From the NCBI GenBank assembly GCA_903840375.1, contig CAIMFR010000008.1, forward strand, positions 1 to 39,176: a stretch of DNA of 39,176 nucleotides. The letters are read 5' to 3'. Below, piece by piece: positions 1 through 39,176 of the stretch; position 1 is the stretch's first letter, and each line of letters starts with the position of its first letter. The notes under the pieces were generated by a model. That model saw only the letters and a program-made list of their open reading frames with translations, made no database searches and was not told the origin of the DNA. The position numbers were made by a program, and so were the translations under genes. Source of the DNA: Candidatus Adlerbacteria bacterium. GTDB taxonomy: Bacteria > Patescibacteriota > Minisyncoccia > Phycocordibacterales > SBAW01.

Positions 1-2
1 CA

Positions 3-221
3 TTTGGCGATGTGCATATTTATGGCAATCACAAGGAGCAGGCGGAGGAGCAGCTCTCGCGCGAGCCGAAGGCGTTTCCAACCATTTCCTTCACGCAGCC
101 GTTTAATTCTCTCGACACGTTCAAGCCGGAGTTTGTACAGCTCAACAACTACGATCCGCATCCGCCGATAAAAGCCGAGCTTACCGTAATCGGCGGATAT
201 AATAAAAAGCTGCACGGATAA
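3..221 (+). CDS. thyA: thymidylate synthase, C-terminal fragment (5' end lies outside the window)
   Basis: The translation FGDVHIYGNHKEQAEEQLSREPKAFP...YDPHPPIKAELTV matches the conserved ThyA C-terminus (DxHxYxNH, QLxREP, HPxIKA). Stop TAA at 219-221. Confidence 0.85.
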   Translation, partial: FGDVHIYGNHKEQAEEQLSREPKAFPTISFTQPFNSLDTFKPEFVQLNNYDPHPPIKAELTVIGGYNKKLHG

Positions 222-286
222 TTTATTTTACTTTTATGATCTAAGTTGCGCACAATTTTCCTTTATTTGCCTTAACGATTTTTACC

Positions 287-1624
287 ATGCAAAAGTACGA
301 CCACATTCAGAAAGAGGACAAGAAAATATACGACTTAATTCTCGCGGAGAAGAAGCGCCAGGAAGACGGGTTGGAATTGATACCGTCGGAAAATTACACA
401 TCGCAGGCAGTGATGGAGGCGATGGGCAGTATTCTCACAAACAAATATTCTGAAGGGTACGCAGGCAAGCGATACTACGGCGGCAACGAGTTTGTCGACC
501 AAGTAGAATTGTTGGCGATCGAGCGCACGAAAAAACTTTTCGGCGTGGCACATGCGAATGTTCAGCCATACTCCGGCAGCCCGGCCAACCTCGCGGTGTA
601 TCTCGCGACATGCAACCCGGGCGACACGGTGATGGGATTAAATTTGCCCGACGGTGGACATCTGACGCATGGGTGGAAATATTCTGCGACGGCGACGTTC
701 TACAAAAGCGTGCCTTATCATGTAAAGGAAGACGGACGCATCGACATGGACGAAGTGTGGGCGCTCGCGAAGGAGCATAAGCCGAAACTTATCTGGGCCG
801 GAGCGACGGCATATCCGTTTATGTACGAATACGACAAATTTGCGGAAGTTGCCGACAGCGTCGGTGCATATTTGGCGGCGGATATCGCGCATGTCGCGGG
901 GCTCATAGTCGCGGGTGCACATCCGAATCCTGCGCCATATGCGCACATCATTACCACCACGACGCACAAAACTTTGCGCGGGCCGCGCGGTGGAATAATC
1001 ATGGTTACTGATAAAGGTCTTGCGAAAGATGTCGACCTGTCGAAGAAAATAGACAAGGCAATAATTCCCGGGTTGCAGGGCGGACCGCATGATCATCAGA
1101 CAGCGGCCATCGCAATCGCGCTCAAGGAAGCTAGCACTGCGCAGTTTCGTTCCTACGGCAAACAGATCGTGAAAAATGCAAAAGCGCTCGCCGACAGTCT
1201 CAAGCGACACGGATTGAAACTGGTAGCAGACGGCACGGAAAATCATCTCATGCTTATCGACCTCGTGCCGACGCTCGGCGCAGGTGGTGGTATCCTCGGG
1301 AGCGAGGTGCTCGAAGTTGCCGGCATGACGGTGAATAAAAATACGATCCCGAAAGATCCGAGCACCGCGCTCTTCCCGAGCGGACTGCGTTTAGGTACTC
1401 CGGCACTTACCACGCGTGGCATGAAGGAAAAAGAGATGAAGCAGGTGGGTAAGTGGATAGCAGAAGCGTTAGCAGAAACAGAACCGTACCGCTTGCCGAC
1501 CGATATGAAGGAGCGAAGCATTTACCTCGAAAACTTCAAAAAAGAAATAGCGAAAAACAAAAACCTCCAAAAAATCCGCAAAGAAATAAAAACATTCTGC
1601 AAAAAGTATCCATTGCCGAGGTAG
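287..1624 (+). CDS. glyA: serine hydroxymethyltransferase
   Basis: 445-aa ORF with SHMT hallmarks: LELIPSENYTS, YSEGYAGKRYYGG, TTTTHKTLRGPRGG (PLP-lysine motif), LQGGPH. It follows thyA, the usual folate pairing. Confidence 0.95.
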   Translation: MQKYDHIQKEDKKIYDLILAEKKRQEDGLELIPSENYTSQAVMEAMGSILTNKYSEGYAGKRYYGGNEFVDQVELLAIERTKKLFGVAHANVQPYSGSPANLAVYLATCNPGDTVMGLNLPDGGHLTHGWKYSATATFYKSVPYHVKEDGRIDMDEVWALAKEHKPKLIWAGATAYPFMYEYDKFAEVADSVGAYLAADIAHVAGLIVAGAHPNPAPYAHIITTTTHKTLRGPRGGIIMVTDKGLAKDVDLSKKIDKAIIPGLQGGPHDHQTAAIAIALKEASTAQFRSYGKQIVKNAKALADSLKRHGLKLVADGTENHLMLIDLVPTLGAGGGILGSEVLEVAGMTVNKNTIPKDPSTALFPSGLRLGTPALTTRGMKEKEMKQVGKWIAEALAETEPYRLPTDMKERSIYLENFKKEIAKNKNLQKIRKEIKTFCKKYPLPR

Positions 1625-1666
1625 TTGCTATAATCACGGGCTGTTGTATAAAAAAGCATCTAACCG

Positions 1667-2788
1667 ATGTACAATTTATGCATGTCTATGATAAAAGAAC
1701 TAATCTCTAATTTCTGGCAGAAATATGAGCGGCCTTTATTACTCGTCGCGGCTATTGGCGGCTTTATTTTTGACCTATTTCTCGCAAAACGGCCGGACAG
1801 TATTGCAGACAATATTCTGCTCGTGTCGTATCTCTTCATCGTCGGAGCGCTCATTGTTCTGCTCAACATTCATGAAAAGAATGTGACTGCGGAGGGTGGT
1901 GCGATGATCGCCCCGATGTGGACGCTTCTCATCATGCAGTTCTGTTTCGGCGGTCTGGCGAACAATCTTCTCATTCTCTACGGCAAAAGCGGAACGCTCG
2001 GCGGCGACTTGGTATTCATCGGATTCCTTGCGGCATTCGCATTGGGGAATGAATATCTGAAAACTAAATACGGGCAGTTGCGGTTTAACGTTGCGGTCTA
2101 TTATTTCCTATTGCTGACATATCTAGTCATGGCGGTGCCGACGTTTGTCATGCATACGATAGGCACGCAAGTGTTTCTGATAAGTGGTGCGGCGAGCCTA
2201 GTTTTTATCGCGCTTTTTCTGCGTATGCTTTATCGAGTGGTTTTGCGTGGGCAGCCAGGCGCTCACAGAAAATTATATGAAGTGTCCGGAATCGTGCTCC
2301 TCATCTTCGCACTGTTCAACGTGCTCTACTTCACCAACATAATTCCGCCGGTTCCGCTCTCACTGAAATCCATCGGGATCTATCATACAGTCACGCGCAC
2401 CGCGGATGGAAATTATTCTGCCACACTTGAGCCGTCTCCGTGGTATATCTTCTGGCGCGATACGAGCGCCACGTACACCTGGGCTACGGGCGAGAGTGCG
2501 ACGTGCTTCAGCGCCGTGTTCGCACCTGCGGAGCTTTTCACTCCGATATATCAGCGATGGGAATATTTCTATCCGACGACCGGTGATTGGATAACCGTCG
2601 CGCATGTGCAATTCCCGATAAGCGGTGGTCGCGCGCAAGGGTATCGCGGCTTCACGACGAAGACAAAATTGGAAGCCGGCCAGTGGCGCTGCGATGTGGA
2701 AACGGCAAGCGGGCAGCTCATCGGCAGAATATCATTCGATGTGGTGGAGAGCAGCTCCACGCCCACGTTGTCCAGCGTGACACTGTAA
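1667..2788 (+). CDS. polytopic membrane protein with a C-terminal soluble domain (DUF2914-like, recalled from memory)
   Basis: 373-aa ORF with about 7 hydrophobic helices. The C-terminal domain reads ...YQRWEY...ISGGRAQGYRGFTTKTKLEAGQWRCDVETASGQLIGRISFDV. The start is ambiguous (ATG at 1667, 1682 or 1688). Confidence 0.75.
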   Translation: MYNLCMSMIKELISNFWQKYERPLLLVAAIGGFIFDLFLAKRPDSIADNILLVSYLFIVGALIVLLNIHEKNVTAEGGAMIAPMWTLLIMQFCFGGLANNLLILYGKSGTLGGDLVFIGFLAAFALGNEYLKTKYGQLRFNVAVYYFLLLTYLVMAVPTFVMHTIGTQVFLISGAASLVFIALFLRMLYRVVLRGQPGAHRKLYEVSGIVLLIFALFNVLYFTNIIPPVPLSLKSIGIYHTVTRTADGNYSATLEPSPWYIFWRDTSATYTWATGESATCFSAVFAPAELFTPIYQRWEYFYPTTGDWITVAHVQFPISGGRAQGYRGFTTKTKLEAGQWRCDVETASGQLIGRISFDVVESSSTPTLSSVTL

Positions 2789-2828
2789 GTCGCTTTTTCT
2801 GCGTCGCTCTTTCTGTTACTGTGTGTAT

Positions 2829-4712
2829 ATGATCCGAGATGATATTGAACAGGCGGTTAAGAAGGCGCTCGAGAGTTTTGGTGTTGGCGACACTTCATTT
2901 GTCGTGGAGCGACCGGGGGACATGGCTCACGGGGATTATTCCACGAACGCGGCTTTGATCGCCGGAAAGATGCTGAAGAAAAATCCTCGCGAGGTGGCGG
3001 AGGAGTTGGCAAAGATTCTGCGTTTGCAAATGGTCTGGCCTAGCCTTGCCGACCGGGCGATTGCCGGCGAGCTGGGAGAACCGAGGACCTTTGCAAATGC
3101 AGAATCTTTGCCAGCCTTGTCATTCATTGAAAAAACAGAAGTTGCCGGCGCTGGGTTCATCAATTTTACGCTTTCGCACGAGGCACGAGTCGCGGAAGTT
3201 TCGCGCGCTGCGACCGACGACGCTTGGGGTAAAAATAATTTATATGACGGGAAAAAGGTGATGGTCGAATATACTGACCCGAATCCTTTCAAGGCTTTTC
3301 ATATCGGACACTTGATGAGCAATGCCATCGGCGAGTCCATCGCTCGCGTGTTAGAGGTATCTGGTGCAAAAGTTGTGAGTGCGTGCTGGCAGGGTGACGT
3401 CGGGCTGCATGTGGCGAAAGCTCTGTGGGGAATACAGCGCGATGTCGCACATCTTCCGCAAGAGAGCAATTCACTCGAGGTAAAGTCTGCATTTCTCGGC
3501 GGAGCGTATGTTGCCGGCGCAACGGCGTATGACGACAATGCGGACGCGAAGGCGGAGATCGACGCGATAAATAAAAAAGTGTTCGACCGCTCCGACGCCG
3601 AGTTGAACGATTTGTATGCGAAGGGTCGTGCGTGGAGTTTGGAACATTTCGAGGAGATCTACAAAACACTTGGAACGCATTTCGACTATTATTTTTTTGA
3701 AGGTACCGAGGGCCGCGACGGCGAGAAGATCGTGCGCGAATTTTTGCAGAAAGGTGTGTTCGAAGAAAGCGACGGTGCGATAGTCTTTCCGGGAGAAAAG
3801 TACGGTTTGCACACTCGCGTGTTTATCACATCGCGCGGCTTGCCGACGTACGAAGCGAAAGAGCTTGGATTAAATAAGGCGAAGTTTGCCGCGGAGCCGG
3901 GCCTCGATGAGTCTATCATCGTCACTGCGAGCGAGCAGAATGATTATTTCACGGTCGCGCTCAAGGCGATGTCGATGATATTCCCGGACATTGCCCGCAA
4001 GACTAAACATGTATCGCACGGTATGATGCGTTTCGCTGCCGGAAAAATGTCGTCGCGCAGAGGTAATGTCATCACCGGCGAATCGCTACTTGCAGACTTG
4101 GCAGATGCCGCAAAAGAAAAAATGAAGGATAGGAAGTTGGCGGATGCGGATGGTGTTGCGCAGGCGATAGCGGTCGGAGCTATCAAATATGCCGTGCTCA
4201 AACAGGGGAGCGGCAAGGATATTATTTTCGATTCACAGAAAGCATTGTCGCTCGAGGGCGACTCCGGGCCATATCTACAGTATGCACACGTGCGTGCATT
4301 GTCTCTGATAAAAATGGCGAAAGATGCTGGGATCGAGACAGACACCTCCGAGCAGTCGGTATCTGCCGAAAAATGTGCGCTCCGGGCCGCTAGGCCAAGT
4401 CCTACCCATTTTTCAACAGGTACCGACTACTCGGAGGAAGATCCCTCTGTTTCTGCCGCCGCTCGCCACATCCTCGAACGCACCCTCCTTCATTTCCCGG
4501 AAATACTCGAACGCGCCGCTAAAGAACTCGAACCGCACCATATAACTACATATCTCACTGAACTCGCGTCAGCATTTAATGCATGGTACGCGGCAGAGCG
4601 AATTATTGGTGGCGAACATCCGCAATACGGACTTCTCTTGGCAGAAGCGGTGGAAAAAACTTTACTGCAAGGTTTAAACACTCTTGGTATTCCGGTCCCG
4701 GAGGAAATGTAG
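2829..4712 (+). CDS. argS: arginyl-tRNA synthetase, carrying two in-frame foldback insertions
   Basis: N-terminal Add-1-like region (HGDYSTNAAL, AGAGFINF), class I signature FHIGHLMS, MSSRRGN, and C-terminal anticodon-binding region (GPYLQYAHVR, EPHHITTYL). I prefer ATG 2829 (MIRDD...) over GTG 2823. Confidence 0.93.
   Translation: MIRDDIEQAVKKALESFGVGDTSFVVERPGDMAHGDYSTNAALIAGKMLKKNPREVAEELAKILRLQMVWPSLADRAIAGELGEPRTFANAESLPALSFIEKTEVAGAGFINFTLSHEARVAEVSRAATDDAWGKNNLYDGKKVMVEYTDPNPFKAFHIGHLMSNAIGESIARVLEVSGAKVVSACWQGDVGLHVAKALWGIQRDVAHLPQESNSLEVKSAFLGGAYVAGATAYDDNADAKAEIDAINKKVFDRSDAELNDLYAKGRAWSLEHFEEIYKTLGTHFDYYFFEGTEGRDGEKIVREFLQKGVFEESDGAIVFPGEKYGLHTRVFITSRGLPTYEAKELGLNKAKFAAEPGLDESIIVTASEQNDYFTVALKAMSMIFPDIARKTKHVSHGMMRFAAGKMSSRRGNVITGESLLADLADAAKEKMKDRKLADADGVAQAIAVGAIKYAVLKQGSGKDIIFDSQKALSLEGDSGPYLQYAHVRALSLIKMAKDAGIETDTSEQSVSAEKCALRAARPSPTHFSTGTDYSEEDPSVSAAARHILERTLLHFPEILERAAKELEPHHITTYLTELASAFNAWYAAERIIGGEHPQYGLLLAEAVEKTLLQGLNTLGIPVPEEM
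3005..3115 (+). repeat. in-frame foldback element A inside argS (111 nt = 37 codons)
   Basis: The 26-nt arms 3005-3030 and 3090-3115 are complementary at 24 of 26 positions, and both mismatches would be G-U pairs in sense RNA. The core 3031-3089 contains TGGTCTGGC, GCCGACCG and GAGAACCGAGGACC, all identical to element B. An inner hairpin spans 3040-3075. Confidence 0.8.
4345..4437. repeat. in-frame foldback element C inside argS (93 nt = 31 codons)
   Basis: The arms 4345-4375 and 4407-4437 are complementary except for 4 positions: one T-G at 4362/4420 and three C-A at 4353/4429, 4366/4416 and 4367/4415. The central 31 nt contain GGCC-GCTA-GGCC. The reverse complement shares TGGCCTAGC with element A. 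Confidence 0.7.
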
Positions 4713-4717
4713 ACGTA

Positions 4718-4746
4718 TTGACAAAAAATGTATTTCGTTTAATGTA
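4718..4746 (+). promoter_or_regulatory. candidate sigma70-type promoter for the small ORF / ileS leader
   Basis: TTGACA at 4718-4723, then a 16-nt spacer, then a weak -10 TAATGT at 4740-4745. Confidence 0.3.
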
Positions 4747-4780
4747 TTCCTGAACGTACAACATACATCAGGAGGTTTTC

Positions 4781-4945
4781 ATGTTTCGTAGGCAGACCGT
4801 TTTCCACAGCATGCACGACGGCAGGGTTGCGGTGAAAAGTATTTCTCTCCAAGTGCAGGCGCGCGATGGAGAGGTCGTGGAAGTTATCGAGGTCCGTGCG
4901 CATATCTCTATGGAGAACACAACTAATCAAATTGCCCGCAGGTAG
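4781..4945 (+). CDS. small hypothetical protein (54 aa), or a leader ORF upstream of ileS
   Basis: GGAGG at 4771-4775 lies 5 nt before ATG 4781. Translation: MFRRQTVFHSMHDGRVAVKSISLQVQARDGEVVEVIEVRAHISMENTTNQIARR. The stop TAG 4943-4945 lies inside the terminator stem. The ORF is under 60 aa, so it is absent from the supplied track. Confidence 0.5.
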   Translation: MFRRQTVFHSMHDGRVAVKSISLQVQARDGEVVEVIEVRAHISMENTTNQIARR

Positions 4946-4973
4946 GTCTTAGGACCACCTGCGGTATTTTTTT
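4936..4973 (+). terminator. intrinsic terminator (or attenuator) 39 nt upstream of the ileS start
   Basis: A 12-bp stem CCGCAGGT(A)GGTC / GACCACCTGCGG with loop TTAG, followed by TATTTTTTT. Confidence 0.8.
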
Positions 4974-5012
4974 ATATGGCAGCGAGCCGGATTTGTGGTA
5001 CATTCTTCATAT

Positions 5013-8000
5013 ATGGCAGAACCTGAGAAAGTTGTTGAAAAAGGCGAGGTAGCCTTGCGCGAGGAGGAGACTCTGGCCTTTTGGATAAAAGAGAAGATCT
5101 TCGAGAAGTCTTTGACTAAAGATGCACCTAAGGGTGATTTTGTCTTCTACGATGGGCCGCCTTTCGCTACAGGTTTGCCGCACACCGGTTCTCTGTTGGC
5201 ATCGGTCATCAAAGATGTTGTGCCGCGCTACAAGACGATGCGCGGTTTTCGCGTGCCACGCAAATGGGGGTGGGATTGCCACGGTTTGCCGGTTGAGAGT
5301 CTCATAGAAAAGCAGCTCAATCTCAAAACTAAAAAAGACATCGAGAAGATCGGCGTCGACACATTTAACGAAGCTGCGCGCGCGTCGGTGCTTAAGTTCG
5401 TCGACGATTGGGAAAAATATGTCAGCCGCGTCGGTCGCTGGGTTGATTTCAAAAATTCATATAAGACGATGGACAACTCGTACATCGAGAGCGTGTGGTG
5501 GACGTTGAAACGGCTCAACGGGAAAAAACTTTTGTACGAAGGCAAGAAAGTTTTGATGTACTGCGTACACTGCGAGACACCTCTTGCCAAGGCGGAGATC
5601 GCGATGGACAACACATACAAGATGATCACTGAGGAAGCTGTCACGGTGAAGTTCAAGATGAAAAATCAGGAGAAGCGCGGCATTCCGGCGAACGCATACA
5701 TTCTAGCGTGGACGACGACGCCATGGACTTTGCCCGGCAACGTCGCACTTGCGGTCAACCCCACTATCCCGTATGTGTTGGTGCAGAAAGGTGATGAATA
5801 TTTGATGGTGGCGAAGGAGAGGGTGAGCGCTGTGTTTGGTGGCGGCGGCGGCGTGGAAAAACTTCCTTCTGAAAATGGTCTGGCGTCAAGCCGACCGTCT
5901 TCGGTCGGTGTTGGCGAGAACCGAGGACCTTTTCAGAAGGAAGTTTTCCCCGACGTCGTGTCCGACGTCGTGTCCGAATTCCTCGGCAAAGAACTCATTG
6001 GCGCGGAGTATGAGCCTCTTTATACGGTGCCGGCAATCGCGAACACGAAGGGCAAAAAATACGTTGTCGTCGGAGCGGATTTCGTATCGACAGAAGACGG
6101 CACTGGGGTTGTACATATCGCGCCGATGTATGGCGAAGACGACTTTGCTGTTGGTAAAAAAGAAGGGTTGCCGATGGTGCAGCTCCTCTTACCGAACGGC
6201 AATTACACCGACCTCGTGCCGGAATTTCTGCGCGGACTATATCTCAAAGCCGGAAGCAAGTTTATCAAAGAAGACTTGGAGAAACGCGGTATTTTGTTCG
6301 GACGCGCGCCGCATTCACACTCATATCCGCACTGCTACCGCTGTGGCACACCGCTCATCTACAATGCGGTTGTGTCGTGGTTTATCAACATCCAGAAAGT
6401 GAAGAGCCGTATGCTCGCCGAGAATGAAAAGATCACGTGGGTACCGGAACATCTCAAGCACGGGCGCTTCAAACACAATGTCGAAACTGCGCCGGACTGG
6501 ACCATTTCGCGCAACCGTTTTTGGGCATCGCCGTTGCCTATATGGAAAGAGAAGGGTGGTGACGGGTTGATGGTCGTCGGCTCGCTCGACGAACTGCTTG
6601 TAAAGACGAAACATTCCGGCAATACATATTTTGTCATGCGGCATGGCGAGGCGCAGGCGAACCTGAAAGATATTTTTGAAACGAAAGGTGATGTGACCAA
6701 TCATCTCACAGAGACAGGTAAGGAACAGGCTCGCACAAGCGCTGAGTGGTTGAAGAAACATGGGCCGATCGATCTTATCGTACATTCGCCGTTGGTGCGT
6801 ACACGCGAGACTGCTTATATTGCGCAAAAAGTTCTCGGGCTCACTGACTCCGCGATGATGGTAGATGAAAGGTTGCGTGAGATGGGTGTCGGTATCCTCG
6901 AAGGCAAAACATTCGATGAGTGGGATAAATATTTCGACGCACCGCTCGAGCAGTTCACCAAGCGTGCGATCGAGGGCGCGGAAACATTCACCGACATTCG
7001 TCGCCGCGTGGGCGCATTTCTATTCGAAATAGACAAACGATACTCCGGCAAAAATATTCTTATCGTGACGCACGAATGTCCGGGTTGGCTTCTCAATGCT
7101 GTTGCGTCGCGACAGAGTATTGGAGAGTGTATGGAAGATCGCGTACAGCACGGCGGATTTCTTACTCGCGGCCAAGTGAAGCCTCTTTCATTCGCATCCT
7201 TCCCTCATAATGCAAACTTCGAGCTCGACCTCCATCGCCCGTACATTGATGCAGTAACACTTTTTGACAAAGCGGGGCGCGCGTACGAACGCATTCCGGA
7301 AGTTATAGACTGCTGGGTGGAGTCCGGCGCGATGCCGTTCGCCTCTGCTGGTTATCCGAAGAACAAAAAAACGATCAATCCTATTCGCTGGTTCGGACTC
7401 GCACCGAAAGGGTATCCGGGCGACTTTATTGCGGAGTACATCGCACAGACGCGCACGTGGTTCTATTATATGCACGCGCTCGGCATTCTGCTTTTTAACA
7501 AACGAGCATTCAACACTGTGGTCTCGACGGGTACGTTGCTTGCGTCTGATGGTGCGAAGATATCGAAGTCGAAAGGGAATTATACCGACCCGATGCTTCT
7601 CATGGATCGCTTCGGTGCGGACGCATTCAGGTTTCATTTGATGGGCAGCGTCGTGATGCAGGCGGAGGATCTCCAGTTCAAAGACGAAGATGTTCGCGAG
7701 GTGCACAACCGCGTTGTCGGCATGATCTGGAATTCATACAAGTTTTATGAATTATACAAAGCGAGTTACAGCGGAAAGGTGCGGAGTTCGGACAGTCCTC
7801 ATGTGCTCGATCGGTGGATTCGCGCACGGCTCGCCGACGTTGCGTTACAGACCACACAGGGGATGGATGCGTTCAATACGCCGAGCGTGTGCCGCGTCTT
7901 GCGCGAGTTCGTCGATGATTATTCGACTTGGTACTTGCGCCGTTCGCGCGCGCGGGTGAAGACTGACACGGAGGACAAGCAGTTCGCACTTGCGACGCAG

Positions 8001-8630
8001 CACGATGTGCTGATCGCGTTGGCAAAACTTACAGCTCCGCTGATGCCGTTCCTCGCGGAAAATGTGTACCGCGGCGTCGGCGGAGACATGGAGAGTGTTC
8101 ATCTCGATGTGTGGCCGGACTCGTGGGAGTTCCTCGCCGATGCGGTATTGCTTGAGAAAATGAAGCATACGCGCGCCACCGTGTCGCAAGCGCTCGACTT
8201 GCGTGAACGTGCGAATATAAAGGTTCGCCAGCCGCTCGCGGCGCTTTACCTGCCGCGCACTATTGACCTAGCAAGCGAGTTGGAATTGCTCGCGCTCATA
8301 AAAGATGAAGTAAATATAAAAAATATAGAGTTCACCGATGATGCGGATATGCGCCTCGACACTAGTATCACTCCGGAGTTGAAAGAGGAGGGAACGGTGC
8401 GCGACATCGTCCGTCAGATCCAAGACTTCCGCAAAAAAGAAAAACTCACCATAGATGCGCGTCCGTCGATCACCATAACCACCAACAAAGAAGGCGAAGC
8501 ATTTTTCAAAAAACAAAAAGAAGTCCTAATAAAAGAAACCGGCTTGGCAAAACTGTCGGTCAACGTTTCTTCGGAAGAAGCCACAGCACAAAGTCTGCAA
8601 TTCCCGGTTGTGATCGCTTTGGAGAAGTAA
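5013..8630 (+). CDS. ileS: isoleucyl-tRNA synthetase (type 2 / eukaryote-like) with an inserted histidine-phosphatase domain and a foldback insertion
   Basis: Motifs seen: PPFATGLPHTGS (HIGH position), WGWDCHGLPVE, TTTPWTLPGN, DWTISRNRFWASPLPIW, DLHRPYID, DCWVESGAMP, KISKSKGN (KMSKS), and a C-terminal anticodon-binding region. ATG 5013 is the likely start; GTG 4995 is possible. Confidence 0.93.
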   Translation: MAEPEKVVEKGEVALREEETLAFWIKEKIFEKSLTKDAPKGDFVFYDGPPFATGLPHTGSLLASVIKDVVPRYKTMRGFRVPRKWGWDCHGLPVESLIEKQLNLKTKKDIEKIGVDTFNEAARASVLKFVDDWEKYVSRVGRWVDFKNSYKTMDNSYIESVWWTLKRLNGKKLLYEGKKVLMYCVHCETPLAKAEIAMDNTYKMITEEAVTVKFKMKNQEKRGIPANAYILAWTTTPWTLPGNVALAVNPTIPYVLVQKGDEYLMVAKERVSAVFGGGGGVEKLPSENGLASSRPSSVGVGENRGPFQKEVFPDVVSDVVSEFLGKELIGAEYEPLYTVPAIANTKGKKYVVVGADFVSTEDGTGVVHIAPMYGEDDFAVGKKEGLPMVQLLLPNGNYTDLVPEFLRGLYLKAGSKFIKEDLEKRGILFGRAPHSHSYPHCYRCGTPLIYNAVVSWFINIQKVKSRMLAENEKITWVPEHLKHGRFKHNVETAPDWTISRNRFWASPLPIWKEKGGDGLMVVGSLDELLVKTKHSGNTYFVMRHGEAQANLKDIFETKGDVTNHLTETGKEQARTSAEWLKKHGPIDLIVHSPLVRTRETAYIAQKVLGLTDSAMMVDERLREMGVGILEGKTFDEWDKYFDAPLEQFTKRAIEGAETFTDIRRRVGAFLFEIDKRYSGKNILIVTHECPGWLLNAVASRQSIGECMEDRVQHGGFLTRGQVKPLSFASFPHNANFELDLHRPYIDAVTLFDKAGRAYERIPEVIDCWVESGAMPFASAGYPKNKKTINPIRWFGLAPKGYPGDFIAEYIAQTRTWFYYMHALGILLFNKRAFNTVVSTGTLLASDGAKISKSKGNYTDPMLLMDRFGADAFRFHLMGSVVMQAEDLQFKDEDVREVHNRVVGMIWNSYKFYELYKASYSGKVRSSDSPHVLDRWIRARLADVALQTTQGMDAFNTPSVCRVLREFVDDYSTWYLRRSRARVKTDTEDKQFALATQHDVLIALAKLTAPLMPFLAENVYRGVGGDMESVHLDVWPDSWEFLADAVLLEKMKHTRATVSQALDLRERANIKVRQPLAALYLPRTIDLASELELLALIKDEVNIKNIEFTDDADMRLDTSITPELKEEGTVRDIVRQIQDFRKKEKLTIDARPSITITTNKEGEAFFKKQKEVLIKETGLAKLSVNVSSEEATAQSLQFPVVIALEK
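5855..5949 (+). repeat. in-frame foldback element B inside the ileS editing-domain region
   Basis: A perfect 18-nt inverted repeat, 5858-5875 and 5930-5947 (90 nt = 30 codons), is extended by GG/CC after a bulged A. The core 5876-5929 contains TGGTCTGGC, GCCGACCG and GAGAACCGAGGACC, identical to element A. An inner 13-bp hairpin with a UCUU loop spans 5885-5915. Confidence 0.8.
5951..5974 (+). repeat. perfect 12-nt tandem duplication (CGACGTCGTGTC x2) in ileS
   Basis: Read directly from the sequence. It encodes DVVS-DVVS and begins 2-4 nt after element B ends. Confidence 0.9.
6621..7215 (+). other. histidine-phosphatase (phosphoglycerate-mutase-like, branch 1) domain embedded in IleRS
   Basis: The segment reads YFVMRHGEAQAN ... 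HSPLVRTRETA ... ERLREMGVGILEG ... ILIVTHECPG. These are the RHG motif, second Arg, acid/Glu region and distal His of the superfamily. IleRS motifs PLPIW (upstream) and DLHRPYID (downstream) flank it in the same frame. Confidence 0.85.
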
Positions 8631-9230
8631 ATGCACAAGATTTTTGTTACCAACGGCATTGTGCTGTGGAAGCGCGGAGTGGGGGAGGCTAACACGCAAG
8701 TTGCCATTCTCACCGACGAACTCGGGCTGGTACGCGTGTCGGCGCGGAGCGCGCGGCTTTGGCGATCGAAATTGCGCTACGGGCTTGAACCGCTCACTCG
8801 TGCGCGATTTTCTCTTGTGCGTGGTCGACATGAATGGAAGCTGACTGGTGTCGAGCGCGTCTCGCGTGACTATGTCATGTTGCGGGAATGTTCGCCGTCA
8901 TCGGTGCAGAACGTTCAAGCGATAGCACGTGTCGCGCGATTATTATTACGCCTCATTCATGGTGAAATGCCGATGGGCGAATTGTTCGCATCCGTGACTG
9001 CGGGGTTTGATCATATTTCCAATGCAGACTCTGTAGAAAATGTTGAAGCCTCCGAGTGTCTGCTCGTGTTGCGCATTCTCCACCATCTCGGCTACATTCC
9101 GCATACCAACACCCTTACCCCGTTTCTCTCGGATGATTCCTTTTCCGAAGATGTAATTTTGCAGGCAGTGGGATCACGTTCGCTCCTAATAATAACCATT
9201 AACAATGCTATTGCTGAGACGGGACTGTGA
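8631..9230 (+). CDS. recO: DNA repair protein RecO (short form)
   Basis: N-terminal OB-fold pattern: GIVLWKRGVGEANTQVAILTDELGLVRVSARSAR...LEPLTRARFSLV. The ATG directly abuts the ileS stop codon. Confidence 0.8.
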   Translation: MHKIFVTNGIVLWKRGVGEANTQVAILTDELGLVRVSARSARLWRSKLRYGLEPLTRARFSLVRGRHEWKLTGVERVSRDYVMLRECSPSSVQNVQAIARVARLLLRLIHGEMPMGELFASVTAGFDHISNADSVENVEASECLLVLRILHHLGYIPHTNTLTPFLSDDSFSEDVILQAVGSRSLLIITINNAIAETGL

Positions 9231-9269
9231 TCTTGTTGGATTGTCTTTTTAAGGTGTTATACTCTACGT

Positions 9270-11225
9270 ATGGCGTTCGAGAAGCGGGATATTGTTGACC
9301 GACTGAAGATGAAACTTTACGCGCGCATAGGTTCGCCTGTGTTCGATATAAAAAAGCGCACGCCGCTACCGCAACCCAAAGAAAACGTGCCCGTGCAATG
9401 GGAAGGTGGTAATCCTCCGACAACTTCAGGCGCAGAACCGGAACAAAAATTGCTTTCGCAACTACCACGATCTATGGCAAAAAAGCATCGTTCATTTGCA
9501 ACAAAATTCTTTATAGGTTCAGTTGTCTTTTTCTTGGCAGCTCTTGCTGTTGCTGCGTATCTCTTTTTCGCGGGAGGAAATACCATTTCGCCGCAGAACA
9601 TAGATATGCAGGTTGTGATGCCTTCGCTTGTGGACAGCGGCAAAGAGGCATCATTCGACGTCATTATAGGCAACAGAAATCCAGCACCACTCCAGCTGGT
9701 CGACCTGATCATCGACTACCCGAGCGGTACGCGCGATGCTCAGAACAATGTGCTTGCGCACGTACGACAGAGTATCGGCACTATCGCCTCCGGCGAACAG
9801 TTGAAACGCACGGCGAGTGCCGTTTTCTACGGGCAGGAGGGAACACAGCAGAAGATCACTGCGACACTCGAGTACAGTGTTGTGGGTTCGAATGCGATCT
9901 TCCAAAAAACGGCGGATGTTTCTTTCGCGATAGGATCATCACCCATTTCCATAACGGTCAACGCGCCGACAGAGGCTATTTCCGGACAGACTTTCCCGAT
10001 CGATGTTGTTGTGCAGAGCAATCTCACAACTACCTTGCAAGGTGTTGCGATACAGGGTCAGTATCCGTTCGGCTATACGGTGGAGAGCTCGACTCCTCTC
10101 GCAGAGGCGGGTAATACGTTGTGGAGGCTCGGCACTCTTGCACCAGGCGCATCACGAACATTACATCTTACGGGTTCGGTGGACGGACAGGACGGCGACA
10201 GTAAAGTATTCCGATTCATCGCAGGCACAGGTATTGCGTCCACTGATACGACTATCGCACTGCCTATCCTTGTCGTGCCGTACACCACGATCGTGCGTCA
10301 GCCGTTTATCACCGCAATACTCACCGTCGATAGTCAGACAGGTAAAACCGTATCTGCGCAACCCGGCGAGCCGGTCACAGGGACGATCACATGGAAAAAC
10401 AATTTGCCGGATTCTGTTTCCGATGTGAGTATTGTTCTGTCTCTAACTGGTCCGATAGTGGATAAAAGCACAGTTACTTCCGCGAACGGGTTTTACCAGT
10501 CGTCCGATTCAACCCTGACATGGTCAAAGGATCAGGAACAAAACTTTGCACAGATAGCGCCGGGAGAAACGGGCACGCTCTCATTCTCCTTCTCGCCGCT
10601 TGTCCCTGGTGCCAGCGGAGTCGTGTACATGAATCCGACGGCAGAGCTCGGGTTGACCATTAAAGGAACGCGGCAAAGCGAAACCAATGTGCCGGAACAA
10701 GTATCTTCCGCGGCGTCTACAGAGGTTCAATTTGCATCAGCAGTTTCCGTCGATGCGAAAGCTGTGCACTTTTCCGGTCCGTTCGTTAACAGCGGTCCGA
10801 TGCCGCCAGTTGCAGAACAGCCGACGACATATTCTGTCGTGTGGACGGTAAAAAATTCCTCAAACGCGGTCGCGAATACAACAGTTTCGACAGTGTTGCC
10901 GCCGTATGTGAATTTTGTCACTACAACTGCCGGCAATGGCATCAGTTACGACGCATCGAGTCGGACAGTCACATGGAATATCGGTAATTTTGGCGCAGGG
11001 GTTGGTTACAGTTCGCAGGCTCAATCATCATCGTTCCAGCTATCCCTCTCGCCAAGCTCTTCGCAGATAGGTAATTCGGTTACGCTTACCGGCCTGACAA
11101 CTTTGTCCGGCGAGGATCGTTTCGCGCAAGTCCAAGTTCAGGCGTCGGCCAATGTGCTGACCACAGACCTTTCCTCATCGGATACTAATTTTCTATCAGG
11201 CATGGAAAAAGTCGTGGGGAAGTAA
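9270..11225 (+). CDS. membrane-anchored extracellular protein with repeated beta-sandwich-like modules (hypothetical)
   Basis: 651-aa ORF with a single TM helix (FFIGSVVFFLAALAVAAYLFFA). It is followed by long S/T/V/G-rich segments with recurring ...G(E/Q)...F.V.V.N.G-type strands. Confidence 0.75.
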   Translation: MAFEKRDIVDRLKMKLYARIGSPVFDIKKRTPLPQPKENVPVQWEGGNPPTTSGAEPEQKLLSQLPRSMAKKHRSFATKFFIGSVVFFLAALAVAAYLFFAGGNTISPQNIDMQVVMPSLVDSGKEASFDVIIGNRNPAPLQLVDLIIDYPSGTRDAQNNVLAHVRQSIGTIASGEQLKRTASAVFYGQEGTQQKITATLEYSVVGSNAIFQKTADVSFAIGSSPISITVNAPTEAISGQTFPIDVVVQSNLTTTLQGVAIQGQYPFGYTVESSTPLAEAGNTLWRLGTLAPGASRTLHLTGSVDGQDGDSKVFRFIAGTGIASTDTTIALPILVVPYTTIVRQPFITAILTVDSQTGKTVSAQPGEPVTGTITWKNNLPDSVSDVSIVLSLTGPIVDKSTVTSANGFYQSSDSTLTWSKDQEQNFAQIAPGETGTLSFSFSPLVPGASGVVYMNPTAELGLTIKGTRQSETNVPEQVSSAASTEVQFASAVSVDAKAVHFSGPFVNSGPMPPVAEQPTTYSVVWTVKNSSNAVANTTVSTVLPPYVNFVTTTAGNGISYDASSRTVTWNIGNFGAGVGYSSQAQSSSFQLSLSPSSSQIGNSVTLTGLTTLSGEDRFAQVQVQASANVLTTDLSSSDTNFLSGMEKVVGK

Positions 11226-11297
11226 TCGTTTTTCCATCTATCGACAAAGAGTAGGAATCATGTAGGCTTGCAATGGCAGTATTCATGGGAGGAAACC

Positions 11298-11840
11298 ATG
11301 TTAGTTTCTCTAAGGAAAGATGATCCCGTACCTGTTCCGGAGTTGGTCGCGGCAAGTCTTGAGCCTGTCGGCACTGTTGCAGTTCAAGCAATAGGCCGTT
11401 TCAAGGTCGCTGATTGGTATGGGGGCAAAGAGATCGCTCCCATCACTGACATTAACGACAGGTTCAAGACGCTCCTTTTCGGTGTCACTGAGGAACCTGT
11501 CGATGCTATGTCACTGAATATAAGCCGGTTGACGGGTCCGTCACATGATCCTCCGATCATGCTCGCGCTCGGCACAGGAAAACCGTGTGGAAAGTATGAA
11601 GTGACGCTCGGGCAGTTTCAGTACGCTCTCCCCGTCATTAGCATGTCCGCATATAAAGAAGGGGACGAAGATGATCCTGTGCCGTTGGTGGACGACGGAT
11701 TCACAGTCTTCGGATATGTGGAAGTGGGTGGTGTCATATGCACCGTGAGTGCAAAGTGGCACGACGGATGGCAAATAGGAGAGTATCCTGTTCCGTCTCA
11801 ATACGAATGGCCGGACGGATTCTATGTCCTGCATCGGTGA
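11298..11840 (+). CDS. hypothetical protein (180 aa)
   Basis: GGGAGG at 11287-11292 lies 5 nt before ATG 11298. A clean terminator follows. I recognised no motif. Confidence 0.65.
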   Translation: MLVSLRKDDPVPVPELVAASLEPVGTVAVQAIGRFKVADWYGGKEIAPITDINDRFKTLLFGVTEEPVDAMSLNISRLTGPSHDPPIMLALGTGKPCGKYEVTLGQFQYALPVISMSAYKEGDEDDPVPLVDDGFTVFGYVEVGGVICTVSAKWHDGWQIGEYPVPSQYEWPDGFYVLHR

Positions 11841-11858
11841 GCTTTTCAAGCTGTTGTG

Positions 11859-11891
11859 GCCCTCCTAACCATGGAGGGCTTTTACTTTTTT
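11859..11891 (+). terminator. intrinsic terminator
   Basis: Stem GCCCTCC (11859-11865) / GGAGGGC (11873-11879), followed by TTTTACTTTTTT. Confidence 0.8.
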
Positions 11892-11976
11892 AGATGCGGC
11901 GATAAAGCCCTCTTGTGTATTAAAAGTATTGAAGTATTGTCTTTTTGGCAGAACAAAATGAAAACAGGAGTTCGCA

Positions 11977-12472
11977 ATGACAAGTATTCGTTTGGCTGTC
12001 TTCGATTGGGATGGGCACGCTGGTCGACAGCGGTCCACAGGCGTATGAGGCGTTATGCTCAGTCTTCCGGAGTTGTGGCATAGTACCTCCACCCATAGAA
12101 ATATATCTTGCGGAAATACAGCTCAATAGCAACGACTTCATGGTCTTCTATCGGAAATACGGCGTGCCGCAGAGCGTGACAAATGTCGGCGTTAGTTCGC
12201 TTAAGATCGAGCATCTTATCGACAAGGTCACGACAAATGCTGTAGACAAGGCCGCAGCGCTGCTCGACTGTTCAAAATATTTCGGTATCTCTCCCAGACT
12301 ATCTGTGTATGTCGACGACACCTTTGCGGGTATCTCGGCAGCAAAGGAAGCGGGGTTCATCGCTGTTGCAATTCTCGGGGGATACAACGACAGGGCGAGG
12401 CTCGAGTCTGCAAATCCGGATCACATTATCGAGTCTATGGAAGAATTGCCGGCACTGCTCGCAAGGCTTTGA
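11977..12472 (+). pseudogene. HAD-superfamily hydrolase (phosphatase-like), frameshifted and apparently truncated
   Basis: AGGAG at 11966-11970 precedes ATG 11977, giving MTSIRLAVFDWDG. The frame then breaks within GGGC at 12013-12016. The +1 frame continues TLVDSGPQAYE...YVDDTFAGISAAKEAGF (HAD motifs I and III/IV). I found no clear motif II segment. Confidence 0.6.
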
Positions 12473-12498
12473 AGGTTTCCCGCATCGGTAACTCACTA

Positions 12499-12528
12499 AA
12501 CCCTCCTATTTTTCGGAGGGTTGTTTTT
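12499..12528 (+). terminator. intrinsic terminator after the HAD gene
   Basis: Stem AACCCTCC / GGAGGGTT with an 8-nt loop, followed by GTTTTT. Confidence 0.75.
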
Positions 12529-12562
12529 ATCCACTAATTTCGCATATGCGAAATTAGTGGAT
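12529..12562. promoter_or_regulatory. perfect 34-nt palindrome upstream of glyQS (candidate operator or structure)
   Basis: ATCCACTAATTTCGCAT|ATGCGAAATTAGTGGAT has 17-nt arms with no spacer and no mismatch. The left arm together with the two preceding T's (12527-12535) reads TTATCCACT, matching a DnaA box at 8 of 9 positions. Confidence 0.5.
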
Positions 12563-12629
12563 GTTTTGCCTTGCTGTAAAAAATAAAAAATCAGTGTACT
12601 ATGTCGATATGGAACAGGGGAATGATTTG

Positions 12630-13934
12630 ATGGAAAAAATAGTGTCGCTGTGCAAGCGTCGCGGGTTCATATACCAAGGGTCTGAAATATACGGCGGGCT
12701 TGCGGGCACGTGGGATTACGGGCCGCTCGGCGTCGCGCTCAAAAATAATATAAAAAATACATGGTGGCGACTCTTCGTCGAAGGTCGCGATGATATGTAT
12801 GGCATAGATGCTGCGATACTCATGAGTCCGAAAGTGTGGGAAGCAAGCGGACACGTATCAGGTTTTTCCGACCCACTTGTCGAATGCGAAAAATGCAAGC
12901 GCCGTTTTCGCGCCGACCAAATAGAGGTTGGGGAAAATGGTATTCAATCTTGTCCGGACTGTGGTGCGAAGCTTGGCGCGTCTAGGCAATTCAACATGAT
13001 GTTCAAGACGCATATCGGCGCGACGGAGGACGAGTCGAGTGTGTCGTATCTTCGACCGGAAACAGCCGGCGGCATCTTTGTTAATTTTAAGAATGTCATG
13101 GATTCTTTCCACCCAAAACTTCCGTTTGGTATCGGGCAGGTGGGCAAGGCTTTCCGCAATGAGATAGCACCTCGCGATTTTATCTTTCGCGTGCGCGAGT
13201 TCGAACAGATGGAGATCGAATATTTCATTCGGCCGAGCGAATGGGAGGCGAAGTTTGAGGAATGGCGCGCTGCCGTGCATGAGTTCAATGCCGCGATCGG
13301 TATTCCAAAGGCGCAGGTGCACGAGCTTGAAGTTTTGCAGGAAGACCGTGCGTTTTACAGCAAACGCACGATAGATTTCGAATTCGATTTTCCGTTTGGC
13401 CGTAAAGAATTATATGGTTTGGCGTATCGCACCGATTACGATCTATCTGCGCATGAAAAAGGGTCAGGACAGCATCTTAGATATTCGGACGAGGGTGAGG
13501 AGTCGTTCGTGCCGCACGTCATAGAGCCGTCATTTGGTGTCGACCGCGCCGTGCTCGCCGTGCTCGCGTCCGCATATACAGAGGATGAGCTGGGAGGTGA
13601 GAAGCGCGTATATCTCAAATTGAAGCCGTCAGTCGCACCGGTTAAAGCTGCCGTTTTTCCATTGCTCAAAAACAAACCGGAGTTGGTGGCAAAAGCTCGC
13701 GAAATCTACATCGCTCTCAAAAAAGAAATCCCGCAGATAATGTGGGACGACAACGGCAACATCGGCAAACGCTATCGTAGGCAGGACGAGATAGGCACGC
13801 CGTGGTGCGTCACGGTCGACTTCGATACATTGGAAAACGGCACAGTTACCGTACGTGATCGCGACACCGGGCAGCAGGAGCGTGTGTCGGCGGCAGAACT
13901 CGCCAAGTTGTTTTCAGAAAAGATAAAAGTTTAA
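12630..13934 (+). CDS. glyQS: glycyl-tRNA synthetase (dimeric alpha2 type)
   Basis: Motifs: RRGFIYQGSEIYGGLAGTWDYGPLG, FRADQ...CPDCG, YLRPETAGGIF, FRNEIAPRDFIFRVREFEQMEIEYF, EPSFGVDR, and a C-terminal anticodon-binding domain. The start is ATG 12630 (MEKIVSL), or possibly 12609. Confidence 0.93.
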   Translation: MEKIVSLCKRRGFIYQGSEIYGGLAGTWDYGPLGVALKNNIKNTWWRLFVEGRDDMYGIDAAILMSPKVWEASGHVSGFSDPLVECEKCKRRFRADQIEVGENGIQSCPDCGAKLGASRQFNMMFKTHIGATEDESSVSYLRPETAGGIFVNFKNVMDSFHPKLPFGIGQVGKAFRNEIAPRDFIFRVREFEQMEIEYFIRPSEWEAKFEEWRAAVHEFNAAIGIPKAQVHELEVLQEDRAFYSKRTIDFEFDFPFGRKELYGLAYRTDYDLSAHEKGSGQHLRYSDEGEESFVPHVIEPSFGVDRAVLAVLASAYTEDELGGEKRVYLKLKPSVAPVKAAVFPLLKNKPELVAKAREIYIALKKEIPQIMWDDNGNIGKRYRRQDEIGTPWCVTVDFDTLENGTVTVRDRDTGQQERVSAAELAKLFSEKIKV

Positions 13935-13988
13935 TAATAAACATATAGGCTCGCACATATTTTGCGGCGGTTGTGTTAGGATGTGAAT

Positions 13989-15056
13989 ATGAACGACAGG
14001 AATATTACGGTCAACATCACATCTGGGAGCATAATCCGCACCATACTTTTCCTTTTGCTCATGACTGTATTGTGGTTCTTGCGCGACATCGTGTTGATCG
14101 TTTTGACCGCCGTGGTAATCGCATCGTCGATGGAACCTGGTGTGCGCGTGCTGATGCGTCGCGCCAAGATCTCGCGTGTATTCGCGGTTACCAGCATCTA
14201 CGCGCTCACCGGCATCGTATTTTTCGGCACTCTGGTGTTCTTTATTCCGCCGCTTCTTAATGATGCATCCACATTTCTTTCCCGACTTCCTAGTGCTCTA
14301 ACTTCATTTAACATTTCAGATGTTACGCACGGGCTTTTGCCGTGGGGCAATGTGTCAGACACCATCTCATCCTCCGATCTTTTGCGAAATATTTCCACTA
14401 CCATCGCCAACACAACGGGCGGCGTATTCACTACACTTTCGGCATTTTTCGGCGGACTGTATTCATTTGTGCTTATCGTCGTTTTTGCGATTTACTTTTC
14501 AGTGCAGGAGACGGGCGTTGAAGATTTCTTGCGCATCGTGACACCGGTCGGAAAGGAAGCATACGTGCTCCATCTATGGAAACGCTCGCAGGAAAAAATA
14601 GGCAAGTGGATGCAGGGTCAGCTGGTGCTCGCGGCGCTCGTGAGTATTTTACTCTATCTCGGCCTCGTGATCCTCGGCGTGCCAAATGCGCTTTTGCTCG
14701 CCGCAATAGCCGCTGTATTCGAACTCATTCCTGTATTCGGGCAATTTATGGCCGCAATCCCGGCCATTGTTGTCGCTTTCGGAAGCGGCGGCACGACGCT
14801 TGCACTTTTGGTCGCCGGACTTTACCTGATAGTGCAGCAATTCGAGGCACATCTCATCTATCCGCTCGTCGTTAAAAAGATCGTCGGCGTGCCGCCGCTT
14901 CTCGTCATACTTTCGCTCATTGTCGGATTAAAAATGGTAGGTTTTCTCGGTGTACTTCTTTCCGTGCCGATCGCCGGAGCGATACAGGAATATGTTTCTG
15001 ACATTAGCCGTGAAAAAGCTCGTGTGCTTGCTCAGAGGGGGTTGACTACGGAATGA
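13989..15056 (+). CDS. AI-2E family transporter (PerM/YhhT-like permease)
   Basis: A polytopic membrane protein with the family-typical C-terminal region: ELIPVFGQFMAAIPAIVVAF...LIVQQFEAHLIYPLVVKKIVGVPPLLVILSL. Confidence 0.85.
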   Translation: MNDRNITVNITSGSIIRTILFLLLMTVLWFLRDIVLIVLTAVVIASSMEPGVRVLMRRAKISRVFAVTSIYALTGIVFFGTLVFFIPPLLNDASTFLSRLPSALTSFNISDVTHGLLPWGNVSDTISSSDLLRNISTTIANTTGGVFTTLSAFFGGLYSFVLIVVFAIYFSVQETGVEDFLRIVTPVGKEAYVLHLWKRSQEKIGKWMQGQLVLAALVSILLYLGLVILGVPNALLLAAIAAVFELIPVFGQFMAAIPAIVVAFGSGGTTLALLVAGLYLIVQQFEAHLIYPLVVKKIVGVPPLLVILSLIVGLKMVGFLGVLLSVPIAGAIQEYVSDISREKARVLAQRGLTTE

Positions 15057-15077
15057 AAAGCTAGGTAGGATTCCGAT

Positions 15078-16517
15078 ATGTCCAACGAGAAAAAATTTTA
15101 CATTACCACGCCAATCTTCTACCCCAACGCGAAGCCGCACATGGGGCACGCGTACACGGTGGTGTTGAGCGACTGTCTGGCGCGCTACCATCGTTTGGTC
15201 GGTGATAGTACGTATCTTCTCTCCGGTCTCGATGAGAACACACAGAAGATGGTCAATTCCGCTCGTGCAGTCGGGAAGGAACCGCTTGAGTTTCTCGATG
15301 GCATTGCCAGCATTTTCAAAAATCTCTATACAGAGCTCGATATTTCCAACGACCAGTTCATTCGCACGACCGACCGGAAGGCGCATTGGCCCGGCGCGCA
15401 GGCGCTCTGGCAAAAATTGGTTGATTCCGGCGATATCTATAAAAAATCGTACGAAGGTTTGTATTGTGTCGGACACGAAGCATTCGTCACGGAGAAAGAT
15501 CTCGTCGACGGAAAGTGTCCGGACCATGCCACTGCACCGGAGTTTGTGAAAGAGGAAAATTATTTCTTCCGCCTTTCGCGGTACGCGCAACAGTTGCGGG
15601 AAAAGATCGCGAGCGATGAACTGCATATTTTCCCGCAGAGTAGAAAAAATGAAATACTCTCCTTTATCGACAAGGAAGGCTTGGATGACGTGAGTTTTTC
15701 TAGACCACGCAAAGCTGACTGGCCGAAAGGGCTCGGCATACCAGTGCCGGGAGATGATTCGCAGGTGATGTATGTCTGGTGCGACGCATTATCCAATTAC
15801 ATCACGGCGCTCGGCTACGGTCGCAACGACGAACTTTTCAAAACATTCTGGCCGGCAGACGTGCATGTTATTGGCAAAGATATTTTGCGATTCCATGCCG
15901 CCATTTGGCCGGGCATGCTTATGTCTGCGGGGCTTCCGTTGCCAAAGTCACTCATGGTGCACGGCCTTATCCTCTCCGGCGGAAAGAAAATGTCGAAAAC
16001 GCTCGGCAATGTTATAGATTCGCAGGATTTGCTTACAGAATATGGCGCGGAGGCGGTGCGCTACTATCTCGCGCGCCACGTCACGCCATTCGAGGATGGC
16101 GATGTTACGCCGGAAAGTTTCAAGGAAGTTTACAACGCCAATCTTGCCAATGGGCTTGGTAATCTTGCCGCACGCGTGATGAAATTGGCAGAGACGCATT
16201 TGGAAAAAGTAGACGTTCCGGAGCTGGTGGAGTTGCCGCCGGAGTACGTCGAGGCATTTGAGAAGTTTGAGATAAATCGCGCATTCGATATCATTTTTTC
16301 GCGTGTTCAAGCACTCGACCAAATGATAACGCAGACAGAGCCGTTCAAGCTGGTGAAGACCGACCTAGAGGCAGGAAAAAAACTCATAGCTGACATGGCA
16401 AAAGAGCTGTATCGCATTGGCCACTTCCTCACTCCATTTCTTCCAAAAACAGCAGAGAAAATAAAAGAAGCAGTACGCACCAATAAAAAACCGGAAACTT
16501 TATTCCCTAGGAAATGA
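15078..16517 (+). CDS. metG: methionyl-tRNA synthetase (short form)
   Basis: Motifs: FYITTPIFYPNAKPHMGHAYT (HIGH), YCVGHEAFV, VWCDALSNYIT, KMSKTLGN (KMSKS). Confidence 0.93.
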   Translation: MSNEKKFYITTPIFYPNAKPHMGHAYTVVLSDCLARYHRLVGDSTYLLSGLDENTQKMVNSARAVGKEPLEFLDGIASIFKNLYTELDISNDQFIRTTDRKAHWPGAQALWQKLVDSGDIYKKSYEGLYCVGHEAFVTEKDLVDGKCPDHATAPEFVKEENYFFRLSRYAQQLREKIASDELHIFPQSRKNEILSFIDKEGLDDVSFSRPRKADWPKGLGIPVPGDDSQVMYVWCDALSNYITALGYGRNDELFKTFWPADVHVIGKDILRFHAAIWPGMLMSAGLPLPKSLMVHGLILSGGKKMSKTLGNVIDSQDLLTEYGAEAVRYYLARHVTPFEDGDVTPESFKEVYNANLANGLGNLAARVMKLAETHLEKVDVPELVELPPEYVEAFEKFEINRAFDIIFSRVQALDQMITQTEPFKLVKTDLEAGKKLIADMAKELYRIGHFLTPFLPKTAEKIKEAVRTNKKPETLFPRK

Positions 16518-16767
16518 AAAGTGTGCACGGATAACTGATGGCTATATTGATTATCCTACATATGTAGGTATAGTAGTCCGCGGAGTAGTTGTGTATGTAA
16601 CTTGAAGTGAGAGGGTGATAAGTTCTGATGTGTTGTTTCTGGAGCAGCAGTTGGAGGAATACGATCCGGATGCGTATTTCACGGTAAAGGAGTTTCATCT
16701 TCTTGCTAGCCAGCTTAAATTAAGCTGAAAAAATGACTGGCAATTGTTTCGCAAATACCTATATCTC

Positions 16768-16801
16768 CCGCCTGGATCTATTTCCAGGCGGTATTTTTTT
16801 T
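16768..16801 (+). terminator. intrinsic terminator with no annotated gene directly upstream
   Basis: A 9-bp stem CCGCCTGGA / TCCAGGCGG with a 6-nt loop, followed by TATTTTTTTT. It lies 250 nt after the metG stop. Confidence 0.75.
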
Positions 16802-16826
16802 GAATATTGTAGTATCCTGTTCATGT

Positions 16827-17612
16827 ATGGATCTGAAATTGTTTGATACGCATTGTCACATTCAATTCGCGCAGTTTGATGCTGATAGAGATGCTGTTTT
16901 GGCGCGCATGGTGGAAAAAAAGATGGGCGCTGTTGTTGTGGGGACAGATTTGGCTAGTAGTCAGGTGGCGGTTGAATTGGCTCGGCAGCATGATTTTCTT
17001 TGGGTATCTGTTGGGCTGCATCCTACCGACAGCCATGGTGGAGTGTTTGATGAGGATGCGTTCGCCGAGCTCGCGAAAGACCCGAAAGTCGTCGCGATAG
17101 GTGAGTGTGGGCTCGATTATTTCCGCATCGCAGAAGCCGATAAGGAACGCGCAAAGAAAACACAGACGGATATTTTGCGGCCGCAGATCGAGCTTTCGAT
17201 AAAGGTAAAAAAACCGATGATGATACATTGCCGCGACGCGCACGAAGATCTTTTGCCGATGGTTGAGCAGTATAAACGAGAAAATAGCGATGGTTTGCAG
17301 GTGATCATGCACTTTTTCACCGGCACAGCAGAGCTTGCTCGCAAGTGTCTCGCGCTCGGTTGTTATTTGTCATTTCCCGGGCCGATCACTTTTACCGACA
17401 TGTATGACGAGTCGATAATCGCAACTCCGATGGATAAGATCTTGTCTGAGACCGATTCGCCATTTGCCGCTCCTGCAGAACACCGCGGACGTCGCAATGA
17501 ACCGGCATATGTCGAGGAAGTTGTCACCAAGCTCGCGTTACTCAGAAAAGTTTCTCAAGAAGAAATGTCAGCGCAAGTCGTCGCCAATGCCAAAAAGGTA
17601 TTCGGAATCTGA
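16827..17612 (+). CDS. tatD: TatD-family metal-dependent hydrolase/DNase
   Basis: Motifs: LFDTHCHIQF, GLHP, IGECGLDY, MMIHCRDAHED, HFFTG, ETDSPFAAP. I prefer ATG 16827 (MDLKLFDTHCH) over TTG 16800, which overlaps the terminator. Confidence 0.88.
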   Translation: MDLKLFDTHCHIQFAQFDADRDAVLARMVEKKMGAVVVGTDLASSQVAVELARQHDFLWVSVGLHPTDSHGGVFDEDAFAELAKDPKVVAIGECGLDYFRIAEADKERAKKTQTDILRPQIELSIKVKKPMMIHCRDAHEDLLPMVEQYKRENSDGLQVIMHFFTGTAELARKCLALGCYLSFPGPITFTDMYDESIIATPMDKILSETDSPFAAPAEHRGRRNEPAYVEEVVTKLALLRKVSQEEMSAQVVANAKKVFGI

Positions 17613-17650
17613 AAAGTTGCGCTTTTTTCGGACTATGCTAGGATATTCGC

Positions 17651-18172
17651 ATGACAGAAATATCGCAGGCCGAGGTTAAATCCGAGGCTTTATCCCAAGC
17701 GAAAATAGTAGAGAAGGGCCTCCCGGTATACGAGATCGCTTTTCACATCGCACCGTCTATCCCGGAGGATGGCGTTGCTGCTGTTGTTGAAAAGGTTCGC
17801 GCGACGCTTGGCGGCGCTGAGATCATTTCCGAGCGTTTCCCGCAGAAAATGACTCTCGCGTATACTGTTGAGCGCGCCGAGACCGGCAAACACGAGAAGT
17901 TCAACGAAGCATACTTTGGAGTCGTCAAATTTGCTGTCGACCGTAGTGCAATTCCTGCAATAGGAGTAGCTATTCGATCGATGCGAGACATCCTTCGCTT
18001 CCTTCTCATCGAGACGGTGCGCGAGGATATTTCAGTCGCGCCGCGCCGCACGGTATTTTCTTCCAACCGTTTGGAAGGCGAGACTCTTCACAAGCCTCTC
18101 GTCGAGGCGGAGAAGGGTGGAGAAGTATCCGATGTAGACCTTAACAAGTCGATCGAAGCACTTGTGGCATAA
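17651..18172 (+). CDS. rpsF: 30S ribosomal protein S6 with N- and C-terminal extensions
   Basis: The core reads YEIAFHIAP...LAYTVE...AYFGVVKF...DILRFLLIE. It sits in the canonical rpsF-ssb-rpsR arrangement. Confidence 0.85.
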   Translation: MTEISQAEVKSEALSQAKIVEKGLPVYEIAFHIAPSIPEDGVAAVVEKVRATLGGAEIISERFPQKMTLAYTVERAETGKHEKFNEAYFGVVKFAVDRSAIPAIGVAIRSMRDILRFLLIETVREDISVAPRRTVFSSNRLEGETLHKPLVEAEKGGEVSDVDLNKSIEALVA

Positions 18173-18179
18173 TTAGCAT

Positions 18180-18650
18180 ATGTACCTCAACAAAGCATTT
18201 CTCTACGGCAATCTTACACGCGACCCCGAGTTGCGCTCGTTGCCGTCCGGCGGGCAGGTTGCATCATTCTCGATAGCTACCAATCGCGTCTTCAAAAAGA
18301 CCGACGGCACGAAGCAGGAACAAGTCGACTTCCACAACATTGTCGTATTCGGCAAGCAAGCAGATATCGTGTCGCAGTATTGCAAGAAGGGCAGCCCTGT
18401 CTTGGTAGAAGGCCGCATTCAGACTCGCACATGGGAGAAAGATGGTGCGAAGCAGTATCGCACAGAGATAGTCTCCGACTATGTGCAGTTCGGTCCGCGC
18501 GCAGCAGGTGGTTCGTCTGCCGGCTCGCAAGGATATTCTGCAGGCAATTCGTCAGCATCGCACGGCGGGGCAGCCGAGCAGAAGTCGCCGAAAGAGGATG
18601 TGATCGAATATCCTCAGGAGGACATCAACACGGACGACATACCATTTTAA
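18180..18650 (+). CDS. ssb: single-stranded DNA-binding protein
   Basis: OB fold ([17 protein letters not shown]...FSIATNR...[11 protein letters not shown]...[11 protein letters not shown]), a G/S-rich linker and an acidic tip ending DDIPF. Confidence 0.93.
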
Positions 18651-18663
18651 TCAAATTATTTTT

Positions 18664-18861
18664 ATGAAAACAGATACTTACGTCGCACATTTCCAGCATA
18701 TCGACTACAAAGACGTCGAGACGCTCAAAAAGTTCATCAACCCGCATGGCAAGATAATGGCGCGCCGCCGCACCGGTCTTTCCGCCGCCAACCAGCGCGC
18801 GCTAGCCGAGGCAGTCAAACGCGCCCGCTTCATGGCACTCATTCCGTACATCGTTCGATAG
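18664..18861 (+). CDS. rpsR: 30S ribosomal protein S18
   Basis: 65 aa reading [50 protein letters not shown]. Confidence 0.93.
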
Positions 18862-18862
18862 T

Positions 18863-19432
18863 TTATTTCTTATCAACGCGCTCGACGTATGTGCCGAGTT
18901 CGGTGTTTATACGAACAATATCACCTTCGTTTACGAAAAGCGGAGCATTCACTGTCGCGCCGGTCTCGAGTGTGATCTGTTTCGTGCCACCTTGCGAAGT
19001 GTTTCCACGGACAGCAGGCGGAGCCTCTTTGACGAGAAGCTCCACTTTTATCGGAATGCGTATGGAGATTATTTTTTCATCAAATATGAGGGCGTCGACG
19101 ATCGTGTTCGGCTTGAGAAATTGACCGGCTGTGCCGATGAGATCTGAGCTGAGCTCGAAACGGTCTGCCGGATTTTCCTGCGAGCAGAACCAGAACTCAC
19201 CCCTGTTCGTATACAAATATTTAACACTCTTTGTTGAAAGTTCAGCCTCCTCCGCCTTTTCGGACTGATGGAATGCCTGCTCGGTCACTTTGCCGGTTAT
19301 CAAGTGGCGAAGCTTCGTCTGGTTTACAGGCTTGCGCTGTTGTTTGCGGAAGACATGTGCATCGAGTACTTCGTATGGCTGTCCGTCGAGCAAAATAACC
19401 TTTTTTGGCAAGATCTCGTTGTATTCAAGCAT
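18863..19432 (-). CDS. efp: elongation factor P
   Basis: 189 aa: LDGQPYEVLDAHVFRKQQRKPVNQTKLRHLITGKV ... three-domain EF-P pattern ... ETGATVNAPLFVNEGDIVRINTELGTYVERV. Confidence 0.93.
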   Translation of the reverse strand: MLEYNEILPKKVILLDGQPYEVLDAHVFRKQQRKPVNQTKLRHLITGKVTEQAFHQSEKAEEAELSTKSVKYLYTNRGEFWFCSQENPADRFELSSDLIGTAGQFLKPNTIVDALIFDEKIISIRIPIKVELLVKEAPPAVRGNTSQGGTKQITLETGATVNAPLFVNEGDIVRINTELGTYVERVDKK

Positions 19433-19507
19433 TTGTGCATGGTAGACCAGAAACTGTGAGTTGGCAACCTTTTTACTGCGTCAGTTGTTGTAGTAAATGA
19501 ACCGCAC

Positions 19508-20137
19508 ATGGTATATTCTGTGGCTATGGAAAGGGAATATTTATCGCTTGCTATCGAAGAAGTCGTGGCCGGCATGTCGGCCGAACGATCCGACGAGGAG
19601 GTTCTTGCCGCGTCGGTCATGCATCCGCACCTCTTTGCTGAGATCGTACGAAAATACGAAGCGCCATTCTTGCGCAAGGCACAGGGCATAGTCCATAGCG
19701 AGGAAGAGGCATCGGATGTGGTTCAGGAAGCATTCACCAAGATCTATCTCAACGCCGCGAAATTCAAAAAGCAGGAGGGTGCGAGTTTCTCCTCATGGGG
19801 GTATCGCATACTCATAAACACTGCGCTTACGCACTACGCAAAGCGCAAGCGAGAGGGAACATATCGCATGGATATTGAGCCGGAGATCATGGAGCTTTTG
19901 CCGGACAAGCAGCTACGCCAGTTCGAGAAGAAGGAATTGACCGATGAGATAGTCTCGGTTCTCTCACGCATGCCGGAATCGTTCGCGCGCGTGCTTACGC
20001 ATTTCTTTATCGACGGCAAGACGCAGGAGGAGATCGCGCACACGGAAGGCGTGACAGTCGGTGCCGTCAAGACTCGTGTTCATAGGGCGAAACAGGAGTT
20101 TCGTAGAATATACGAAACTATAAGCACAACTATTTAG
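19508..20137 (+). CDS. sigma-70 family RNA polymerase sigma factor (ECF-like, group 4)
   Basis: Region 2 (EEASDVVQEAFTKIY...FSSWGYRILINTALTHYAKRKRE) and region 4 HTH (QEEIAHTEGVTVGAVKTRVHRAKQEF). ATG 19526 is an alternative start. Confidence 0.85.
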   Translation: MVYSVAMEREYLSLAIEEVVAGMSAERSDEEVLAASVMHPHLFAEIVRKYEAPFLRKAQGIVHSEEEASDVVQEAFTKIYLNAAKFKKQEGASFSSWGYRILINTALTHYAKRKREGTYRMDIEPEIMELLPDKQLRQFEKKELTDEIVSVLSRMPESFARVLTHFFIDGKTQEEIAHTEGVTVGAVKTRVHRAKQEFRRIYETISTTI

Positions 20138-20152
20138 TTATCAATTGAAAGT

Positions 20153-20485
20153 ATGAGCAAGATAGAACAAAAAGTGATGGCGAGTGTGGTGGTTATTTAC
20201 GCGGTGCGCCGCGCTACCAGTCCTTTCATGTTGAAAATGTATACACTGGTGCTGTCTGTGGTTGGCATCGCGGCGTTCGTATCGCTTTCGCACGTGACGA
20301 GTAATTTCATGTCCGCGATGCAGGGAGGGCTCCCAAGTATTGCGACATTTACCGCTACAGCACTGCTTCAAACTAAGTTTGTAGTGCAGCTTGCGTTGGT
20401 TGTCGGCGCGGCGGCCGTCGCTTCTCTTTCTATAGATGTATTGCGAATGCAAAATAGACAACCAATGCCTTTTGTTGTCGGGTAG
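20153..20485 (+). CDS. small membrane protein, possible anti-sigma partner (hypothetical)
   Basis: 110 aa with 3 predicted hydrophobic helices. It starts 15 nt after the sigma-factor stop. The function is inferred from position only. Confidence 0.6.
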   Translation: MSKIEQKVMASVVVIYAVRRATSPFMLKMYTLVLSVVGIAAFVSLSHVTSNFMSAMQGGLPSIATFTATALLQTKFVVQLALVVGAAAVASLSIDVLRMQNRQPMPFVVG

Positions 20486-20647
20486 TGCGCGGGTGTAACA
20501 AACAGGAATGGAGTATCGTGAGATGGGACTTCCTACATTTGGTCTGTGCGACCGAGATTTTGAAGGAGATAAACTTTTTAGTGCATAGGTGGTTTATGCG
20601 TTTTATGGTAGGTTGGTTCGCAGATCGTGTTATTGGAGGAGATTTAA

Positions 20648-20890
20648 ATGGCTCGTAAAAAGGTGATCAATCGTACCTGTCGCGGTGGGGCGCTATATCT
20701 GGCAGATCTGCCGCCTGCGACGACGGTGGCAGAAGTGATCAAGATGATGACCGAGAAGGGGTTTACGGTGGCGATTCTGCCGCCAGACTTGCAACCCGAT
20801 GCGCTTGAGGAATTGGATGACCCTCCGGCAGGAGTTGTCGGCGAGGAGGAGCAGAAGGTTGAGTTTATAGATCCGGGTGATGTGGGCTAA
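20648..20890 (+). CDS. small acidic hypothetical protein (80 aa)
   Basis: GGAGGAG at 20636-20642 lies 5 nt before the ATG. A hairpin terminator follows. Confidence 0.6.
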   Translation: MARKKVINRTCRGGALYLADLPPATTVAEVIKMMTEKGFTVAILPPDLQPDALEELDDPPAGVVGEEEQKVEFIDPGDVG

Positions 20891-20898
20891 ATTTTCGA

Positions 20899-20936
20899 AA
20901 AGGCTGACAAGTTTTTACTTGCCGGCCTTTTTTCTT
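20899..20936. terminator. hairpin between convergent genes (bidirectional terminator candidate)
   Basis: AAAGGCTGACAAGT-TTTT-ACTTGCCGGCCTTT with one mismatch and one G-T pair. An A-run lies 5' and a T-rich run lies 3'. Confidence 0.6.
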
Positions 20937-20952
20937 TCTTATTCGTTTTTAT

Positions 20953-22041
20953 TTAGTCCGCATCTGCTTCGCTGCTTCCGCCTCCGGCTTTTCCTGTGGT
21001 GTTTTCCAGCAATCCTTTTTTAATCTCGCTGAGGAGTTTTGTTGCAACAGGTTTATTTTCTCGCAGGTAGGTGCGTGATGCGTCATAGCCGCGGCCTAGT
21101 TTTTCCTCGCCGTATGAATATGAGCTGCCACTTTTCTTCACTAGCCCCATGCCTTCGCCGAGCGCGAGCAGTTCACCCTCGCGCGAGATTCCTTCATTGT
21201 AGAGGAGATCGAATTCGACTTTGCGGAACGGTGCGGCGATTTTATTCTTCACAACTTTGATTCGATGCCGCCCGCCTACGACTTCTTCTCCTTTTTTTAT
21301 CTGAGCAATTCGGCGTATGTCGAGGCGCACCGATGTGTAAAATTTGAGCGCTTTGCCTCCCGGCGTGGTCTCCGGGTTGCCGAACATCATGCCTATTTGC
21401 ATGCGGATCTGGTTAATGAAAATGACGATAGTTTTGGACTTGGCGGTGATAGCGGTCAGTTTGCGAAGTGCCTGCGACATGAGGCGTGCCTGTTTGCCGA
21501 CGTGCATTGCGCCCATGTCTCCCTCGATCTCGTCCCTTGGCGTGAGAGCGGCAACAGAATCGATGACGATGATGTCGATCTTGCCGGAACGCACGAGTGA
21601 CTCGACTATCTCGAGCGCCTGCTCACCGGTGTCCGGCTGCGAGATGAGTAATTCGTCGAGTTTGACGCCGATCTTCCTGGCATACTCCGGGTCGAGCGCG
21701 TGTTCCGCGTCGATAAATGCGCAGATACCGCCTTTTTTCTGAGCTTCAGCGATTGCGTGGAGCGAAAGTGTGGTCTTGCCGGATGATTCCGGTCCAAAGA
21801 TCTCGAGAATGCGTCCGCGGGGGTAGCCGCCGATGCCGAGTGCCCAGTCGAGCCCGATTGAGCCGGAGGGAATAGCATCGATGTCGACTCGCGGCGCATC
21901 GCCGAGCTTCATGATAGATTCATCGCCGAATTTTGTTTTTATTTCGCGAATAGCCGCGTCGATGGCACTCATATCGCGTACGCCGGATTGTCCGCTAACC
22001 ACTTTTTCTTTAGCAACTTTCACCTTAGTTTCTTTTATCAT
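20953..22041 (-). CDS. recA: recombinase RecA
   Basis: Motifs: [17 protein letters not shown] (Walker A), [49 protein letters not shown]. Confidence 0.96.
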
Positions 22042-22108
22042 GGCGAAAGTATATCAGCTTTTATATGGATGCAAACCTAGACAGGTATCCTTTCTGCGTG
22101 CAGAAACC

Positions 22109-22471
22109 TTAGTTGTGATTTTGATCCAAAACAGTAATTGAAACCGACTTAGATGCGCGTCTTCCGAATCGGTCGGCGGCCGCTACGGTGAGAGTCGTGT
22201 ATCCAGGCGGCGGGGAAAGGGTGAGGGAAAAATTGCCGGCTTGGTCGGTGAATGCAGGCGCATCGTCTATTGTGAGGAATGAAATATTTTTTGCCGTGCC
22301 GATGATTGTGACTGTCGTTGACGCTATGGCGCTGCCGTCGATTGGCGAAGTGATGACGATCTCCGGCCCTTCGAGCAGTTTGCGCGCTTCAAATGAGCCG
22401 TAGCCGAGTACGACAAGGAGCAGAATGACGACAATTATGATCTTTTTAGAACTCCGTTGCTGTTTCATCAT
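22109..22471 (-). CDS. membrane-anchored protein with an Ig-like fold (hypothetical)
   Basis: 120 aa with an N-terminal TM helix (IIIVVILLLVVLGY), then ITSPIDGS...TVTIIGTAKN...GNFSLTLSPPPGYTTLTVAAAD. The start overlaps the ftsK 3' end by 26 nt. Confidence 0.6.
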   Translation of the reverse strand: MMKQQRSSKKIIIVVILLLVVLGYGSFEARKLLEGPEIVITSPIDGSAIASTTVTIIGTAKNISFLTIDDAPAFTDQAGNFSLTLSPPPGYTTLTVAAADRFGRRASKSVSITVLDQNHN

Positions 22472-24728
22472 CAGTGTCAGACGGTTTCATCGGCGTTTCA
22501 GAGTCTCTTTCCAATATATCGCGAGGTTTCGCACCGTCAGCAGGGCCAATGACTCCGCGTTCTTCAAGGATATCGATGATACGTGCTGCGCGCGAGTAGC
22601 CGATGCGTAGTTTTCGCTGGAGGTATGATGTCGACGCCTTTCCTGCGCTGATGACCGCTTCTCGCGCCGCTTTGTACATGTCATCATCGACGTCTCCATC
22701 GAGTCCGCCGCCATTACTGTCATCGTCTAACGAAATGCTGGTGACACCGGGGGCCGGCGCGCCAATGTCCACAGGAAGTTCGGCTTCGTTATTTTTCACG
22801 ATGAAGTCGGTGACCTTCTTAACCTCCGCCTCGCCGATGAACGCGCTCTGCAGGCGGATAGGCTTGCTCATATCACCGCCGAGGTAGAGCATGTCGCCCG
22901 CACCGAGCAGTTTTTCCGCGCCGCCCTGGTCAAGGATGGTGCGCGAATCTATCTGCGACGCCACCTGCAACGCGAGACGTGCAGGAATGTTCGCCTTGAT
23001 GAGGCCGGTAATGACGTTTACGCTCGGGCGCTGGGTGGACAATATGAGGTGTATGCCGACAGCGCGGCTCATCTGTGCCAGGCGTACGACGGCTGCTTCG
23101 AGTTCGCGCGGGTACGTCTGCATGATGTCGGCCAGCTCGTCGATGATTATTATAATGTACGGCATCCCCTCAGGCACCGGTTCGCCCTCTTCAGGTTCGC
23201 CGCCTTTGCGCAATTTTTCCAATGCCGGCGTCAAGATGTTCTGATGATAGGACTCAATGTCGCGCACATGGTTCTCCTCAAGGACAGTGTATCGGCGCTC
23301 CATTTCGCGGCCTGCCCAGCGCAACGCCATGATAGCGCGCTTCGGGTCGGTGATAACAGGCGAGAGGAGGTGCGGCAGACGGTTGTAGAGGGTGAGTTCG
23401 ACGCGTTTCGGGTCGATCATCAGGAAGCGGAGCTGTTGCGGCCCACAACGATAGAGTAGGGAATTGATGATGGTGTGGATGGTGACGGATTTACCTGAAC
23501 CAGTCGCGCCGGCGATGAGGAGGTGTGGCATCTTTGCAACATTGCCGAAATGCGACCCTCCGACAATATCTCGGCCGATAGCCATGAGAAGCGGTTTCGG
23601 CGAACTTGCAAACTCCGGCACTTGCAGCAATGTGCCGAGGCCGACCGTTACCTTTGCGGAATTCGGCACTTCTATTCCGACAAGCGACTTGCCCGGAATG
23701 GGTGCTTCGATGCGCACAGGGTGTGCGGCAAGCGCGAGTTCGAGGTTTGTCTGTAGCGATACTATTTTTTGTAGTCTGACGCCCTCAGCCGGTTTGATGG
23801 CATATCGGGTAACCGACGGTCCGATGGATATCTCGTCGAGTTCTACAACGATGCCGAAGTTTGCCAGCGTACGTTTTATGATGTTCGCATTCGCTTTTAT
23901 GTCGCCGACACCCGGGCGACCTTTATCATGTTCGAGCAATGAAAGTGGTGGAGGAACGTATTGCCCCAGGAGACTCTTCAATTTTGCGGCGGCATTTTGC
24001 GCTTTTATATTGCGATTAGACTCGGCGCGATCTTCAGATGCGGACTGGCGCGCAAGGGCTATATCTTCATCGCACTCGCTATCATCGTCTTGTGTGTCCT
24101 CGCCTGTGGTGTCTTCACCTGCTTGTACTTCGGCTTCTGCGGGCAGCTCGCCCGTAACCCTCGTGCCGGTGATCATTCTTGCAACAGAGCGCGATCCTGC
24201 CCCGATAGCTCGGCCGATAGATGCAAATACCTCAAGAGGAATCCGCCCCTCAAGGAGTATTAAAAGGGAGATGAGCGAAAGTCCGCCAAGAATAATAAGC
24301 GCGGCGTATATATCGAAGAAATGTACTATCGGGTGCGATATAAGTCCCCCGATATATCCACCGCCTTTCGCGACGATGTCTACGAATCCAAGTCCTGCAA
24401 TTATAAAAATAATGCTCGAAATTATCTTAATAGGAGCTGTGCCCGGCACTTCTTTTTCATGCAGTGTGTTCCAAGCAAGGATCAAAAAGAGGATTGGAAG
24501 CAGGAAGTATCCGATGCCGAGCAGGTAGGCGAACAAATGGTATGCATCAGTGCCTGCGACGCCGGCCGCACCGAATGCGGCAAGTATCAGGAATATCCCG
24601 ACGATACACAGAACGATCCCGACGATCGCGCGCTTGGTAGCGTCGGGCAAACCGCCCGTCGTGCTGCGAACTATCTTTTCGCTCAGTGTTTCTTCTTTTT
24701 TCCGTGCCATGTCTGTATATTCTATCAC
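22446..24728 (-). CDS. ftsK: DNA translocase FtsK/SpoIIIE
   Basis: N-terminal TM helices, an acidic linker, a motor domain (MPHLLIAGATGSGKSV Walker A, YIIIIIDELADIM Walker B, HLILSTQRPS) and a C-terminal gamma wHTH (STSYLQRKLRIGYSRAARIIDILEERG). ATG 24710 is an alternative start. Confidence 0.93.
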   Translation of the reverse strand: MIEYTDMARKKEETLSEKIVRSTTGGLPDATKRAIVGIVLCIVGIFLILAAFGAAGVAGTDAYHLFAYLLGIGYFLLPILFLILAWNTLHEKEVPGTAPIKIISSIIFIIAGLGFVDIVAKGGGYIGGLISHPIVHFFDIYAALIILGGLSLISLLILLEGRIPLEVFASIGRAIGAGSRSVARMITGTRVTGELPAEAEVQAGEDTTGEDTQDDDSECDEDIALARQSASEDRAESNRNIKAQNAAAKLKSLLGQYVPPPLSLLEHDKGRPGVGDIKANANIIKRTLANFGIVVELDEISIGPSVTRYAIKPAEGVRLQKIVSLQTNLELALAAHPVRIEAPIPGKSLVGIEVPNSAKVTVGLGTLLQVPEFASSPKPLLMAIGRDIVGGSHFGNVAKMPHLLIAGATGSGKSVTIHTIINSLLYRCGPQQLRFLMIDPKRVELTLYNRLPHLLSPVITDPKRAIMALRWAGREMERRYTVLEENHVRDIESYHQNILTPALEKLRKGGEPEEGEPVPEGMPYIIIIIDELADIMQTYPRELEAAVVRLAQMSRAVGIHLILSTQRPSVNVITGLIKANIPARLALQVASQIDSRTILDQGGAEKLLGAGDMLYLGGDMSKPIRLQSAFIGEAEVKKVTDFIVKNNEAELPVDIGAPAPGVTSISLDDDSNGGGLDGDVDDDMYKAAREAVISAGKASTSYLQRKLRIGYSRAARIIDILEERGVIGPADGAKPRDILERDSETPMKPSDTDDETATEF

Positions 24729-24809
24729 TAATCAGAATATTTTTTGCGTTTGGAGTATTACCCTATTACATTGTCTGTGATCACAACGCTCGGAAATCAA
24801 AAAATAATT

Positions 24810-24837
24810 TTGTTTCCTCACTGCGCTAGTCTATACT
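24810..24837 (+). promoter_or_regulatory. candidate promoter for the 24908 gene
   Basis: TTGTTT at 24810-24815, then a 16-nt spacer, then TATACT at 24832-24837. AGGACA-type repeats follow immediately. Confidence 0.35.
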
Positions 24838-24907
24838 GAAGGACACAGGTCTTTTAGATGTCCTACAAAAGTAATGGACTCTATAAAGGACATGTGAAAG
24901 ACACACC

Positions 24908-25675
24908 ATGTCCGATACACCATCACCATTTCATAAAACAGCGGTGTCATCAGTACTTTTTAAAGGACGAAAGGATTGGTATTTCTGTTACCTCAAGGCG
25001 GAACGCATCGCTCATGTGTTCTCGGTGTTGGCGCAGCGTGTGCACGACGCCGCTGCGGATGATGTCCGAGAGCTTGCACTTTCCTCTGCCGGCATACCCC
25101 GAGCGGTCGCGTACTTTGCTGCAGGGAATATTGATGCGGCGGAGGTGCTTGCAGATCTGTTCGCGCTACTTTCCGCAATTCGCCTCGCGGGAACCAACTG
25201 CAGTATCAGTAAAGAAAACACGTCACTGCTCGTTCATGAGTGCGAGGCTCTCGCGGAAAAGTTTTCATCGAGCGTGCATATTTCGCCATTCGTAACAACT
25301 GAAGATTTCTCGGTGGCCGAGGTTGCCACACGCACAGAGCCGCAGCCGCTTCTGTCCTCGCACTTCCACGGGTTGGGGTTGGTAACGGACCCCAACTGGC
25401 AGGTAAGGGACTCTAAAGGACAGGGTCAAAGACAGCTTAAAACAGACAAAAAGACAGCAAGTTCTTCAGGTCGGTCAGATGATGAATACACGGACAGGGC
25501 AATGAAGATTCTTGAGTGTGTTAAGAAAAGCAACGGTTTGTCCATAAAGGACATATCTGCGGTTGTCCACGAATGTGGCGAAAAGACAATACAGAGGGAA
25601 TTAGCTGTCCTTTTGCAGAAGGGACTCATCAAAAAGACGGGTGAGCGGCGTTGGAGCATCTACTTGCCCGCTTAG
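24908..25675 (+). CDS. putative DNA-binding protein with a C-terminal winged-helix domain
   Basis: 255 aa. The C-terminus ILECVKKSNGLSIKDISAVVHECGEKTIQRELAVLLQKGLIKKTGERRWSIY resembles a DeoR/MarR-style wHTH. I did not recognise the helical N-terminal domain. Confidence 0.7.
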   Translation: MSDTPSPFHKTAVSSVLFKGRKDWYFCYLKAERIAHVFSVLAQRVHDAAADDVRELALSSAGIPRAVAYFAAGNIDAAEVLADLFALLSAIRLAGTNCSISKENTSLLVHECEALAEKFSSSVHISPFVTTEDFSVAEVATRTEPQPLLSSHFHGLGLVTDPNWQVRDSKGQGQRQLKTDKKTASSSGRSDDEYTDRAMKILECVKKSNGLSIKDISAVVHECGEKTIQRELAVLLQKGLIKKTGERRWSIYLPA

Positions 25676-26005
25676 TGTATATCGTGTACTCTTTACCGCA
25701 GTGTCCGGCCATACGCTGGATATCCACAAGGCGTTATTTAAGGGCGTTTACTTAGCGTATACTTGTCGCTAAGCGTCCATATTGTAGGCGCTTGCTCGTT
25801 GACAACAACATACTTCTGAAACTCCTTGTCCAGTGATGGAAGTTACGGCTGAAATTCCTCATCTCCTTCTTGCTACCAAACGTGCCACTAAGTGTGCTCG
25901 TTCCTTTAATAGGAACGGGTGCGTATGAGTGGTACAGGGTAGAATGTGTCGTTCGATTAACAAGTAGATTACTAGCATTACTAGTTGTTCGATTTAGTTT
26001 AAATT

Positions 26006-29000
26006 ATGAATATTACCCACAGCTATTCTCGACTCATCGCAGTCACAGCTGGTGTCGCCCTTGCTTTCGCGCTTTCGCTCGGAGCAACGATGCCGGTACG
26101 TGCAGCAGCATTGAGCCAGACGCAGATCCAGTCGATCTTGTCGTTGCTCTCATCGTTCGGTGCAGACCAGGCGACGATCAACAACGTCTCCGCGTCTCTC
26201 AATGGCCAGCCGACCACCGTTACCACCACAATTGGTACGACGGGCACTGGTTCTTACACGTGGTCTACCAACCTCACAGTTGGTTCAAAGGGTGCGGATG
26301 TCTTAGCACTTCAGAAGTTCTTGAACAAGGATTCAGGAACGATGGTTGCTTCCACAGGCGCCGGCTCTCCTGGTATGGAGACTTCTACCTTCGGTCCAGC
26401 GACCAAGGCGGCAGTTATGAAATTCCAGACGAAATACGGCCTTTCACCTGTAGCCGGTTATGTCGGTGCATTGACCCGTGCAAAGCTTAATTCGCTTTAC
26501 ACGACTACAACCACCACAACCAACACGACAACTACAACCACCACAACCAACACTGCTCCGGCAGGCACCGGTCTTACGGTGAACCCGGCAGCACAGCCAG
26601 CCAATGGTCTTCTTCCGTACAGCGCATCTCGCATTTCGTTCACCAACTTCACGGTGACGGCAGGCACTGATGGCGATGTTGTCCTCAACAGCGTCACCGT
26701 GCAGCGAACAGGCTCTGCTATGGACGTCGCCTTCTCCGGTGTGGAGCTTATTGACATGACGACCGGCCTCCAGGTAGGCATCTCGCACGTGTTGAACAGC
26801 AACCACCAGGCGATCATCGGCCAGCCGGTAACTATCGCTCGCGGCACGTCGCGCACCTTCACTGTTGCTGCAAACCGCGCAACACAGGGTAACCACGGCG
26901 GTGAAATCGCTTCGTTCTCAGTCGTTGCCCTCAACACGTCAGCAACCGTAACCGGTTCGCTCCCGATTGTTGGCGCAATGCACACGGTGAACGAAACGCT
27001 CACGATAGGCTCGGTCTCAACCACGACTTCTTCGTTTGACCCGGGTTCAAACCAGACCAAGAACATCGGCGATACGAATGTCCGCTTCTCAGGCATCCGC
27101 TTCACTGCAGGTTCTGGCGAGGATCTCAAACTCCAGTCGATCAGTTGGCGTCAGACAGGCTCTGTCAGCTCGGCTGACCTTGCCAATGTCGTTACCAACA
27201 TCAACGGCGTCACTTACCCGACGACAGTTGACTCGACAGGAAAATACTTCACCACAGTTGTCCCGGCTGGCATCTTGATCGCCAAGGGTAACTCTGTTGA
27301 TGCATACATCCAGGGTGATATCATCGGTTCCAACGCAGCATCCCGCACTGCTATATTCACTGTCGACAAAGTCACCGATGTGTACTTCGTTGGTCAGTTG
27401 TATGGCTACGGCGTTGCTCCGTCCGGCACATACACTCCTTGGTTCAGTGGTTACACAACCACCATCCAGGCTGGTACGGTGTCCACGATCGGCAAGGCAA
27501 CAGAGGTTCCGGCGCAGAACATTGCGATCAACCTCTCGAACCAGCCGCTCGGTGGCTTCGTGACTAACTTCGTTGGTGAGCCGGTATCAGTTTCCGGTCA
27601 GATCTTCTACTTCGACTACAGCACTGGTGCTGCTTCAATCAGCCTCCTCACCAACGTTTCTATCGTTGACGAGAATGGTGCGGTTGTTGCAGGTCCGCAG
27701 AACGGTGTTGCAGTCTCCGGTACAGAGCAGTCCGTTACTTTCTCTGACTCCGTCACATTCCCGGTCGGCCGCCATGTCTACACTATCAAGGGAACCATTC
27801 CTTCGACGGTGGCGAACAACGTGACGATCGCGGCTTCCACCACGCCTTCAGCATGGACAAGCCCGACTGGCCAGACCTCGGGTAACACCGTTTCGGTTGG
27901 CGTAGCTAACTTCACGATGAACACCATGACGATCAAGGCGGCAGCGCTTTCCGTCACGCTCTCATCAACGCCAGCTTCGCAGAACATGGTCGCGGGCGGT
28001 CAGGGTATGACCTTCGCCAACGTGCAGCTTGATGCTTCACAGTCCGGCGAGGATGTCCGCCTCAATTCGATCCCGATGACATTGACTGTCGGCGGCACCA
28101 CAGGTGCGGTCGCAAGCTTGTCATCCTGTGCTCTCTACGATGCGACTGGCAAACAGTTGAACACTGGCAGCAATGTTCCGTCATCGCTTGCAGCAAGCGC
28201 CTCGTCCAACACCTTCACGCTTGATAATTCTCTTATCATCCCGAAGGGAACTGTCACAAACCTTACATTCAAGTGTAATGTTTCCTCGGCTGCAACAGGC
28301 ACCTATGTCTGGAGCGTCCTCGCCTCAGGCTTCACTGCTACAGGTATGACATCAGGTCAGTCTGTCACGGTTGCTTCAACCGCAGGATCTTCCGGCACAA
28401 TGACTGTCGCTTCCGCGACGCTCGCAGTTACACTCGATCCGTCCAGCCCTGCGTACACAATCGCAGCAGCAGGCTCAACAGGTGTAACGCTCGGTGTGTA
28501 CAAGTTTCACGCTACGAATGATGCAATCAATCTTACCAAGATTGGACTCAATCTGGGTGCGTTGAACACAGCATCCTTCGCGTCTTCTACGGCAGCTGAC
28601 TTGACGCAGGTTTCCCTCTGGGCAAACAATGTCCAGATCGGTACTGCAACGTTCACTGGTGCAAACCGCAGTGCAACATCGACTCTTACGTCGGTTGTCA
28701 CGGTTCCGAAAGACGGCGATCTTGTTATCACCGTCAAGGGTAACCTTGCAACACAAGGTGTATCGCAGCCTAGCCACCCAGGCGCTTACTTGGCTGTCAA
28801 CATTGATATCAATGGTGCGACCGGCAGCAAGAACACACAGGGTACTGGTGTTGGTTCTGGTATAGAAGTTGACGGTTCCGGCTCTACAGCAGTTGCAGGA
28901 GTTCGTGTCTTCAACACGTTCCCGACGATTGCAGTTCTCGCACCGTCGACAACCGCTCTTATTGCTCAGACTGGTCAGCAGCTCTTCGGATTCACCATCA

Positions 29001-29545
29001 GCGCTAACTCGACTGGCAACTTGGCACTTGATCAGATGGTCATTAACGTCGCAACCTCTTCGGTTTCGACCGCTAACGGCACCACCTCGGTCACGAACCT
29101 CAAGGTCTATGCGTACACCGACGCTGCACTTTCGAGCGCAGTCGCAGGATACACATCGGGTCTGTTGAACAGCGGCGGCAATGCACTTGCCACACTGGTG
29201 AGCGGCGGCAATAACACCGTTACTCTCGACACGATCCTCACTATCCCTGCAGGTCAGGCTTACTACTTCAAGGTGGTAGGCGATGTAGTCCAGAACGCTG
29301 GTACTACAGGCTCAGCTGGTTCGGTGACGACCAAGCTCATTGGTGATGCTTCATATCCTGACTACCTTGGTCAGCTTATGGCAACCACAAGCGGTATGAT
29401 TAGCAATGCTAATTACCACAACTTCATCTGGTCTCCATTGTCGACAACGACAACAGCGGCTACGACGAATATTGACTGGACCAACGGGTATCAGGTTCCG
29501 GGTCTCCCGTCTGCAGGTACGAACGCTTGGACTCTTACCAAGTAA
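26006..29545 (+). CDS. large secreted/cell-surface protein: signal peptide, peptidoglycan-binding domain, Thr-rich linker, long beta-rich region
   Basis: 1179 aa. The N-terminus has a hydrophobic signal (AVTAGVALAFALSLGATMPVRAAA). A PG_binding_1-like module follows (GSKGADVLALQKFLN...TFGPATKAAVMKFQTKYGL). After the T-rich linker come about 1000 aa rich in T/S/G/V/A with almost no charged residues. Confidence 0.85.
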   Translation: MNITHSYSRLIAVTAGVALAFALSLGATMPVRAAALSQTQIQSILSLLSSFGADQATINNVSASLNGQPTTVTTTIGTTGTGSYTWSTNLTVGSKGADVLALQKFLNKDSGTMVASTGAGSPGMETSTFGPATKAAVMKFQTKYGLSPVAGYVGALTRAKLNSLYTTTTTTTNTTTTTTTTNTAPAGTGLTVNPAAQPANGLLPYSASRISFTNFTVTAGTDGDVVLNSVTVQRTGSAMDVAFSGVELIDMTTGLQVGISHVLNSNHQAIIGQPVTIARGTSRTFTVAANRATQGNHGGEIASFSVVALNTSATVTGSLPIVGAMHTVNETLTIGSVSTTTSSFDPGSNQTKNIGDTNVRFSGIRFTAGSGEDLKLQSISWRQTGSVSSADLANVVTNINGVTYPTTVDSTGKYFTTVVPAGILIAKGNSVDAYIQGDIIGSNAASRTAIFTVDKVTDVYFVGQLYGYGVAPSGTYTPWFSGYTTTIQAGTVSTIGKATEVPAQNIAINLSNQPLGGFVTNFVGEPVSVSGQIFYFDYSTGAASISLLTNVSIVDENGAVVAGPQNGVAVSGTEQSVTFSDSVTFPVGRHVYTIKGTIPSTVANNVTIAASTTPSAWTSPTGQTSGNTVSVGVANFTMNTMTIKAAALSVTLSSTPASQNMVAGGQGMTFANVQLDASQSGEDVRLNSIPMTLTVGGTTGAVASLSSCALYDATGKQLNTGSNVPSSLAASASSNTFTLDNSLIIPKGTVTNLTFKCNVSSAATGTYVWSVLASGFTATGMTSGQSVTVASTAGSSGTMTVASATLAVTLDPSSPAYTIAAAGSTGVTLGVYKFHATNDAINLTKIGLNLGALNTASFASSTAADLTQVSLWANNVQIGTATFTGANRSATSTLTSVVTVPKDGDLVITVKGNLATQGVSQPSHPGAYLAVNIDINGATGSKNTQGTGVGSGIEVDGSGSTAVAGVRVFNTFPTIAVLAPSTTALIAQTGQQLFGFTISANSTGNLALDQMVINVATSSVSTANGTTSVTNLKVYAYTDAALSSAVAGYTSGLLNSGGNALATLVSGGNNTVTLDTILTIPAGQAYYFKVVGDVVQNAGTTGSAGSVTTKLIGDASYPDYLGQLMATTSGMISNANYHNFIWSPLSTTTTAATTNIDWTNGYQVPGLPSAGTNAWTLTK
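26504..26553 (+). repeat. 27-nt-period tandem duplication in the Thr-linker coding region
   Basis: ACTACAACCACCACAACCAACAC occurs at 26504-26526 and again at 26531-26553, separated by GACA. The duplication is in frame (9 aa). Confidence 0.9.
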
Positions 29546-29590
29546 TCTACGCCCAGCCGTTTAAGCCCCTGACTTAAACAAAGGACAGCA

Positions 29591-29617
29591 AAAGCCCCTC
29601 CGAAAGGAGGGGCTTTT
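29591..29617 (+). terminator. intrinsic terminator after the large surface-protein gene
   Basis: AAAGCCCCTCC-GAAA-GGAGGGGCTTTT: a GC-rich 8-bp stem flanked by A/T runs, with a GAAA tetraloop. Confidence 0.85.
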
Positions 29618-29720
29618 GCGTTTCTATATGCGCGATTTCAGTTTAAAAATTTGCTGAATGTATGTTTATTCTCTTTGTGGCAGCTTGCCCTAAACTAGTC
29701 TCGAGGTGTACCATGATCGT

Positions 29721-30524
29721 ATGGAGAAATACAAAACAACTATATTTGTCGTACTTGGGCTGGCTATTATCGCATCTATTGCTGTGTTGTGGTTTGGGCG
29801 TGTTTCGCATAAACAAACACCCGAAGCCTTGTCATCTGTTACGGTGAATAGTCTCGGTGGATCGACCACGGGCATACAAGGAGGTTCGGTGCATATGCTA
29901 CCGCAAGATAGCGCTACCGTCGCGCCAACTGTACCAATGCCAAACCTCGATCGTGCCATTCCTGCAACAACTCCAGACCTCGATGCCGCTGCATACACGC
30001 AACTACTCAAGGATATAAGTGTGGCGGTAGATGATCTCAGGAAAAATCCTGCATCCTATCAGGACTGGATCAATCTCGGTCTCGACAGGCAGATGTTGTC
30101 TGATTATGCAGGTGCAGAGGAAGTGTGGATTTATGCTACTAAACTTGCACCGCAGGGTGAAGTTGCCTTTGCAAATCTTGGCAATCTTTATGAGATTTAT
30201 TTGAAAGAATATTCGCAGTCTGAAACATACTACCAAAAGGCAATAGCCATAAATCCGGCAGATACCAATCTCTACCGCTCACTCTTTGAGCTCTATTCTG
30301 CGCACTACAAACAAGGCACGTCGGCGGCGGAAGATATTTTGAAAGAGGGAATAGCGAAGAATCCGACAGCTCTCGACCTACAAGTTTTGCTGGCGCGTCT
30401 CTATCGTGACACGTCTCGCACCACGGAAGCAAAAGCAGAATACGATGTTGCGATCAAAACCGCCACGGCAATAGGTAATACTCTGGCAGTCAGTCAACTG
30501 CAAACAGAAAAAATCGCATTCTAG
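29721..30524 (+). CDS. membrane-anchored TPR-repeat protein
   Basis: N-terminal TM helix (TTIFVVLGLAIIASIAVLWFG), then TPR-like repeats (AFANLGNLYEIYLKEYSQSETYYQKAIAINPADTNLYRSLFELY). I prefer ATG 29721 over 29706. Confidence 0.8.
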   Translation: MEKYKTTIFVVLGLAIIASIAVLWFGRVSHKQTPEALSSVTVNSLGGSTTGIQGGSVHMLPQDSATVAPTVPMPNLDRAIPATTPDLDAAAYTQLLKDISVAVDDLRKNPASYQDWINLGLDRQMLSDYAGAEEVWIYATKLAPQGEVAFANLGNLYEIYLKEYSQSETYYQKAIAINPADTNLYRSLFELYSAHYKQGTSAAEDILKEGIAKNPTALDLQVLLARLYRDTSRTTEAKAEYDVAIKTATAIGNTLAVSQLQTEKIAF

Positions 30525-30723
30525 ATTTTAGTGTAGGAATAAATCGCAGAGGTAAATATTTCCCCCAGTTTGAAAGGGTTGAAAATTCTCAGGAACCTCT
30601 CGTGGTTATCCACAAACCACACAAATAAATAAAATCGCATGGTAACTCGCGCGATATACTAGACACCAGGCTAGGTGTGTAGCCTTGTTCGTCGGGGGCT
30701 CTCTATTTAGTAACTTTAACGAT

Positions 30724-31359
30724 ATGTCATATATACGAAGCAAGGTGCGGTTTTTGGTTCTTGCGATTTTGTCCATCGGGGCGAGTCTGACCGTCGGTGC
30801 GGCAGTGGTTGCTGCGGCAACGACTATTAGTACGAATATTCAGACAGACGGCACACTTAGTGTGACAGGCGCGTCGACATTGACCGGTTTAGTTACAATG
30901 AGCGGTGCAGCGACAGTCGGCACGACGCTTAATGTTACAGGCGCAACGACGCTCAGCACAGTTGAGGTAACTGGTGCCGTAACCCTCGACTCCTCGGCAT
31001 CGGTCGGCACGTCGCTTACAGTTGGTACTACTGCAAGCACAAGCAAACTTATAGTTGGAGGCGATTCTGCTGACGGTACGATAAGCGGCATTGTGACGGG
31101 GTACTGCAATATAGCGGCGGTCGGATCGTTCAATGCGTCGACCACGCAAGCAGTGACTTGTGCCAATGCAACCGGTCTGCGAGCCGGTGATCGTGTGTTT
31201 GTCCAAGCAACAAGCTCCCTGCAAACTAACTTCATCATTCAGTACGCATCCACTACGGCAGCCGGTGGCGCTATCACCGTTGGAATTTTAAACGACGGTA
31301 TCGGTACTGCTGTGAATAGCATGACAGCCACCTCTCTCAACTTCTGGGCGGTTCGATAG
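30724..31359 (+). CDS. secreted protein with T/G/V-rich short repeats (hypothetical)
   Basis: Signal-like N-terminus (VRFLVLAILSIGASLTVGAAVVAAA), then reiterated (L/V)xVTGAxTLxG-type units. I prefer ATG 30724. Confidence 0.65.
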   Translation: MSYIRSKVRFLVLAILSIGASLTVGAAVVAAATTISTNIQTDGTLSVTGASTLTGLVTMSGAATVGTTLNVTGATTLSTVEVTGAVTLDSSASVGTSLTVGTTASTSKLIVGGDSADGTISGIVTGYCNIAAVGSFNASTTQAVTCANATGLRAGDRVFVQATSSLQTNFIIQYASTTAAGGAITVGILNDGIGTAVNSMTATSLNFWAVR

Positions 31360-31391
31360 TAAGTGCGCATTATTACTAACCTATCTCTGAT

Positions 31392-32153
31392 ATGATACGC
31401 GCACTTTCACGGGCGGGAATCGGGATACTGTTGCTGGTGCCTGCACTTGCGCTCGCATCCAACGACGTAACTCTTGATTCTAATACCGTCATTAATTCAG
31501 GTGGTGTCAATCTCACGGTGAGTGGCGCGAGCCTCGACACTATCGCCGTCGACAGCAGTACATTCACGGTGACGTTGTCCAGCGGTGGAAACATCAATGT
31601 GACATCGGCAGACAAGCGGACGCTCTCGATGTCTACCGATGTTCAGTACATCACATCCAGTTTCGTTTGCGGTCCTTCCAATTCGACACTTGCTATCTCA
31701 TCGTCAAAGGCAACACCGGTTACGGTGACTGTCACCGTTGGCGCAGCCTGTAATAATTCCGGCGGCGGCGGTGGAGGTATCATGAGCGGCGGAAGTGGTG
31801 GTGGCAGTGTGGGAATTGTTGCCACACCGATCACGTTCCCAACTACTACGACCATGCCGGCAATAAACACTCCTAATGTGCCCGTATATACACCACCGGA
31901 GGTGGTGATGACATTCAAGAAAAACTTGACCGCCGGCTCGGTCAGTGCAGACGTGAAGAATCTCCAGGTGTACCTCAACACACGCGGATTCACGGTAGCG
32001 AAGATGGGTGCAGGCTCGCCCGGTAAGGAAACAAAGACATTCGGTCCGGCAACCAGAGTCGCGCTTATAAAATTCCAAAAGAGTGTAGGTATAATTCCTG
32101 CATCAGGCTACTTCGGTCCGGTAACAAGAGCGTACGTCACAGCTCATCAGTAA
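31392..32153 (+). CDS. secreted protein with a C-terminal peptidoglycan-binding domain
   Basis: Signal peptide (GIGILLLVPALALASN), a Gly-rich linker, and a C-terminal module ADVKNLQVYLNTRGF...GAGSPGKETKTFGPATRVALIKFQKSVGI resembling PG_binding_1. Confidence 0.8.
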   Translation: MIRALSRAGIGILLLVPALALASNDVTLDSNTVINSGGVNLTVSGASLDTIAVDSSTFTVTLSSGGNINVTSADKRTLSMSTDVQYITSSFVCGPSNSTLAISSSKATPVTVTVTVGAACNNSGGGGGGIMSGGSGGGSVGIVATPITFPTTTTMPAINTPNVPVYTPPEVVMTFKKNLTAGSVSADVKNLQVYLNTRGFTVAKMGAGSPGKETKTFGPATRVALIKFQKSVGIIPASGYFGPVTRAYVTAHQ

Positions 32154-32200
32154 GTAAAAAGTCCAAAGTTAGAGCTAAAGTTTTTGAGTTCGATTTTTTA

Positions 32201-32236
32201 GAACAACCCCCTCCTTTTTATAGGATGGGGTTGTTC
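32201..32236. terminator. hairpin between convergent genes (no clear U-tract)
   Basis: GAACAACCCC (32201-32210) pairs with GGGGTTGTTC (32227-32236). No T-run follows on either strand, so terminator function is uncertain. Confidence 0.4.
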
Positions 32237-32263
32237 ATACGTTAACGCGAAAGAACGGCCGAA

Positions 32264-32815
32264 CTATTTTTTCGTTCCGAGTTCGGTCTTGAGATAGGCA
32301 AGCATCGTATCCGCATCGGATACTTGGAACGGGTCATCGGTGCAATTGTCGGAGAGCCCCGGTTCGACGAACATTTTTTGTATAGAGCCGTCCTTTACAT
32401 GCATGCTGTATCGCCACGAACGATAGCCGAAGCCGAGATTTTCTTTTTTCACCAGCATTCCCATCATGCGAGTAAAGTCCGCATTGCCGTCCGGCAGCAT
32501 GAAAATATTTTTCACATCGAGATTTTTCGCCCACTGGAACATGGTGAAGGCGTCATTCACCGACAGACAAATGACCGTATCGATACCGAGCTTGATGAAC
32601 TCATCGTACTTCGCTTCATATCCCGGTAAGTGTGTCGATGAGCATGTTGGCGTAAAAGCGCCGGGCAAGCCGAAGAGAATCACCTCCTTGCCCTTGAAAA
32701 TGTCGTCGCTCGACAAGTTATGCCAGCGGAAAGGGTTCGCCCCACCAACTGCTTCATCCCGCACCCGCGTCTTGAAAATAATAGAAGGAACTTTTTGTGT
32801 GTGTTGTGTAGTCAT
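32264..32815 (-). CDS. peroxiredoxin, Prx5-like subfamily
   Basis: LFGLPGAFTPTCSSTHLPGY (peroxidatic Cys motif PGAFTPTCS), followed by ICLSVNDAFTMFQWAKN. Confidence 0.9.
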   Translation of the reverse strand: MTTQHTQKVPSIIFKTRVRDEAVGGANPFRWHNLSSDDIFKGKEVILFGLPGAFTPTCSSTHLPGYEAKYDEFIKLGIDTVICLSVNDAFTMFQWAKNLDVKNIFMLPDGNADFTRMMGMLVKKENLGFGYRSWRYSMHVKDGSIQKMFVEPGLSDNCTDDPFQVSDADTMLAYLKTELGTKK

Positions 32816-32953
32816 AGAAATTTAGTATACACGAAGCCCACTTCTTTTATGTATTCCTACCGGGTAAGGATTGTTTGTTTTCTGGACACCTTGCGCTGCT
32901 TGTTATATGCTCGCGATATTAGTAGGGGAGTAACAAGTCTATTTATTTTTTAT

Positions 32954-33556
32954 ATGGAGAAAGTGAAACATTTTTTGCACACCTTTTGGCATATCGTTCG
33001 CTGGCCTTTTTATGTTTTGCTTGCTCTATATATCGGGCTTGTTGTTTATCGCATACCGGCGGCGATGGATAGAAATAAGACACAGCAGGCGATCGACTTC
33101 ATTCACTCGCAGAAGATAACTCTCGCCGATGTGATGGGTACAAACCTTCCGCCTCCGCCTGACGTGGCGAAGAATAATGCGACAGTCGAGGGTATAGATG
33201 TCAACAACAACGGCATCCGCGACGATGTCGAACTCGCCATCTTCAAACTCCACCCGAACGAAGCGAAAGTAAGAGCAGCAGAGTTGCAGTATGCACTCGG
33301 CATACAAATAATGATGACGAAAGTTAATAATTCGGATACGTGGAAGGTGGCTGCGGATAAAAAAGCTTTCGGACATTTTTGTATTGCGCAAATAACACCT
33401 AAGGCTGTTGATAGGTTGGCGAAAGAAGTAGAAGATCTTGTGTTGAATCTGGATGACCGAAAGCAGGCTTATGGATATGCATTTAATTTCATCTCTAGTT
33501 ATGGTTCATACAAGCAAAACCCTTGCGATGTCGATTTAGCATCATTGCCGAATTAA
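32954..33556 (+). CDS. membrane-anchored hypothetical protein (200 aa)
   Basis: ATG 32954 (MEKVKHF...) followed by a TM helix (WPFYVLLALYIGLVVY). It contains a DVNNNGIRDDVE loop resembling an EF-hand/dockerin-type Ca-binding loop. The longer track ORF from 32720 overlaps the prx gene on the opposite strand. Confidence 0.65.
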   Translation: MEKVKHFLHTFWHIVRWPFYVLLALYIGLVVYRIPAAMDRNKTQQAIDFIHSQKITLADVMGTNLPPPPDVAKNNATVEGIDVNNNGIRDDVELAIFKLHPNEAKVRAAELQYALGIQIMMTKVNNSDTWKVAADKKAFGHFCIAQITPKAVDRLAKEVEDLVLNLDDRKQAYGYAFNFISSYGSYKQNPCDVDLASLPN

Positions 33557-33579
33557 CAAGATTGTGTGGTGTAAGCAAT

Positions 33580-35778
33580 ATGGATATGAAAAAAATATAC
33601 GGAATGTATCGGATGATTGGAATGGTTGTGGTGACTGTGTGGTTGTTGTCTGTTCCTGTTTCTGTGCATGCAGCTTCGTGTTCTGCGAATGGATACACTG
33701 TTGTGTTTGTTAACGGGGTTTCAACTACTAAGTCGGAGGCAGATGCCGCCAGAATTTCCCTTCAGGAAAAACTGAAGTTTGCATACAAAGGTCAGCCTCT
33801 AACAGTAACCCTTGCCTACAACGCTCAACACCTCGCCGGCGCTGCTGATATTGTTGAGGCTGTTTCTCAAATGATGTCTGCCCCTTTGTCCGACTACGAT
33901 CTGCATGCGGCTTTGCGTCAGATGTCCGGTGATGTGACCACTCGCAAACTTATTGTGCTCGGCTATTCGCAGGGCGCTCTGTATGCCAACTCGATGTACG
34001 ACTATCTCACCGCAAATGGTGAGCCGAAAAGTTCGCTTAGCATTTACGCTGTTGCAACACCTGCCTCATACGTCGCTGGTGGTGGAACATACACTACGTC
34101 AAACCTCGATGCGGTCATCCTGGGTGTCACTGCCGCCGCTAAAAAAGTTGGCATCCCTGCGCCGCTTCCCGCCGATGCAGCCCTTTCGGTGTACACCTCC
34201 GACCCGCTTGTGTCGCACCAATTTGATACTTATATAAATGGAGCGTCAGACAAAATTGTTTCAGATATTGATGCCGAGCTTGATCAATTGAAACCCGATT
34301 GGCCGTCCGACACCGAGCCGTGTTTCTTCCCGCCGGATATGTCGGCGAGCGACAATGCGCAGCAGACATTTTTCACTGTTGCCGACCCTATTGCTAGTGT
34401 GATGACCATCAGTGTTGTTGCTACTGCACAGACGACCGTCTCCGTGGTGAAGACAGCCTATGCCGCTGTTTCCAACGCACTCGCCGCCGTCGCGAATGTG
34501 CTGAAGCAGACCGTTTCAAATCCCGCCTCGCCTGCGAACACGGCAAAAAATTTCAATGTAGTGAACAAGCTGTATGGTTCGAGTGTGGACAGTTCGGAAG
34601 GTCGGGAACTTATGGGAAATAATCAAGGCGCGGCAGTCGCTTTGGCACTAAATGATCAGGCGCCGGCATTGGATGATAAACAGCAGAATGTTATTTCCAC
34701 GGCCCCGGCGGTAGTCGCAAGTACGACTATTATTTTAGATGCAACCTCGGCTACTTCTACTTCGACAAGTGTTCTGCATGCAACAACTACGTTGCCGGTC
34801 GCTGCATATTCAGGTGGAGGTGGTGGGGCGAACCGCAGCAGTCCACCGCCTGAACAAGGAACGGATTCGGATTCTTCGCAGGACACAACGGCAACCGAAA
34901 CTCCGTATGTTCCGCCGATTCTTTTTGATGCATCTACTGCACCGCCGGTTCTTTCGGTAGACGGTTGCGCTGCGAATCCGTGTACAGTTTCAATCACCGC
35001 AATAACGCTTCATTGGACGACTCCGACCGGTACGGTGGCTTCTGTTCCGTCGATCAATTCAATACCGCAGGCGACCACTACTGCGTCATCTACAACCTTG
35101 ACGCTCGCTGACATGGCAACATCTACCGTCACTATCACGGTTTATGACGCATCGTCCACACCTCTCACATCTGCGACCACGACGATATATGTCCTCACTC
35201 CGCCGCCGCCTTTTACTCCGCACGGATTCTTTTCCGACACCCTTGATAATTTTGACACGTCGACATGGTTCACGTTCGGCGGGTCGGCTGTTAATTTCAT
35301 CCAAGCCACAGACACCGACAATGGTCCGTGCGTCAGCGGCAACTGCATCCTCGGGTATGCAGACAGCTCCGACATTCCGCGCACCTATCATGAGAACGCT
35401 GCCAACCCACTGACCGAAGGTTCTTTCACAGTCTACGCCAAGGCACAGAACGGAGCTTTTCACTCGCTGTTTCCGGTATTCTCTATATGCTCTGCAAATT
35501 CAGCTTGTGTTGATGGCACCGGTCGCCTCGACATCGTTGATGCTATCCAGTATCCGTTTGATGATGTATGGCACAAATATGCGATCTTCTGGAGACAGGG
35601 AACTTCTCATGTCGAGACGTGTGTCTTGACCGATAGCACCGATGTGCGCTTCTGTATATGGAAAGATTCCGGCGCGGCGCTCGGCATTACCTATGACGCC
35701 CTGGCACTCTGGTCGACGAATGGCTACCGCTCCGACCTCGGAGAAAAAATTTGGTTTGACGAGGTGTCTGGAAATTAA
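33580..35778 (+). CDS. secreted protein: cutinase/lipase-like alpha/beta-hydrolase, S/T/A/P-rich linker, C-terminal ConA/LamG-like domain
   Basis: Signal peptide (MVVVTVWLLSVPVSVHAAS), then VVFVNG...LIVLGYSQGALYA (a GYSQG nucleophile elbow, as in cutinases). The C-terminal domain of about 190 aa is beta-rich (FSDTLDNFDTSTWFTFGG...WHKYAIFWRQG). I prefer ATG 33580. Confidence 0.75.
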   Translation: MDMKKIYGMYRMIGMVVVTVWLLSVPVSVHAASCSANGYTVVFVNGVSTTKSEADAARISLQEKLKFAYKGQPLTVTLAYNAQHLAGAADIVEAVSQMMSAPLSDYDLHAALRQMSGDVTTRKLIVLGYSQGALYANSMYDYLTANGEPKSSLSIYAVATPASYVAGGGTYTTSNLDAVILGVTAAAKKVGIPAPLPADAALSVYTSDPLVSHQFDTYINGASDKIVSDIDAELDQLKPDWPSDTEPCFFPPDMSASDNAQQTFFTVADPIASVMTISVVATAQTTVSVVKTAYAAVSNALAAVANVLKQTVSNPASPANTAKNFNVVNKLYGSSVDSSEGRELMGNNQGAAVALALNDQAPALDDKQQNVISTAPAVVASTTIILDATSATSTSTSVLHATTTLPVAAYSGGGGGANRSSPPPEQGTDSDSSQDTTATETPYVPPILFDASTAPPVLSVDGCAANPCTVSITAITLHWTTPTGTVASVPSINSIPQATTTASSTTLTLADMATSTVTITVYDASSTPLTSATTTIYVLTPPPPFTPHGFFSDTLDNFDTSTWFTFGGSAVNFIQATDTDNGPCVSGNCILGYADSSDIPRTYHENAANPLTEGSFTVYAKAQNGAFHSLFPVFSICSANSACVDGTGRLDIVDAIQYPFDDVWHKYAIFWRQGTSHVETCVLTDSTDVRFCIWKDSGAALGITYDALALWSTNGYRSDLGEKIWFDEVSGN

Positions 35779-35804
35779 GACAGTATGATAGAATTGAAAC
35801 CAAG

Positions 35805-35951
35805 ATGAAGCGATACTTCACCAAAACATTTTTTCACTATTTCTTCGGGTTTGTCGGGATCATAGTCTTGGCTTTTGTGGCATTAGGGTTTGTTTCCGAG
35901 AAGAATAACATTCAGCCGCAGGCGATTGACAATGTCGCCCAGCCGAGATAA
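35805..35951 (+). CDS. small membrane protein (48 aa, hypothetical)
   Basis: MKRYFTKTFFHYFFGFVGIIVLAFVALGFVSEKNNIQPQAIDNVAQPR contains one clear TM helix. It is below the track cutoff, and I saw no strong SD. Confidence 0.4.
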   Translation: MKRYFTKTFFHYFFGFVGIIVLAFVALGFVSEKNNIQPQAIDNVAQPR

Positions 35952-35989
35952 TCTCACATCATAGGCCAAAGACAGTCGGTCCTGCATAT

Positions 35990-36127
35990 GCGGGGTAATG
36001 TCGAAGACACAATATCTTAGACGCCGGCCAAGGTCGAAACTCTTAATCCTCTCGGAAAATATTCGAGAGAACGGGTGTCGAAGGCCTCTTTACCAGCAGA
36101 GGTTTTTTTGTTTACACGTTTACACAC
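35990..36127 (+). promoter_or_regulatory. structured 5' leader of rplJ (possible L10-leader-type autoregulatory element)
   Basis: Hairpins CTCTCG-GAAAATAT-CGAGAG (about 36049-36068) and CCTCT-TTACCAGC-AGAGG followed by TTTTTTT (about 36085-36109) lie just before the rplJ ATG. I did not verify a match to the known L10 leader model. Confidence 0.35.
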
Positions 36128-36622
36128 ATGGCAATCACCAAACAGAAAAAGGAGGAGATAGTCAGCAAGATGAGCGACATCGTGTCCAATGCAAAGACGC
36201 TTGTTTTCGCGAAGTTCACCGGCCTCACTGTCGCTGAACAGAACGAGATGCGCCGTGCGTTGCGCGCACAGGATGTCGGGTACACGGTCGCGAAGAAGTC
36301 GCTTATGCGTCGCGCATTCGACAAGGCTAATTTTGCCGGTACAGCGCCGACTCTCGTTGGAGAGACAGCGGTCGCTTACGGTGCAGATGAGCTCGCGCCG
36401 GCTCGTGAGTTGGCAGTATTCGTCAAGAAATTCCCGGAGCACCTCGTCTTCGCGGGCGGCGTGTTCGGCGGCTCGTATGTCGATGCGGCGATGATCAAAT
36501 CCATTGCGGCAATACCGGGCATGCAAACACTCCGTGCTCAATTCGTTCACATTATAAACAGCCCGCTTCAGAAGCTTGCGGTCGTTATAGATCAAGTGGC
36601 TTCTAAAAAAGAGCAGGCGTAA
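36128..36622 (+). CDS. rplJ: 50S ribosomal protein L10
   Basis: 164 aa reading [40 protein letters not shown]..., immediately upstream of rplL. Confidence 0.93.
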
Positions 36623-36632
36623 AAAATTATTT

Positions 36633-37037
36633 ATGGCAGAAGAAACAATAACAGCAGAAGCGGCAGTTGAAGTGCCGGCAAAGTTCAAGACTCTCGTTGA
36701 GTCGATAGACAAGCTCACCGTGCTCGAGCTCCACGAACTCGTGAAGGTTCTCGAGGCGAAGTTTGGTGTCTCGGCAGCGGCGGTCGCAGTCGCGGCTCCG
36801 GTAGCAGCAGAGGCAGCGGAGGAAAAGTCTTCCTTCAATGTCCACCTCACCGATGCAGGCTTGCAGAAAGTTCAAGTTATCAAGGCTATAAAAGACGCTC
36901 TCGGTCTCGGCCTCAAGGAAGCGAAGGACCTCGTAGACACGGTTCCGTCAGTCCTCAAGGAAGGAATGAAGAAAGAGGATGCAGCCAAGATCAAAGAGGC
37001 GATAGAAAAAGCCGGCGGTAAAGTCGAGCTCAAATAA
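36633..37037 (+). CDS. rplL: 50S ribosomal protein L7/L12
   Basis: N-terminal dimerisation helix, an Ala-rich hinge ([18 protein letters not shown]) and the C-terminal domain [21 protein letters not shown]...[13 protein letters not shown]. Confidence 0.95.
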
Positions 37038-37120
37038 ATCGCTTGCGATTAATAAAGGCGCGAGATGCCGCAGCATGCGGCGCAGAGTTGAAATAATTTC
37101 AACAAAGCATGCAATAGAAA

Positions 37121-37152
37121 AACCTCCCAAGGGAAACCTCGGGAGGTTTTTT
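37121..37152 (+). terminator. intrinsic terminator after rplL
   Basis: AACCTCCC / GGGAGGTT stem with a 12-nt loop, followed by TTTTG. Confidence 0.75.
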
Positions 37153-37205
37153 GCGTTATGTGCGACTTTTGACTAGAATGGCAGAGCAAGACTGCTAGAC
37201 AGATT

Positions 37206-37793
37206 ATGACTGATGGATTACAGAAACTCTTTGGTTCGACTGCTCGCATAAAACTGCTGCGTCTTTTTTTATTCAACCCGCGACAATCGTTCACGCTTAT
37301 AGATGCCGCACAGCGTGCAAGTGTCACAGACAAAGAGGCGAAGCATGAGCTGGCAATGTTTTTGGATATAGGGCTCATCGTGCGTTCGCGCCGTGCGGCG
37401 AAAGAAGTTCAGTATAATTTGAACGGAAATTTTTCCCACGTCGCGGCACTGCAAGATCTGTTGCTAAATGCGCCGGCGCGCGCGAATGATATTCAGGGCA
37501 GACTGCGCCCTGCAGGTTTGATGAAATTCATCGTGCTTTCCGGCGTCTTTACTGGCGAGTGGAACGGGCGGCTCGACATTCTCATCGTTGGCGACAAGGT
37601 GAAGGCGTCGCTTTTGCGCAAACAGATCCACCAGCTTGAGTCGGAGATAGGCAAGGAGCTTCGTTACGCACTCCTCACAAGCGAAGACTTTCTCTATCGT
37701 GTCAACATGAATGACAAACTCGTGCGCGACGTTCTCGATTATCCGCACAAAGTGGTGCTGAATAAGTTCAACAGCTCTCTCAAGTTTAAATGA
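37206..37793 (+). CDS. putative winged-helix DNA-binding protein (hypothetical)
   Basis: The N-terminus LFGSTARIKLLRLFLFNPRQSFTLIDAAQRASVTDKEAKHELAMFLDIGLI resembles an ArsR-like wHTH. I did not recognise the C-terminal half. A possible promoter is TTGCGT (37151-37156), a 17-nt spacer, then TAGAAT (37174-37179). Confidence 0.7.
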   Translation: MTDGLQKLFGSTARIKLLRLFLFNPRQSFTLIDAAQRASVTDKEAKHELAMFLDIGLIVRSRRAAKEVQYNLNGNFSHVAALQDLLLNAPARANDIQGRLRPAGLMKFIVLSGVFTGEWNGRLDILIVGDKVKASLLRKQIHQLESEIGKELRYALLTSEDFLYRVNMNDKLVRDVLDYPHKVVLNKFNSSLKFK

Positions 37794-37899
37794 CGATGTC
37801 GGTCGGCTGTCCACACTGGATTGGCGCAACAAGCTGATGCTGTAGTACAATTGTTGTGTCGAAAGTACTTCATTATTATTTTATTTAACTTTGTTTATC

Positions 37900-38595
37900 A
37901 TGATAGTCCAGACATGGGTTGATGTGCTCAAGCAGTCGTCCTACAACCTCTTGTGGGGCGTTGTTAATTTTCTTCCAAGTTTCTTGTTCGCAGTGATTAT
38001 TCTTATCATTGGTTGGTTTGTTGGTGTGTTGGTAGGCCGCATCATTACGGAGGCCGTCCGTGCGTTGAAGGTTGACCACGCTCTCAAGGCATCGGGTGTT
38101 GAGGATATGGTGAAACGTGCAGGGTATCGACTCGACTCCGGTATGTTCATCGGAGCCCTGTTCAAATGGTTTATCATCGTCATATTCCTCGTTGCATCGC
38201 TACAGGTGATGGGCTTGGTGCAGGTGACGATGTTCCTTCAGCAAATAGTTATGGGATTCCTCCCGAACGTGATAGTCGCAGTCCTTATCCTCCTTGTGGC
38301 GGCTGTAGTCGCTGAAGTTGCACAGGGTGTCGTGAGCGGCTCGGCTCGTGCAGCAGGCGTTCCTGGTGCAGGTTTCGCCGGCACTGTCGCTCGCTGGTCT
38401 GTATGGCTCTTTGCAGTCATGGCGGCACTCGAGCAGCTTCAGATCGCACAGGGTGTTCTCCAGACACTCTTCACCGGAGTTGTTGTCGCACTTGCACTCG
38501 GTTTCGGACTCTCGTTCGGGCTCGGCGGTCAAGAGGCGGCGGCTCGAGCAATCGAGCGCGTTCGCGATCAGATGAAGAATCATCACAACGGCTAG
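37900..38595 (+). CDS. membrane protein with repeated conserved-TM-helix units (mechanosensitive-channel-associated TM_helix-like)
   Basis: The pattern ...LP..L.A..ILIIGW.V......I (VNFLPSFLFAVIILIIGWFVGVLVGRII; FLPNVIVAVLILLVAAVVAEV) recurs, and the protein has about 5-6 TM helices. I prefer ATG 37900. Confidence 0.75.
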   Translation: MIVQTWVDVLKQSSYNLLWGVVNFLPSFLFAVIILIIGWFVGVLVGRIITEAVRALKVDHALKASGVEDMVKRAGYRLDSGMFIGALFKWFIIVIFLVASLQVMGLVQVTMFLQQIVMGFLPNVIVAVLILLVAAVVAEVAQGVVSGSARAAGVPGAGFAGTVARWSVWLFAVMAALEQLQIAQGVLQTLFTGVVVALALGFGLSFGLGGQEAAARAIERVRDQMKNHHNG

Positions 38596-38622
38596 TTTTA
38601 GCCAACTTGCTAGAAAGTTCAC

Positions 38623-38662
38623 AACCCACCGCGCGGCAAGAGCCGCGCGGTGGGTTCGTTTT
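38623..38662 (+). terminator. strong intrinsic terminator
   Basis: A 15-bp stem AACCCACCGCGCGGC / GCCGCGCGGTGGGTT with loop AAGA, followed by CGTTTT. Confidence 0.85.
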
Positions 38663-38669
38663 AGTCAGC

Positions 38670-38697
38670 TTGACAATTCGAGAGTGTCATGTATACT
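38670..38697 (+). promoter_or_regulatory. near-consensus sigma70-type promoter
   Basis: TTGACA at 38670-38675, then a 16-nt spacer ending in TG, then TATACT at 38692-38697. Confidence 0.6.
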
Positions 38698-38733
38698 TTG
38701 TGTTGGAGCTTAACTTGAACAGAGGAGGTCACA

Positions 38734-39099
38734 ATGACCAAGGTCAACAGTGAAATAAACATGGTCAATGTCGGTGGTATATATTATCCGGAGGACAGTA
38801 TTCTGGCTTTTATTGCCAGCTGCCGGGCCGGAGGAAATACCAACAACCTTCCGGATTACGATGAGATCGGCAGCCTGCGGCTGATGCCGGACGGACGAAG
38901 CGTTAGGAAGCAGCAGCAAGTTTCCCCGGAAGTCGTTGCCGACTATTTGGCAAAGCGCAGGGCTCTCTATGGTGGGAAACGACAGCCAGAACCTCCGCCT
39001 CAACCACAGTTGCAATTGTTGCCATTGCATGAGAATCCCGGAAGAAGGGATGAGACCTCTGACCCCTACGACGTAACGCACTTTAATATAAAGGTCTAA
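38734..39099 (+). CDS. hypothetical protein (121 aa)
   Basis: GAGGAGG at 38722-38728 lies 5 nt before the ATG, and the promoter lies upstream. The C-terminal half is P/Q-rich. I recognised no motif. Confidence 0.6.
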   Translation: MTKVNSEINMVNVGGIYYPEDSILAFIASCRAGGNTNNLPDYDEIGSLRLMPDGRSVRKQQQVSPEVVADYLAKRRALYGGKRQPEPPPQPQLQLLPLHENPGRRDETSDPYDVTHFNIKV

Positions 39100-39176
39100 G
39101 AATGGAGCATCAGAGCACTGTGCATAGGAAATACCCCTCTCGTTTCAATCGTCTTACAAACGAAAAGAACGAGGGG

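Follow-up and report, generated by a model that had tools for sequence, protein, structure and literature searches.

The window, a 39,176-nucleotide stretch of a Candidatus Adlerbacteria contig, carries two palindromic hairpins, copy A in argS and copy B in ileS, that are probably members of a large family of mobile, non-autonomous, translated hairpins, similar in behaviour to the Rickettsia palindromic elements (RPEs) and different from them in anatomy. The features of the two copies and their host genes are as follows:

2823..4712, + strand: host gene argS (arginyl-tRNA synthetase), with a frame that stays open through copy A by translation
3005..3030, + strand: copy A left arm, encoding ELAKILRLQ of ArgRS
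3031..3089, + strand: copy A core, 59 nt, the best covariance-model match in the window (61.4 bits)
Within the copy A core, + strand: 5' conserved strand (A)TGGTCTGGCC; variable inner hairpin, 3040-3075; 3' conserved strand GGAGAACCGAGGACC
3090..3115, + strand: copy A right arm, the reverse complement of the left arm, encoding FANAESLPA
4995..8630, + strand: host gene ileS (isoleucyl-tRNA synthetase), with a frame that stays open through copy B by translation
5855..5875, + strand: copy B left arm, in ileS, from the inverted repeat
5876..5929, + strand: copy B core, TGGTCTGGC ... GCCGACCG-TCTT-CGGTCGG ... GAGAACCGAGGACC
5930..5950, + strand: copy B right arm, from the inverted repeat and the fold

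Copy A is a full palindrome of 111 bases (3005-3115) within the arginyl-tRNA synthetase gene. Of the 26 positions in its arms (3005-3030 and 3090-3115), 24 are complementary, and the remaining two read as U·G and G·U in the + strand; a repeat search delimits 3007-3030 and 3090-3113, 24 nt at 96% match. The RNA fold of the element has an energy of -72.1 kcal/mol (z = -8.65 against dinucleotide shuffles). The argS frame through copy A encodes ...ELAKILRLQMVWPSLADRAIAGELGEPRTFANAESLPAL..., and translation confirmed the read-through proposed in the initial annotation, whose sequence statements (24 of 26 arm pairing, a 59-nt core and three common blocks in order) all hold. That annotation had also put the ArgRS excess at about 30 residues; we found the protein to be 26-31 residues longer here than insertion-free orthologues and the solved ArgRS (PDB 6ao8). 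Homologues of this ArgRS carry the Pfam domains PF03485, PF00750 and PF05746.

The codons of the copy A left arm align with a native helix of ArgRS orthologues and of PDB 6ao8, and fall in a confident helix of the AlphaFold model (residues 53-66). The right-arm residues, FANAESLPA, are absent from orthologues, lie inside the 26-31-residue excess and are modelled with low confidence. In a model with a mean pLDDT of 91, the core-encoded residues score about 50, and confidence drops over an extended stretch (10-residue block means of about 48-57) in the two hairpin-coded segments alone. The argS insertion falls short of the full hairpin length by about one arm, and the outer stem at this site appears to be native sequence plus an inverted copy of native sequence. 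Insertion-bearing ArgRS proteins are interspersed among insertion-free relatives; the nearest protein-database relative of the window ArgRS is at 59% identity, so a near-identical empty site at the argS locus is unlikely to be found. A second, different hairpin occurs in argS at 4345-4437. Its core differs, which rules it out as a family member, and the sole related hairpin was seen in L070.

Copy B scores 52.5 bits against the covariance model and folds with an energy of -59.0 kcal/mol (z = -8.39 against dinucleotide shuffles). The ileS frame through it encodes ...SENGLASSRPSSVGVGENRGPFQKEVF..., and relative to IleRS of L001 and L029 the entire hairpin plus about 16 nt is extra. Where ileS orthologues adjoin argS, in L129, L130 and L132, they carry PF00133. 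The two copies are tied together by exact blocks: the window has just two instances of ATGGTCTGGC, at 3030 and 5875, and just two of GAGAACCGAGGACC, at 3076 and 5916, all on the + strand, and in each copy GCCGACCG falls in the interval between the two blocks. When 67 family members were used to build a covariance model, it recognised exactly two family copies in the window, A and B, the next match reaching 14 bits. Since the shared core is read in different frames in the two genes, it is the DNA and not the protein that is conserved. There is a weak resemblance between the arms of A and those of B (p about 0.003). Predicted hairpin-coded peptides include AIAGELGEPR and TFANAESLPALSFIEK.

The initial annotation had called for a search for further copies, and many were found. 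A pattern scan with the exact core, in one genome per species, returned at least 120 loci. Among the at least 120 matches listed, an inverted repeat of 17-44 nt flanks the core in 111 loci and nine loci are armless, a sharp split between the two classes. Titles shown for 80 loci comprised 74 Patescibacteria metagenome-assembled genomes (MAGs) and six non-CPR records, all six among the nine armless loci. On the best reading of these sequence records, the family is specific to Patescibacteria, chiefly Paceibacterota. Sampling by an exact core pattern overstates the conservation of the core; the covariance model added about 10 further variant copies, including mini-cores, in 736 kb of fetched loci. 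A phage origin was rejected after a scan of viral contigs gave five matches, mostly chance ones, without arms. The initial annotation had been aware of no such elements in CPR genomes, our full-text search of the literature likewise found no description of the hairpin family in CPR, and the family is apparently both widespread and undescribed.

Among 118 copies, 29 lie in genes in the sense orientation, 39 in genes in the antisense orientation, 33 are intergenic and 17 are ambiguous, which places 68 of 118 within long open frames and makes the majority of classified copies genic. Landing places are intergenic spacers and surface loops of housekeeping proteins. All 68 genic copies leave the frame open through the element, in either orientation, and genic copies persist only where this is so. 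Host genes read the core in three different frames and in either orientation, and its conserved motif is free of stop codons in every one of the six frames. Judging from the open frames, genic copies are probably translated as disordered loops. The idea of a nucleotide-level repeat that behaves like an RPE and, because the frame is kept, is tolerated in essential genes is supported. The sense-transcript setting in which the initial annotation placed copy A is not a trait of the family, as antisense copies make up 39 of the 68 within genes. Most intergenic copies begin 2-20 nt past the end of the upstream reading frame, and presence or absence varies at sites in UvrA, UvrB, Tgt, RecJ, XerD, MnmA and an HD-domain protein.

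The elements are about 60-115 nt long and are organised around a two-stranded conserved motif, 5'-R-GUCUGG(CC) ... (GG)AGAN-CC-GA-GGAC-Y-3', that closes on a variable inner hairpin or, in 'mini' versions, on a simple loop. Outside the motif lies a proximal stem of about 8-14 bp that is subfamily-specific and often contains tandem G·A pairs, and beyond it a copy-specific distal stem, some 8 bp or longer. Identity between the arms of different copies falls from 0.61-0.66 at nt 0-8 to 0.25-0.29 at nt 14-20, against a background of 0.27-0.30. The earlier view that arms differ between copies therefore applies to their outer part; the 8-14 nt adjoining the core are common within subfamilies. The stem base shows about 3-fold enrichment of a purine-rich motif, GRA, which occurs in only about a third of copies. 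By eye, none of the known motifs considered for the core (hairpin, hammerhead, kink-turn, loop-E and bulge-helix-bulge) fits it.

The covariation check suggested in the initial annotation gave a stem score of 0.429 versus 0.148 in shuffles, a value reached by 0 of 500 shuffles; 87.9% of stem cells are paired versus 71.3% in shuffles, and the R-Y pair at the core base covaries (GC 42, AU 18). The mismatches are strongly directional: on the GTCTGG strand, G·U outnumbers A·C by 82 to 22 and G·A outnumbers C·U by 184 to 9, with the same direction in sense and antisense genic copies. Because G·U and G·A fall almost all on the GTCTGG strand whatever the direction of the host gene, one strand of the element folds, and not the host mRNA; the preserved fold is that of the GTCTGG strand. 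Although the exceptions in copy A are of the G·U type, as first annotated, the compatibility follows the element's own strand rather than the transcript.

The elements are mobile at the DNA level, now or recently, and the core can invert between its arms. Copies in the same genome have inner hairpins of 30-33 nt with 0-1 differences and unrelated outer arms. Young copies with perfect arms occur, for instance, in L044, L099, L049 and L131. The UvrA orthologues of L036 and L071 (about 86% identical) have homologous arms around cores of opposite orientation, as do P0056 and P0066 (89% identical). The site in argS conforms to the earlier suggestion of a native left arm and an inverted copy as the right arm, but the pattern is not general. 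In MnmA the native arm is the downstream one, and at the XerD, UvrA, L107 and ileS copy B sites nearly the whole hairpin is extra, with a native arm portion of at most 5-8 nt; a rule by which the upstream or left arm is always native is thereby ruled out. Further possibilities for the arms and junctions were rejected. Copying from nearby sequence left no second match within each locus; carriage from donor copies is contradicted by the near-absence of shared 11-mers (4 of 6903 pairs) and of any within-genome excess (same-genome pairs are not more alike than other pairs, p = 0.40); and direct repeats at the stem base, expected of a direct target-site duplication, are no commoner than in shuffled left/right pairings. 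No empty site was found at near-identical sequence, so the exact junctions, and hence an inverted-duplication step, stay inferential. A Pfam search of 20 window proteins revealed no transposase. Neither the window nor the roughly 1 Mb of fetched loci yielded a gene for a transposase, a reverse transcriptase or an HUH/Y1 enzyme; in those loci tblastn with approximate IS200 and IS608 TnpA queries gave no credible match, a weak test at about 8 kb per genome.

We propose that the mobile unit would be the core with its proximal stem. The distal stem would be made at or after insertion: the newly made strand would fold back onto the core hairpin and use some 8-25 nt of the neighbouring flank as template for an inverted copy, by the template-switch chemistry that perfects quasi-palindromes. 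Such snap-back copying would account both for the differences in outer arms from copy to copy and for the make-up of the argS site, with a left arm of native helix and a right arm that is additional. Copy-specific outer stems could also result from neutral compensatory drift in old arms. That one particular strand keeps its fold suggests that a putative enzyme recognises a single-stranded DNA intermediate. Tentatively, the family may spread by a pathway undescribed for bacterial transposons, comprising a single-stranded hairpin intermediate, inverted duplication of the target flank by hairpin-primed synthesis and a later flip of the core, with the folded GTCTGG strand as the ligand of a CPR-wide putative protein. 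On an equal footing with this pathway, the strand-specific hairpin may have been co-opted as a host signal.

Like RPE-1 and its relatives, the family consists of small palindromic repeats in a bacterial lineage with reduced genomes, which sit in frame in protein genes, some of them essential, let the frame run through them and are accommodated at the surface of the protein; neither has a known mobilising enzyme. We count size and abundance as a further likeness, RPEs being roughly 100-150 bp in many copies and the family 60-115-nt hairpins at no fewer than 111 arm-bearing loci. The hosts belong to different phyla (Rickettsiales versus Patescibacteria) and the comparison is by description rather than by sequence; with a Patescibacteria host, RPE membership by descent is unlikely. 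Whereas RPE copies can be aligned over their full length, only the centre and proximal stem are conserved here, with outer arms at background. The family also differs in occupying one site in both orientations through core inversion, and in its strand-specific mismatch tolerance.

The fold of one strand and the lack of target-site duplication are shared with REP/BIME sequences mobilised by RAYT (IS200/IS605-type Y1) and with palindrome-associated transposable elements, and are compatible with a single-stranded DNA intermediate. REPs, however, are 20-40 nt long with a conserved 5' GTAG, intergenic and uniform within a genome, whereas the present elements are 60-115 nt, lack GTAG, are mostly genic and have variable outer stems; a weak test, with approximate queries on about 8 kb per genome, brought up no Y1 gene. 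Bacterial MITEs such as Correia, ERIC and Nezha are likewise short and non-autonomous, with inverted-repeat ends that fold into hairpins, and some are occasionally genic. In contrast to MITEs, no direct target-site duplication is seen here, and the terminal inverted repeats are the least rather than the most conserved parts. No parent insertion sequence is known for these ends, the transposase search having covered the window and about 8 kb per genome. Quasi-palindrome template switching (snap-back synthesis), like de novo hairpin genesis by template switching (PMC10710096), creates a perfect inverted copy beside an existing hairpin in a single event. This is the step proposed for our outer stems and core inversion, but it is a mutational process rather than an element and leaves the spread of a conserved core unexplained. 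Mitochondrial genes of Nematomorpha contain long inverted repeats in translated coding sequence (PMC6649704); there, both arms encode conserved protein and no core is shared, whereas the family is an insertion with a conserved centre.

We think it unlikely that the hairpin is instead a host-serving structured RNA or single-stranded DNA signal, for binding by a CPR protein, priming or processing, which selection rather than selfish spread keeps at each copy. Such a role would suit a core invariant at about 20 positions across many genera, although exact-core sampling inflates that conservation. Conserved internal loops with tandem G·A pairs and strand-specific mismatch tolerance are also consistent with it, as are two copies that share one ArgRS site in proteins of just 57% identity and have both kept the core intact, and intergenic copies directly 3' of genes. 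Yet most copies are in coding sequence, in either orientation and at sites that differ between close relatives, and a host signal would have no evident reason to interrupt essential enzymes. At the gathering score, Rfam matched no RNA family in the window, and at E up to 10 it returned only generic hairpin (miRNA-type) matches far below threshold. Nor was a ribozyme or intron family among the Rfam results for the window, which bears on the highly improbable case that the hairpin is cut from the mRNA like an intron, for example by a double-strand-specific nuclease and a ligase, and never reaches the protein. A stem of 20 bp or more is a plausible RNase III substrate and CPR genomes are known for unusual rRNA intervening sequences, both of which speak for removal. 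Against it, the frame stays open in 68 of 68 genic copies, sense and antisense alike; the RNA formed from antisense copies would be different and weaker; and no flanking frame pair was followed up as a split gene. Since the argS left arm encodes part of a native helix, excision of the whole hairpin would also delete that part.

Local origin, in which template-switch palindromes arise in repair-poor genomes around a convergent or selected loop without transposition, would accommodate the hairpins with unrelated centres in the same protein loops of relatives (L056 and L031) and the second, different hairpin within argS. We nevertheless consider it improbable: more than 100 loci, in different genes, frames and orientations, have an identical two-part motif of over 20 nt with matching bulges, for which common descent of the core is the best explanation. 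The idea of a chance similarity or of an artefact of assembly is refuted for practical purposes. It has in its favour nothing beyond the general caution due to metagenome-assembled genomes, and is opposed by fold z-scores of about -8.5, by recurring exact blocks and by the same architecture in more than 100 records with different isolate and assembly names; recurrence across so many separately named MAG assemblies makes the artefact that worried the initial annotation unlikely.

The tiny genomes of CPR/Patescibacteria are thought to be almost free of repeats. The family of mobile, translated hairpins that we favour riddles their most conserved enzymes, including aminoacyl-tRNA synthetases, UvrABD, LigA, RecJ, Tgt, GatA and XerD, and may lie behind some of the unexplained 'insertions' and differences in length of CPR proteins. 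It can lead alignments, phylogenies and structure predictions astray, and is a marker for tracing strains and lineages. The combination of a conserved centre, outer stems that are self-complementary and specific to each copy, a core able to invert and a fold confined to one strand points to a new mobilisation mechanism and a protein partner, and the family as a whole offers a natural experiment in protein tolerance of random loop insertions.

The two hairpins of the window, copy A (3005-3115, in argS) and copy B (about 5855-5950, in ileS), are members of a family of small repeats of Patescibacteria (CPR) that share a GTCTGG-type core. On rechecking the sequence, we found the arms, the 59 nt between the copy A arms, the blocks common to ileS and the read-through of argS to be as the initial annotation had described them. 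Both exceptions to pairing between the copy A arms, described there as G-U compatible, read as U·G and G·U on the + strand. The features are as follows.

2823-4712, + strand: argS, with an open reading frame that runs through copy A
3005-3030 / 3090-3115, + strand: arms of copy A, complementary at 24 of 26 positions (24 nt at 96% by repeat search)
3030 and 5875, + strand: block ATGGTCTGGC, two exact occurrences in the 39 kb window
3076 and 5916, + strand: block GAGAACCGAGGACC, two exact occurrences in the 39 kb window
4345-4437, + strand: second coding hairpin in argS, 93 nt (31 codons), arms of about 32 nt, centre TGCGCTCCGGGCCGCTAGGCCAAGTCCTACC
4995-8630, + strand: ileS, with an open reading frame that runs through copy B

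Between the blocks ATGGTCTGGC and GAGAACCGAGGACC, copies A and B alike carry GCCGACCG. The copy A region folds at -72.1 kcal/mol (z = -8.65 against shuffled controls) and the copy B region at -59.0 kcal/mol (z = -8.39). The common core is translated as MVWP...EPRTF in argS and as NGLA...ENRGPF in ileS; since the frames differ, what is conserved is the nucleic acid and not the peptide. A 12-nt tandem repeat (CCGACGTCGTGT x 2.3, 5950-5977), coding for PDVVSDVVSE, abuts the right arm of copy B on its 3' side, and a GGC run coding for GGGGG lies 5' of the left arm.

Its ArgRS homologues place the organism in Paceibacterota/Parcubacteria (CPR); the nearest protein-database relative of the window ArgRS is only 57-59% identical. 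In an alignment of 120 ArgRS orthologues, the extra segment is absent from approximately 95, which have 10-13 residues from the REVAE helix to the VEKIEVAG strand; approximately 25 have 24-41. Several of the longer proteins show core peptide signatures in other frames or on the opposite strand, and the DNA of two of them has the bipartite core of the window copies, with a compensatory change of its basal pair from G-C to A-T. The DNA of these two orthologues also includes a further copy, in UvrD. Scanning one genome per species with the pattern GTCTGG-N(10-40)-GAGANCCGAGGACYT gave at least 120 loci, bearing out the expectation of further copies: among the matches listed, 111 loci have inverted-repeat arms of 17-44 nt (mode 20-22) on either side of the core. 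Patescibacteria MAGs account for 74 of the 80 loci with record titles among these matches, with titles including Paceibacterota, Nomura-, Kaiser-, Adler- and Ryanbacteria, Minisyncoccia and MAGs titled Saccharibacteria. Nine listed loci without arms, which include all six titled non-CPR records, look like chance matches, and a scan of viral contigs gave five matches, mostly chance.

Alignment of 67 short-core copies with a covariance model resolved four layers. At the centre is an inner hairpin that varies among a few recurrent types, e.g., CCGAGC-GNRA-GCGAGG with tandem G·A, or CYGGG-loop-CCCRG; in 'mini' copies a 9-nt loop takes its place (GGTCTGG-N9-CCGAGGACC). Around it lies the conserved motif, 5'-R-GUCUGG-(CC)...(GG)-AGAN-CC-GA-GGAC-Y-3', in which GUC pairs with GAC, U with G and GG with CC, so that GA and AGAN bulge out on the 3' strand. 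Direct reading found no stop codon in this motif in any of the six frames. The proximal stem, approximately 8-14 bp, is typical of the subfamily (e.g., GAAUG/CUGAR; YGAGAAAAU/UUUUCGAAR), again with tandem G·A, and the outer stem differs in sequence copy by copy. The stems covary: 87.9% of cells are paired against 71.3% in shuffles, and the covariation score of 0.429 (0.148 in shuffles) was reached by none of 500 shuffles. Sliding the 3' partners by at least one column lowers the paired fraction to 31-60%, and the core-closing pair itself covaries (GC 42, AU 18). A purine-rich G-R-A-(R) flanks the stem on both sides approximately 20-21 nt from the core (L013, L017, L043, L046, L091 and other loci). 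It occurs in roughly one copy in three, compared with roughly one control position in ten, and may lengthen the stem by tandem G·A pairs or reflect a target preference.

The arms had been described as differing between copies, which holds for the outer stem and not for the part next to the core. When non-orthologous copies whose inner hairpins are nearly identical are compared, arm identity is 0.61-0.66 over the 8 nt adjoining the core, 0.36-0.38 over the next 6 and 0.25-0.29 over nucleotides 14-20, against a background of 0.27-0.30. Outer arms of same-genome copies are no more alike than those of different genomes (p = 0.40), as in loci L075 and L080, of one genome, with 33-nt inner hairpins that differ once. 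Only 4 of 6903 pairs have an 11-mer in common, all local duplicates or orthologues. Between A and B the arms show a weak overall similarity, scoring 13 where the null is -1 ± 4.3 (p about 0.003). The arms were not copied from elsewhere within the same locus, where no source was found, and no direct target-site duplication flanks the family copies.

The suggestion that the left arm is native and the right arm an inverted copy of the target fits the ArgRS site. There the hairpin exceeds the insertion by roughly the length of one arm (an excess of 84-93 nt for a 111-nt hairpin in the window; 60 nt for 80 nt in P0116/L129), the native LKEKLS-type helix of the clade, as seen in insertion-free relatives (L130, L135), lines up with the upstream arm, and in the AlphaFold model a confidently predicted helix runs on into the codons of the copy A left arm. 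It does not extend to other sites: in MnmA it is the downstream arm that is native, and in XerD, UvrA, L107, L100 and copy B nearly the whole hairpin is extra, with a native arm part of at most 5-8 nt. We propose that the mobile unit would be the core plus proximal stem, the outer stem being a copy of the adjoining flank made by snap-back (template-switch) synthesis, a process well known to turn quasi-palindromes into perfect ones. In the closest filled/empty comparison, ArgRS P0044 against P0050 (91% identical) and P0028 (86%), the P0044 sequence fits native flank, then proximal stem, core and proximal stem, then approximately 11 nt of flank copied in inverted orientation; P0050 is locally divergent and the comparison unclean. 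The main alternative, neutral compensatory drift of old arms, could explain copy-specific outer stems as well. As to what might mobilize a core-plus-stem unit, the window, a housekeeping block (SHMT, DUF2914, ArgRS, IleRS, RecO, a class II synthetase, MetRS, TatD, FtsK and others), contains no transposase, and tblastn, a weak search here, found no Y1 transposases in the fetched loci.

Arm mismatches are biased on the GTCTGG strand, with G·U outnumbering A·C by 82 to 22 (58 to 18 in outer arms) and G·A outnumbering C·U by 184 to 9. The direction is identical in copies sense and antisense to the host gene, so the fold is kept on the element's own strand whatever the direction of transcription. 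This argues against a host-mRNA role and intron-like removal, and suggests that the molecule that folds is single-stranded DNA or else RNA transcribed from the element's own strand. Core orientation is not a stable property of a site, since orthologous sites carry opposite cores: L036 and L071, which encode UvrA proteins approximately 86% identical, share the site and homologous arms with the core reversed, the internal-loop motif moving together with it, and the core is likewise flipped in the ArgRS pair P0056/P0066 (89% identical) and in L013/L051. Template-switch chemistry can also invert a segment between inverted repeats.

Of 118 copies, 29 lie sense and 39 antisense within a long open frame, 33 fall outside such frames and the other 17 are ambiguous; many intergenic copies start within approximately 20 nt of the end of the upstream frame. 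The same protein loops are repeatedly occupied across genomes in both orientations, in ArgRS, UvrA, UvrB, UvrD, LigA, RecJ, Tgt, GatA, PrmC, MnmA, an HD-domain enzyme and a large protein with several sites. From the open frames, we infer that the insertions are translated. The AlphaFold model of the window ArgRS (mean pLDDT 91) has extended low confidence only at residues ~71-90, the core and right arm of copy A, and ~511-540, the 4345-4437 hairpin (10-residue block means 48-57), and the solved ArgRS 6ao8 lacks an equivalent of residues 65-90; the insertions are thus surface excursions. Hairpins with unrelated centres in L056 (~307-415) and L031 (~7250-7400) occupy the exact loops that hold a GTCTGG-type element in relatives (L064 and L102), and a mini-core in L040, GTCCGG-ATTT-CCGAGGTCC, sits at the site of a full element in L084, so several hairpin families seem either to target these loops or to persist in them.

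The second argS hairpin (4310-4480 folds at -71.9 kcal/mol) falls within ArgRS residues ~500-548, unaligned to 6ao8. It has GGCCGCTAGGCCAAG in common with a hairpin of L070 (near 3383, minus strand), and the two may form a second family. The window IleRS (1211 aa) contains an inserted histidine-phosphatase-like domain (YFVMRHGEAQAN...), and argS-adjacent orthologues in L129, L130 and L132 have PF00300 (His_Phos_1) between two PF00133 matches, indicating a fusion conserved in the clade. Several relatives with ArgRS approximately 50-60% identical (among loci L002 and L129-L135) keep the DUF2914 - argS - ileS order (1667-8630); in L134 and L135 other genes follow argS. Elsewhere in the window, a perfect 34-nt palindrome (ATCCACTAATTTCGCAT/ATGCGAAATTAGTGGAT, 12529-12562) lies in an intergenic spacer directly 3' of a terminator-like hairpin and directly 5' of a class II tRNA synthetase gene, and a 17-nt inverted repeat (14782-14798 / 14885-14901, 94% complementary, 86 nt apart) without the family core lies inside an AI-2E family transporter gene.

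The closest known system in behaviour is the Rickettsia palindromic elements, the analogue originally put forward, from which the CPR family differs in host, centre-only conservation, core inversion and strand-specific fold. It has neither the direct duplication nor the conserved termini that define MITEs, and departs from REP elements in size, GTAG start and intergenic location, while sharing a one-strand hairpin with REP/IS200-type systems. A literature search of incomplete coverage found no such elements described in CPR/Patescibacteria, and a prior description is possible. The family would be of interest to specialists in CPR genomics and mobile DNA, and its mechanism could prove more novel.

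What the first reader, a model, noticed from the sequence alone, without database searches (positions are those of the whole stretch)
5855..5949. Foldback element B in ileS: same conserved core as element A, with different but still complementary arms and inner hairpin
Seen in sequence:
- A perfect 18-nt inverted repeat (AAAACTTCCTTCTGAAAA at 5858-5875, TTTTCAGAAGGAAGTTTT at 5930-5947) flanks a 54-nt core.
- The three blocks identical to element A are TGGTCTGGC (5876-5884), GCCGACCG (5890-5897) and a 17-mer GAGAACCGAGGACCTTT (5916-5932, matching 3076-3092).
- The outer arms of A and B share no sequence similarity, yet both pair.
- In both elements the inner helix starts right after block 1 and ends right before GAGAACC. 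It differs in sequence: A pairs CUAGC-C-UUGCCG...CGGCGA-GCUGG, and B pairs GUCAA-GCCGACCG-UCUU-CGGUCGGU-G-UUGGC.
- In both, GGUC can pair with GACC to extend the outer helix. This leaves an asymmetric internal loop (5' UGGC, 3' GAGAACCGAG).
- The length is 90 nt (30 codons), and the element is translated in a different frame from A (GENRGPF versus GEPRTF).

Inference:
- Conserved single-stranded blocks combined with compensatory helices are what one expects from a structure under selection. That could be an RNA motif or a hairpin DNA recognised by a protein, for example a REP/RAYT-like system.
- The different reading frames argue that the peptide is not what is conserved.
- By my rough estimate a single 17-mer repeat could arise by chance in 39 kb. 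The co-linear 9-mer and 8-mer blocks in the same palindromic context make chance unlikely.
Basis: partly seen in the sequence, partly recalled or inferred. Interest (0 to 1): 0.75.

Follow-up and report, generated by a model that had tools for sequence, protein, structure and literature searches.

The report
Translated mobile hairpin element in CPR bacteria
The hairpin in ileS is one copy of an apparently undescribed family of small palindromic "selfish" DNA elements that sit in frame inside essential genes across the Candidate Phyla Radiation and are most likely translated as disordered protein loops, much like the palindromic elements of Rickettsia.

Summary
Element B (5855-5949) and element A (3007-3113) are two copies of one family.

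- **Family.** An exact-pattern scan of 185,579 species genomes found 46 more copies with the same anatomy. Every copy with an informative record title is from Patescibacteria (CPR).
- **Anatomy.** Each copy has a conserved asymmetric core, GGUCUGGCC...GGAGAACCGAGGACC, around a variable inner hairpin. Arms of about 21 bp enclose the core. They differ between copies but are 95% paired.
- **Location.** 41 of 48 copies lie in frame, without stops, inside housekeeping genes, in either orientation. Seven fill intergenic gaps.
- **Insertions.** Empty-site relatives show they are insertions. B adds a loop that AlphaFold models as disordered.
- **Dynamics.** The same protein loops are occupied again and again in distant lineages. 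Close relatives can carry the core in opposite orientation. Core and element can be far more conserved than the host gene.
- **Folding strand.** Arm mismatches favour G·U on the element's own strand whatever the gene orientation. The folding strand is therefore the element's, not the host mRNA.

Best reading: a non-autonomous mobile hairpin, similar to Rickettsia palindromic elements (RPEs), moved through a single-stranded intermediate by an unidentified enzyme. No Rfam family matched, no transposase was found nearby, and I found no prior description.

The parts
5855..5949 (+). Element B, whole hairpin, in frame in ileS. It encodes ...VEKLPSENGLASSRPSSVGVGENRGPFQKEVFP...
   Evidence: The covariance model scores it 62.0 bits. 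Relatives are empty at this site. The AlphaFold model shows a disordered loop here.
5858..5875 (+). B, 5' arm AAAACTTCCTTCTGAAAA. It is a diverged version of the subfamily arm AGAAACTTTCTGAAGAAAA.
5877..5884 (+). B, conserved 5' core block GGTCTGGC, preceded by the bulged T at 5876
5885..5915 (+). B, variable inner hairpin GUCAAGCCGACCG-UCUU-CGGUCGGUGUUGGC
5916..5929 (+). B, conserved 3' core block GAGAACCGAGGACC
5930..5947 (+). B, 3' arm TTTTCAGAAGGAAGTTTT
3007..3113 (+). Element A, whole hairpin, in frame in argS. Arms are at 3007-3030 and 3090-3113, and the core at 3032-3089.
   Evidence: The covariance model scores it 73.2 bits. ArgRS homologs are empty or filled at this site.
4995..8630 (+). 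Host gene ileS (1211 aa, with an inserted His_Phos_1 domain). B lies in the CP1 editing-domain region.
2823..4712 (+). Host gene argS (629 aa). A lies in the N-terminal domain loop.
5950..5973 (+). 12-nt tandem duplication CCGACGTCGTGT x2 directly 3' of B. It may be a by-product of the insertion or may be unrelated.

Best explanation
Elements A and B are copies of a non-autonomous, palindromic selfish DNA element family specific to CPR/Patescibacteria.

**What is shown**
- The unit is about 90-120 nt. It has a conserved asymmetric core, GGUCUGGCC-[variable hairpin]-GGAGAACCGAGGACC, subfamily-specific inner arms, and outer arms that differ from copy to copy.
- It is an insertion relative to empty-site homologs.
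- Intragenic copies always keep the reading frame and carry no stop codon, in either orientation.
- The conserved blocks are stop-free in all six frames.

**What is inferred**
- The element is translated and tolerated because surviving copies sit in surface loops and linkers. B is modelled as a disordered loop of the IleRS editing domain.
- The core is the recognition structure for an enzyme acting in trans that has not been identified.
- The active form is a single strand of fixed polarity (ssDNA or RNA), because arm mismatches are tolerated as G·U or G·T on the element's sense strand only.
- Arm complementarity is kept up, and sometimes extended into host flanks, by conversion between the arms. 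Hairpin template switching is the likely mechanism.
- Cores are exchanged, re-seeded or inverted between the arms. This would explain opposite orientations and cores that are much younger than their host genes.
For: **Family and anatomy**
- 46 further copies were found, and every copy with an informative record title is from a CPR genome. The 5 hits outside the CPR lack arms, against about 2 chance hits expected by my own calculation from collection size and pattern length.
- The covariance model finds more copies and variants.
- Outer-helix covariation beats all 500 shuffles.

**Location**
- 22 copies are sense, 19 antisense and 7 intergenic. Every intragenic copy is in frame.
- Host genes are RecG, MnmA, UvrB, PolA, TruB, LepA, Dus, ParB, TsaD, UvrC, a CCA-adding/poly(A) polymerase-family enzyme, PheT, LigA, DnaE, ArgRS and IleRS.

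**Insertion shown by empty sites**
- IleRS relatives are empty where B sits.
- LepA L058 is empty where L048 carries 102 nt, which is essentially the whole hairpin.
- UvrB carries 39 aa exactly between RPI and KGQI.
- LigA carries +40 aa, equal to the 121-nt hairpin.

**Mobility and turnover**
- The identical 17-19-nt arm occurs in DnaE, ArgRS and ArgRS of three different genomes.
- L014 versus L048: the element is about 96-98% identical (2 differences in the ~104-nt hairpin) while lepA is about 74-76% identical, with third codon positions differing in most codons.
- L053 versus L056: core plus inner arms match at 69 of 72 positions but in opposite orientation. Outer arms match at 24 of 35, and the differences are mirrored in the two arms (compensatory). 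The host gene is 85.7% identical.
- The IleRS site is also occupied, independently, in P0241/L060.
- 50 of 118 LepA homologs and 21 of 97 ArgRS homologs carry insertions in the same loop.

**Strand polarity**
- G·U versus A·C mismatches are 24:7 (p = 0.003), and 13:2 in copies antisense to their gene.
- Element orientation is unrelated to GC skew, 24 of 48.

**Tolerance in the protein**
- In the AlphaFold model, pLDDT is below 50 only in the inserted loop.

**Precedents**
- Rickettsia palindromic elements (RPEs) insert in frame in Rickettsia genes (PMC10969869).
- Arm conversion in coding palindromes has been described (PMC6649704).
Against: - No transposase, RAYT, reverse transcriptase or autonomous long copy was found in the window or in the loci, and there are no solo ends.
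- No target-site duplication was detected.
- Transposition has not been observed, only inferred from presence/absence and sequence identity.
- The near-invariance of 22 core nucleotides is partly an ascertainment effect of the search pattern.
- Very high conservation of the core, and the maintained pairing, could instead reflect a host-level function.
- Recurrence at the same sites could be old vertical inheritance with loss, rather than repeated insertion.
Confidence: 0.7

Rival explanations
1. A host-beneficial structured RNA, such as a protein-binding motif, processing site or small ribozyme, embedded in mRNAs. Selection would maintain the hairpin and the core.
For: - The folds are strong.
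- The helices show compensatory change.
- The core is more conserved than the host gene.
- G·U is tolerated on one strand.
- Tandem G·A motifs and fixed bulges in the core look like a protein-binding RNA module (inference).
Against: - 19 of 41 intragenic copies are antisense to the host gene, so the mRNA carries the complement.
- The G·U bias is strongest in exactly those copies, 13:2.
- No Rfam family matches.
- Presence is patchy among close relatives.
- Copies sit in unrelated genes with no common position.
Confidence: 0.1
2. An intragenic invertible cassette ('inverton'). The inverted-repeat arms would be recombination sites, and flipping the stop-free core would switch the peptide displayed in a protein loop.
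For: - Close relatives carry the same core in opposite orientation between homologous arms.
- Same-site orthologs in MnmA, Dus and the CCA-adding/poly(A) polymerase-family enzyme differ in orientation.
- The core blocks are stop-free in all six frames.
- Intragenic invertons exist in bacteria (10.1101/2023.03.11.532203).
Against: - No invertase gene is nearby.
- The loop is predicted to be disordered and lies in housekeeping enzymes, where phase variation has no obvious use.
- Orientation differences are equally explained by independent insertion or by rare recombination between the arms.
- Within-population polymorphism was not tested.
Confidence: 0.08
3. An RNA-level intervening sequence: a small intron, a hairpin excised by RNase III and religated, or a translational bypass element. 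In that case the insert would not appear in the protein.
For: - A hairpin of 20-35 bp brings the two junctions together.
- Homing-like recurrence at conserved sites of essential genes.
- Bypassed palindromic inserts exist in yeast mitochondria (cited in PMC6649704).
Against: - All 41 intragenic copies preserve the frame and lack stops. Unconstrained, I estimate about 8% per copy would do so by chance.
- Both orientations occur.
- No take-off/landing codon pair or stop codon is present.
Confidence: 0.04
4. Chance similarity, or hairpins that evolved independently in situ in argS and ileS.
For: Only two copies occur in this window.
Against: - 46 further copies with the same anatomy were found in other genomes.
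- The expected number of 17-mer matches in the window is 0.08.
Confidence: 0.01

Closest known systems
Rickettsia palindromic elements (RPE-1 to RPE-10)
   Same: - Short palindromic repeats inserted in frame into many unrelated housekeeping genes of a reduced-genome bacterium.
- They are translated as extra peptide segments that appear compatible with the protein fold.
- No transposase is known (PMC10969869).
   Different: - The hosts are from an unrelated phylum. Sequence similarity to RPEs was not tested.
- In RPEs each family encodes a conserved peptide. Here all six frames are used.
- Here the conserved part is a roughly 25-nt asymmetric core at the centre of the hairpin, and the arms vary.
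- RPE arms lose identity over time (as stated in PMC6649704). Here pairing is kept at 95% and changes are compensatory.
Coding palindromes of Nematomorpha mitochondrial genes
   Same: - Inverted repeats lie inside translated genes.
- Arm identity appears to be actively maintained.
- Gains and losses are dynamic.
- Template switching or repeat conversion is proposed as the mechanism (PMC6649704).
   Different: - Those repeats have no common core and are not a dispersed repeat family.
- Both of their arms encode conserved native protein.
- Here the hairpin is extra DNA with a shared core.
REP/REPIN elements mobilised by RAYT (IS200/IS605-type Y1 transposases), and PATE-like derivatives
   Same: - Short hairpin-forming repeats with extrahelical bases.
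- They are thought to act as single-stranded DNA of one polarity.
- They produce no target-site duplication and are non-autonomous.
   Different: - REPs are extragenic.
- Their conserved part is the palindrome arm with a 5' GTAG.
- A RAYT gene is present in REP-bearing genomes. None was seen here, though whole genomes were not scanned.
Classical bacterial MITEs (Correia, ERIC, BOX, Coxiella QMITE)
   Same: - Small size and non-autonomous.
- Sometimes intragenic, giving in-frame fusions (PMC10969869).
   Different: - MITEs have conserved terminal inverted repeats, target-site duplications and a recognisable parent IS.
- None of these three features was found here.
Integron attC sites and ssoA-type single-strand origins
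   Same: - Structure is conserved more than sequence.
- Extrahelical bases define the active strand.
- They function as a folded single strand.
   Different: - In attC the conserved boxes are at the base of the stem and the centre varies, which is the opposite of this element.
- The genomic context differs: cassettes or rolling-circle plasmids.
- Here there is no orientation bias relative to genes or GC skew.

Membership tests
RPE-like 'protein-coding palindromes' (functional class) | A dispersed palindromic repeat of about 100-150 bp, present in many copies | tested here: met
   48 copies with hairpins of 90-120 nt
RPE-like 'protein-coding palindromes' (functional class) | In-frame, stop-free insertion inside unrelated ORFs | tested here: met
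   41 of 48 copies lie inside ORFs of at least 150 aa in housekeeping genes. Empty-site homologs confirm insertion.
RPE-like 'protein-coding palindromes' (functional class) | Sequence homology to a described RPE family, and occurrence in Rickettsia | not tested
   No RPE sequences were compared. The hosts are Patescibacteria, so this is an analogue, not a member.
MITE | Terminal inverted repeats conserved between copies | tested here: inconclusive
   The arms pair within each copy, but outer arms are unrelated between copies. One subfamily shares a 17-19-nt arm.
MITE | Direct target-site duplication | tested here: not met
   No arm/flank duplication signal was found: 5.5 against a null of 5.1 ± 1.3. 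The filled versus empty LepA site shows at most a possible 3-nt AAG repeat.
MITE | A related autonomous IS with the same ends | tested here: not met
   No solo or long-spaced ends in 384 kb of loci. No transposase in the window. Whole genomes were not scanned.
REP/REPIN-RAYT | Extragenic location | tested here: not met
   85% of copies are intragenic
REP/REPIN-RAYT | Conserved palindrome arms with a 5' GTAG/CTAC tetranucleotide | tested here: not met
   The conserved part is the centre of the hairpin, and the arms vary
REP/REPIN-RAYT | A cognate RAYT (Y1 HUH) gene in the genome | not testable with these tools
   None in the 39-kb window. The full genomes were not available.
Rfam structured RNA or ribozyme | A match to a curated covariance model | tested here: not met
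   No hits at gathering threshold. Only microRNA-like noise at E > 0.1.
Cis-regulatory mRNA structure | Fixed orientation relative to the host transcript | tested here: not met
   22 sense against 19 antisense
Integron attC | Conserved R''/R' boxes at the stem base, a variable centre, and cassette context | tested here: not met
   The architecture is the opposite, and the copies lie inside housekeeping genes
Intron, intein or bypass element | Removal from the RNA or protein, so no constraint on frame or stops | tested here: not met
   41 of 41 intragenic copies are in frame and stop-free. At 30 aa the insert is too short for an intein.

The most novel reading that the evidence does not exclude
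The core may be the recognition hairpin of a still-unknown single-strand-specific mobilisation or homing system in CPR bacteria. That system would repeatedly re-seed, replace or flip cores within a small set of loop 'slots' in essential genes, roughly 100 by my estimate. The arms would be kept paired by conversion. On this reading it is a new class of mobile element, a hairpin-homing element with a conserved centre and free ends, rather than a decaying MITE.
Probability: 0.3. Interest if true: 0.85.

Novelty: new variant of a known kind. Interest (0 to 1): 0.68.

Why it matters
- In-frame 'protein-coding palindromes' are best known from Rickettsia. This family suggests the phenomenon is widespread in the CPR, a large bacterial radiation with tiny genomes. 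It would account for part of the puzzling extra loops and length differences in their housekeeping proteins.
- The inverted architecture (conserved centre, variable but paired arms) differs from known elements. So do the polarity signal that is independent of host transcription, the recurrent occupation of the same loops, and cores that are younger than their host genes. Together these point to a mobilisation or conversion mechanism not covered by known transposon families.
- The core gives a precise probe (pattern and covariance model) for finding the responsible enzyme by co-occurrence.
- On the practical side, these inserts can confound gene calling, protein alignment and phylogeny, and assembly of CPR metagenome-assembled genomes.

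Tried and rejected
1. **'One arm is native, the other is an inverted copy of the target made at insertion.'** ArgRS and MnmA loops suggested this, because the hairpin is longer than the net insertion. It was rejected as a general rule. In UvrB, LepA, LigA and at the IleRS site of B, the net insertion equals the whole hairpin. What remains is that the outermost pairs can extend into, or overwrite, host flanks in permissive loops.
2. **Direct target-site duplication or tandem copy of the flank.** No signal was found.
3. **Known RNA families and tRNA-like origin.** Nothing was found.
4. **Replication-strand or mutation-bias explanation of the G·U excess.** Element orientation is unrelated to GC skew.
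5. **Autonomous parent or solo ends in 384 kb of loci.** None were found.
6. **Phage origin.** No match in the viral contigs.
7. **Candidate enzymes in the window.** Only housekeeping genes are present.
8. **Literature.** Seven full-text searches found no description of this element. The library holds open-access papers only, so a prior report cannot be excluded.
9. **The metagenome scan was not used**, because the genome scan already gave enough copies.
Full report
**1. Observation**

The sequence is as described. Perfect 18-nt arms at 5858-5875 and 5930-5947 flank a 54-nt centre. That centre shares TGGTCTGGC, GCCGACCG and the 17-mer GAGAACCGAGGACCTTT with a second hairpin at 3007-3113.

The 17-mer occurs only at these two places in the window. 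0.08 matches are expected even with 3 mismatches allowed. Both hairpins fold far better than shuffled controls, with z = -8.5 and -6.5.

B lies in a 1211-aa ileS ORF and A in a 629-aa argS ORF. Both are in frame but read in different phases. No Rfam family and no tRNA-like gene matches.

**2. It is a family**

An exact scan of one genome per species for GGTCTGGC-N20-50-GAGAACCGAGGACC returned 50 loci.

- 46 copies have the same anatomy as A and B. Every copy with an informative record title is from Patescibacteria: Saccharibacteria, Nomura-, Adler-, Vogel- and Paceibacteria.
- The 5 hits in other phyla have no arms. About 2 chance hits were expected, by my own calculation from collection size and pattern length.
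- A covariance model built from the 48 copies finds only A and B in the window. In the loci it finds four more copies and several core variants, such as AGUC...GACU with a compensatory pair, GAGAUCC, and GGAAGC...GGCCCGAGGACC.

The anatomy, from outside to inside, is as follows.

- Outer arms have a median length of 21 bp, are unrelated between copies, and are 94.6% paired.
- Inner arms are subfamily-specific: ...CUGAAGAAAAU/UUUUCGGAAGG... with a purine-purine loop, or ...UUUUNNGAAU/UGANNAAAA...
- A bulged U follows.
- GGUCU pairs with GGACC, followed by a GA bulge. GG then pairs with CC, followed by an AGAA bulge. CC then pairs with GG.
- A variable hairpin sits at the centre, often closed by tandem G·A pairs.

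In the outer helix 95.2% of cells are paired against 73.9% in shuffles. The covariation score is 0.513 against 0.106, and 0 of 500 shuffles reach it. The invariance of the two core blocks is partly imposed by the search pattern.

**3. Where the copies sit**

Of the 48 copies, 22 lie in the sense orientation and 19 in the antisense orientation inside long ORFs. All of these are in frame and stop-free. The remaining 7 exactly fill short gaps between genes.

Host genes are core housekeeping genes: RecG, MnmA, UvrB, PolA, TruB, LepA, Dus, ParB, TsaD, UvrC, a CCA-adding/poly(A) polymerase-family enzyme, PheT, LigA, DnaE, ArgRS and IleRS. The two conserved blocks contain no stop codon in any of the six frames.

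Forty-one of 41 open frames is not compatible with an untranslated insert such as an intron or bypass element. I infer that the elements are translated.

An AlphaFold2 model of IleRS residues 151-535, built with 80 sequences, has a mean pLDDT of 87.5. It places element B (model residues 139-168) in the only long low-confidence, unstructured loop, where residues 144-169 have pLDDT below 50. The loop lies between a helix and a strand of the editing-domain region.

**4. They are insertions**

- **IleRS.** Three syntenic relatives (40-65% identity) read ...VFG-DAAETEG-EVLG... where the window has 45 residues: a GGGG run, the 30-aa hairpin and a DVVS duplication. Against the T. thermophilus CP1 domain the extra segment lies between residues 64 and 76. 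Both arms of B are therefore inserted DNA.
- **UvrB.** 39 aa lie exactly between the adjacent conserved residues RPI and KGQI.
- **LigA.** The net gain is 40 aa, against a hairpin of 121 nt.
- **LepA.** The net gain is 34 aa, against a hairpin of 104 nt. A homolog 87% identical is empty: VPPP-QQTSATSPRA-LIFDFQY.
- **ArgRS and MnmA.** In these variable loops the hairpin is 14-30 nt longer than the net insertion, and the outermost arm bases coincide with native codons.

I first read the ArgRS and MnmA result as an inverted duplication of the target. The exact cases above reject that as a general rule. The remaining inference is that palindromes can spread a few pairs into permissive flanks. No direct target duplication was detected.

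**5. Dynamics**

*Same sites recur.*

- Different loci carry the element at the same residue position of homologous proteins that are only 51-66% identical. This holds for MnmA (3 loci), Dus (4), ParB, the CCA-adding/poly(A) polymerase-family enzyme, LigA and UvrB, and sometimes the orientation is opposite.
- Fourteen coincident pairs among 1128 possible pairs imply on the order of 100 usable sites. This is my estimate.
- 50 of 118 CPR LepA homologs carry an insertion of more than 12 aa in one 10-aa linker, and 21 of 97 ArgRS homologs carry one in the loop that holds A. These include this family in several frames and orientations, other hairpin families, and double insertions.
- The IleRS site of B is also occupied in the closest IleRS homolog, P0241/L060. 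That copy is antisense, has the GAGAUCC core and has unrelated arms, so it is an independent event.

*Age of the element relative to the gene.*

- **L014 versus L048.** The lepA genes are about 74-76% identical, with third codon positions differing in most codons. The element differs at only 2 positions of the ~104-nt hairpin, or 96% identity in the 106-nt window. The 30-70 nt on each side are also less diverged than the rest of the gene.
- **L053 versus L056.** The argS genes are 85.7% identical. Core plus inner arms match at 69 of 72 positions, but in opposite orientation. Outer arms match at only 24 of 35, and the differences are mirrored in the two arms, so they are compensatory.
- **L048 versus L059.** The arms are homologous, with two compensatory pairs, but the core is different.
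- An identical 17-19-nt arm occurs in DnaE and in two ArgRS genes of three genomes.

*Interpretation.* Cores, with their inner arms, move, get replaced or flip faster than the host genes diverge. The arms drift quickly but stay paired.

**6. Which strand folds**

Among arm mismatches, G·U on the element's sense strand outnumbers A·C by 24 to 7 (p = 0.003). In copies antisense to their host gene the ratio is 13 to 2.

Element orientation is random with respect to local GC skew (24 of 48), and the skew itself follows gene orientation. The bias is therefore neither a mutational strand effect nor selection on the host mRNA. It indicates that the element's own sense strand must fold as a single strand, either ssDNA or an element-sense RNA.

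**7. Explanation**

*Best-supported reading (confidence 0.7).* This is a non-autonomous selfish hairpin element.

- It is mobilised in trans through a single-stranded intermediate by an enzyme that recognises the asymmetric core.
- In these gene-dense genomes it survives only where an extra, mostly disordered, stop-free peptide is tolerated.
- Arm pairing is maintained, and occasionally extended, by conversion between the arms. Template switching has been proposed for coding palindromes (PMC6649704).
- Recombination between arms, or re-seeding, gives both orientations.

*Shown.*
- It is a family, and its copies are insertions.
- Intragenic copies preserve the reading frame and occur in both orientations.
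- The arms change in a compensatory way.
- The core is more conserved than the host gene.
- The mismatches show a strand polarity.

*Inferred.* Translation, the nature of the intermediate, the conversion mechanism and the enzyme.

*Weaknesses.* No mobilising gene, no target-site duplication and no autonomous copy was found, and there is no match in viral contigs.

*Rivals.* A functional RNA motif (0.10), an intragenic inverton (0.08), an intron or bypass element (0.04) and chance (0.01). Each is set out with its tests in the rival-explanations section.

**8. Comparison and novelty**

Functionally the closest known system is the Rickettsia palindromic elements (RPEs), which also insert in frame and are translated (PMC10969869). 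This family is an analogue and not a member. The phylum differs, all frames are used, the conserved part is the centre with free arms, and pairing is maintained instead of decaying.

It fails the defining tests for MITEs (conserved terminal repeats, target-site duplication, parent IS). It also fails those for REP/RAYT (extragenic location, GTAG arms), for attC sites and for Rfam RNAs.

Seven full-text searches found no description of it. I rate it a new variant of a known kind, with a 0.3 chance that it represents a new type of mobile system.

**9. Limits**

- The copies were ascertained with an exact 22-nt pattern.
- Only 8-kb loci, not whole genomes, were examined.
- Net insertion sizes in variable loops are uncertain by about 3 aa.
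- There is no expression or population data.

Noticed in passing
window 4345-4437: A third in-frame hairpin in argS. Its arms are 31 nt and 87% complementary, and its 31-nt centre is different (UGCGCUCCGGGCCGCUAGGCCAAGUCCUACC). It lies in a second hypervariable loop of CPR ArgRS and probably belongs to another hairpin-element family.
   Followed up: partly
window 5950-5973 and 5838-5854: A perfect 12-nt tandem duplication, CCGACGTCGTGT x2 (PDVVSDVVS), lies directly 3' of element B. A GGC-repeat encoding GGGGG lies directly 5'. Both are absent from relatives.
   Followed up: partly
window 12529-12562: A perfect 34-bp palindrome, ATCCACTAATTTCGCAT|ATGCGAAATTAGTGGAT, sits at the start of the class II aaRS ORF (12561-13934). 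It looks like an operator.
   Followed up: no
window 14782-14901: A 17-nt inverted repeat, 94% complementary and 86 nt apart, lies inside the AI-2E transporter gene. The fold z-score is -3.7. It is not of the same family.
   Followed up: partly
window 4995-8630; L051-L054, L056, L060: IleRS of this clade (1150-1211 aa) carries an inserted histidine-phosphatase (His_Phos_1) domain. The order DUF2914-argS-ileS is syntenic across relatives.
   Followed up: no
L005 UvrB residues 341-384 (within L005:2921-5266): A second 44-aa insertion in the same UvrB. It forms a hairpin with 32-nt arms and a branched centre, and is another element family.
   Followed up: partly
L008 6851-6968 and 7368-7433: Two copies about 490 nt apart have near-identical arms but different centres, and they flank a small ORF.
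   Followed up: no
L037 612-631: A half-copy, GGTCTGGCCGAAGTGTCGCC, lies 60 nt upstream of a full copy in ParB. This suggests nested or successive insertions at a hot spot.
   Followed up: no
LepA, ArgRS and IleRS homologs P0001-P0360: Other recurrent insert peptides occur in the same loops: LSASQVPQPS, GYGDFSAEKSPEVLAPS, GGGGQTA.QFGDK.FSKE and SPST...DGVGVHVQQ. This indicates several more families of translated inserts in the CPR.
   Followed up: no

What the first reader, a model, noticed from the sequence alone, without database searches (positions are those of the whole stretch)
6621..7215. Intact histidine-phosphatase (PGM-like) domain inserted inside the catalytic core of isoleucyl-tRNA synthetase
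Seen in sequence: about 197 codons lie between the IleRS motifs ...FWASPLPIW...GSLDELL and FELDLHRPYID...DCWVESG. They encode YFVMRHGEAQANL...THLTETGKEQA...VHSPLVRTRETA...DERLREMGVGILEGKT...NILIVTHECPG, in one continuous frame with the synthetase.

Established knowledge:
- RHG, the second Arg in SPLxRxxxT, a Glu-containing middle region and the distal His (here THE) are the catalytic signature of branch-1 histidine phosphatases (PhoE/GpmB/CobC/SixA-like).
- Type 2 IleRS normally has only a few tens of residues at this position.

Inference:
- All catalytic residues appear to be retained, so the insert is probably an active phosphatase or mutase rather than a decayed remnant.
- Its substrate is unknown. 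Possibilities include a phosphorylated nucleotide or tRNA end, or an adenylate-related by-product. These are pure speculation.
- I am not aware of a described aaRS with this architecture.

Minor note: a 7-nt direct repeat GCTCGAC (6584-6590 and 7223-7229) lies exactly 639 nt (213 codons) apart around the insert. It is too short to be significant on its own.
Basis: partly seen in the sequence, partly recalled or inferred. Interest (0 to 1): 0.8.

Follow-up and report, generated by a model that had tools for sequence, protein, structure and literature searches.

The report
Phosphatase domain nested inside isoleucyl-tRNA synthetase
The isoleucyl-tRNA synthetase gene in this window carries a complete, apparently active histidine-phosphatase enzyme inserted in a surface loop of its catalytic core; hundreds of uncultivated Patescibacteria species share this design, I found no paper describing it, and its purpose is unknown.

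Summary
ORF 4995..8630 (+) is one uninterrupted type-2 IleRS (TIGR00392 764 bits, cutoff 621) with a His_Phos_1 domain (Pfam E=1.7e-33, aa 546-702) between the PIW...GSLDELL and DLHRPYID...DCWVESG motifs. Solved IleRS structures have only about 8 residues there.

It is not a mis-assembly. All 120 closest database relatives share the architecture. So do at least 457 species-representative genomes, all Patescibacteria, and 80 of 80 fetched loci keep it in one frame at the same site.

The catalytic set R549/H550/N556/R602/E629/H693 is 98-100% conserved, although the insert is otherwise among the most variable parts of the protein. The insert alone folds at pLDDT 95.5 and resembles small PhoE-type phosphatases, not true mutases.

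New findings:
- Related candidate-phyla-radiation (CPR, = Patescibacteria) IleRS carry His_Phos domains at three further insertion points, sometimes two per protein.
- Others carry MutT-like NUDIX, GNAT or kinase-like domains in the same loops.
- About 40% of related representatives have no insert.

Best reading: a bifunctional IleRS with an autonomous, active phosphomonoesterase module. Substrate, and any coupling to aminoacylation, are unresolved. I found no paper describing it. Novelty: new variant of a known kind. Interest 0.68.

The parts
4995..8630 (+). ileS gene: type-2 isoleucyl-tRNA synthetase with nested phosphatase. The ORF runs from GTG 4995; the likely true start is ATG 5013, as in database copy P0121 (1205 aa).
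5070..6620 (+). N-terminal host part (aa 26-542): first half of the Rossmann catalytic fold, the CP1 editing domain, and the segment up to the insertion loop (...PDWTISRNRFWASPLPIW...GSLDELLVKTKHSG).
   Evidence: Pfam tRNA-synt_1 stretch 26-557; anchor HMM
5181..5192 (+). Class-I 'HIGH' signature, non-canonical here: H63-T64-G65-S66.
   Evidence: position 66 is S in 105, N in 9 and H in 5 of 119 close relatives; more distant insert-bearing representatives mostly have HYGH
5712..5729 (+). Editing-domain threonine-rich motif TTTPWT (aa 240-245), invariant in 120/120.
6621..7223 (+). Inserted histidine-phosphatase domain (aa 543-743), nested in the loop between GSLDELL...SG and (E)LDLHRPYID.
6630..7100 (+). 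Pfam His_Phos_1 (PF00300) match, aa 546-702.
   Evidence: E=1.7e-33
6639..6644 (+). R549-H550 of the RHG motif; H550 is the predicted phospho-accepting nucleophile.
   Evidence: R 119/120 and H 120/120; 68/68 site-1 representatives; aligned to the RHG of PhoE and PspA
6660..6662 (+). N556, phosphate-pocket Asn.
   Evidence: 118/120; 78% in distant representatives
6798..6800 (+). R602, second phosphate-binding Arg (SPLVRTRETA).
   Evidence: 120/120
6879..6881 (+). E629, predicted proton donor (DERLRE); aligns with the LRE Glu of PhoE.
   Evidence: 120/120; alignment
7071..7073 (+). H693, distal catalytic His (VTHE).
   Evidence: 119/120; 68/68
7224..7709 (+). Host resumes: LDLHRPYID, DCWVESGAMPFA (aa 772-783), second half of the Rossmann fold, and KISKS (aa 855-859, nt 7557-7571).
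7809..8240 (+). Anticodon-binding helical domain (Pfam Anticodon_1, aa 939-1082).
8352..8594 (+). Type-2 C-terminal tRNA-binding domain (Pfam DUF5915, aa 1120-1200).
   Evidence: full-length structural match to P. megaterium IleRS2 8C8V

Best explanation
The gene encodes a bifunctional protein. It is a working type-2 isoleucyl-tRNA synthetase whose short loop in the zinc-knuckle sub-domain has been replaced by a complete, independently folding, catalytically competent PhoE-type histidine phosphatase of about 200 aa. I believe that sub-domain corresponds to what yeast IleRS papers call CP3, but I could not verify this. The loop lies between GSxxEL..SG and DLHRxxID.

Shown: the domain is real, ancient and vertically maintained across Paceibacteria-type Patescibacteria. 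It keeps the full catalytic set: nucleophile His550, Arg549, Asn556, Arg602, proton donor Glu629 and His693. The synthetase keeps its KMSKS signature, a variant HIGH signature (H-x-G-S), its editing motifs and its anticodon-binding domains.

Inferred mechanism: the module hydrolyses a phosphomonoester through a phospho-His550 intermediate, as all branch-1 histidine phosphatases do. It works as an autonomous enzyme tethered to IleRS, not as part of the aminoacylation chemistry.

Most likely role (about 40% of my belief): a small-molecule, probably nucleotide-type, 'housecleaning' or salvage phosphatase that rides on an essential, always-expressed carrier. Three observations point this way. The window's copy has a PhoE-like cap typical of small-molecule phosphatases. 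The same loops in related IleRS carry other housecleaning enzymes (MutT-like NUDIX, GNAT). And many related IleRS do without any insert. A role directly coupled to IleRS is a serious alternative, listed under rivals: a tRNA end, an IleRS-bound nucleotide or antimetabolite, or reversal of inhibitory phosphorylation.
For: Domain identity and fold: pLDDT 95.5, pTM 0.92; Rv2419c, PhoE, PspA, riboflavin-pathway HFP and CobC at TM 0.70-0.74.

Host identity: TIGR00392 above cutoff; P. megaterium IleRS2, yeast IleRS and T. thermophilus IleRS are the best structural matches. One search shows KMSKS, the editing motifs and one pair of CxxC motifs (aa 190/193 and 447/450) invariant.

Real and conserved: all 120 best relatives carry PF00133+PF00300. 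457 species-representative loci are all Patescibacteria. 80/80 are in one frame at the same site, and 77/80 have the full RHNREH set.

Selection on catalysis: catalytic residues are 98-100% conserved while the insert's mean column entropy is 1.82 bits, against 0.6-0.8 for the catalytic core. The R, H, R, E/D, H core is kept in 76 of 79 embedded copies at all sites, including both copies of tandem pairs.

Autonomy rather than a precise catalytic geometry: His_Phos domains occur at four different loops of IleRS. About 17% of close relatives lack about 30 aa of the cap. No conserved residues exist beyond the generic family core.

Housecleaning theme and dispensability: NUDIX (MutT/NudG-like), GNAT and kinase-like domains sit in the same host loops. 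About 60 of 150 related representatives have no insert, interleaved with insert-bearing ones.
Against: No biochemical data exist, and no substrate can be read from the sequence. No NCBIfam equivalog passes its cutoff.

Recurrent insertion of the same three enzyme families into the same host protein, at several sites, is hard to explain by a permissive scaffold alone. It hints at functional coupling with IleRS.

The N- and C-terminal junction residues (SGN.Y, P.PHN..YELD) are nearly invariant among close relatives. That could mean a fixed orientation on the host rather than a loose tether.

Embedded copies are about 6-7 charge units more positive than free-standing relatives, which weakly fits proximity to RNA.

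I could not test whether other CPR synthetases carry such inserts, whether these genomes lack a free-standing His_Phos gene, or where the active site points in 3-D.
Confidence: 0.6

Rival explanations
1. The phosphatase is functionally coupled to tRNA handling. IleRS supplies substrate recognition by binding tRNA-Ile. The nested domain removes a terminal phosphate from the RNA, for example a 3'- or 2'-phosphate left on a damaged CCA end, or the 5'-phosphate next to the acceptor end. That would make the enzyme a combined 'heal and charge' machine.
For: No substrate-specific residues are conserved beyond the phosphate-binding core, as expected if the host provides specificity. Sites 1, 1b and 2 lie in the catalytic domain and site 3 lies after KMSKS, ahead of the anticodon-binding helices. 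One relative combines His_Phos with a P-loop kinase-like domain (P0359), reminiscent of RNA end-healing enzyme pairs (my own knowledge). Embedded copies are more positively charged than free relatives. Cap-less variants would have an open, SixA-like active site.
Against: To my knowledge no branch-1 histidine phosphatase is known to act on RNA ends. The net charge is only about +1 on average. Many related IleRS have no insert. The window's copy has a full PhoE-like cap. GNAT and MutT-like NUDIX inserts do not fit an end-healing theme. Geometry relative to the tRNA could not be examined.
Confidence: 0.15
2. The nested enzymes form a self-protection or by-product-clearing toolkit for IleRS. They would inactivate or clear a phosphorylated or nucleotide-type ligand of the synthetase: an inhibitor or antimetabolite mimicking Ile-AMP, or side products such as dinucleoside polyphosphates and their breakdown products. 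Doing this at the enzyme would keep the active site free.
For: The families recurrently nested in IleRS (GNAT, NUDIX, His_Phos, a kinase-like domain) are classic small-molecule modifying or detoxifying families. One GNAT insert (P0362) is of the Acetyltransf_3 type. From my own knowledge that family includes RimL and MccE, which acetylate toxic aminoacyl-nucleotides. Stand-alone resistance enzymes against aminoacyl-nucleotide antibiotics have homologues in Parcubacteria, and one was active when tested (bioRxiv 10.1101/2020.03.04.977132). IleRS is the target of several natural inhibitors, including mupirocin (PMC10485003, listed) and SB-203207/8 (PMC6331615).
Against: Histidine phosphatases cleave phosphomonoesters, not the phosphoramidate, sulfamate or acyl-phosphate linkages of known aminoacyl-adenylate mimics (established chemistry of the family). 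No IleRS inhibitor carrying a phosphomonoester is known to me. The NUDIX inserts look MutT/NudG-like rather than Ap4A-hydrolase-like, and no model passes its cutoff. There is no PADLOC or other conflict-system signal.
Confidence: 0.1
3. It is a protein phosphatase (phospho-His, or phospho-Ser/Thr) acting on IleRS itself or on a partner protein. One possibility is reversing inhibitory phosphorylation of the KMSKS loop of the kind that HipA-family toxin kinases impose on other synthetases. Another is resetting a phospho-relay.
For: The RHG C-terminal domain of mycobacterial MutT1 dephosphorylates sensor histidine kinases, and it sits next to a NUDIX domain, the same pairing seen in P0309 and P0326 (PMC12407098 and PMC11784022). 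SixA dephosphorylates phospho-Ndk (PMC12934123). About 17% of close relatives lack the cap and are SixA-sized. Insertion at several positions around the catalytic domain would still allow reach to the KMSKS loop.
Against: The window's domain is PhoE/CobC-like over its full length and matches SixA only over its first ~75 residues. No kinase targeting IleRS is known (my own knowledge). Nothing in the neighbourhood suggests a toxin kinase or a phospho-relay.
Confidence: 0.08
4. The domain is no longer an enzyme. It serves as a phosphate- or RNA-backbone-binding or structural module, for example replacing the lost zinc knuckle. The 'catalytic' residues would be conserved only for ligand binding or folding.
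For: In the window's sub-clade the zinc-knuckle cysteines flanking the site are lost (KEKGGDG / DKAGR versus CxxC...CxC in insert-less relatives). The insert is otherwise poorly conserved.
Against: The nucleophile His, the proton-donor Glu and the distal His are all near-invariant over very deep divergence and in both copies of tandem pairs. Binding alone would not require the proton donor. Other insert-bearing lineages keep the CxxC knuckle, so the insert is not a replacement for it.
Confidence: 0.05
5. Artefact: a chimeric assembly or a frameshifted fusion of two genes.
For: Only that the window is a metagenome-style sequence. A few database entries split the gene into pieces (P0019, P0241).
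Against: The split entries are frameshifted copies of the same ArgRS-IleRS-RecO locus, all from two ENA samples. 80/80 independent species-representative assemblies, and all 120 closest proteins, have the same uninterrupted architecture. The window's protein itself is seen on 10 contigs, the longest 273 kb (P0121).
Confidence: 0.01

Closest known systems
Type-2 ('eukaryote-like') isoleucyl-tRNA synthetase: P. megaterium IleRS2 (PDB 8C8V), T. thermophilus IleRS (1ILE), yeast IleRS (8WND/7D5C)
   Same: The host shares overall fold and domain order: Rossmann core split by the CP1 editing domain, KMSKS, a helical anticodon-binding domain and type-2 C-terminal domains. Structural matches reach TM up to 0.87 on the target, and TIGR00392 is passed.
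   Different: A 200-aa enzyme domain replaces a loop of about 8 residues. The zinc-knuckle cysteines flanking that loop are lost in this sub-clade. The HIGH signature reads H-x-G-S.
PhoE/YhfR-type broad-specificity histidine phosphatases and relatives: B. stearothermophilus PhoE 1H2E, M. tuberculosis GpgP Rv2419c 4PZ9, H. thermophilus PspA 4IJ5, riboflavin-pathway HFP 9MMH, CobC 6E4B
   Same: Same fold (TM 0.70-0.74, rmsd about 2.5-3.3 A), same size (about 200 aa), same catalytic residues and a cap of similar length.
   Different: Only 20-27% identical. No equivalog model reaches its cutoff. All of those are free-standing proteins, whereas this one is nested in another enzyme. The nearest genuinely free-standing relative found is 38% identical and sits in an archaeal context.
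Mycobacterial MutT1 (NUDIX + RHG histidine-phosphatase two-domain protein)
   Same: It pairs a MutT-like NUDIX domain with a branch-1 histidine-phosphatase domain in one polypeptide, as in the related IleRS P0309 and P0326. Its RHG domain is an active phosphatase (PMC12407098).
   Different: MutT1 is an end-to-end fusion with no synthetase, and its RHG domain is SixA-like and acts on phospho-histidine proteins. The window's protein has no NUDIX domain, and its phosphatase is PhoE-like.
NCBIfam NF040702 'isoleucine--tRNA ligase, N-acetyltransferase domain-containing' (ileS_w_GNAT)
   Same: A curated example of an IleRS with a nested accessory enzyme domain. One related IleRS GNAT insert (P0362) matches the GNAT part of that model.
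   Different: The enzyme family (GNAT) and the insertion position (model positions about 333-421, in the editing-domain region) both differ. The window's protein scores 274 bits against a 1999-bit cutoff, so it is not a member. No equivalent curated model exists for the His_Phos form.
Rv2228c-type bifunctional RNase H / acid phosphatase (NCBIfam NF005567)
   Same: It is the best-scoring NCBIfam model for the insert (96 bits, over the CobC-like phosphatase half), and another case of this phosphatase type fused to a nucleic-acid enzyme.
   Different: The score is far below the 326-bit cutoff. That protein is a terminal fusion with a different partner.

Membership tests
Histidine phosphatase superfamily, branch 1 (Pfam PF00300 His_Phos_1) | Significant match to the family profile above the curated threshold | tested here: met
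   116-121 bits against a 21.7-bit cutoff, E=1.7e-33 to 4.9e-35
Histidine phosphatase superfamily, branch 1 (Pfam PF00300 His_Phos_1) | Catalytic core: RHG Arg + nucleophile His, second Arg, distal His, and an acidic proton donor | tested here: met
   R549, H550, R602, H693 and E629 are present, aligned to PhoE and PspA, and conserved 98-100%
Histidine phosphatase superfamily, branch 1 (Pfam PF00300 His_Phos_1) | The alpha/beta fold of the family, complete through the last strand | tested here: met
   AlphaFold2 model at pLDDT 95.5; Foldseek TM 0.70-0.77 to PhoE, GpgP, PspA, CobC and S. pombe PGM
Histidine phosphatase superfamily, branch 1 (Pfam PF00300 His_Phos_1) | Phosphatase or mutase activity through a phospho-histidine intermediate | not testable with these tools
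   Needs enzyme assays
Cofactor-dependent phosphoglycerate mutase (dPGM; TIGR01258 and related equivalogs) | Score above the equivalog cutoff over the full ~250-aa enzyme | tested here: not met
   27 bits against an 81.7-bit cutoff, matching only the first ~100 residues; dPGM structures superpose at rmsd 7-8 A
Alpha-ribazole phosphatase CobC (TIGR03162) / phosphoserine phosphatase PspA (NF045917) / SixA (TIGR00249) | Score above each equivalog cutoff | tested here: not met
   83 vs 163, 56 vs 350 and 48 vs 74.5 bits
Isoleucine--tRNA ligase (TIGR00392) | Score above the equivalog cutoff | tested here: met
   764 bits against 621
Isoleucine--tRNA ligase (TIGR00392) | Class-I signature motifs HIGH and KMSKS | tested here: inconclusive
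   KISKS is present and invariant. HIGH reads H-T-G-S; the fourth position is Ser in 105 of 119 close relatives. The effect on activity is unknown.
Isoleucine--tRNA ligase (TIGR00392) | CP1 editing domain with the Thr-rich and GTG.VH motifs | tested here: met
   TTTPWT and GTGVVH...D382 are invariant
Type-2 IleRS (IleRS2, eukaryote-like) | [quoted passage not shown] | tested here: met
   DUF5915 C-terminal domain. Best Foldseek matches are 8C8V, 8WND and 1ILE at E 1e-74 to 1e-60, against IleRS1 8C9E and 1QU2 at 1e-46 to 1e-42. The MupA/MupB models match strongly but far below their cutoffs.
ileS_w_GNAT (NF040702) | Score above cutoff; GNAT domain nested in IleRS | tested here: not met
   274 bits against 1999; no GNAT match in the window's protein

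The most novel reading that the evidence does not exclude
The nested His_Phos domain, and the NUDIX, GNAT and kinase-like domains nested in the same loops of related enzymes, would be a cis-acting accessory toolkit functionally coupled to IleRS. Its job might be healing or checking a phosphorylated tRNA-Ile end, clearing a nucleotide by-product or antimetabolite at the active site, or reversing inhibitory phosphorylation of the synthetase. That would be a previously unrecognised layer of synthetase quality control or self-protection, specific to the ultra-small Patescibacteria.
Probability: 0.3. Interest if true: 0.85.

Novelty: new variant of a known kind. Interest (0 to 1): 0.68.

Why it matters
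Aminoacyl-tRNA synthetases are known to gain extra domains, mostly terminal, non-catalytic ones in eukaryotes. This case differs: a complete second enzyme sits inside the catalytic core of a bacterial class-I synthetase. It has been kept with an intact active site across hundreds of species of one of the largest and least understood bacterial radiations.

The wider pattern found here suggests either an unusually permissive scaffold or an unknown functional link between IleRS and nucleotide or phosphate 'housecleaning' chemistry. That pattern is the same phosphatase family at four different loops, sometimes doubled, with MutT-like NUDIX, GNAT and kinase-like domains in the same loops of related enzymes.

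Three practical consequences follow:
- It is directly testable with one recombinant protein.
- It bears on how organisms with reduced genomes package functions.
- It affects annotation: NCBI names many of these proteins only 'class I tRNA ligase family protein', and resistome pipelines may flag them as mupirocin-resistance IleRS.

Tried and rejected
1. Mis-assembly or gene-fusion artefact: rejected.

2. The 7-nt direct repeat as an insertion footprint: rejected. It occurs 13 times in the window and simply encodes Leu-Asp.

3. The 'free-standing' close relatives P0019 and P0241: they turned out to be frameshift fragments of the same IleRS locus. True stand-alone relatives are at most 38% identical, so no donor lineage could be named.

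4. Coupling between the odd H-x-G-S signature and the insert: rejected. Most distant insert-bearing representatives have the canonical HYGH.

5. Insert as a replacement for the lost zinc knuckle: rejected. Other insert-bearing lineages keep CxxC.

6. Recent horizontal origin judged from composition: GC is similar (0.50 vs 0.52) but GC3 is lower in the insert (0.515 vs 0.625). The architecture is ancient, so I read this as weaker codon constraint, not recent transfer.

7. Domain tree to count acquisitions: copies at different sites are 30-36% identical to site-1 copies, no closer than free-standing enzymes are. This is too saturated to resolve. The host NJ tree gave at least 26 state changes but is unreliable at this depth.

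8. Defence-system link: no PADLOC hits.

9. Gene-neighbourhood clue: the conserved ArgRS-IleRS-RecO synteny says nothing about function. An RNase H gene lies next to the insert-less P0258, which I treat as coincidence.

10. Literature: nine searches and six papers examined; none describes the architecture.

11. 3-D docking of the insert relative to the synthetic site, editing site or tRNA: not possible, because the tools return no coordinates or inter-domain error estimates.


Full report
WHAT IS THERE. The window holds one uninterrupted reading frame, 4995..8630 on the + strand (1211 aa). The public copy of the same protein (P0121, 1205 aa, seen on 10 contigs, the longest 273 kb) starts at the ATG at 5013. 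Pfam finds tRNA-synt_1 split into two stretches, His_Phos_1 (PF00300) at aa 546-702 with E=1.7e-33, Anticodon_1, and the type-2 C-terminal DUF5915. NCBIfam's isoleucine--tRNA ligase equivalog TIGR00392 scores 764 bits against a 621-bit cutoff.

WHERE THE INSERT SITS. I aligned the protein to a profile built from 35 insert-less relatives. In solved type-2 IleRS structures the two flanks align about 8 residues apart: T. thermophilus 1ILE 479/488, C. albicans 6LDK 496/505, P. megaterium IleRS2 about 476/479. Insert-less Patescibacteria relatives have 4-17 residues between the same anchors, usually framed by CxxC...CxC zinc-knuckle cysteines. The domain therefore replaces the tip loop of that small zinc-knuckle sub-domain of the catalytic core. 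I believe this corresponds to 'CP3' in yeast IleRS nomenclature (PMC11685878 names CP core, CP1, CP2 and CP3), but I could not verify residue ranges. The full-length AlphaFold2 model is confident (mean pLDDT 83.8, pTM 0.75, insert region about 86-97). Its best structural matches are P. megaterium IleRS2, yeast IleRS and T. thermophilus IleRS, ahead of type-1 enzymes. The host is a type-2 IleRS.

IS IT REAL? Yes.
- All 120 best full-length hits (55-63% identical, 1082-1192 aa apart from one 1007-aa partial entry and one 1063-aa protein) have PF00133 plus PF00300.
- A scan of one genome per species (GTDB r232), using only two short peptide patterns, found 457 loci encoding a relative of the insert.
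- The 80 best of those, the only ones listed, are all Patescibacteria: Paceibacterota, Adler-, Nomura-, Yonath-, Wolfe-, Kaiser-, Niyogi-, Vogel- and Lloydbacteria, one Berkelbacteria, and the 2013 RAAC4_OD1_1 genome.
- In 80 of 80 fetched loci the upstream anchor, the insert and the downstream anchor lie in one open frame, in that order.
- Two short 'His_Phos-only' database proteins turned out to be frameshift fragments of the same ArgRS-IleRS-RecO locus.

IS IT LIKELY ACTIVE? The sequence aligns to PhoE and PspA with the RHG Arg/His, the second Arg (SPLVRTRETA), the proton-donor Glu (DERLRE) and the distal His (VTHE) all in register. Among 120 close relatives, R549 is kept in 119, H550 in 120, N556 in 118, R602 in 120, E629 in 120 and H693 in 119. 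Meanwhile the insert as a whole is one of the most variable regions of the protein: mean column entropy 1.82 bits, against 0.6-0.8 for the synthetase core. Across 68 far more diverged site-1 copies (cluster representatives at 50% identity), the only positions at or above 85% identity are the generic His_Phos_1 core: R, H, G, L-T..G, S..R...TA, E, E, R, H. 77 of the 80 species-representative loci have the full R-H-N-R-E-H set, and two of the three exceptions show gaps at the last one to three catalytic columns of the alignment. The insert alone folds at pLDDT 95.5 and pTM 0.92. It superposes best on small PhoE-type phosphatases (Rv2419c GpgP, PhoE, PspA, the riboflavin-pathway HFP, CobC; TM 0.70-0.74, rmsd 2.5-3.3 A). 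True dPGM mutases superpose at rmsd 7-8 A, and no NCBIfam equivalog (mutase, CobC, PspA, SixA, GpmB) reaches its cutoff. So it is a member of branch 1 of the superfamily, of the PhoE-like phosphatase type, with an unassigned substrate. 'PGM-like' is true only at the superfamily level.

THE SYNTHETASE ITSELF. KMSKS (KISKS), the editing-domain motifs TTTPWT and GTGVVH...D, one pair of CxxC motifs (aa 190/193 and 447/450), and the anticodon-binding and C-terminal domains are all intact and conserved. The HIGH signature is unusual: H-T-G-S, with Ser at the fourth position in 105 of 119 close relatives. More distant insert-bearing IleRS mostly have the canonical HYGH. This is therefore a quirk of the sub-clade and is not linked to the insert.

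THE WIDER PATTERN (new). I searched every 50%-identity cluster representative with only the host N-terminal 542 aa, so ranking ignores the insert. I then mapped insertions with anchor and host profiles.
- Of the 150 best representatives, about 75 have one His_Phos at the window's site and about 60 have none.
- Two have a tandem pair at that site (P0290, P0301).
- His_Phos domains also occur at three other places:
  - just after the second zinc-knuckle half (P0307 copy 1, P0345);
  - between MPYA..HYPF and FPADFIAEG.DQTRGWF (P0308, P0344, P0291, P0307 copy 2, P0394); P0308 is a Candidatus Peregrinibacteria protein, PCI25629.1;
  - after KMSKS, just before D(R/H)WI.SEL (P0279, P0278 copy 2).
- The R, H, R, E/D, H core is intact in 76 of 79 embedded copies, including both copies where there are two.
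- Copies at different sites are only 30-36% identical to site-1 copies, no closer than free-standing relatives are. This fits separate or very old acquisitions but cannot be resolved at this divergence.
- The same or neighbouring host loops carry other whole enzyme domains in other representatives:
  - MutT/NudG-like NUDIX at three positions, once at the window's site in place of His_Phos;
  - GNAT at five positions;
  - a P-loop kinase-like domain;
  - an IS200-like Y1 transposase-like domain;
  - two unidentified domains of about 190 aa.
- NUDIX plus His_Phos, GNAT plus His_Phos, and kinase-like plus His_Phos combinations occur in single proteins.
- On a rough host-only tree, insert-bearing and insert-less representatives interleave. 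The tree is unreliable, but it shows the insert is patchy and dispensable over evolutionary time.

HOW IT MOST LIKELY WORKS.
Shown: a complete, conserved, catalytically equipped phosphatase domain lies within a complete synthetase.
Follows from family knowledge: hydrolysis of a phosphomonoester through a phospho-His550 intermediate, with Arg549, Asn556, Arg602 and His693 holding the phosphate and Glu629 protonating the leaving group.
Inferred: the module works autonomously, tethered to IleRS, and not as part of the aminoacylation chemistry. Three things point that way. The same family is tolerated at four different loops. Part of the cap is deleted in about 17% of close relatives. And many related IleRS lack any insert.
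My leading guess for the role (about 40%) is a small-molecule, probably nucleotide-type, housecleaning or salvage phosphatase riding on an essential carrier. The PhoE-like cap fits this, as do the MutT-like NUDIX and GNAT passengers in sister enzymes.

RIVALS. Against the passenger reading, recurrent recruitment of the same three families into this one host hints at a real functional link, and I give coupling about 30% overall.
- Action on a tRNA-Ile end, with IleRS supplying specificity. This fits the absence of any conserved substrate-recognition residues, the somewhat more positive charge of embedded copies and a kinase-like partner in P0359.
- Clearing or inactivating an IleRS ligand or antimetabolite. 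GNATs of the RimL/MccE type do this for aminoacyl-nucleotides (my own knowledge). Parcubacteria carry homologues of HIT-type microcin-C resistance enzymes (bioRxiv 10.1101/2020.03.04.977132).
- Protein dephosphorylation. The closest natural NUDIX+His_Phos pairing, mycobacterial MutT1, uses its RHG domain to dephosphorylate sensor histidine kinases (PMC12407098) and its NUDIX domain to dephosphorylate phospho-NDK (PMC11784022).
- A purely structural or phosphate-binding role. This is unlikely, because the proton donor and nucleophile are also invariant.

KNOWN OR NEW? The proteins are in public databases under names such as 'class I tRNA ligase family protein', 'isoleucyl-tRNA synthetase' and 'hypothetical protein'. 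NCBIfam curates a GNAT-containing IleRS (NF040702), which this protein does not match (274 vs 1999 bits). I found no paper describing a histidine phosphatase, or NUDIX, nested in an aaRS. The sources checked were:
- targeted full-text searches;
- the AARS Online paper;
- the 2026 IleRS domain-evolution preprint that segmented about 1,500 IleRS sequences; it describes only the ~80-aa INS in ARD2, which matches the common 60-80-aa insertion I see at host position 858;
- the 2024 yeast IleRS-tRNA paper;
- the 2026 proteome-wide domain-insertion survey, including its supplements.
The library does not cover most subscription journals, so 'undescribed' is provisional. I class the finding as a new variant of a known kind: a synthetase with an accessory domain, and a histidine phosphatase of ordinary type, in an unreported nested arrangement.

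VERDICT. Its function remains open but can be tested directly. Interest 0.68.

Noticed in passing
window 5181-5192 (aa 63-66 of the IleRS): The class-I 'HIGH' signature reads H-T-G-S. The fourth position is Ser in 105, Asn in 9 and His in only 5 of 119 close relatives, whereas more distant relatives have HYGH. Altered HIGH motifs have been linked to mupirocin hyper-resistance in IleRS2 (PMC10485003, title and abstract only).
   Followed up: partly
P0372, P0285, P0331, P0326, P0309 (related IleRS representatives; host-profile positions 486, 214, 252): MutT/NudG-like NUDIX domains are nested in IleRS at three different loops. In P0372 the NUDIX sits exactly at the window's insertion site in place of His_Phos. 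In P0309 and P0326 it occurs together with a His_Phos domain.
   Followed up: partly
P0306, P0328, P0362, P0365, P0394 (related IleRS representatives): GNAT acetyltransferase domains are nested at five different loops of IleRS. P0394 (1859 aa) combines GNAT, His_Phos and an unidentified 211-aa insert. P0362's GNAT matches the GNAT part of NCBIfam ileS_w_GNAT.
   Followed up: partly
P0269 (aa ~264-513) and P0334 (aa ~300-462): An IS200-like Y1 transposase-like domain (Pfam Y1_Tnp, E=1e-11, HUH-like 'HVHL' present) lies in frame inside the editing-domain region of two related IleRS.
   Followed up: no
P0359 aa 738-908: A P-loop kinase-like domain (AAA_18/AAA_33, Walker A 'GACGAGKTT') is nested at site 2 of an IleRS that also has His_Phos at site 1.
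   Followed up: no
P0304 aa 261-443 and P0325 aa 263-463: Two related inserts of about 190 aa in the editing-domain region have no Pfam match.
   Followed up: no
P0165, P0177, P0191, P0228 and about 16 other close relatives (equivalent to window aa ~631-662): About 17% of the close relatives have a deletion of about 30 aa directly after the catalytic Glu. It removes most of the phosphatase cap and leaves a SixA-sized domain with all catalytic residues.
   Followed up: partly
window 6621-7214 versus 4995-6620 and 7215-8627: Third-codon-position GC is lower in the insert (0.515) than in the flanking synthetase parts (0.625 and 0.628), although overall GC is similar.
   Followed up: no
window 2823-4712, 4995-8630, 12561-13934, 15078-16517: Four aminoacyl-tRNA synthetase genes (ArgRS, IleRS, a class-II synthetase with an HGTP anticodon domain, and a short 479-aa MetRS) lie within 14 kb. 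The ArgRS-IleRS-RecO order is conserved in related contigs (L001, L002).
   Followed up: partly
window 26006-29545 and 33523-35778: A 1179-aa ORF has only a peptidoglycan-binding domain recognisable, and a 751-aa ORF has no Pfam match. These look like typical large, unannotated Patescibacteria surface proteins.
   Followed up: no
L085 2168-2626: In the closest insert-less relative (P0258), an RNase H gene lies immediately upstream of ileS. The insert's best NCBIfam hit is the RNase H / acid phosphatase fusion family. This is probably coincidence.
   Followed up: no
L003 / L004 (P0244): The nearest genuinely free-standing relative of the insert (207 aa, 38% identical, 86 member sequences) sits in an archaeal-looking context (PCNA, TFIIS-type zinc ribbon, RNA polymerase subunit L).
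   Followed up: no
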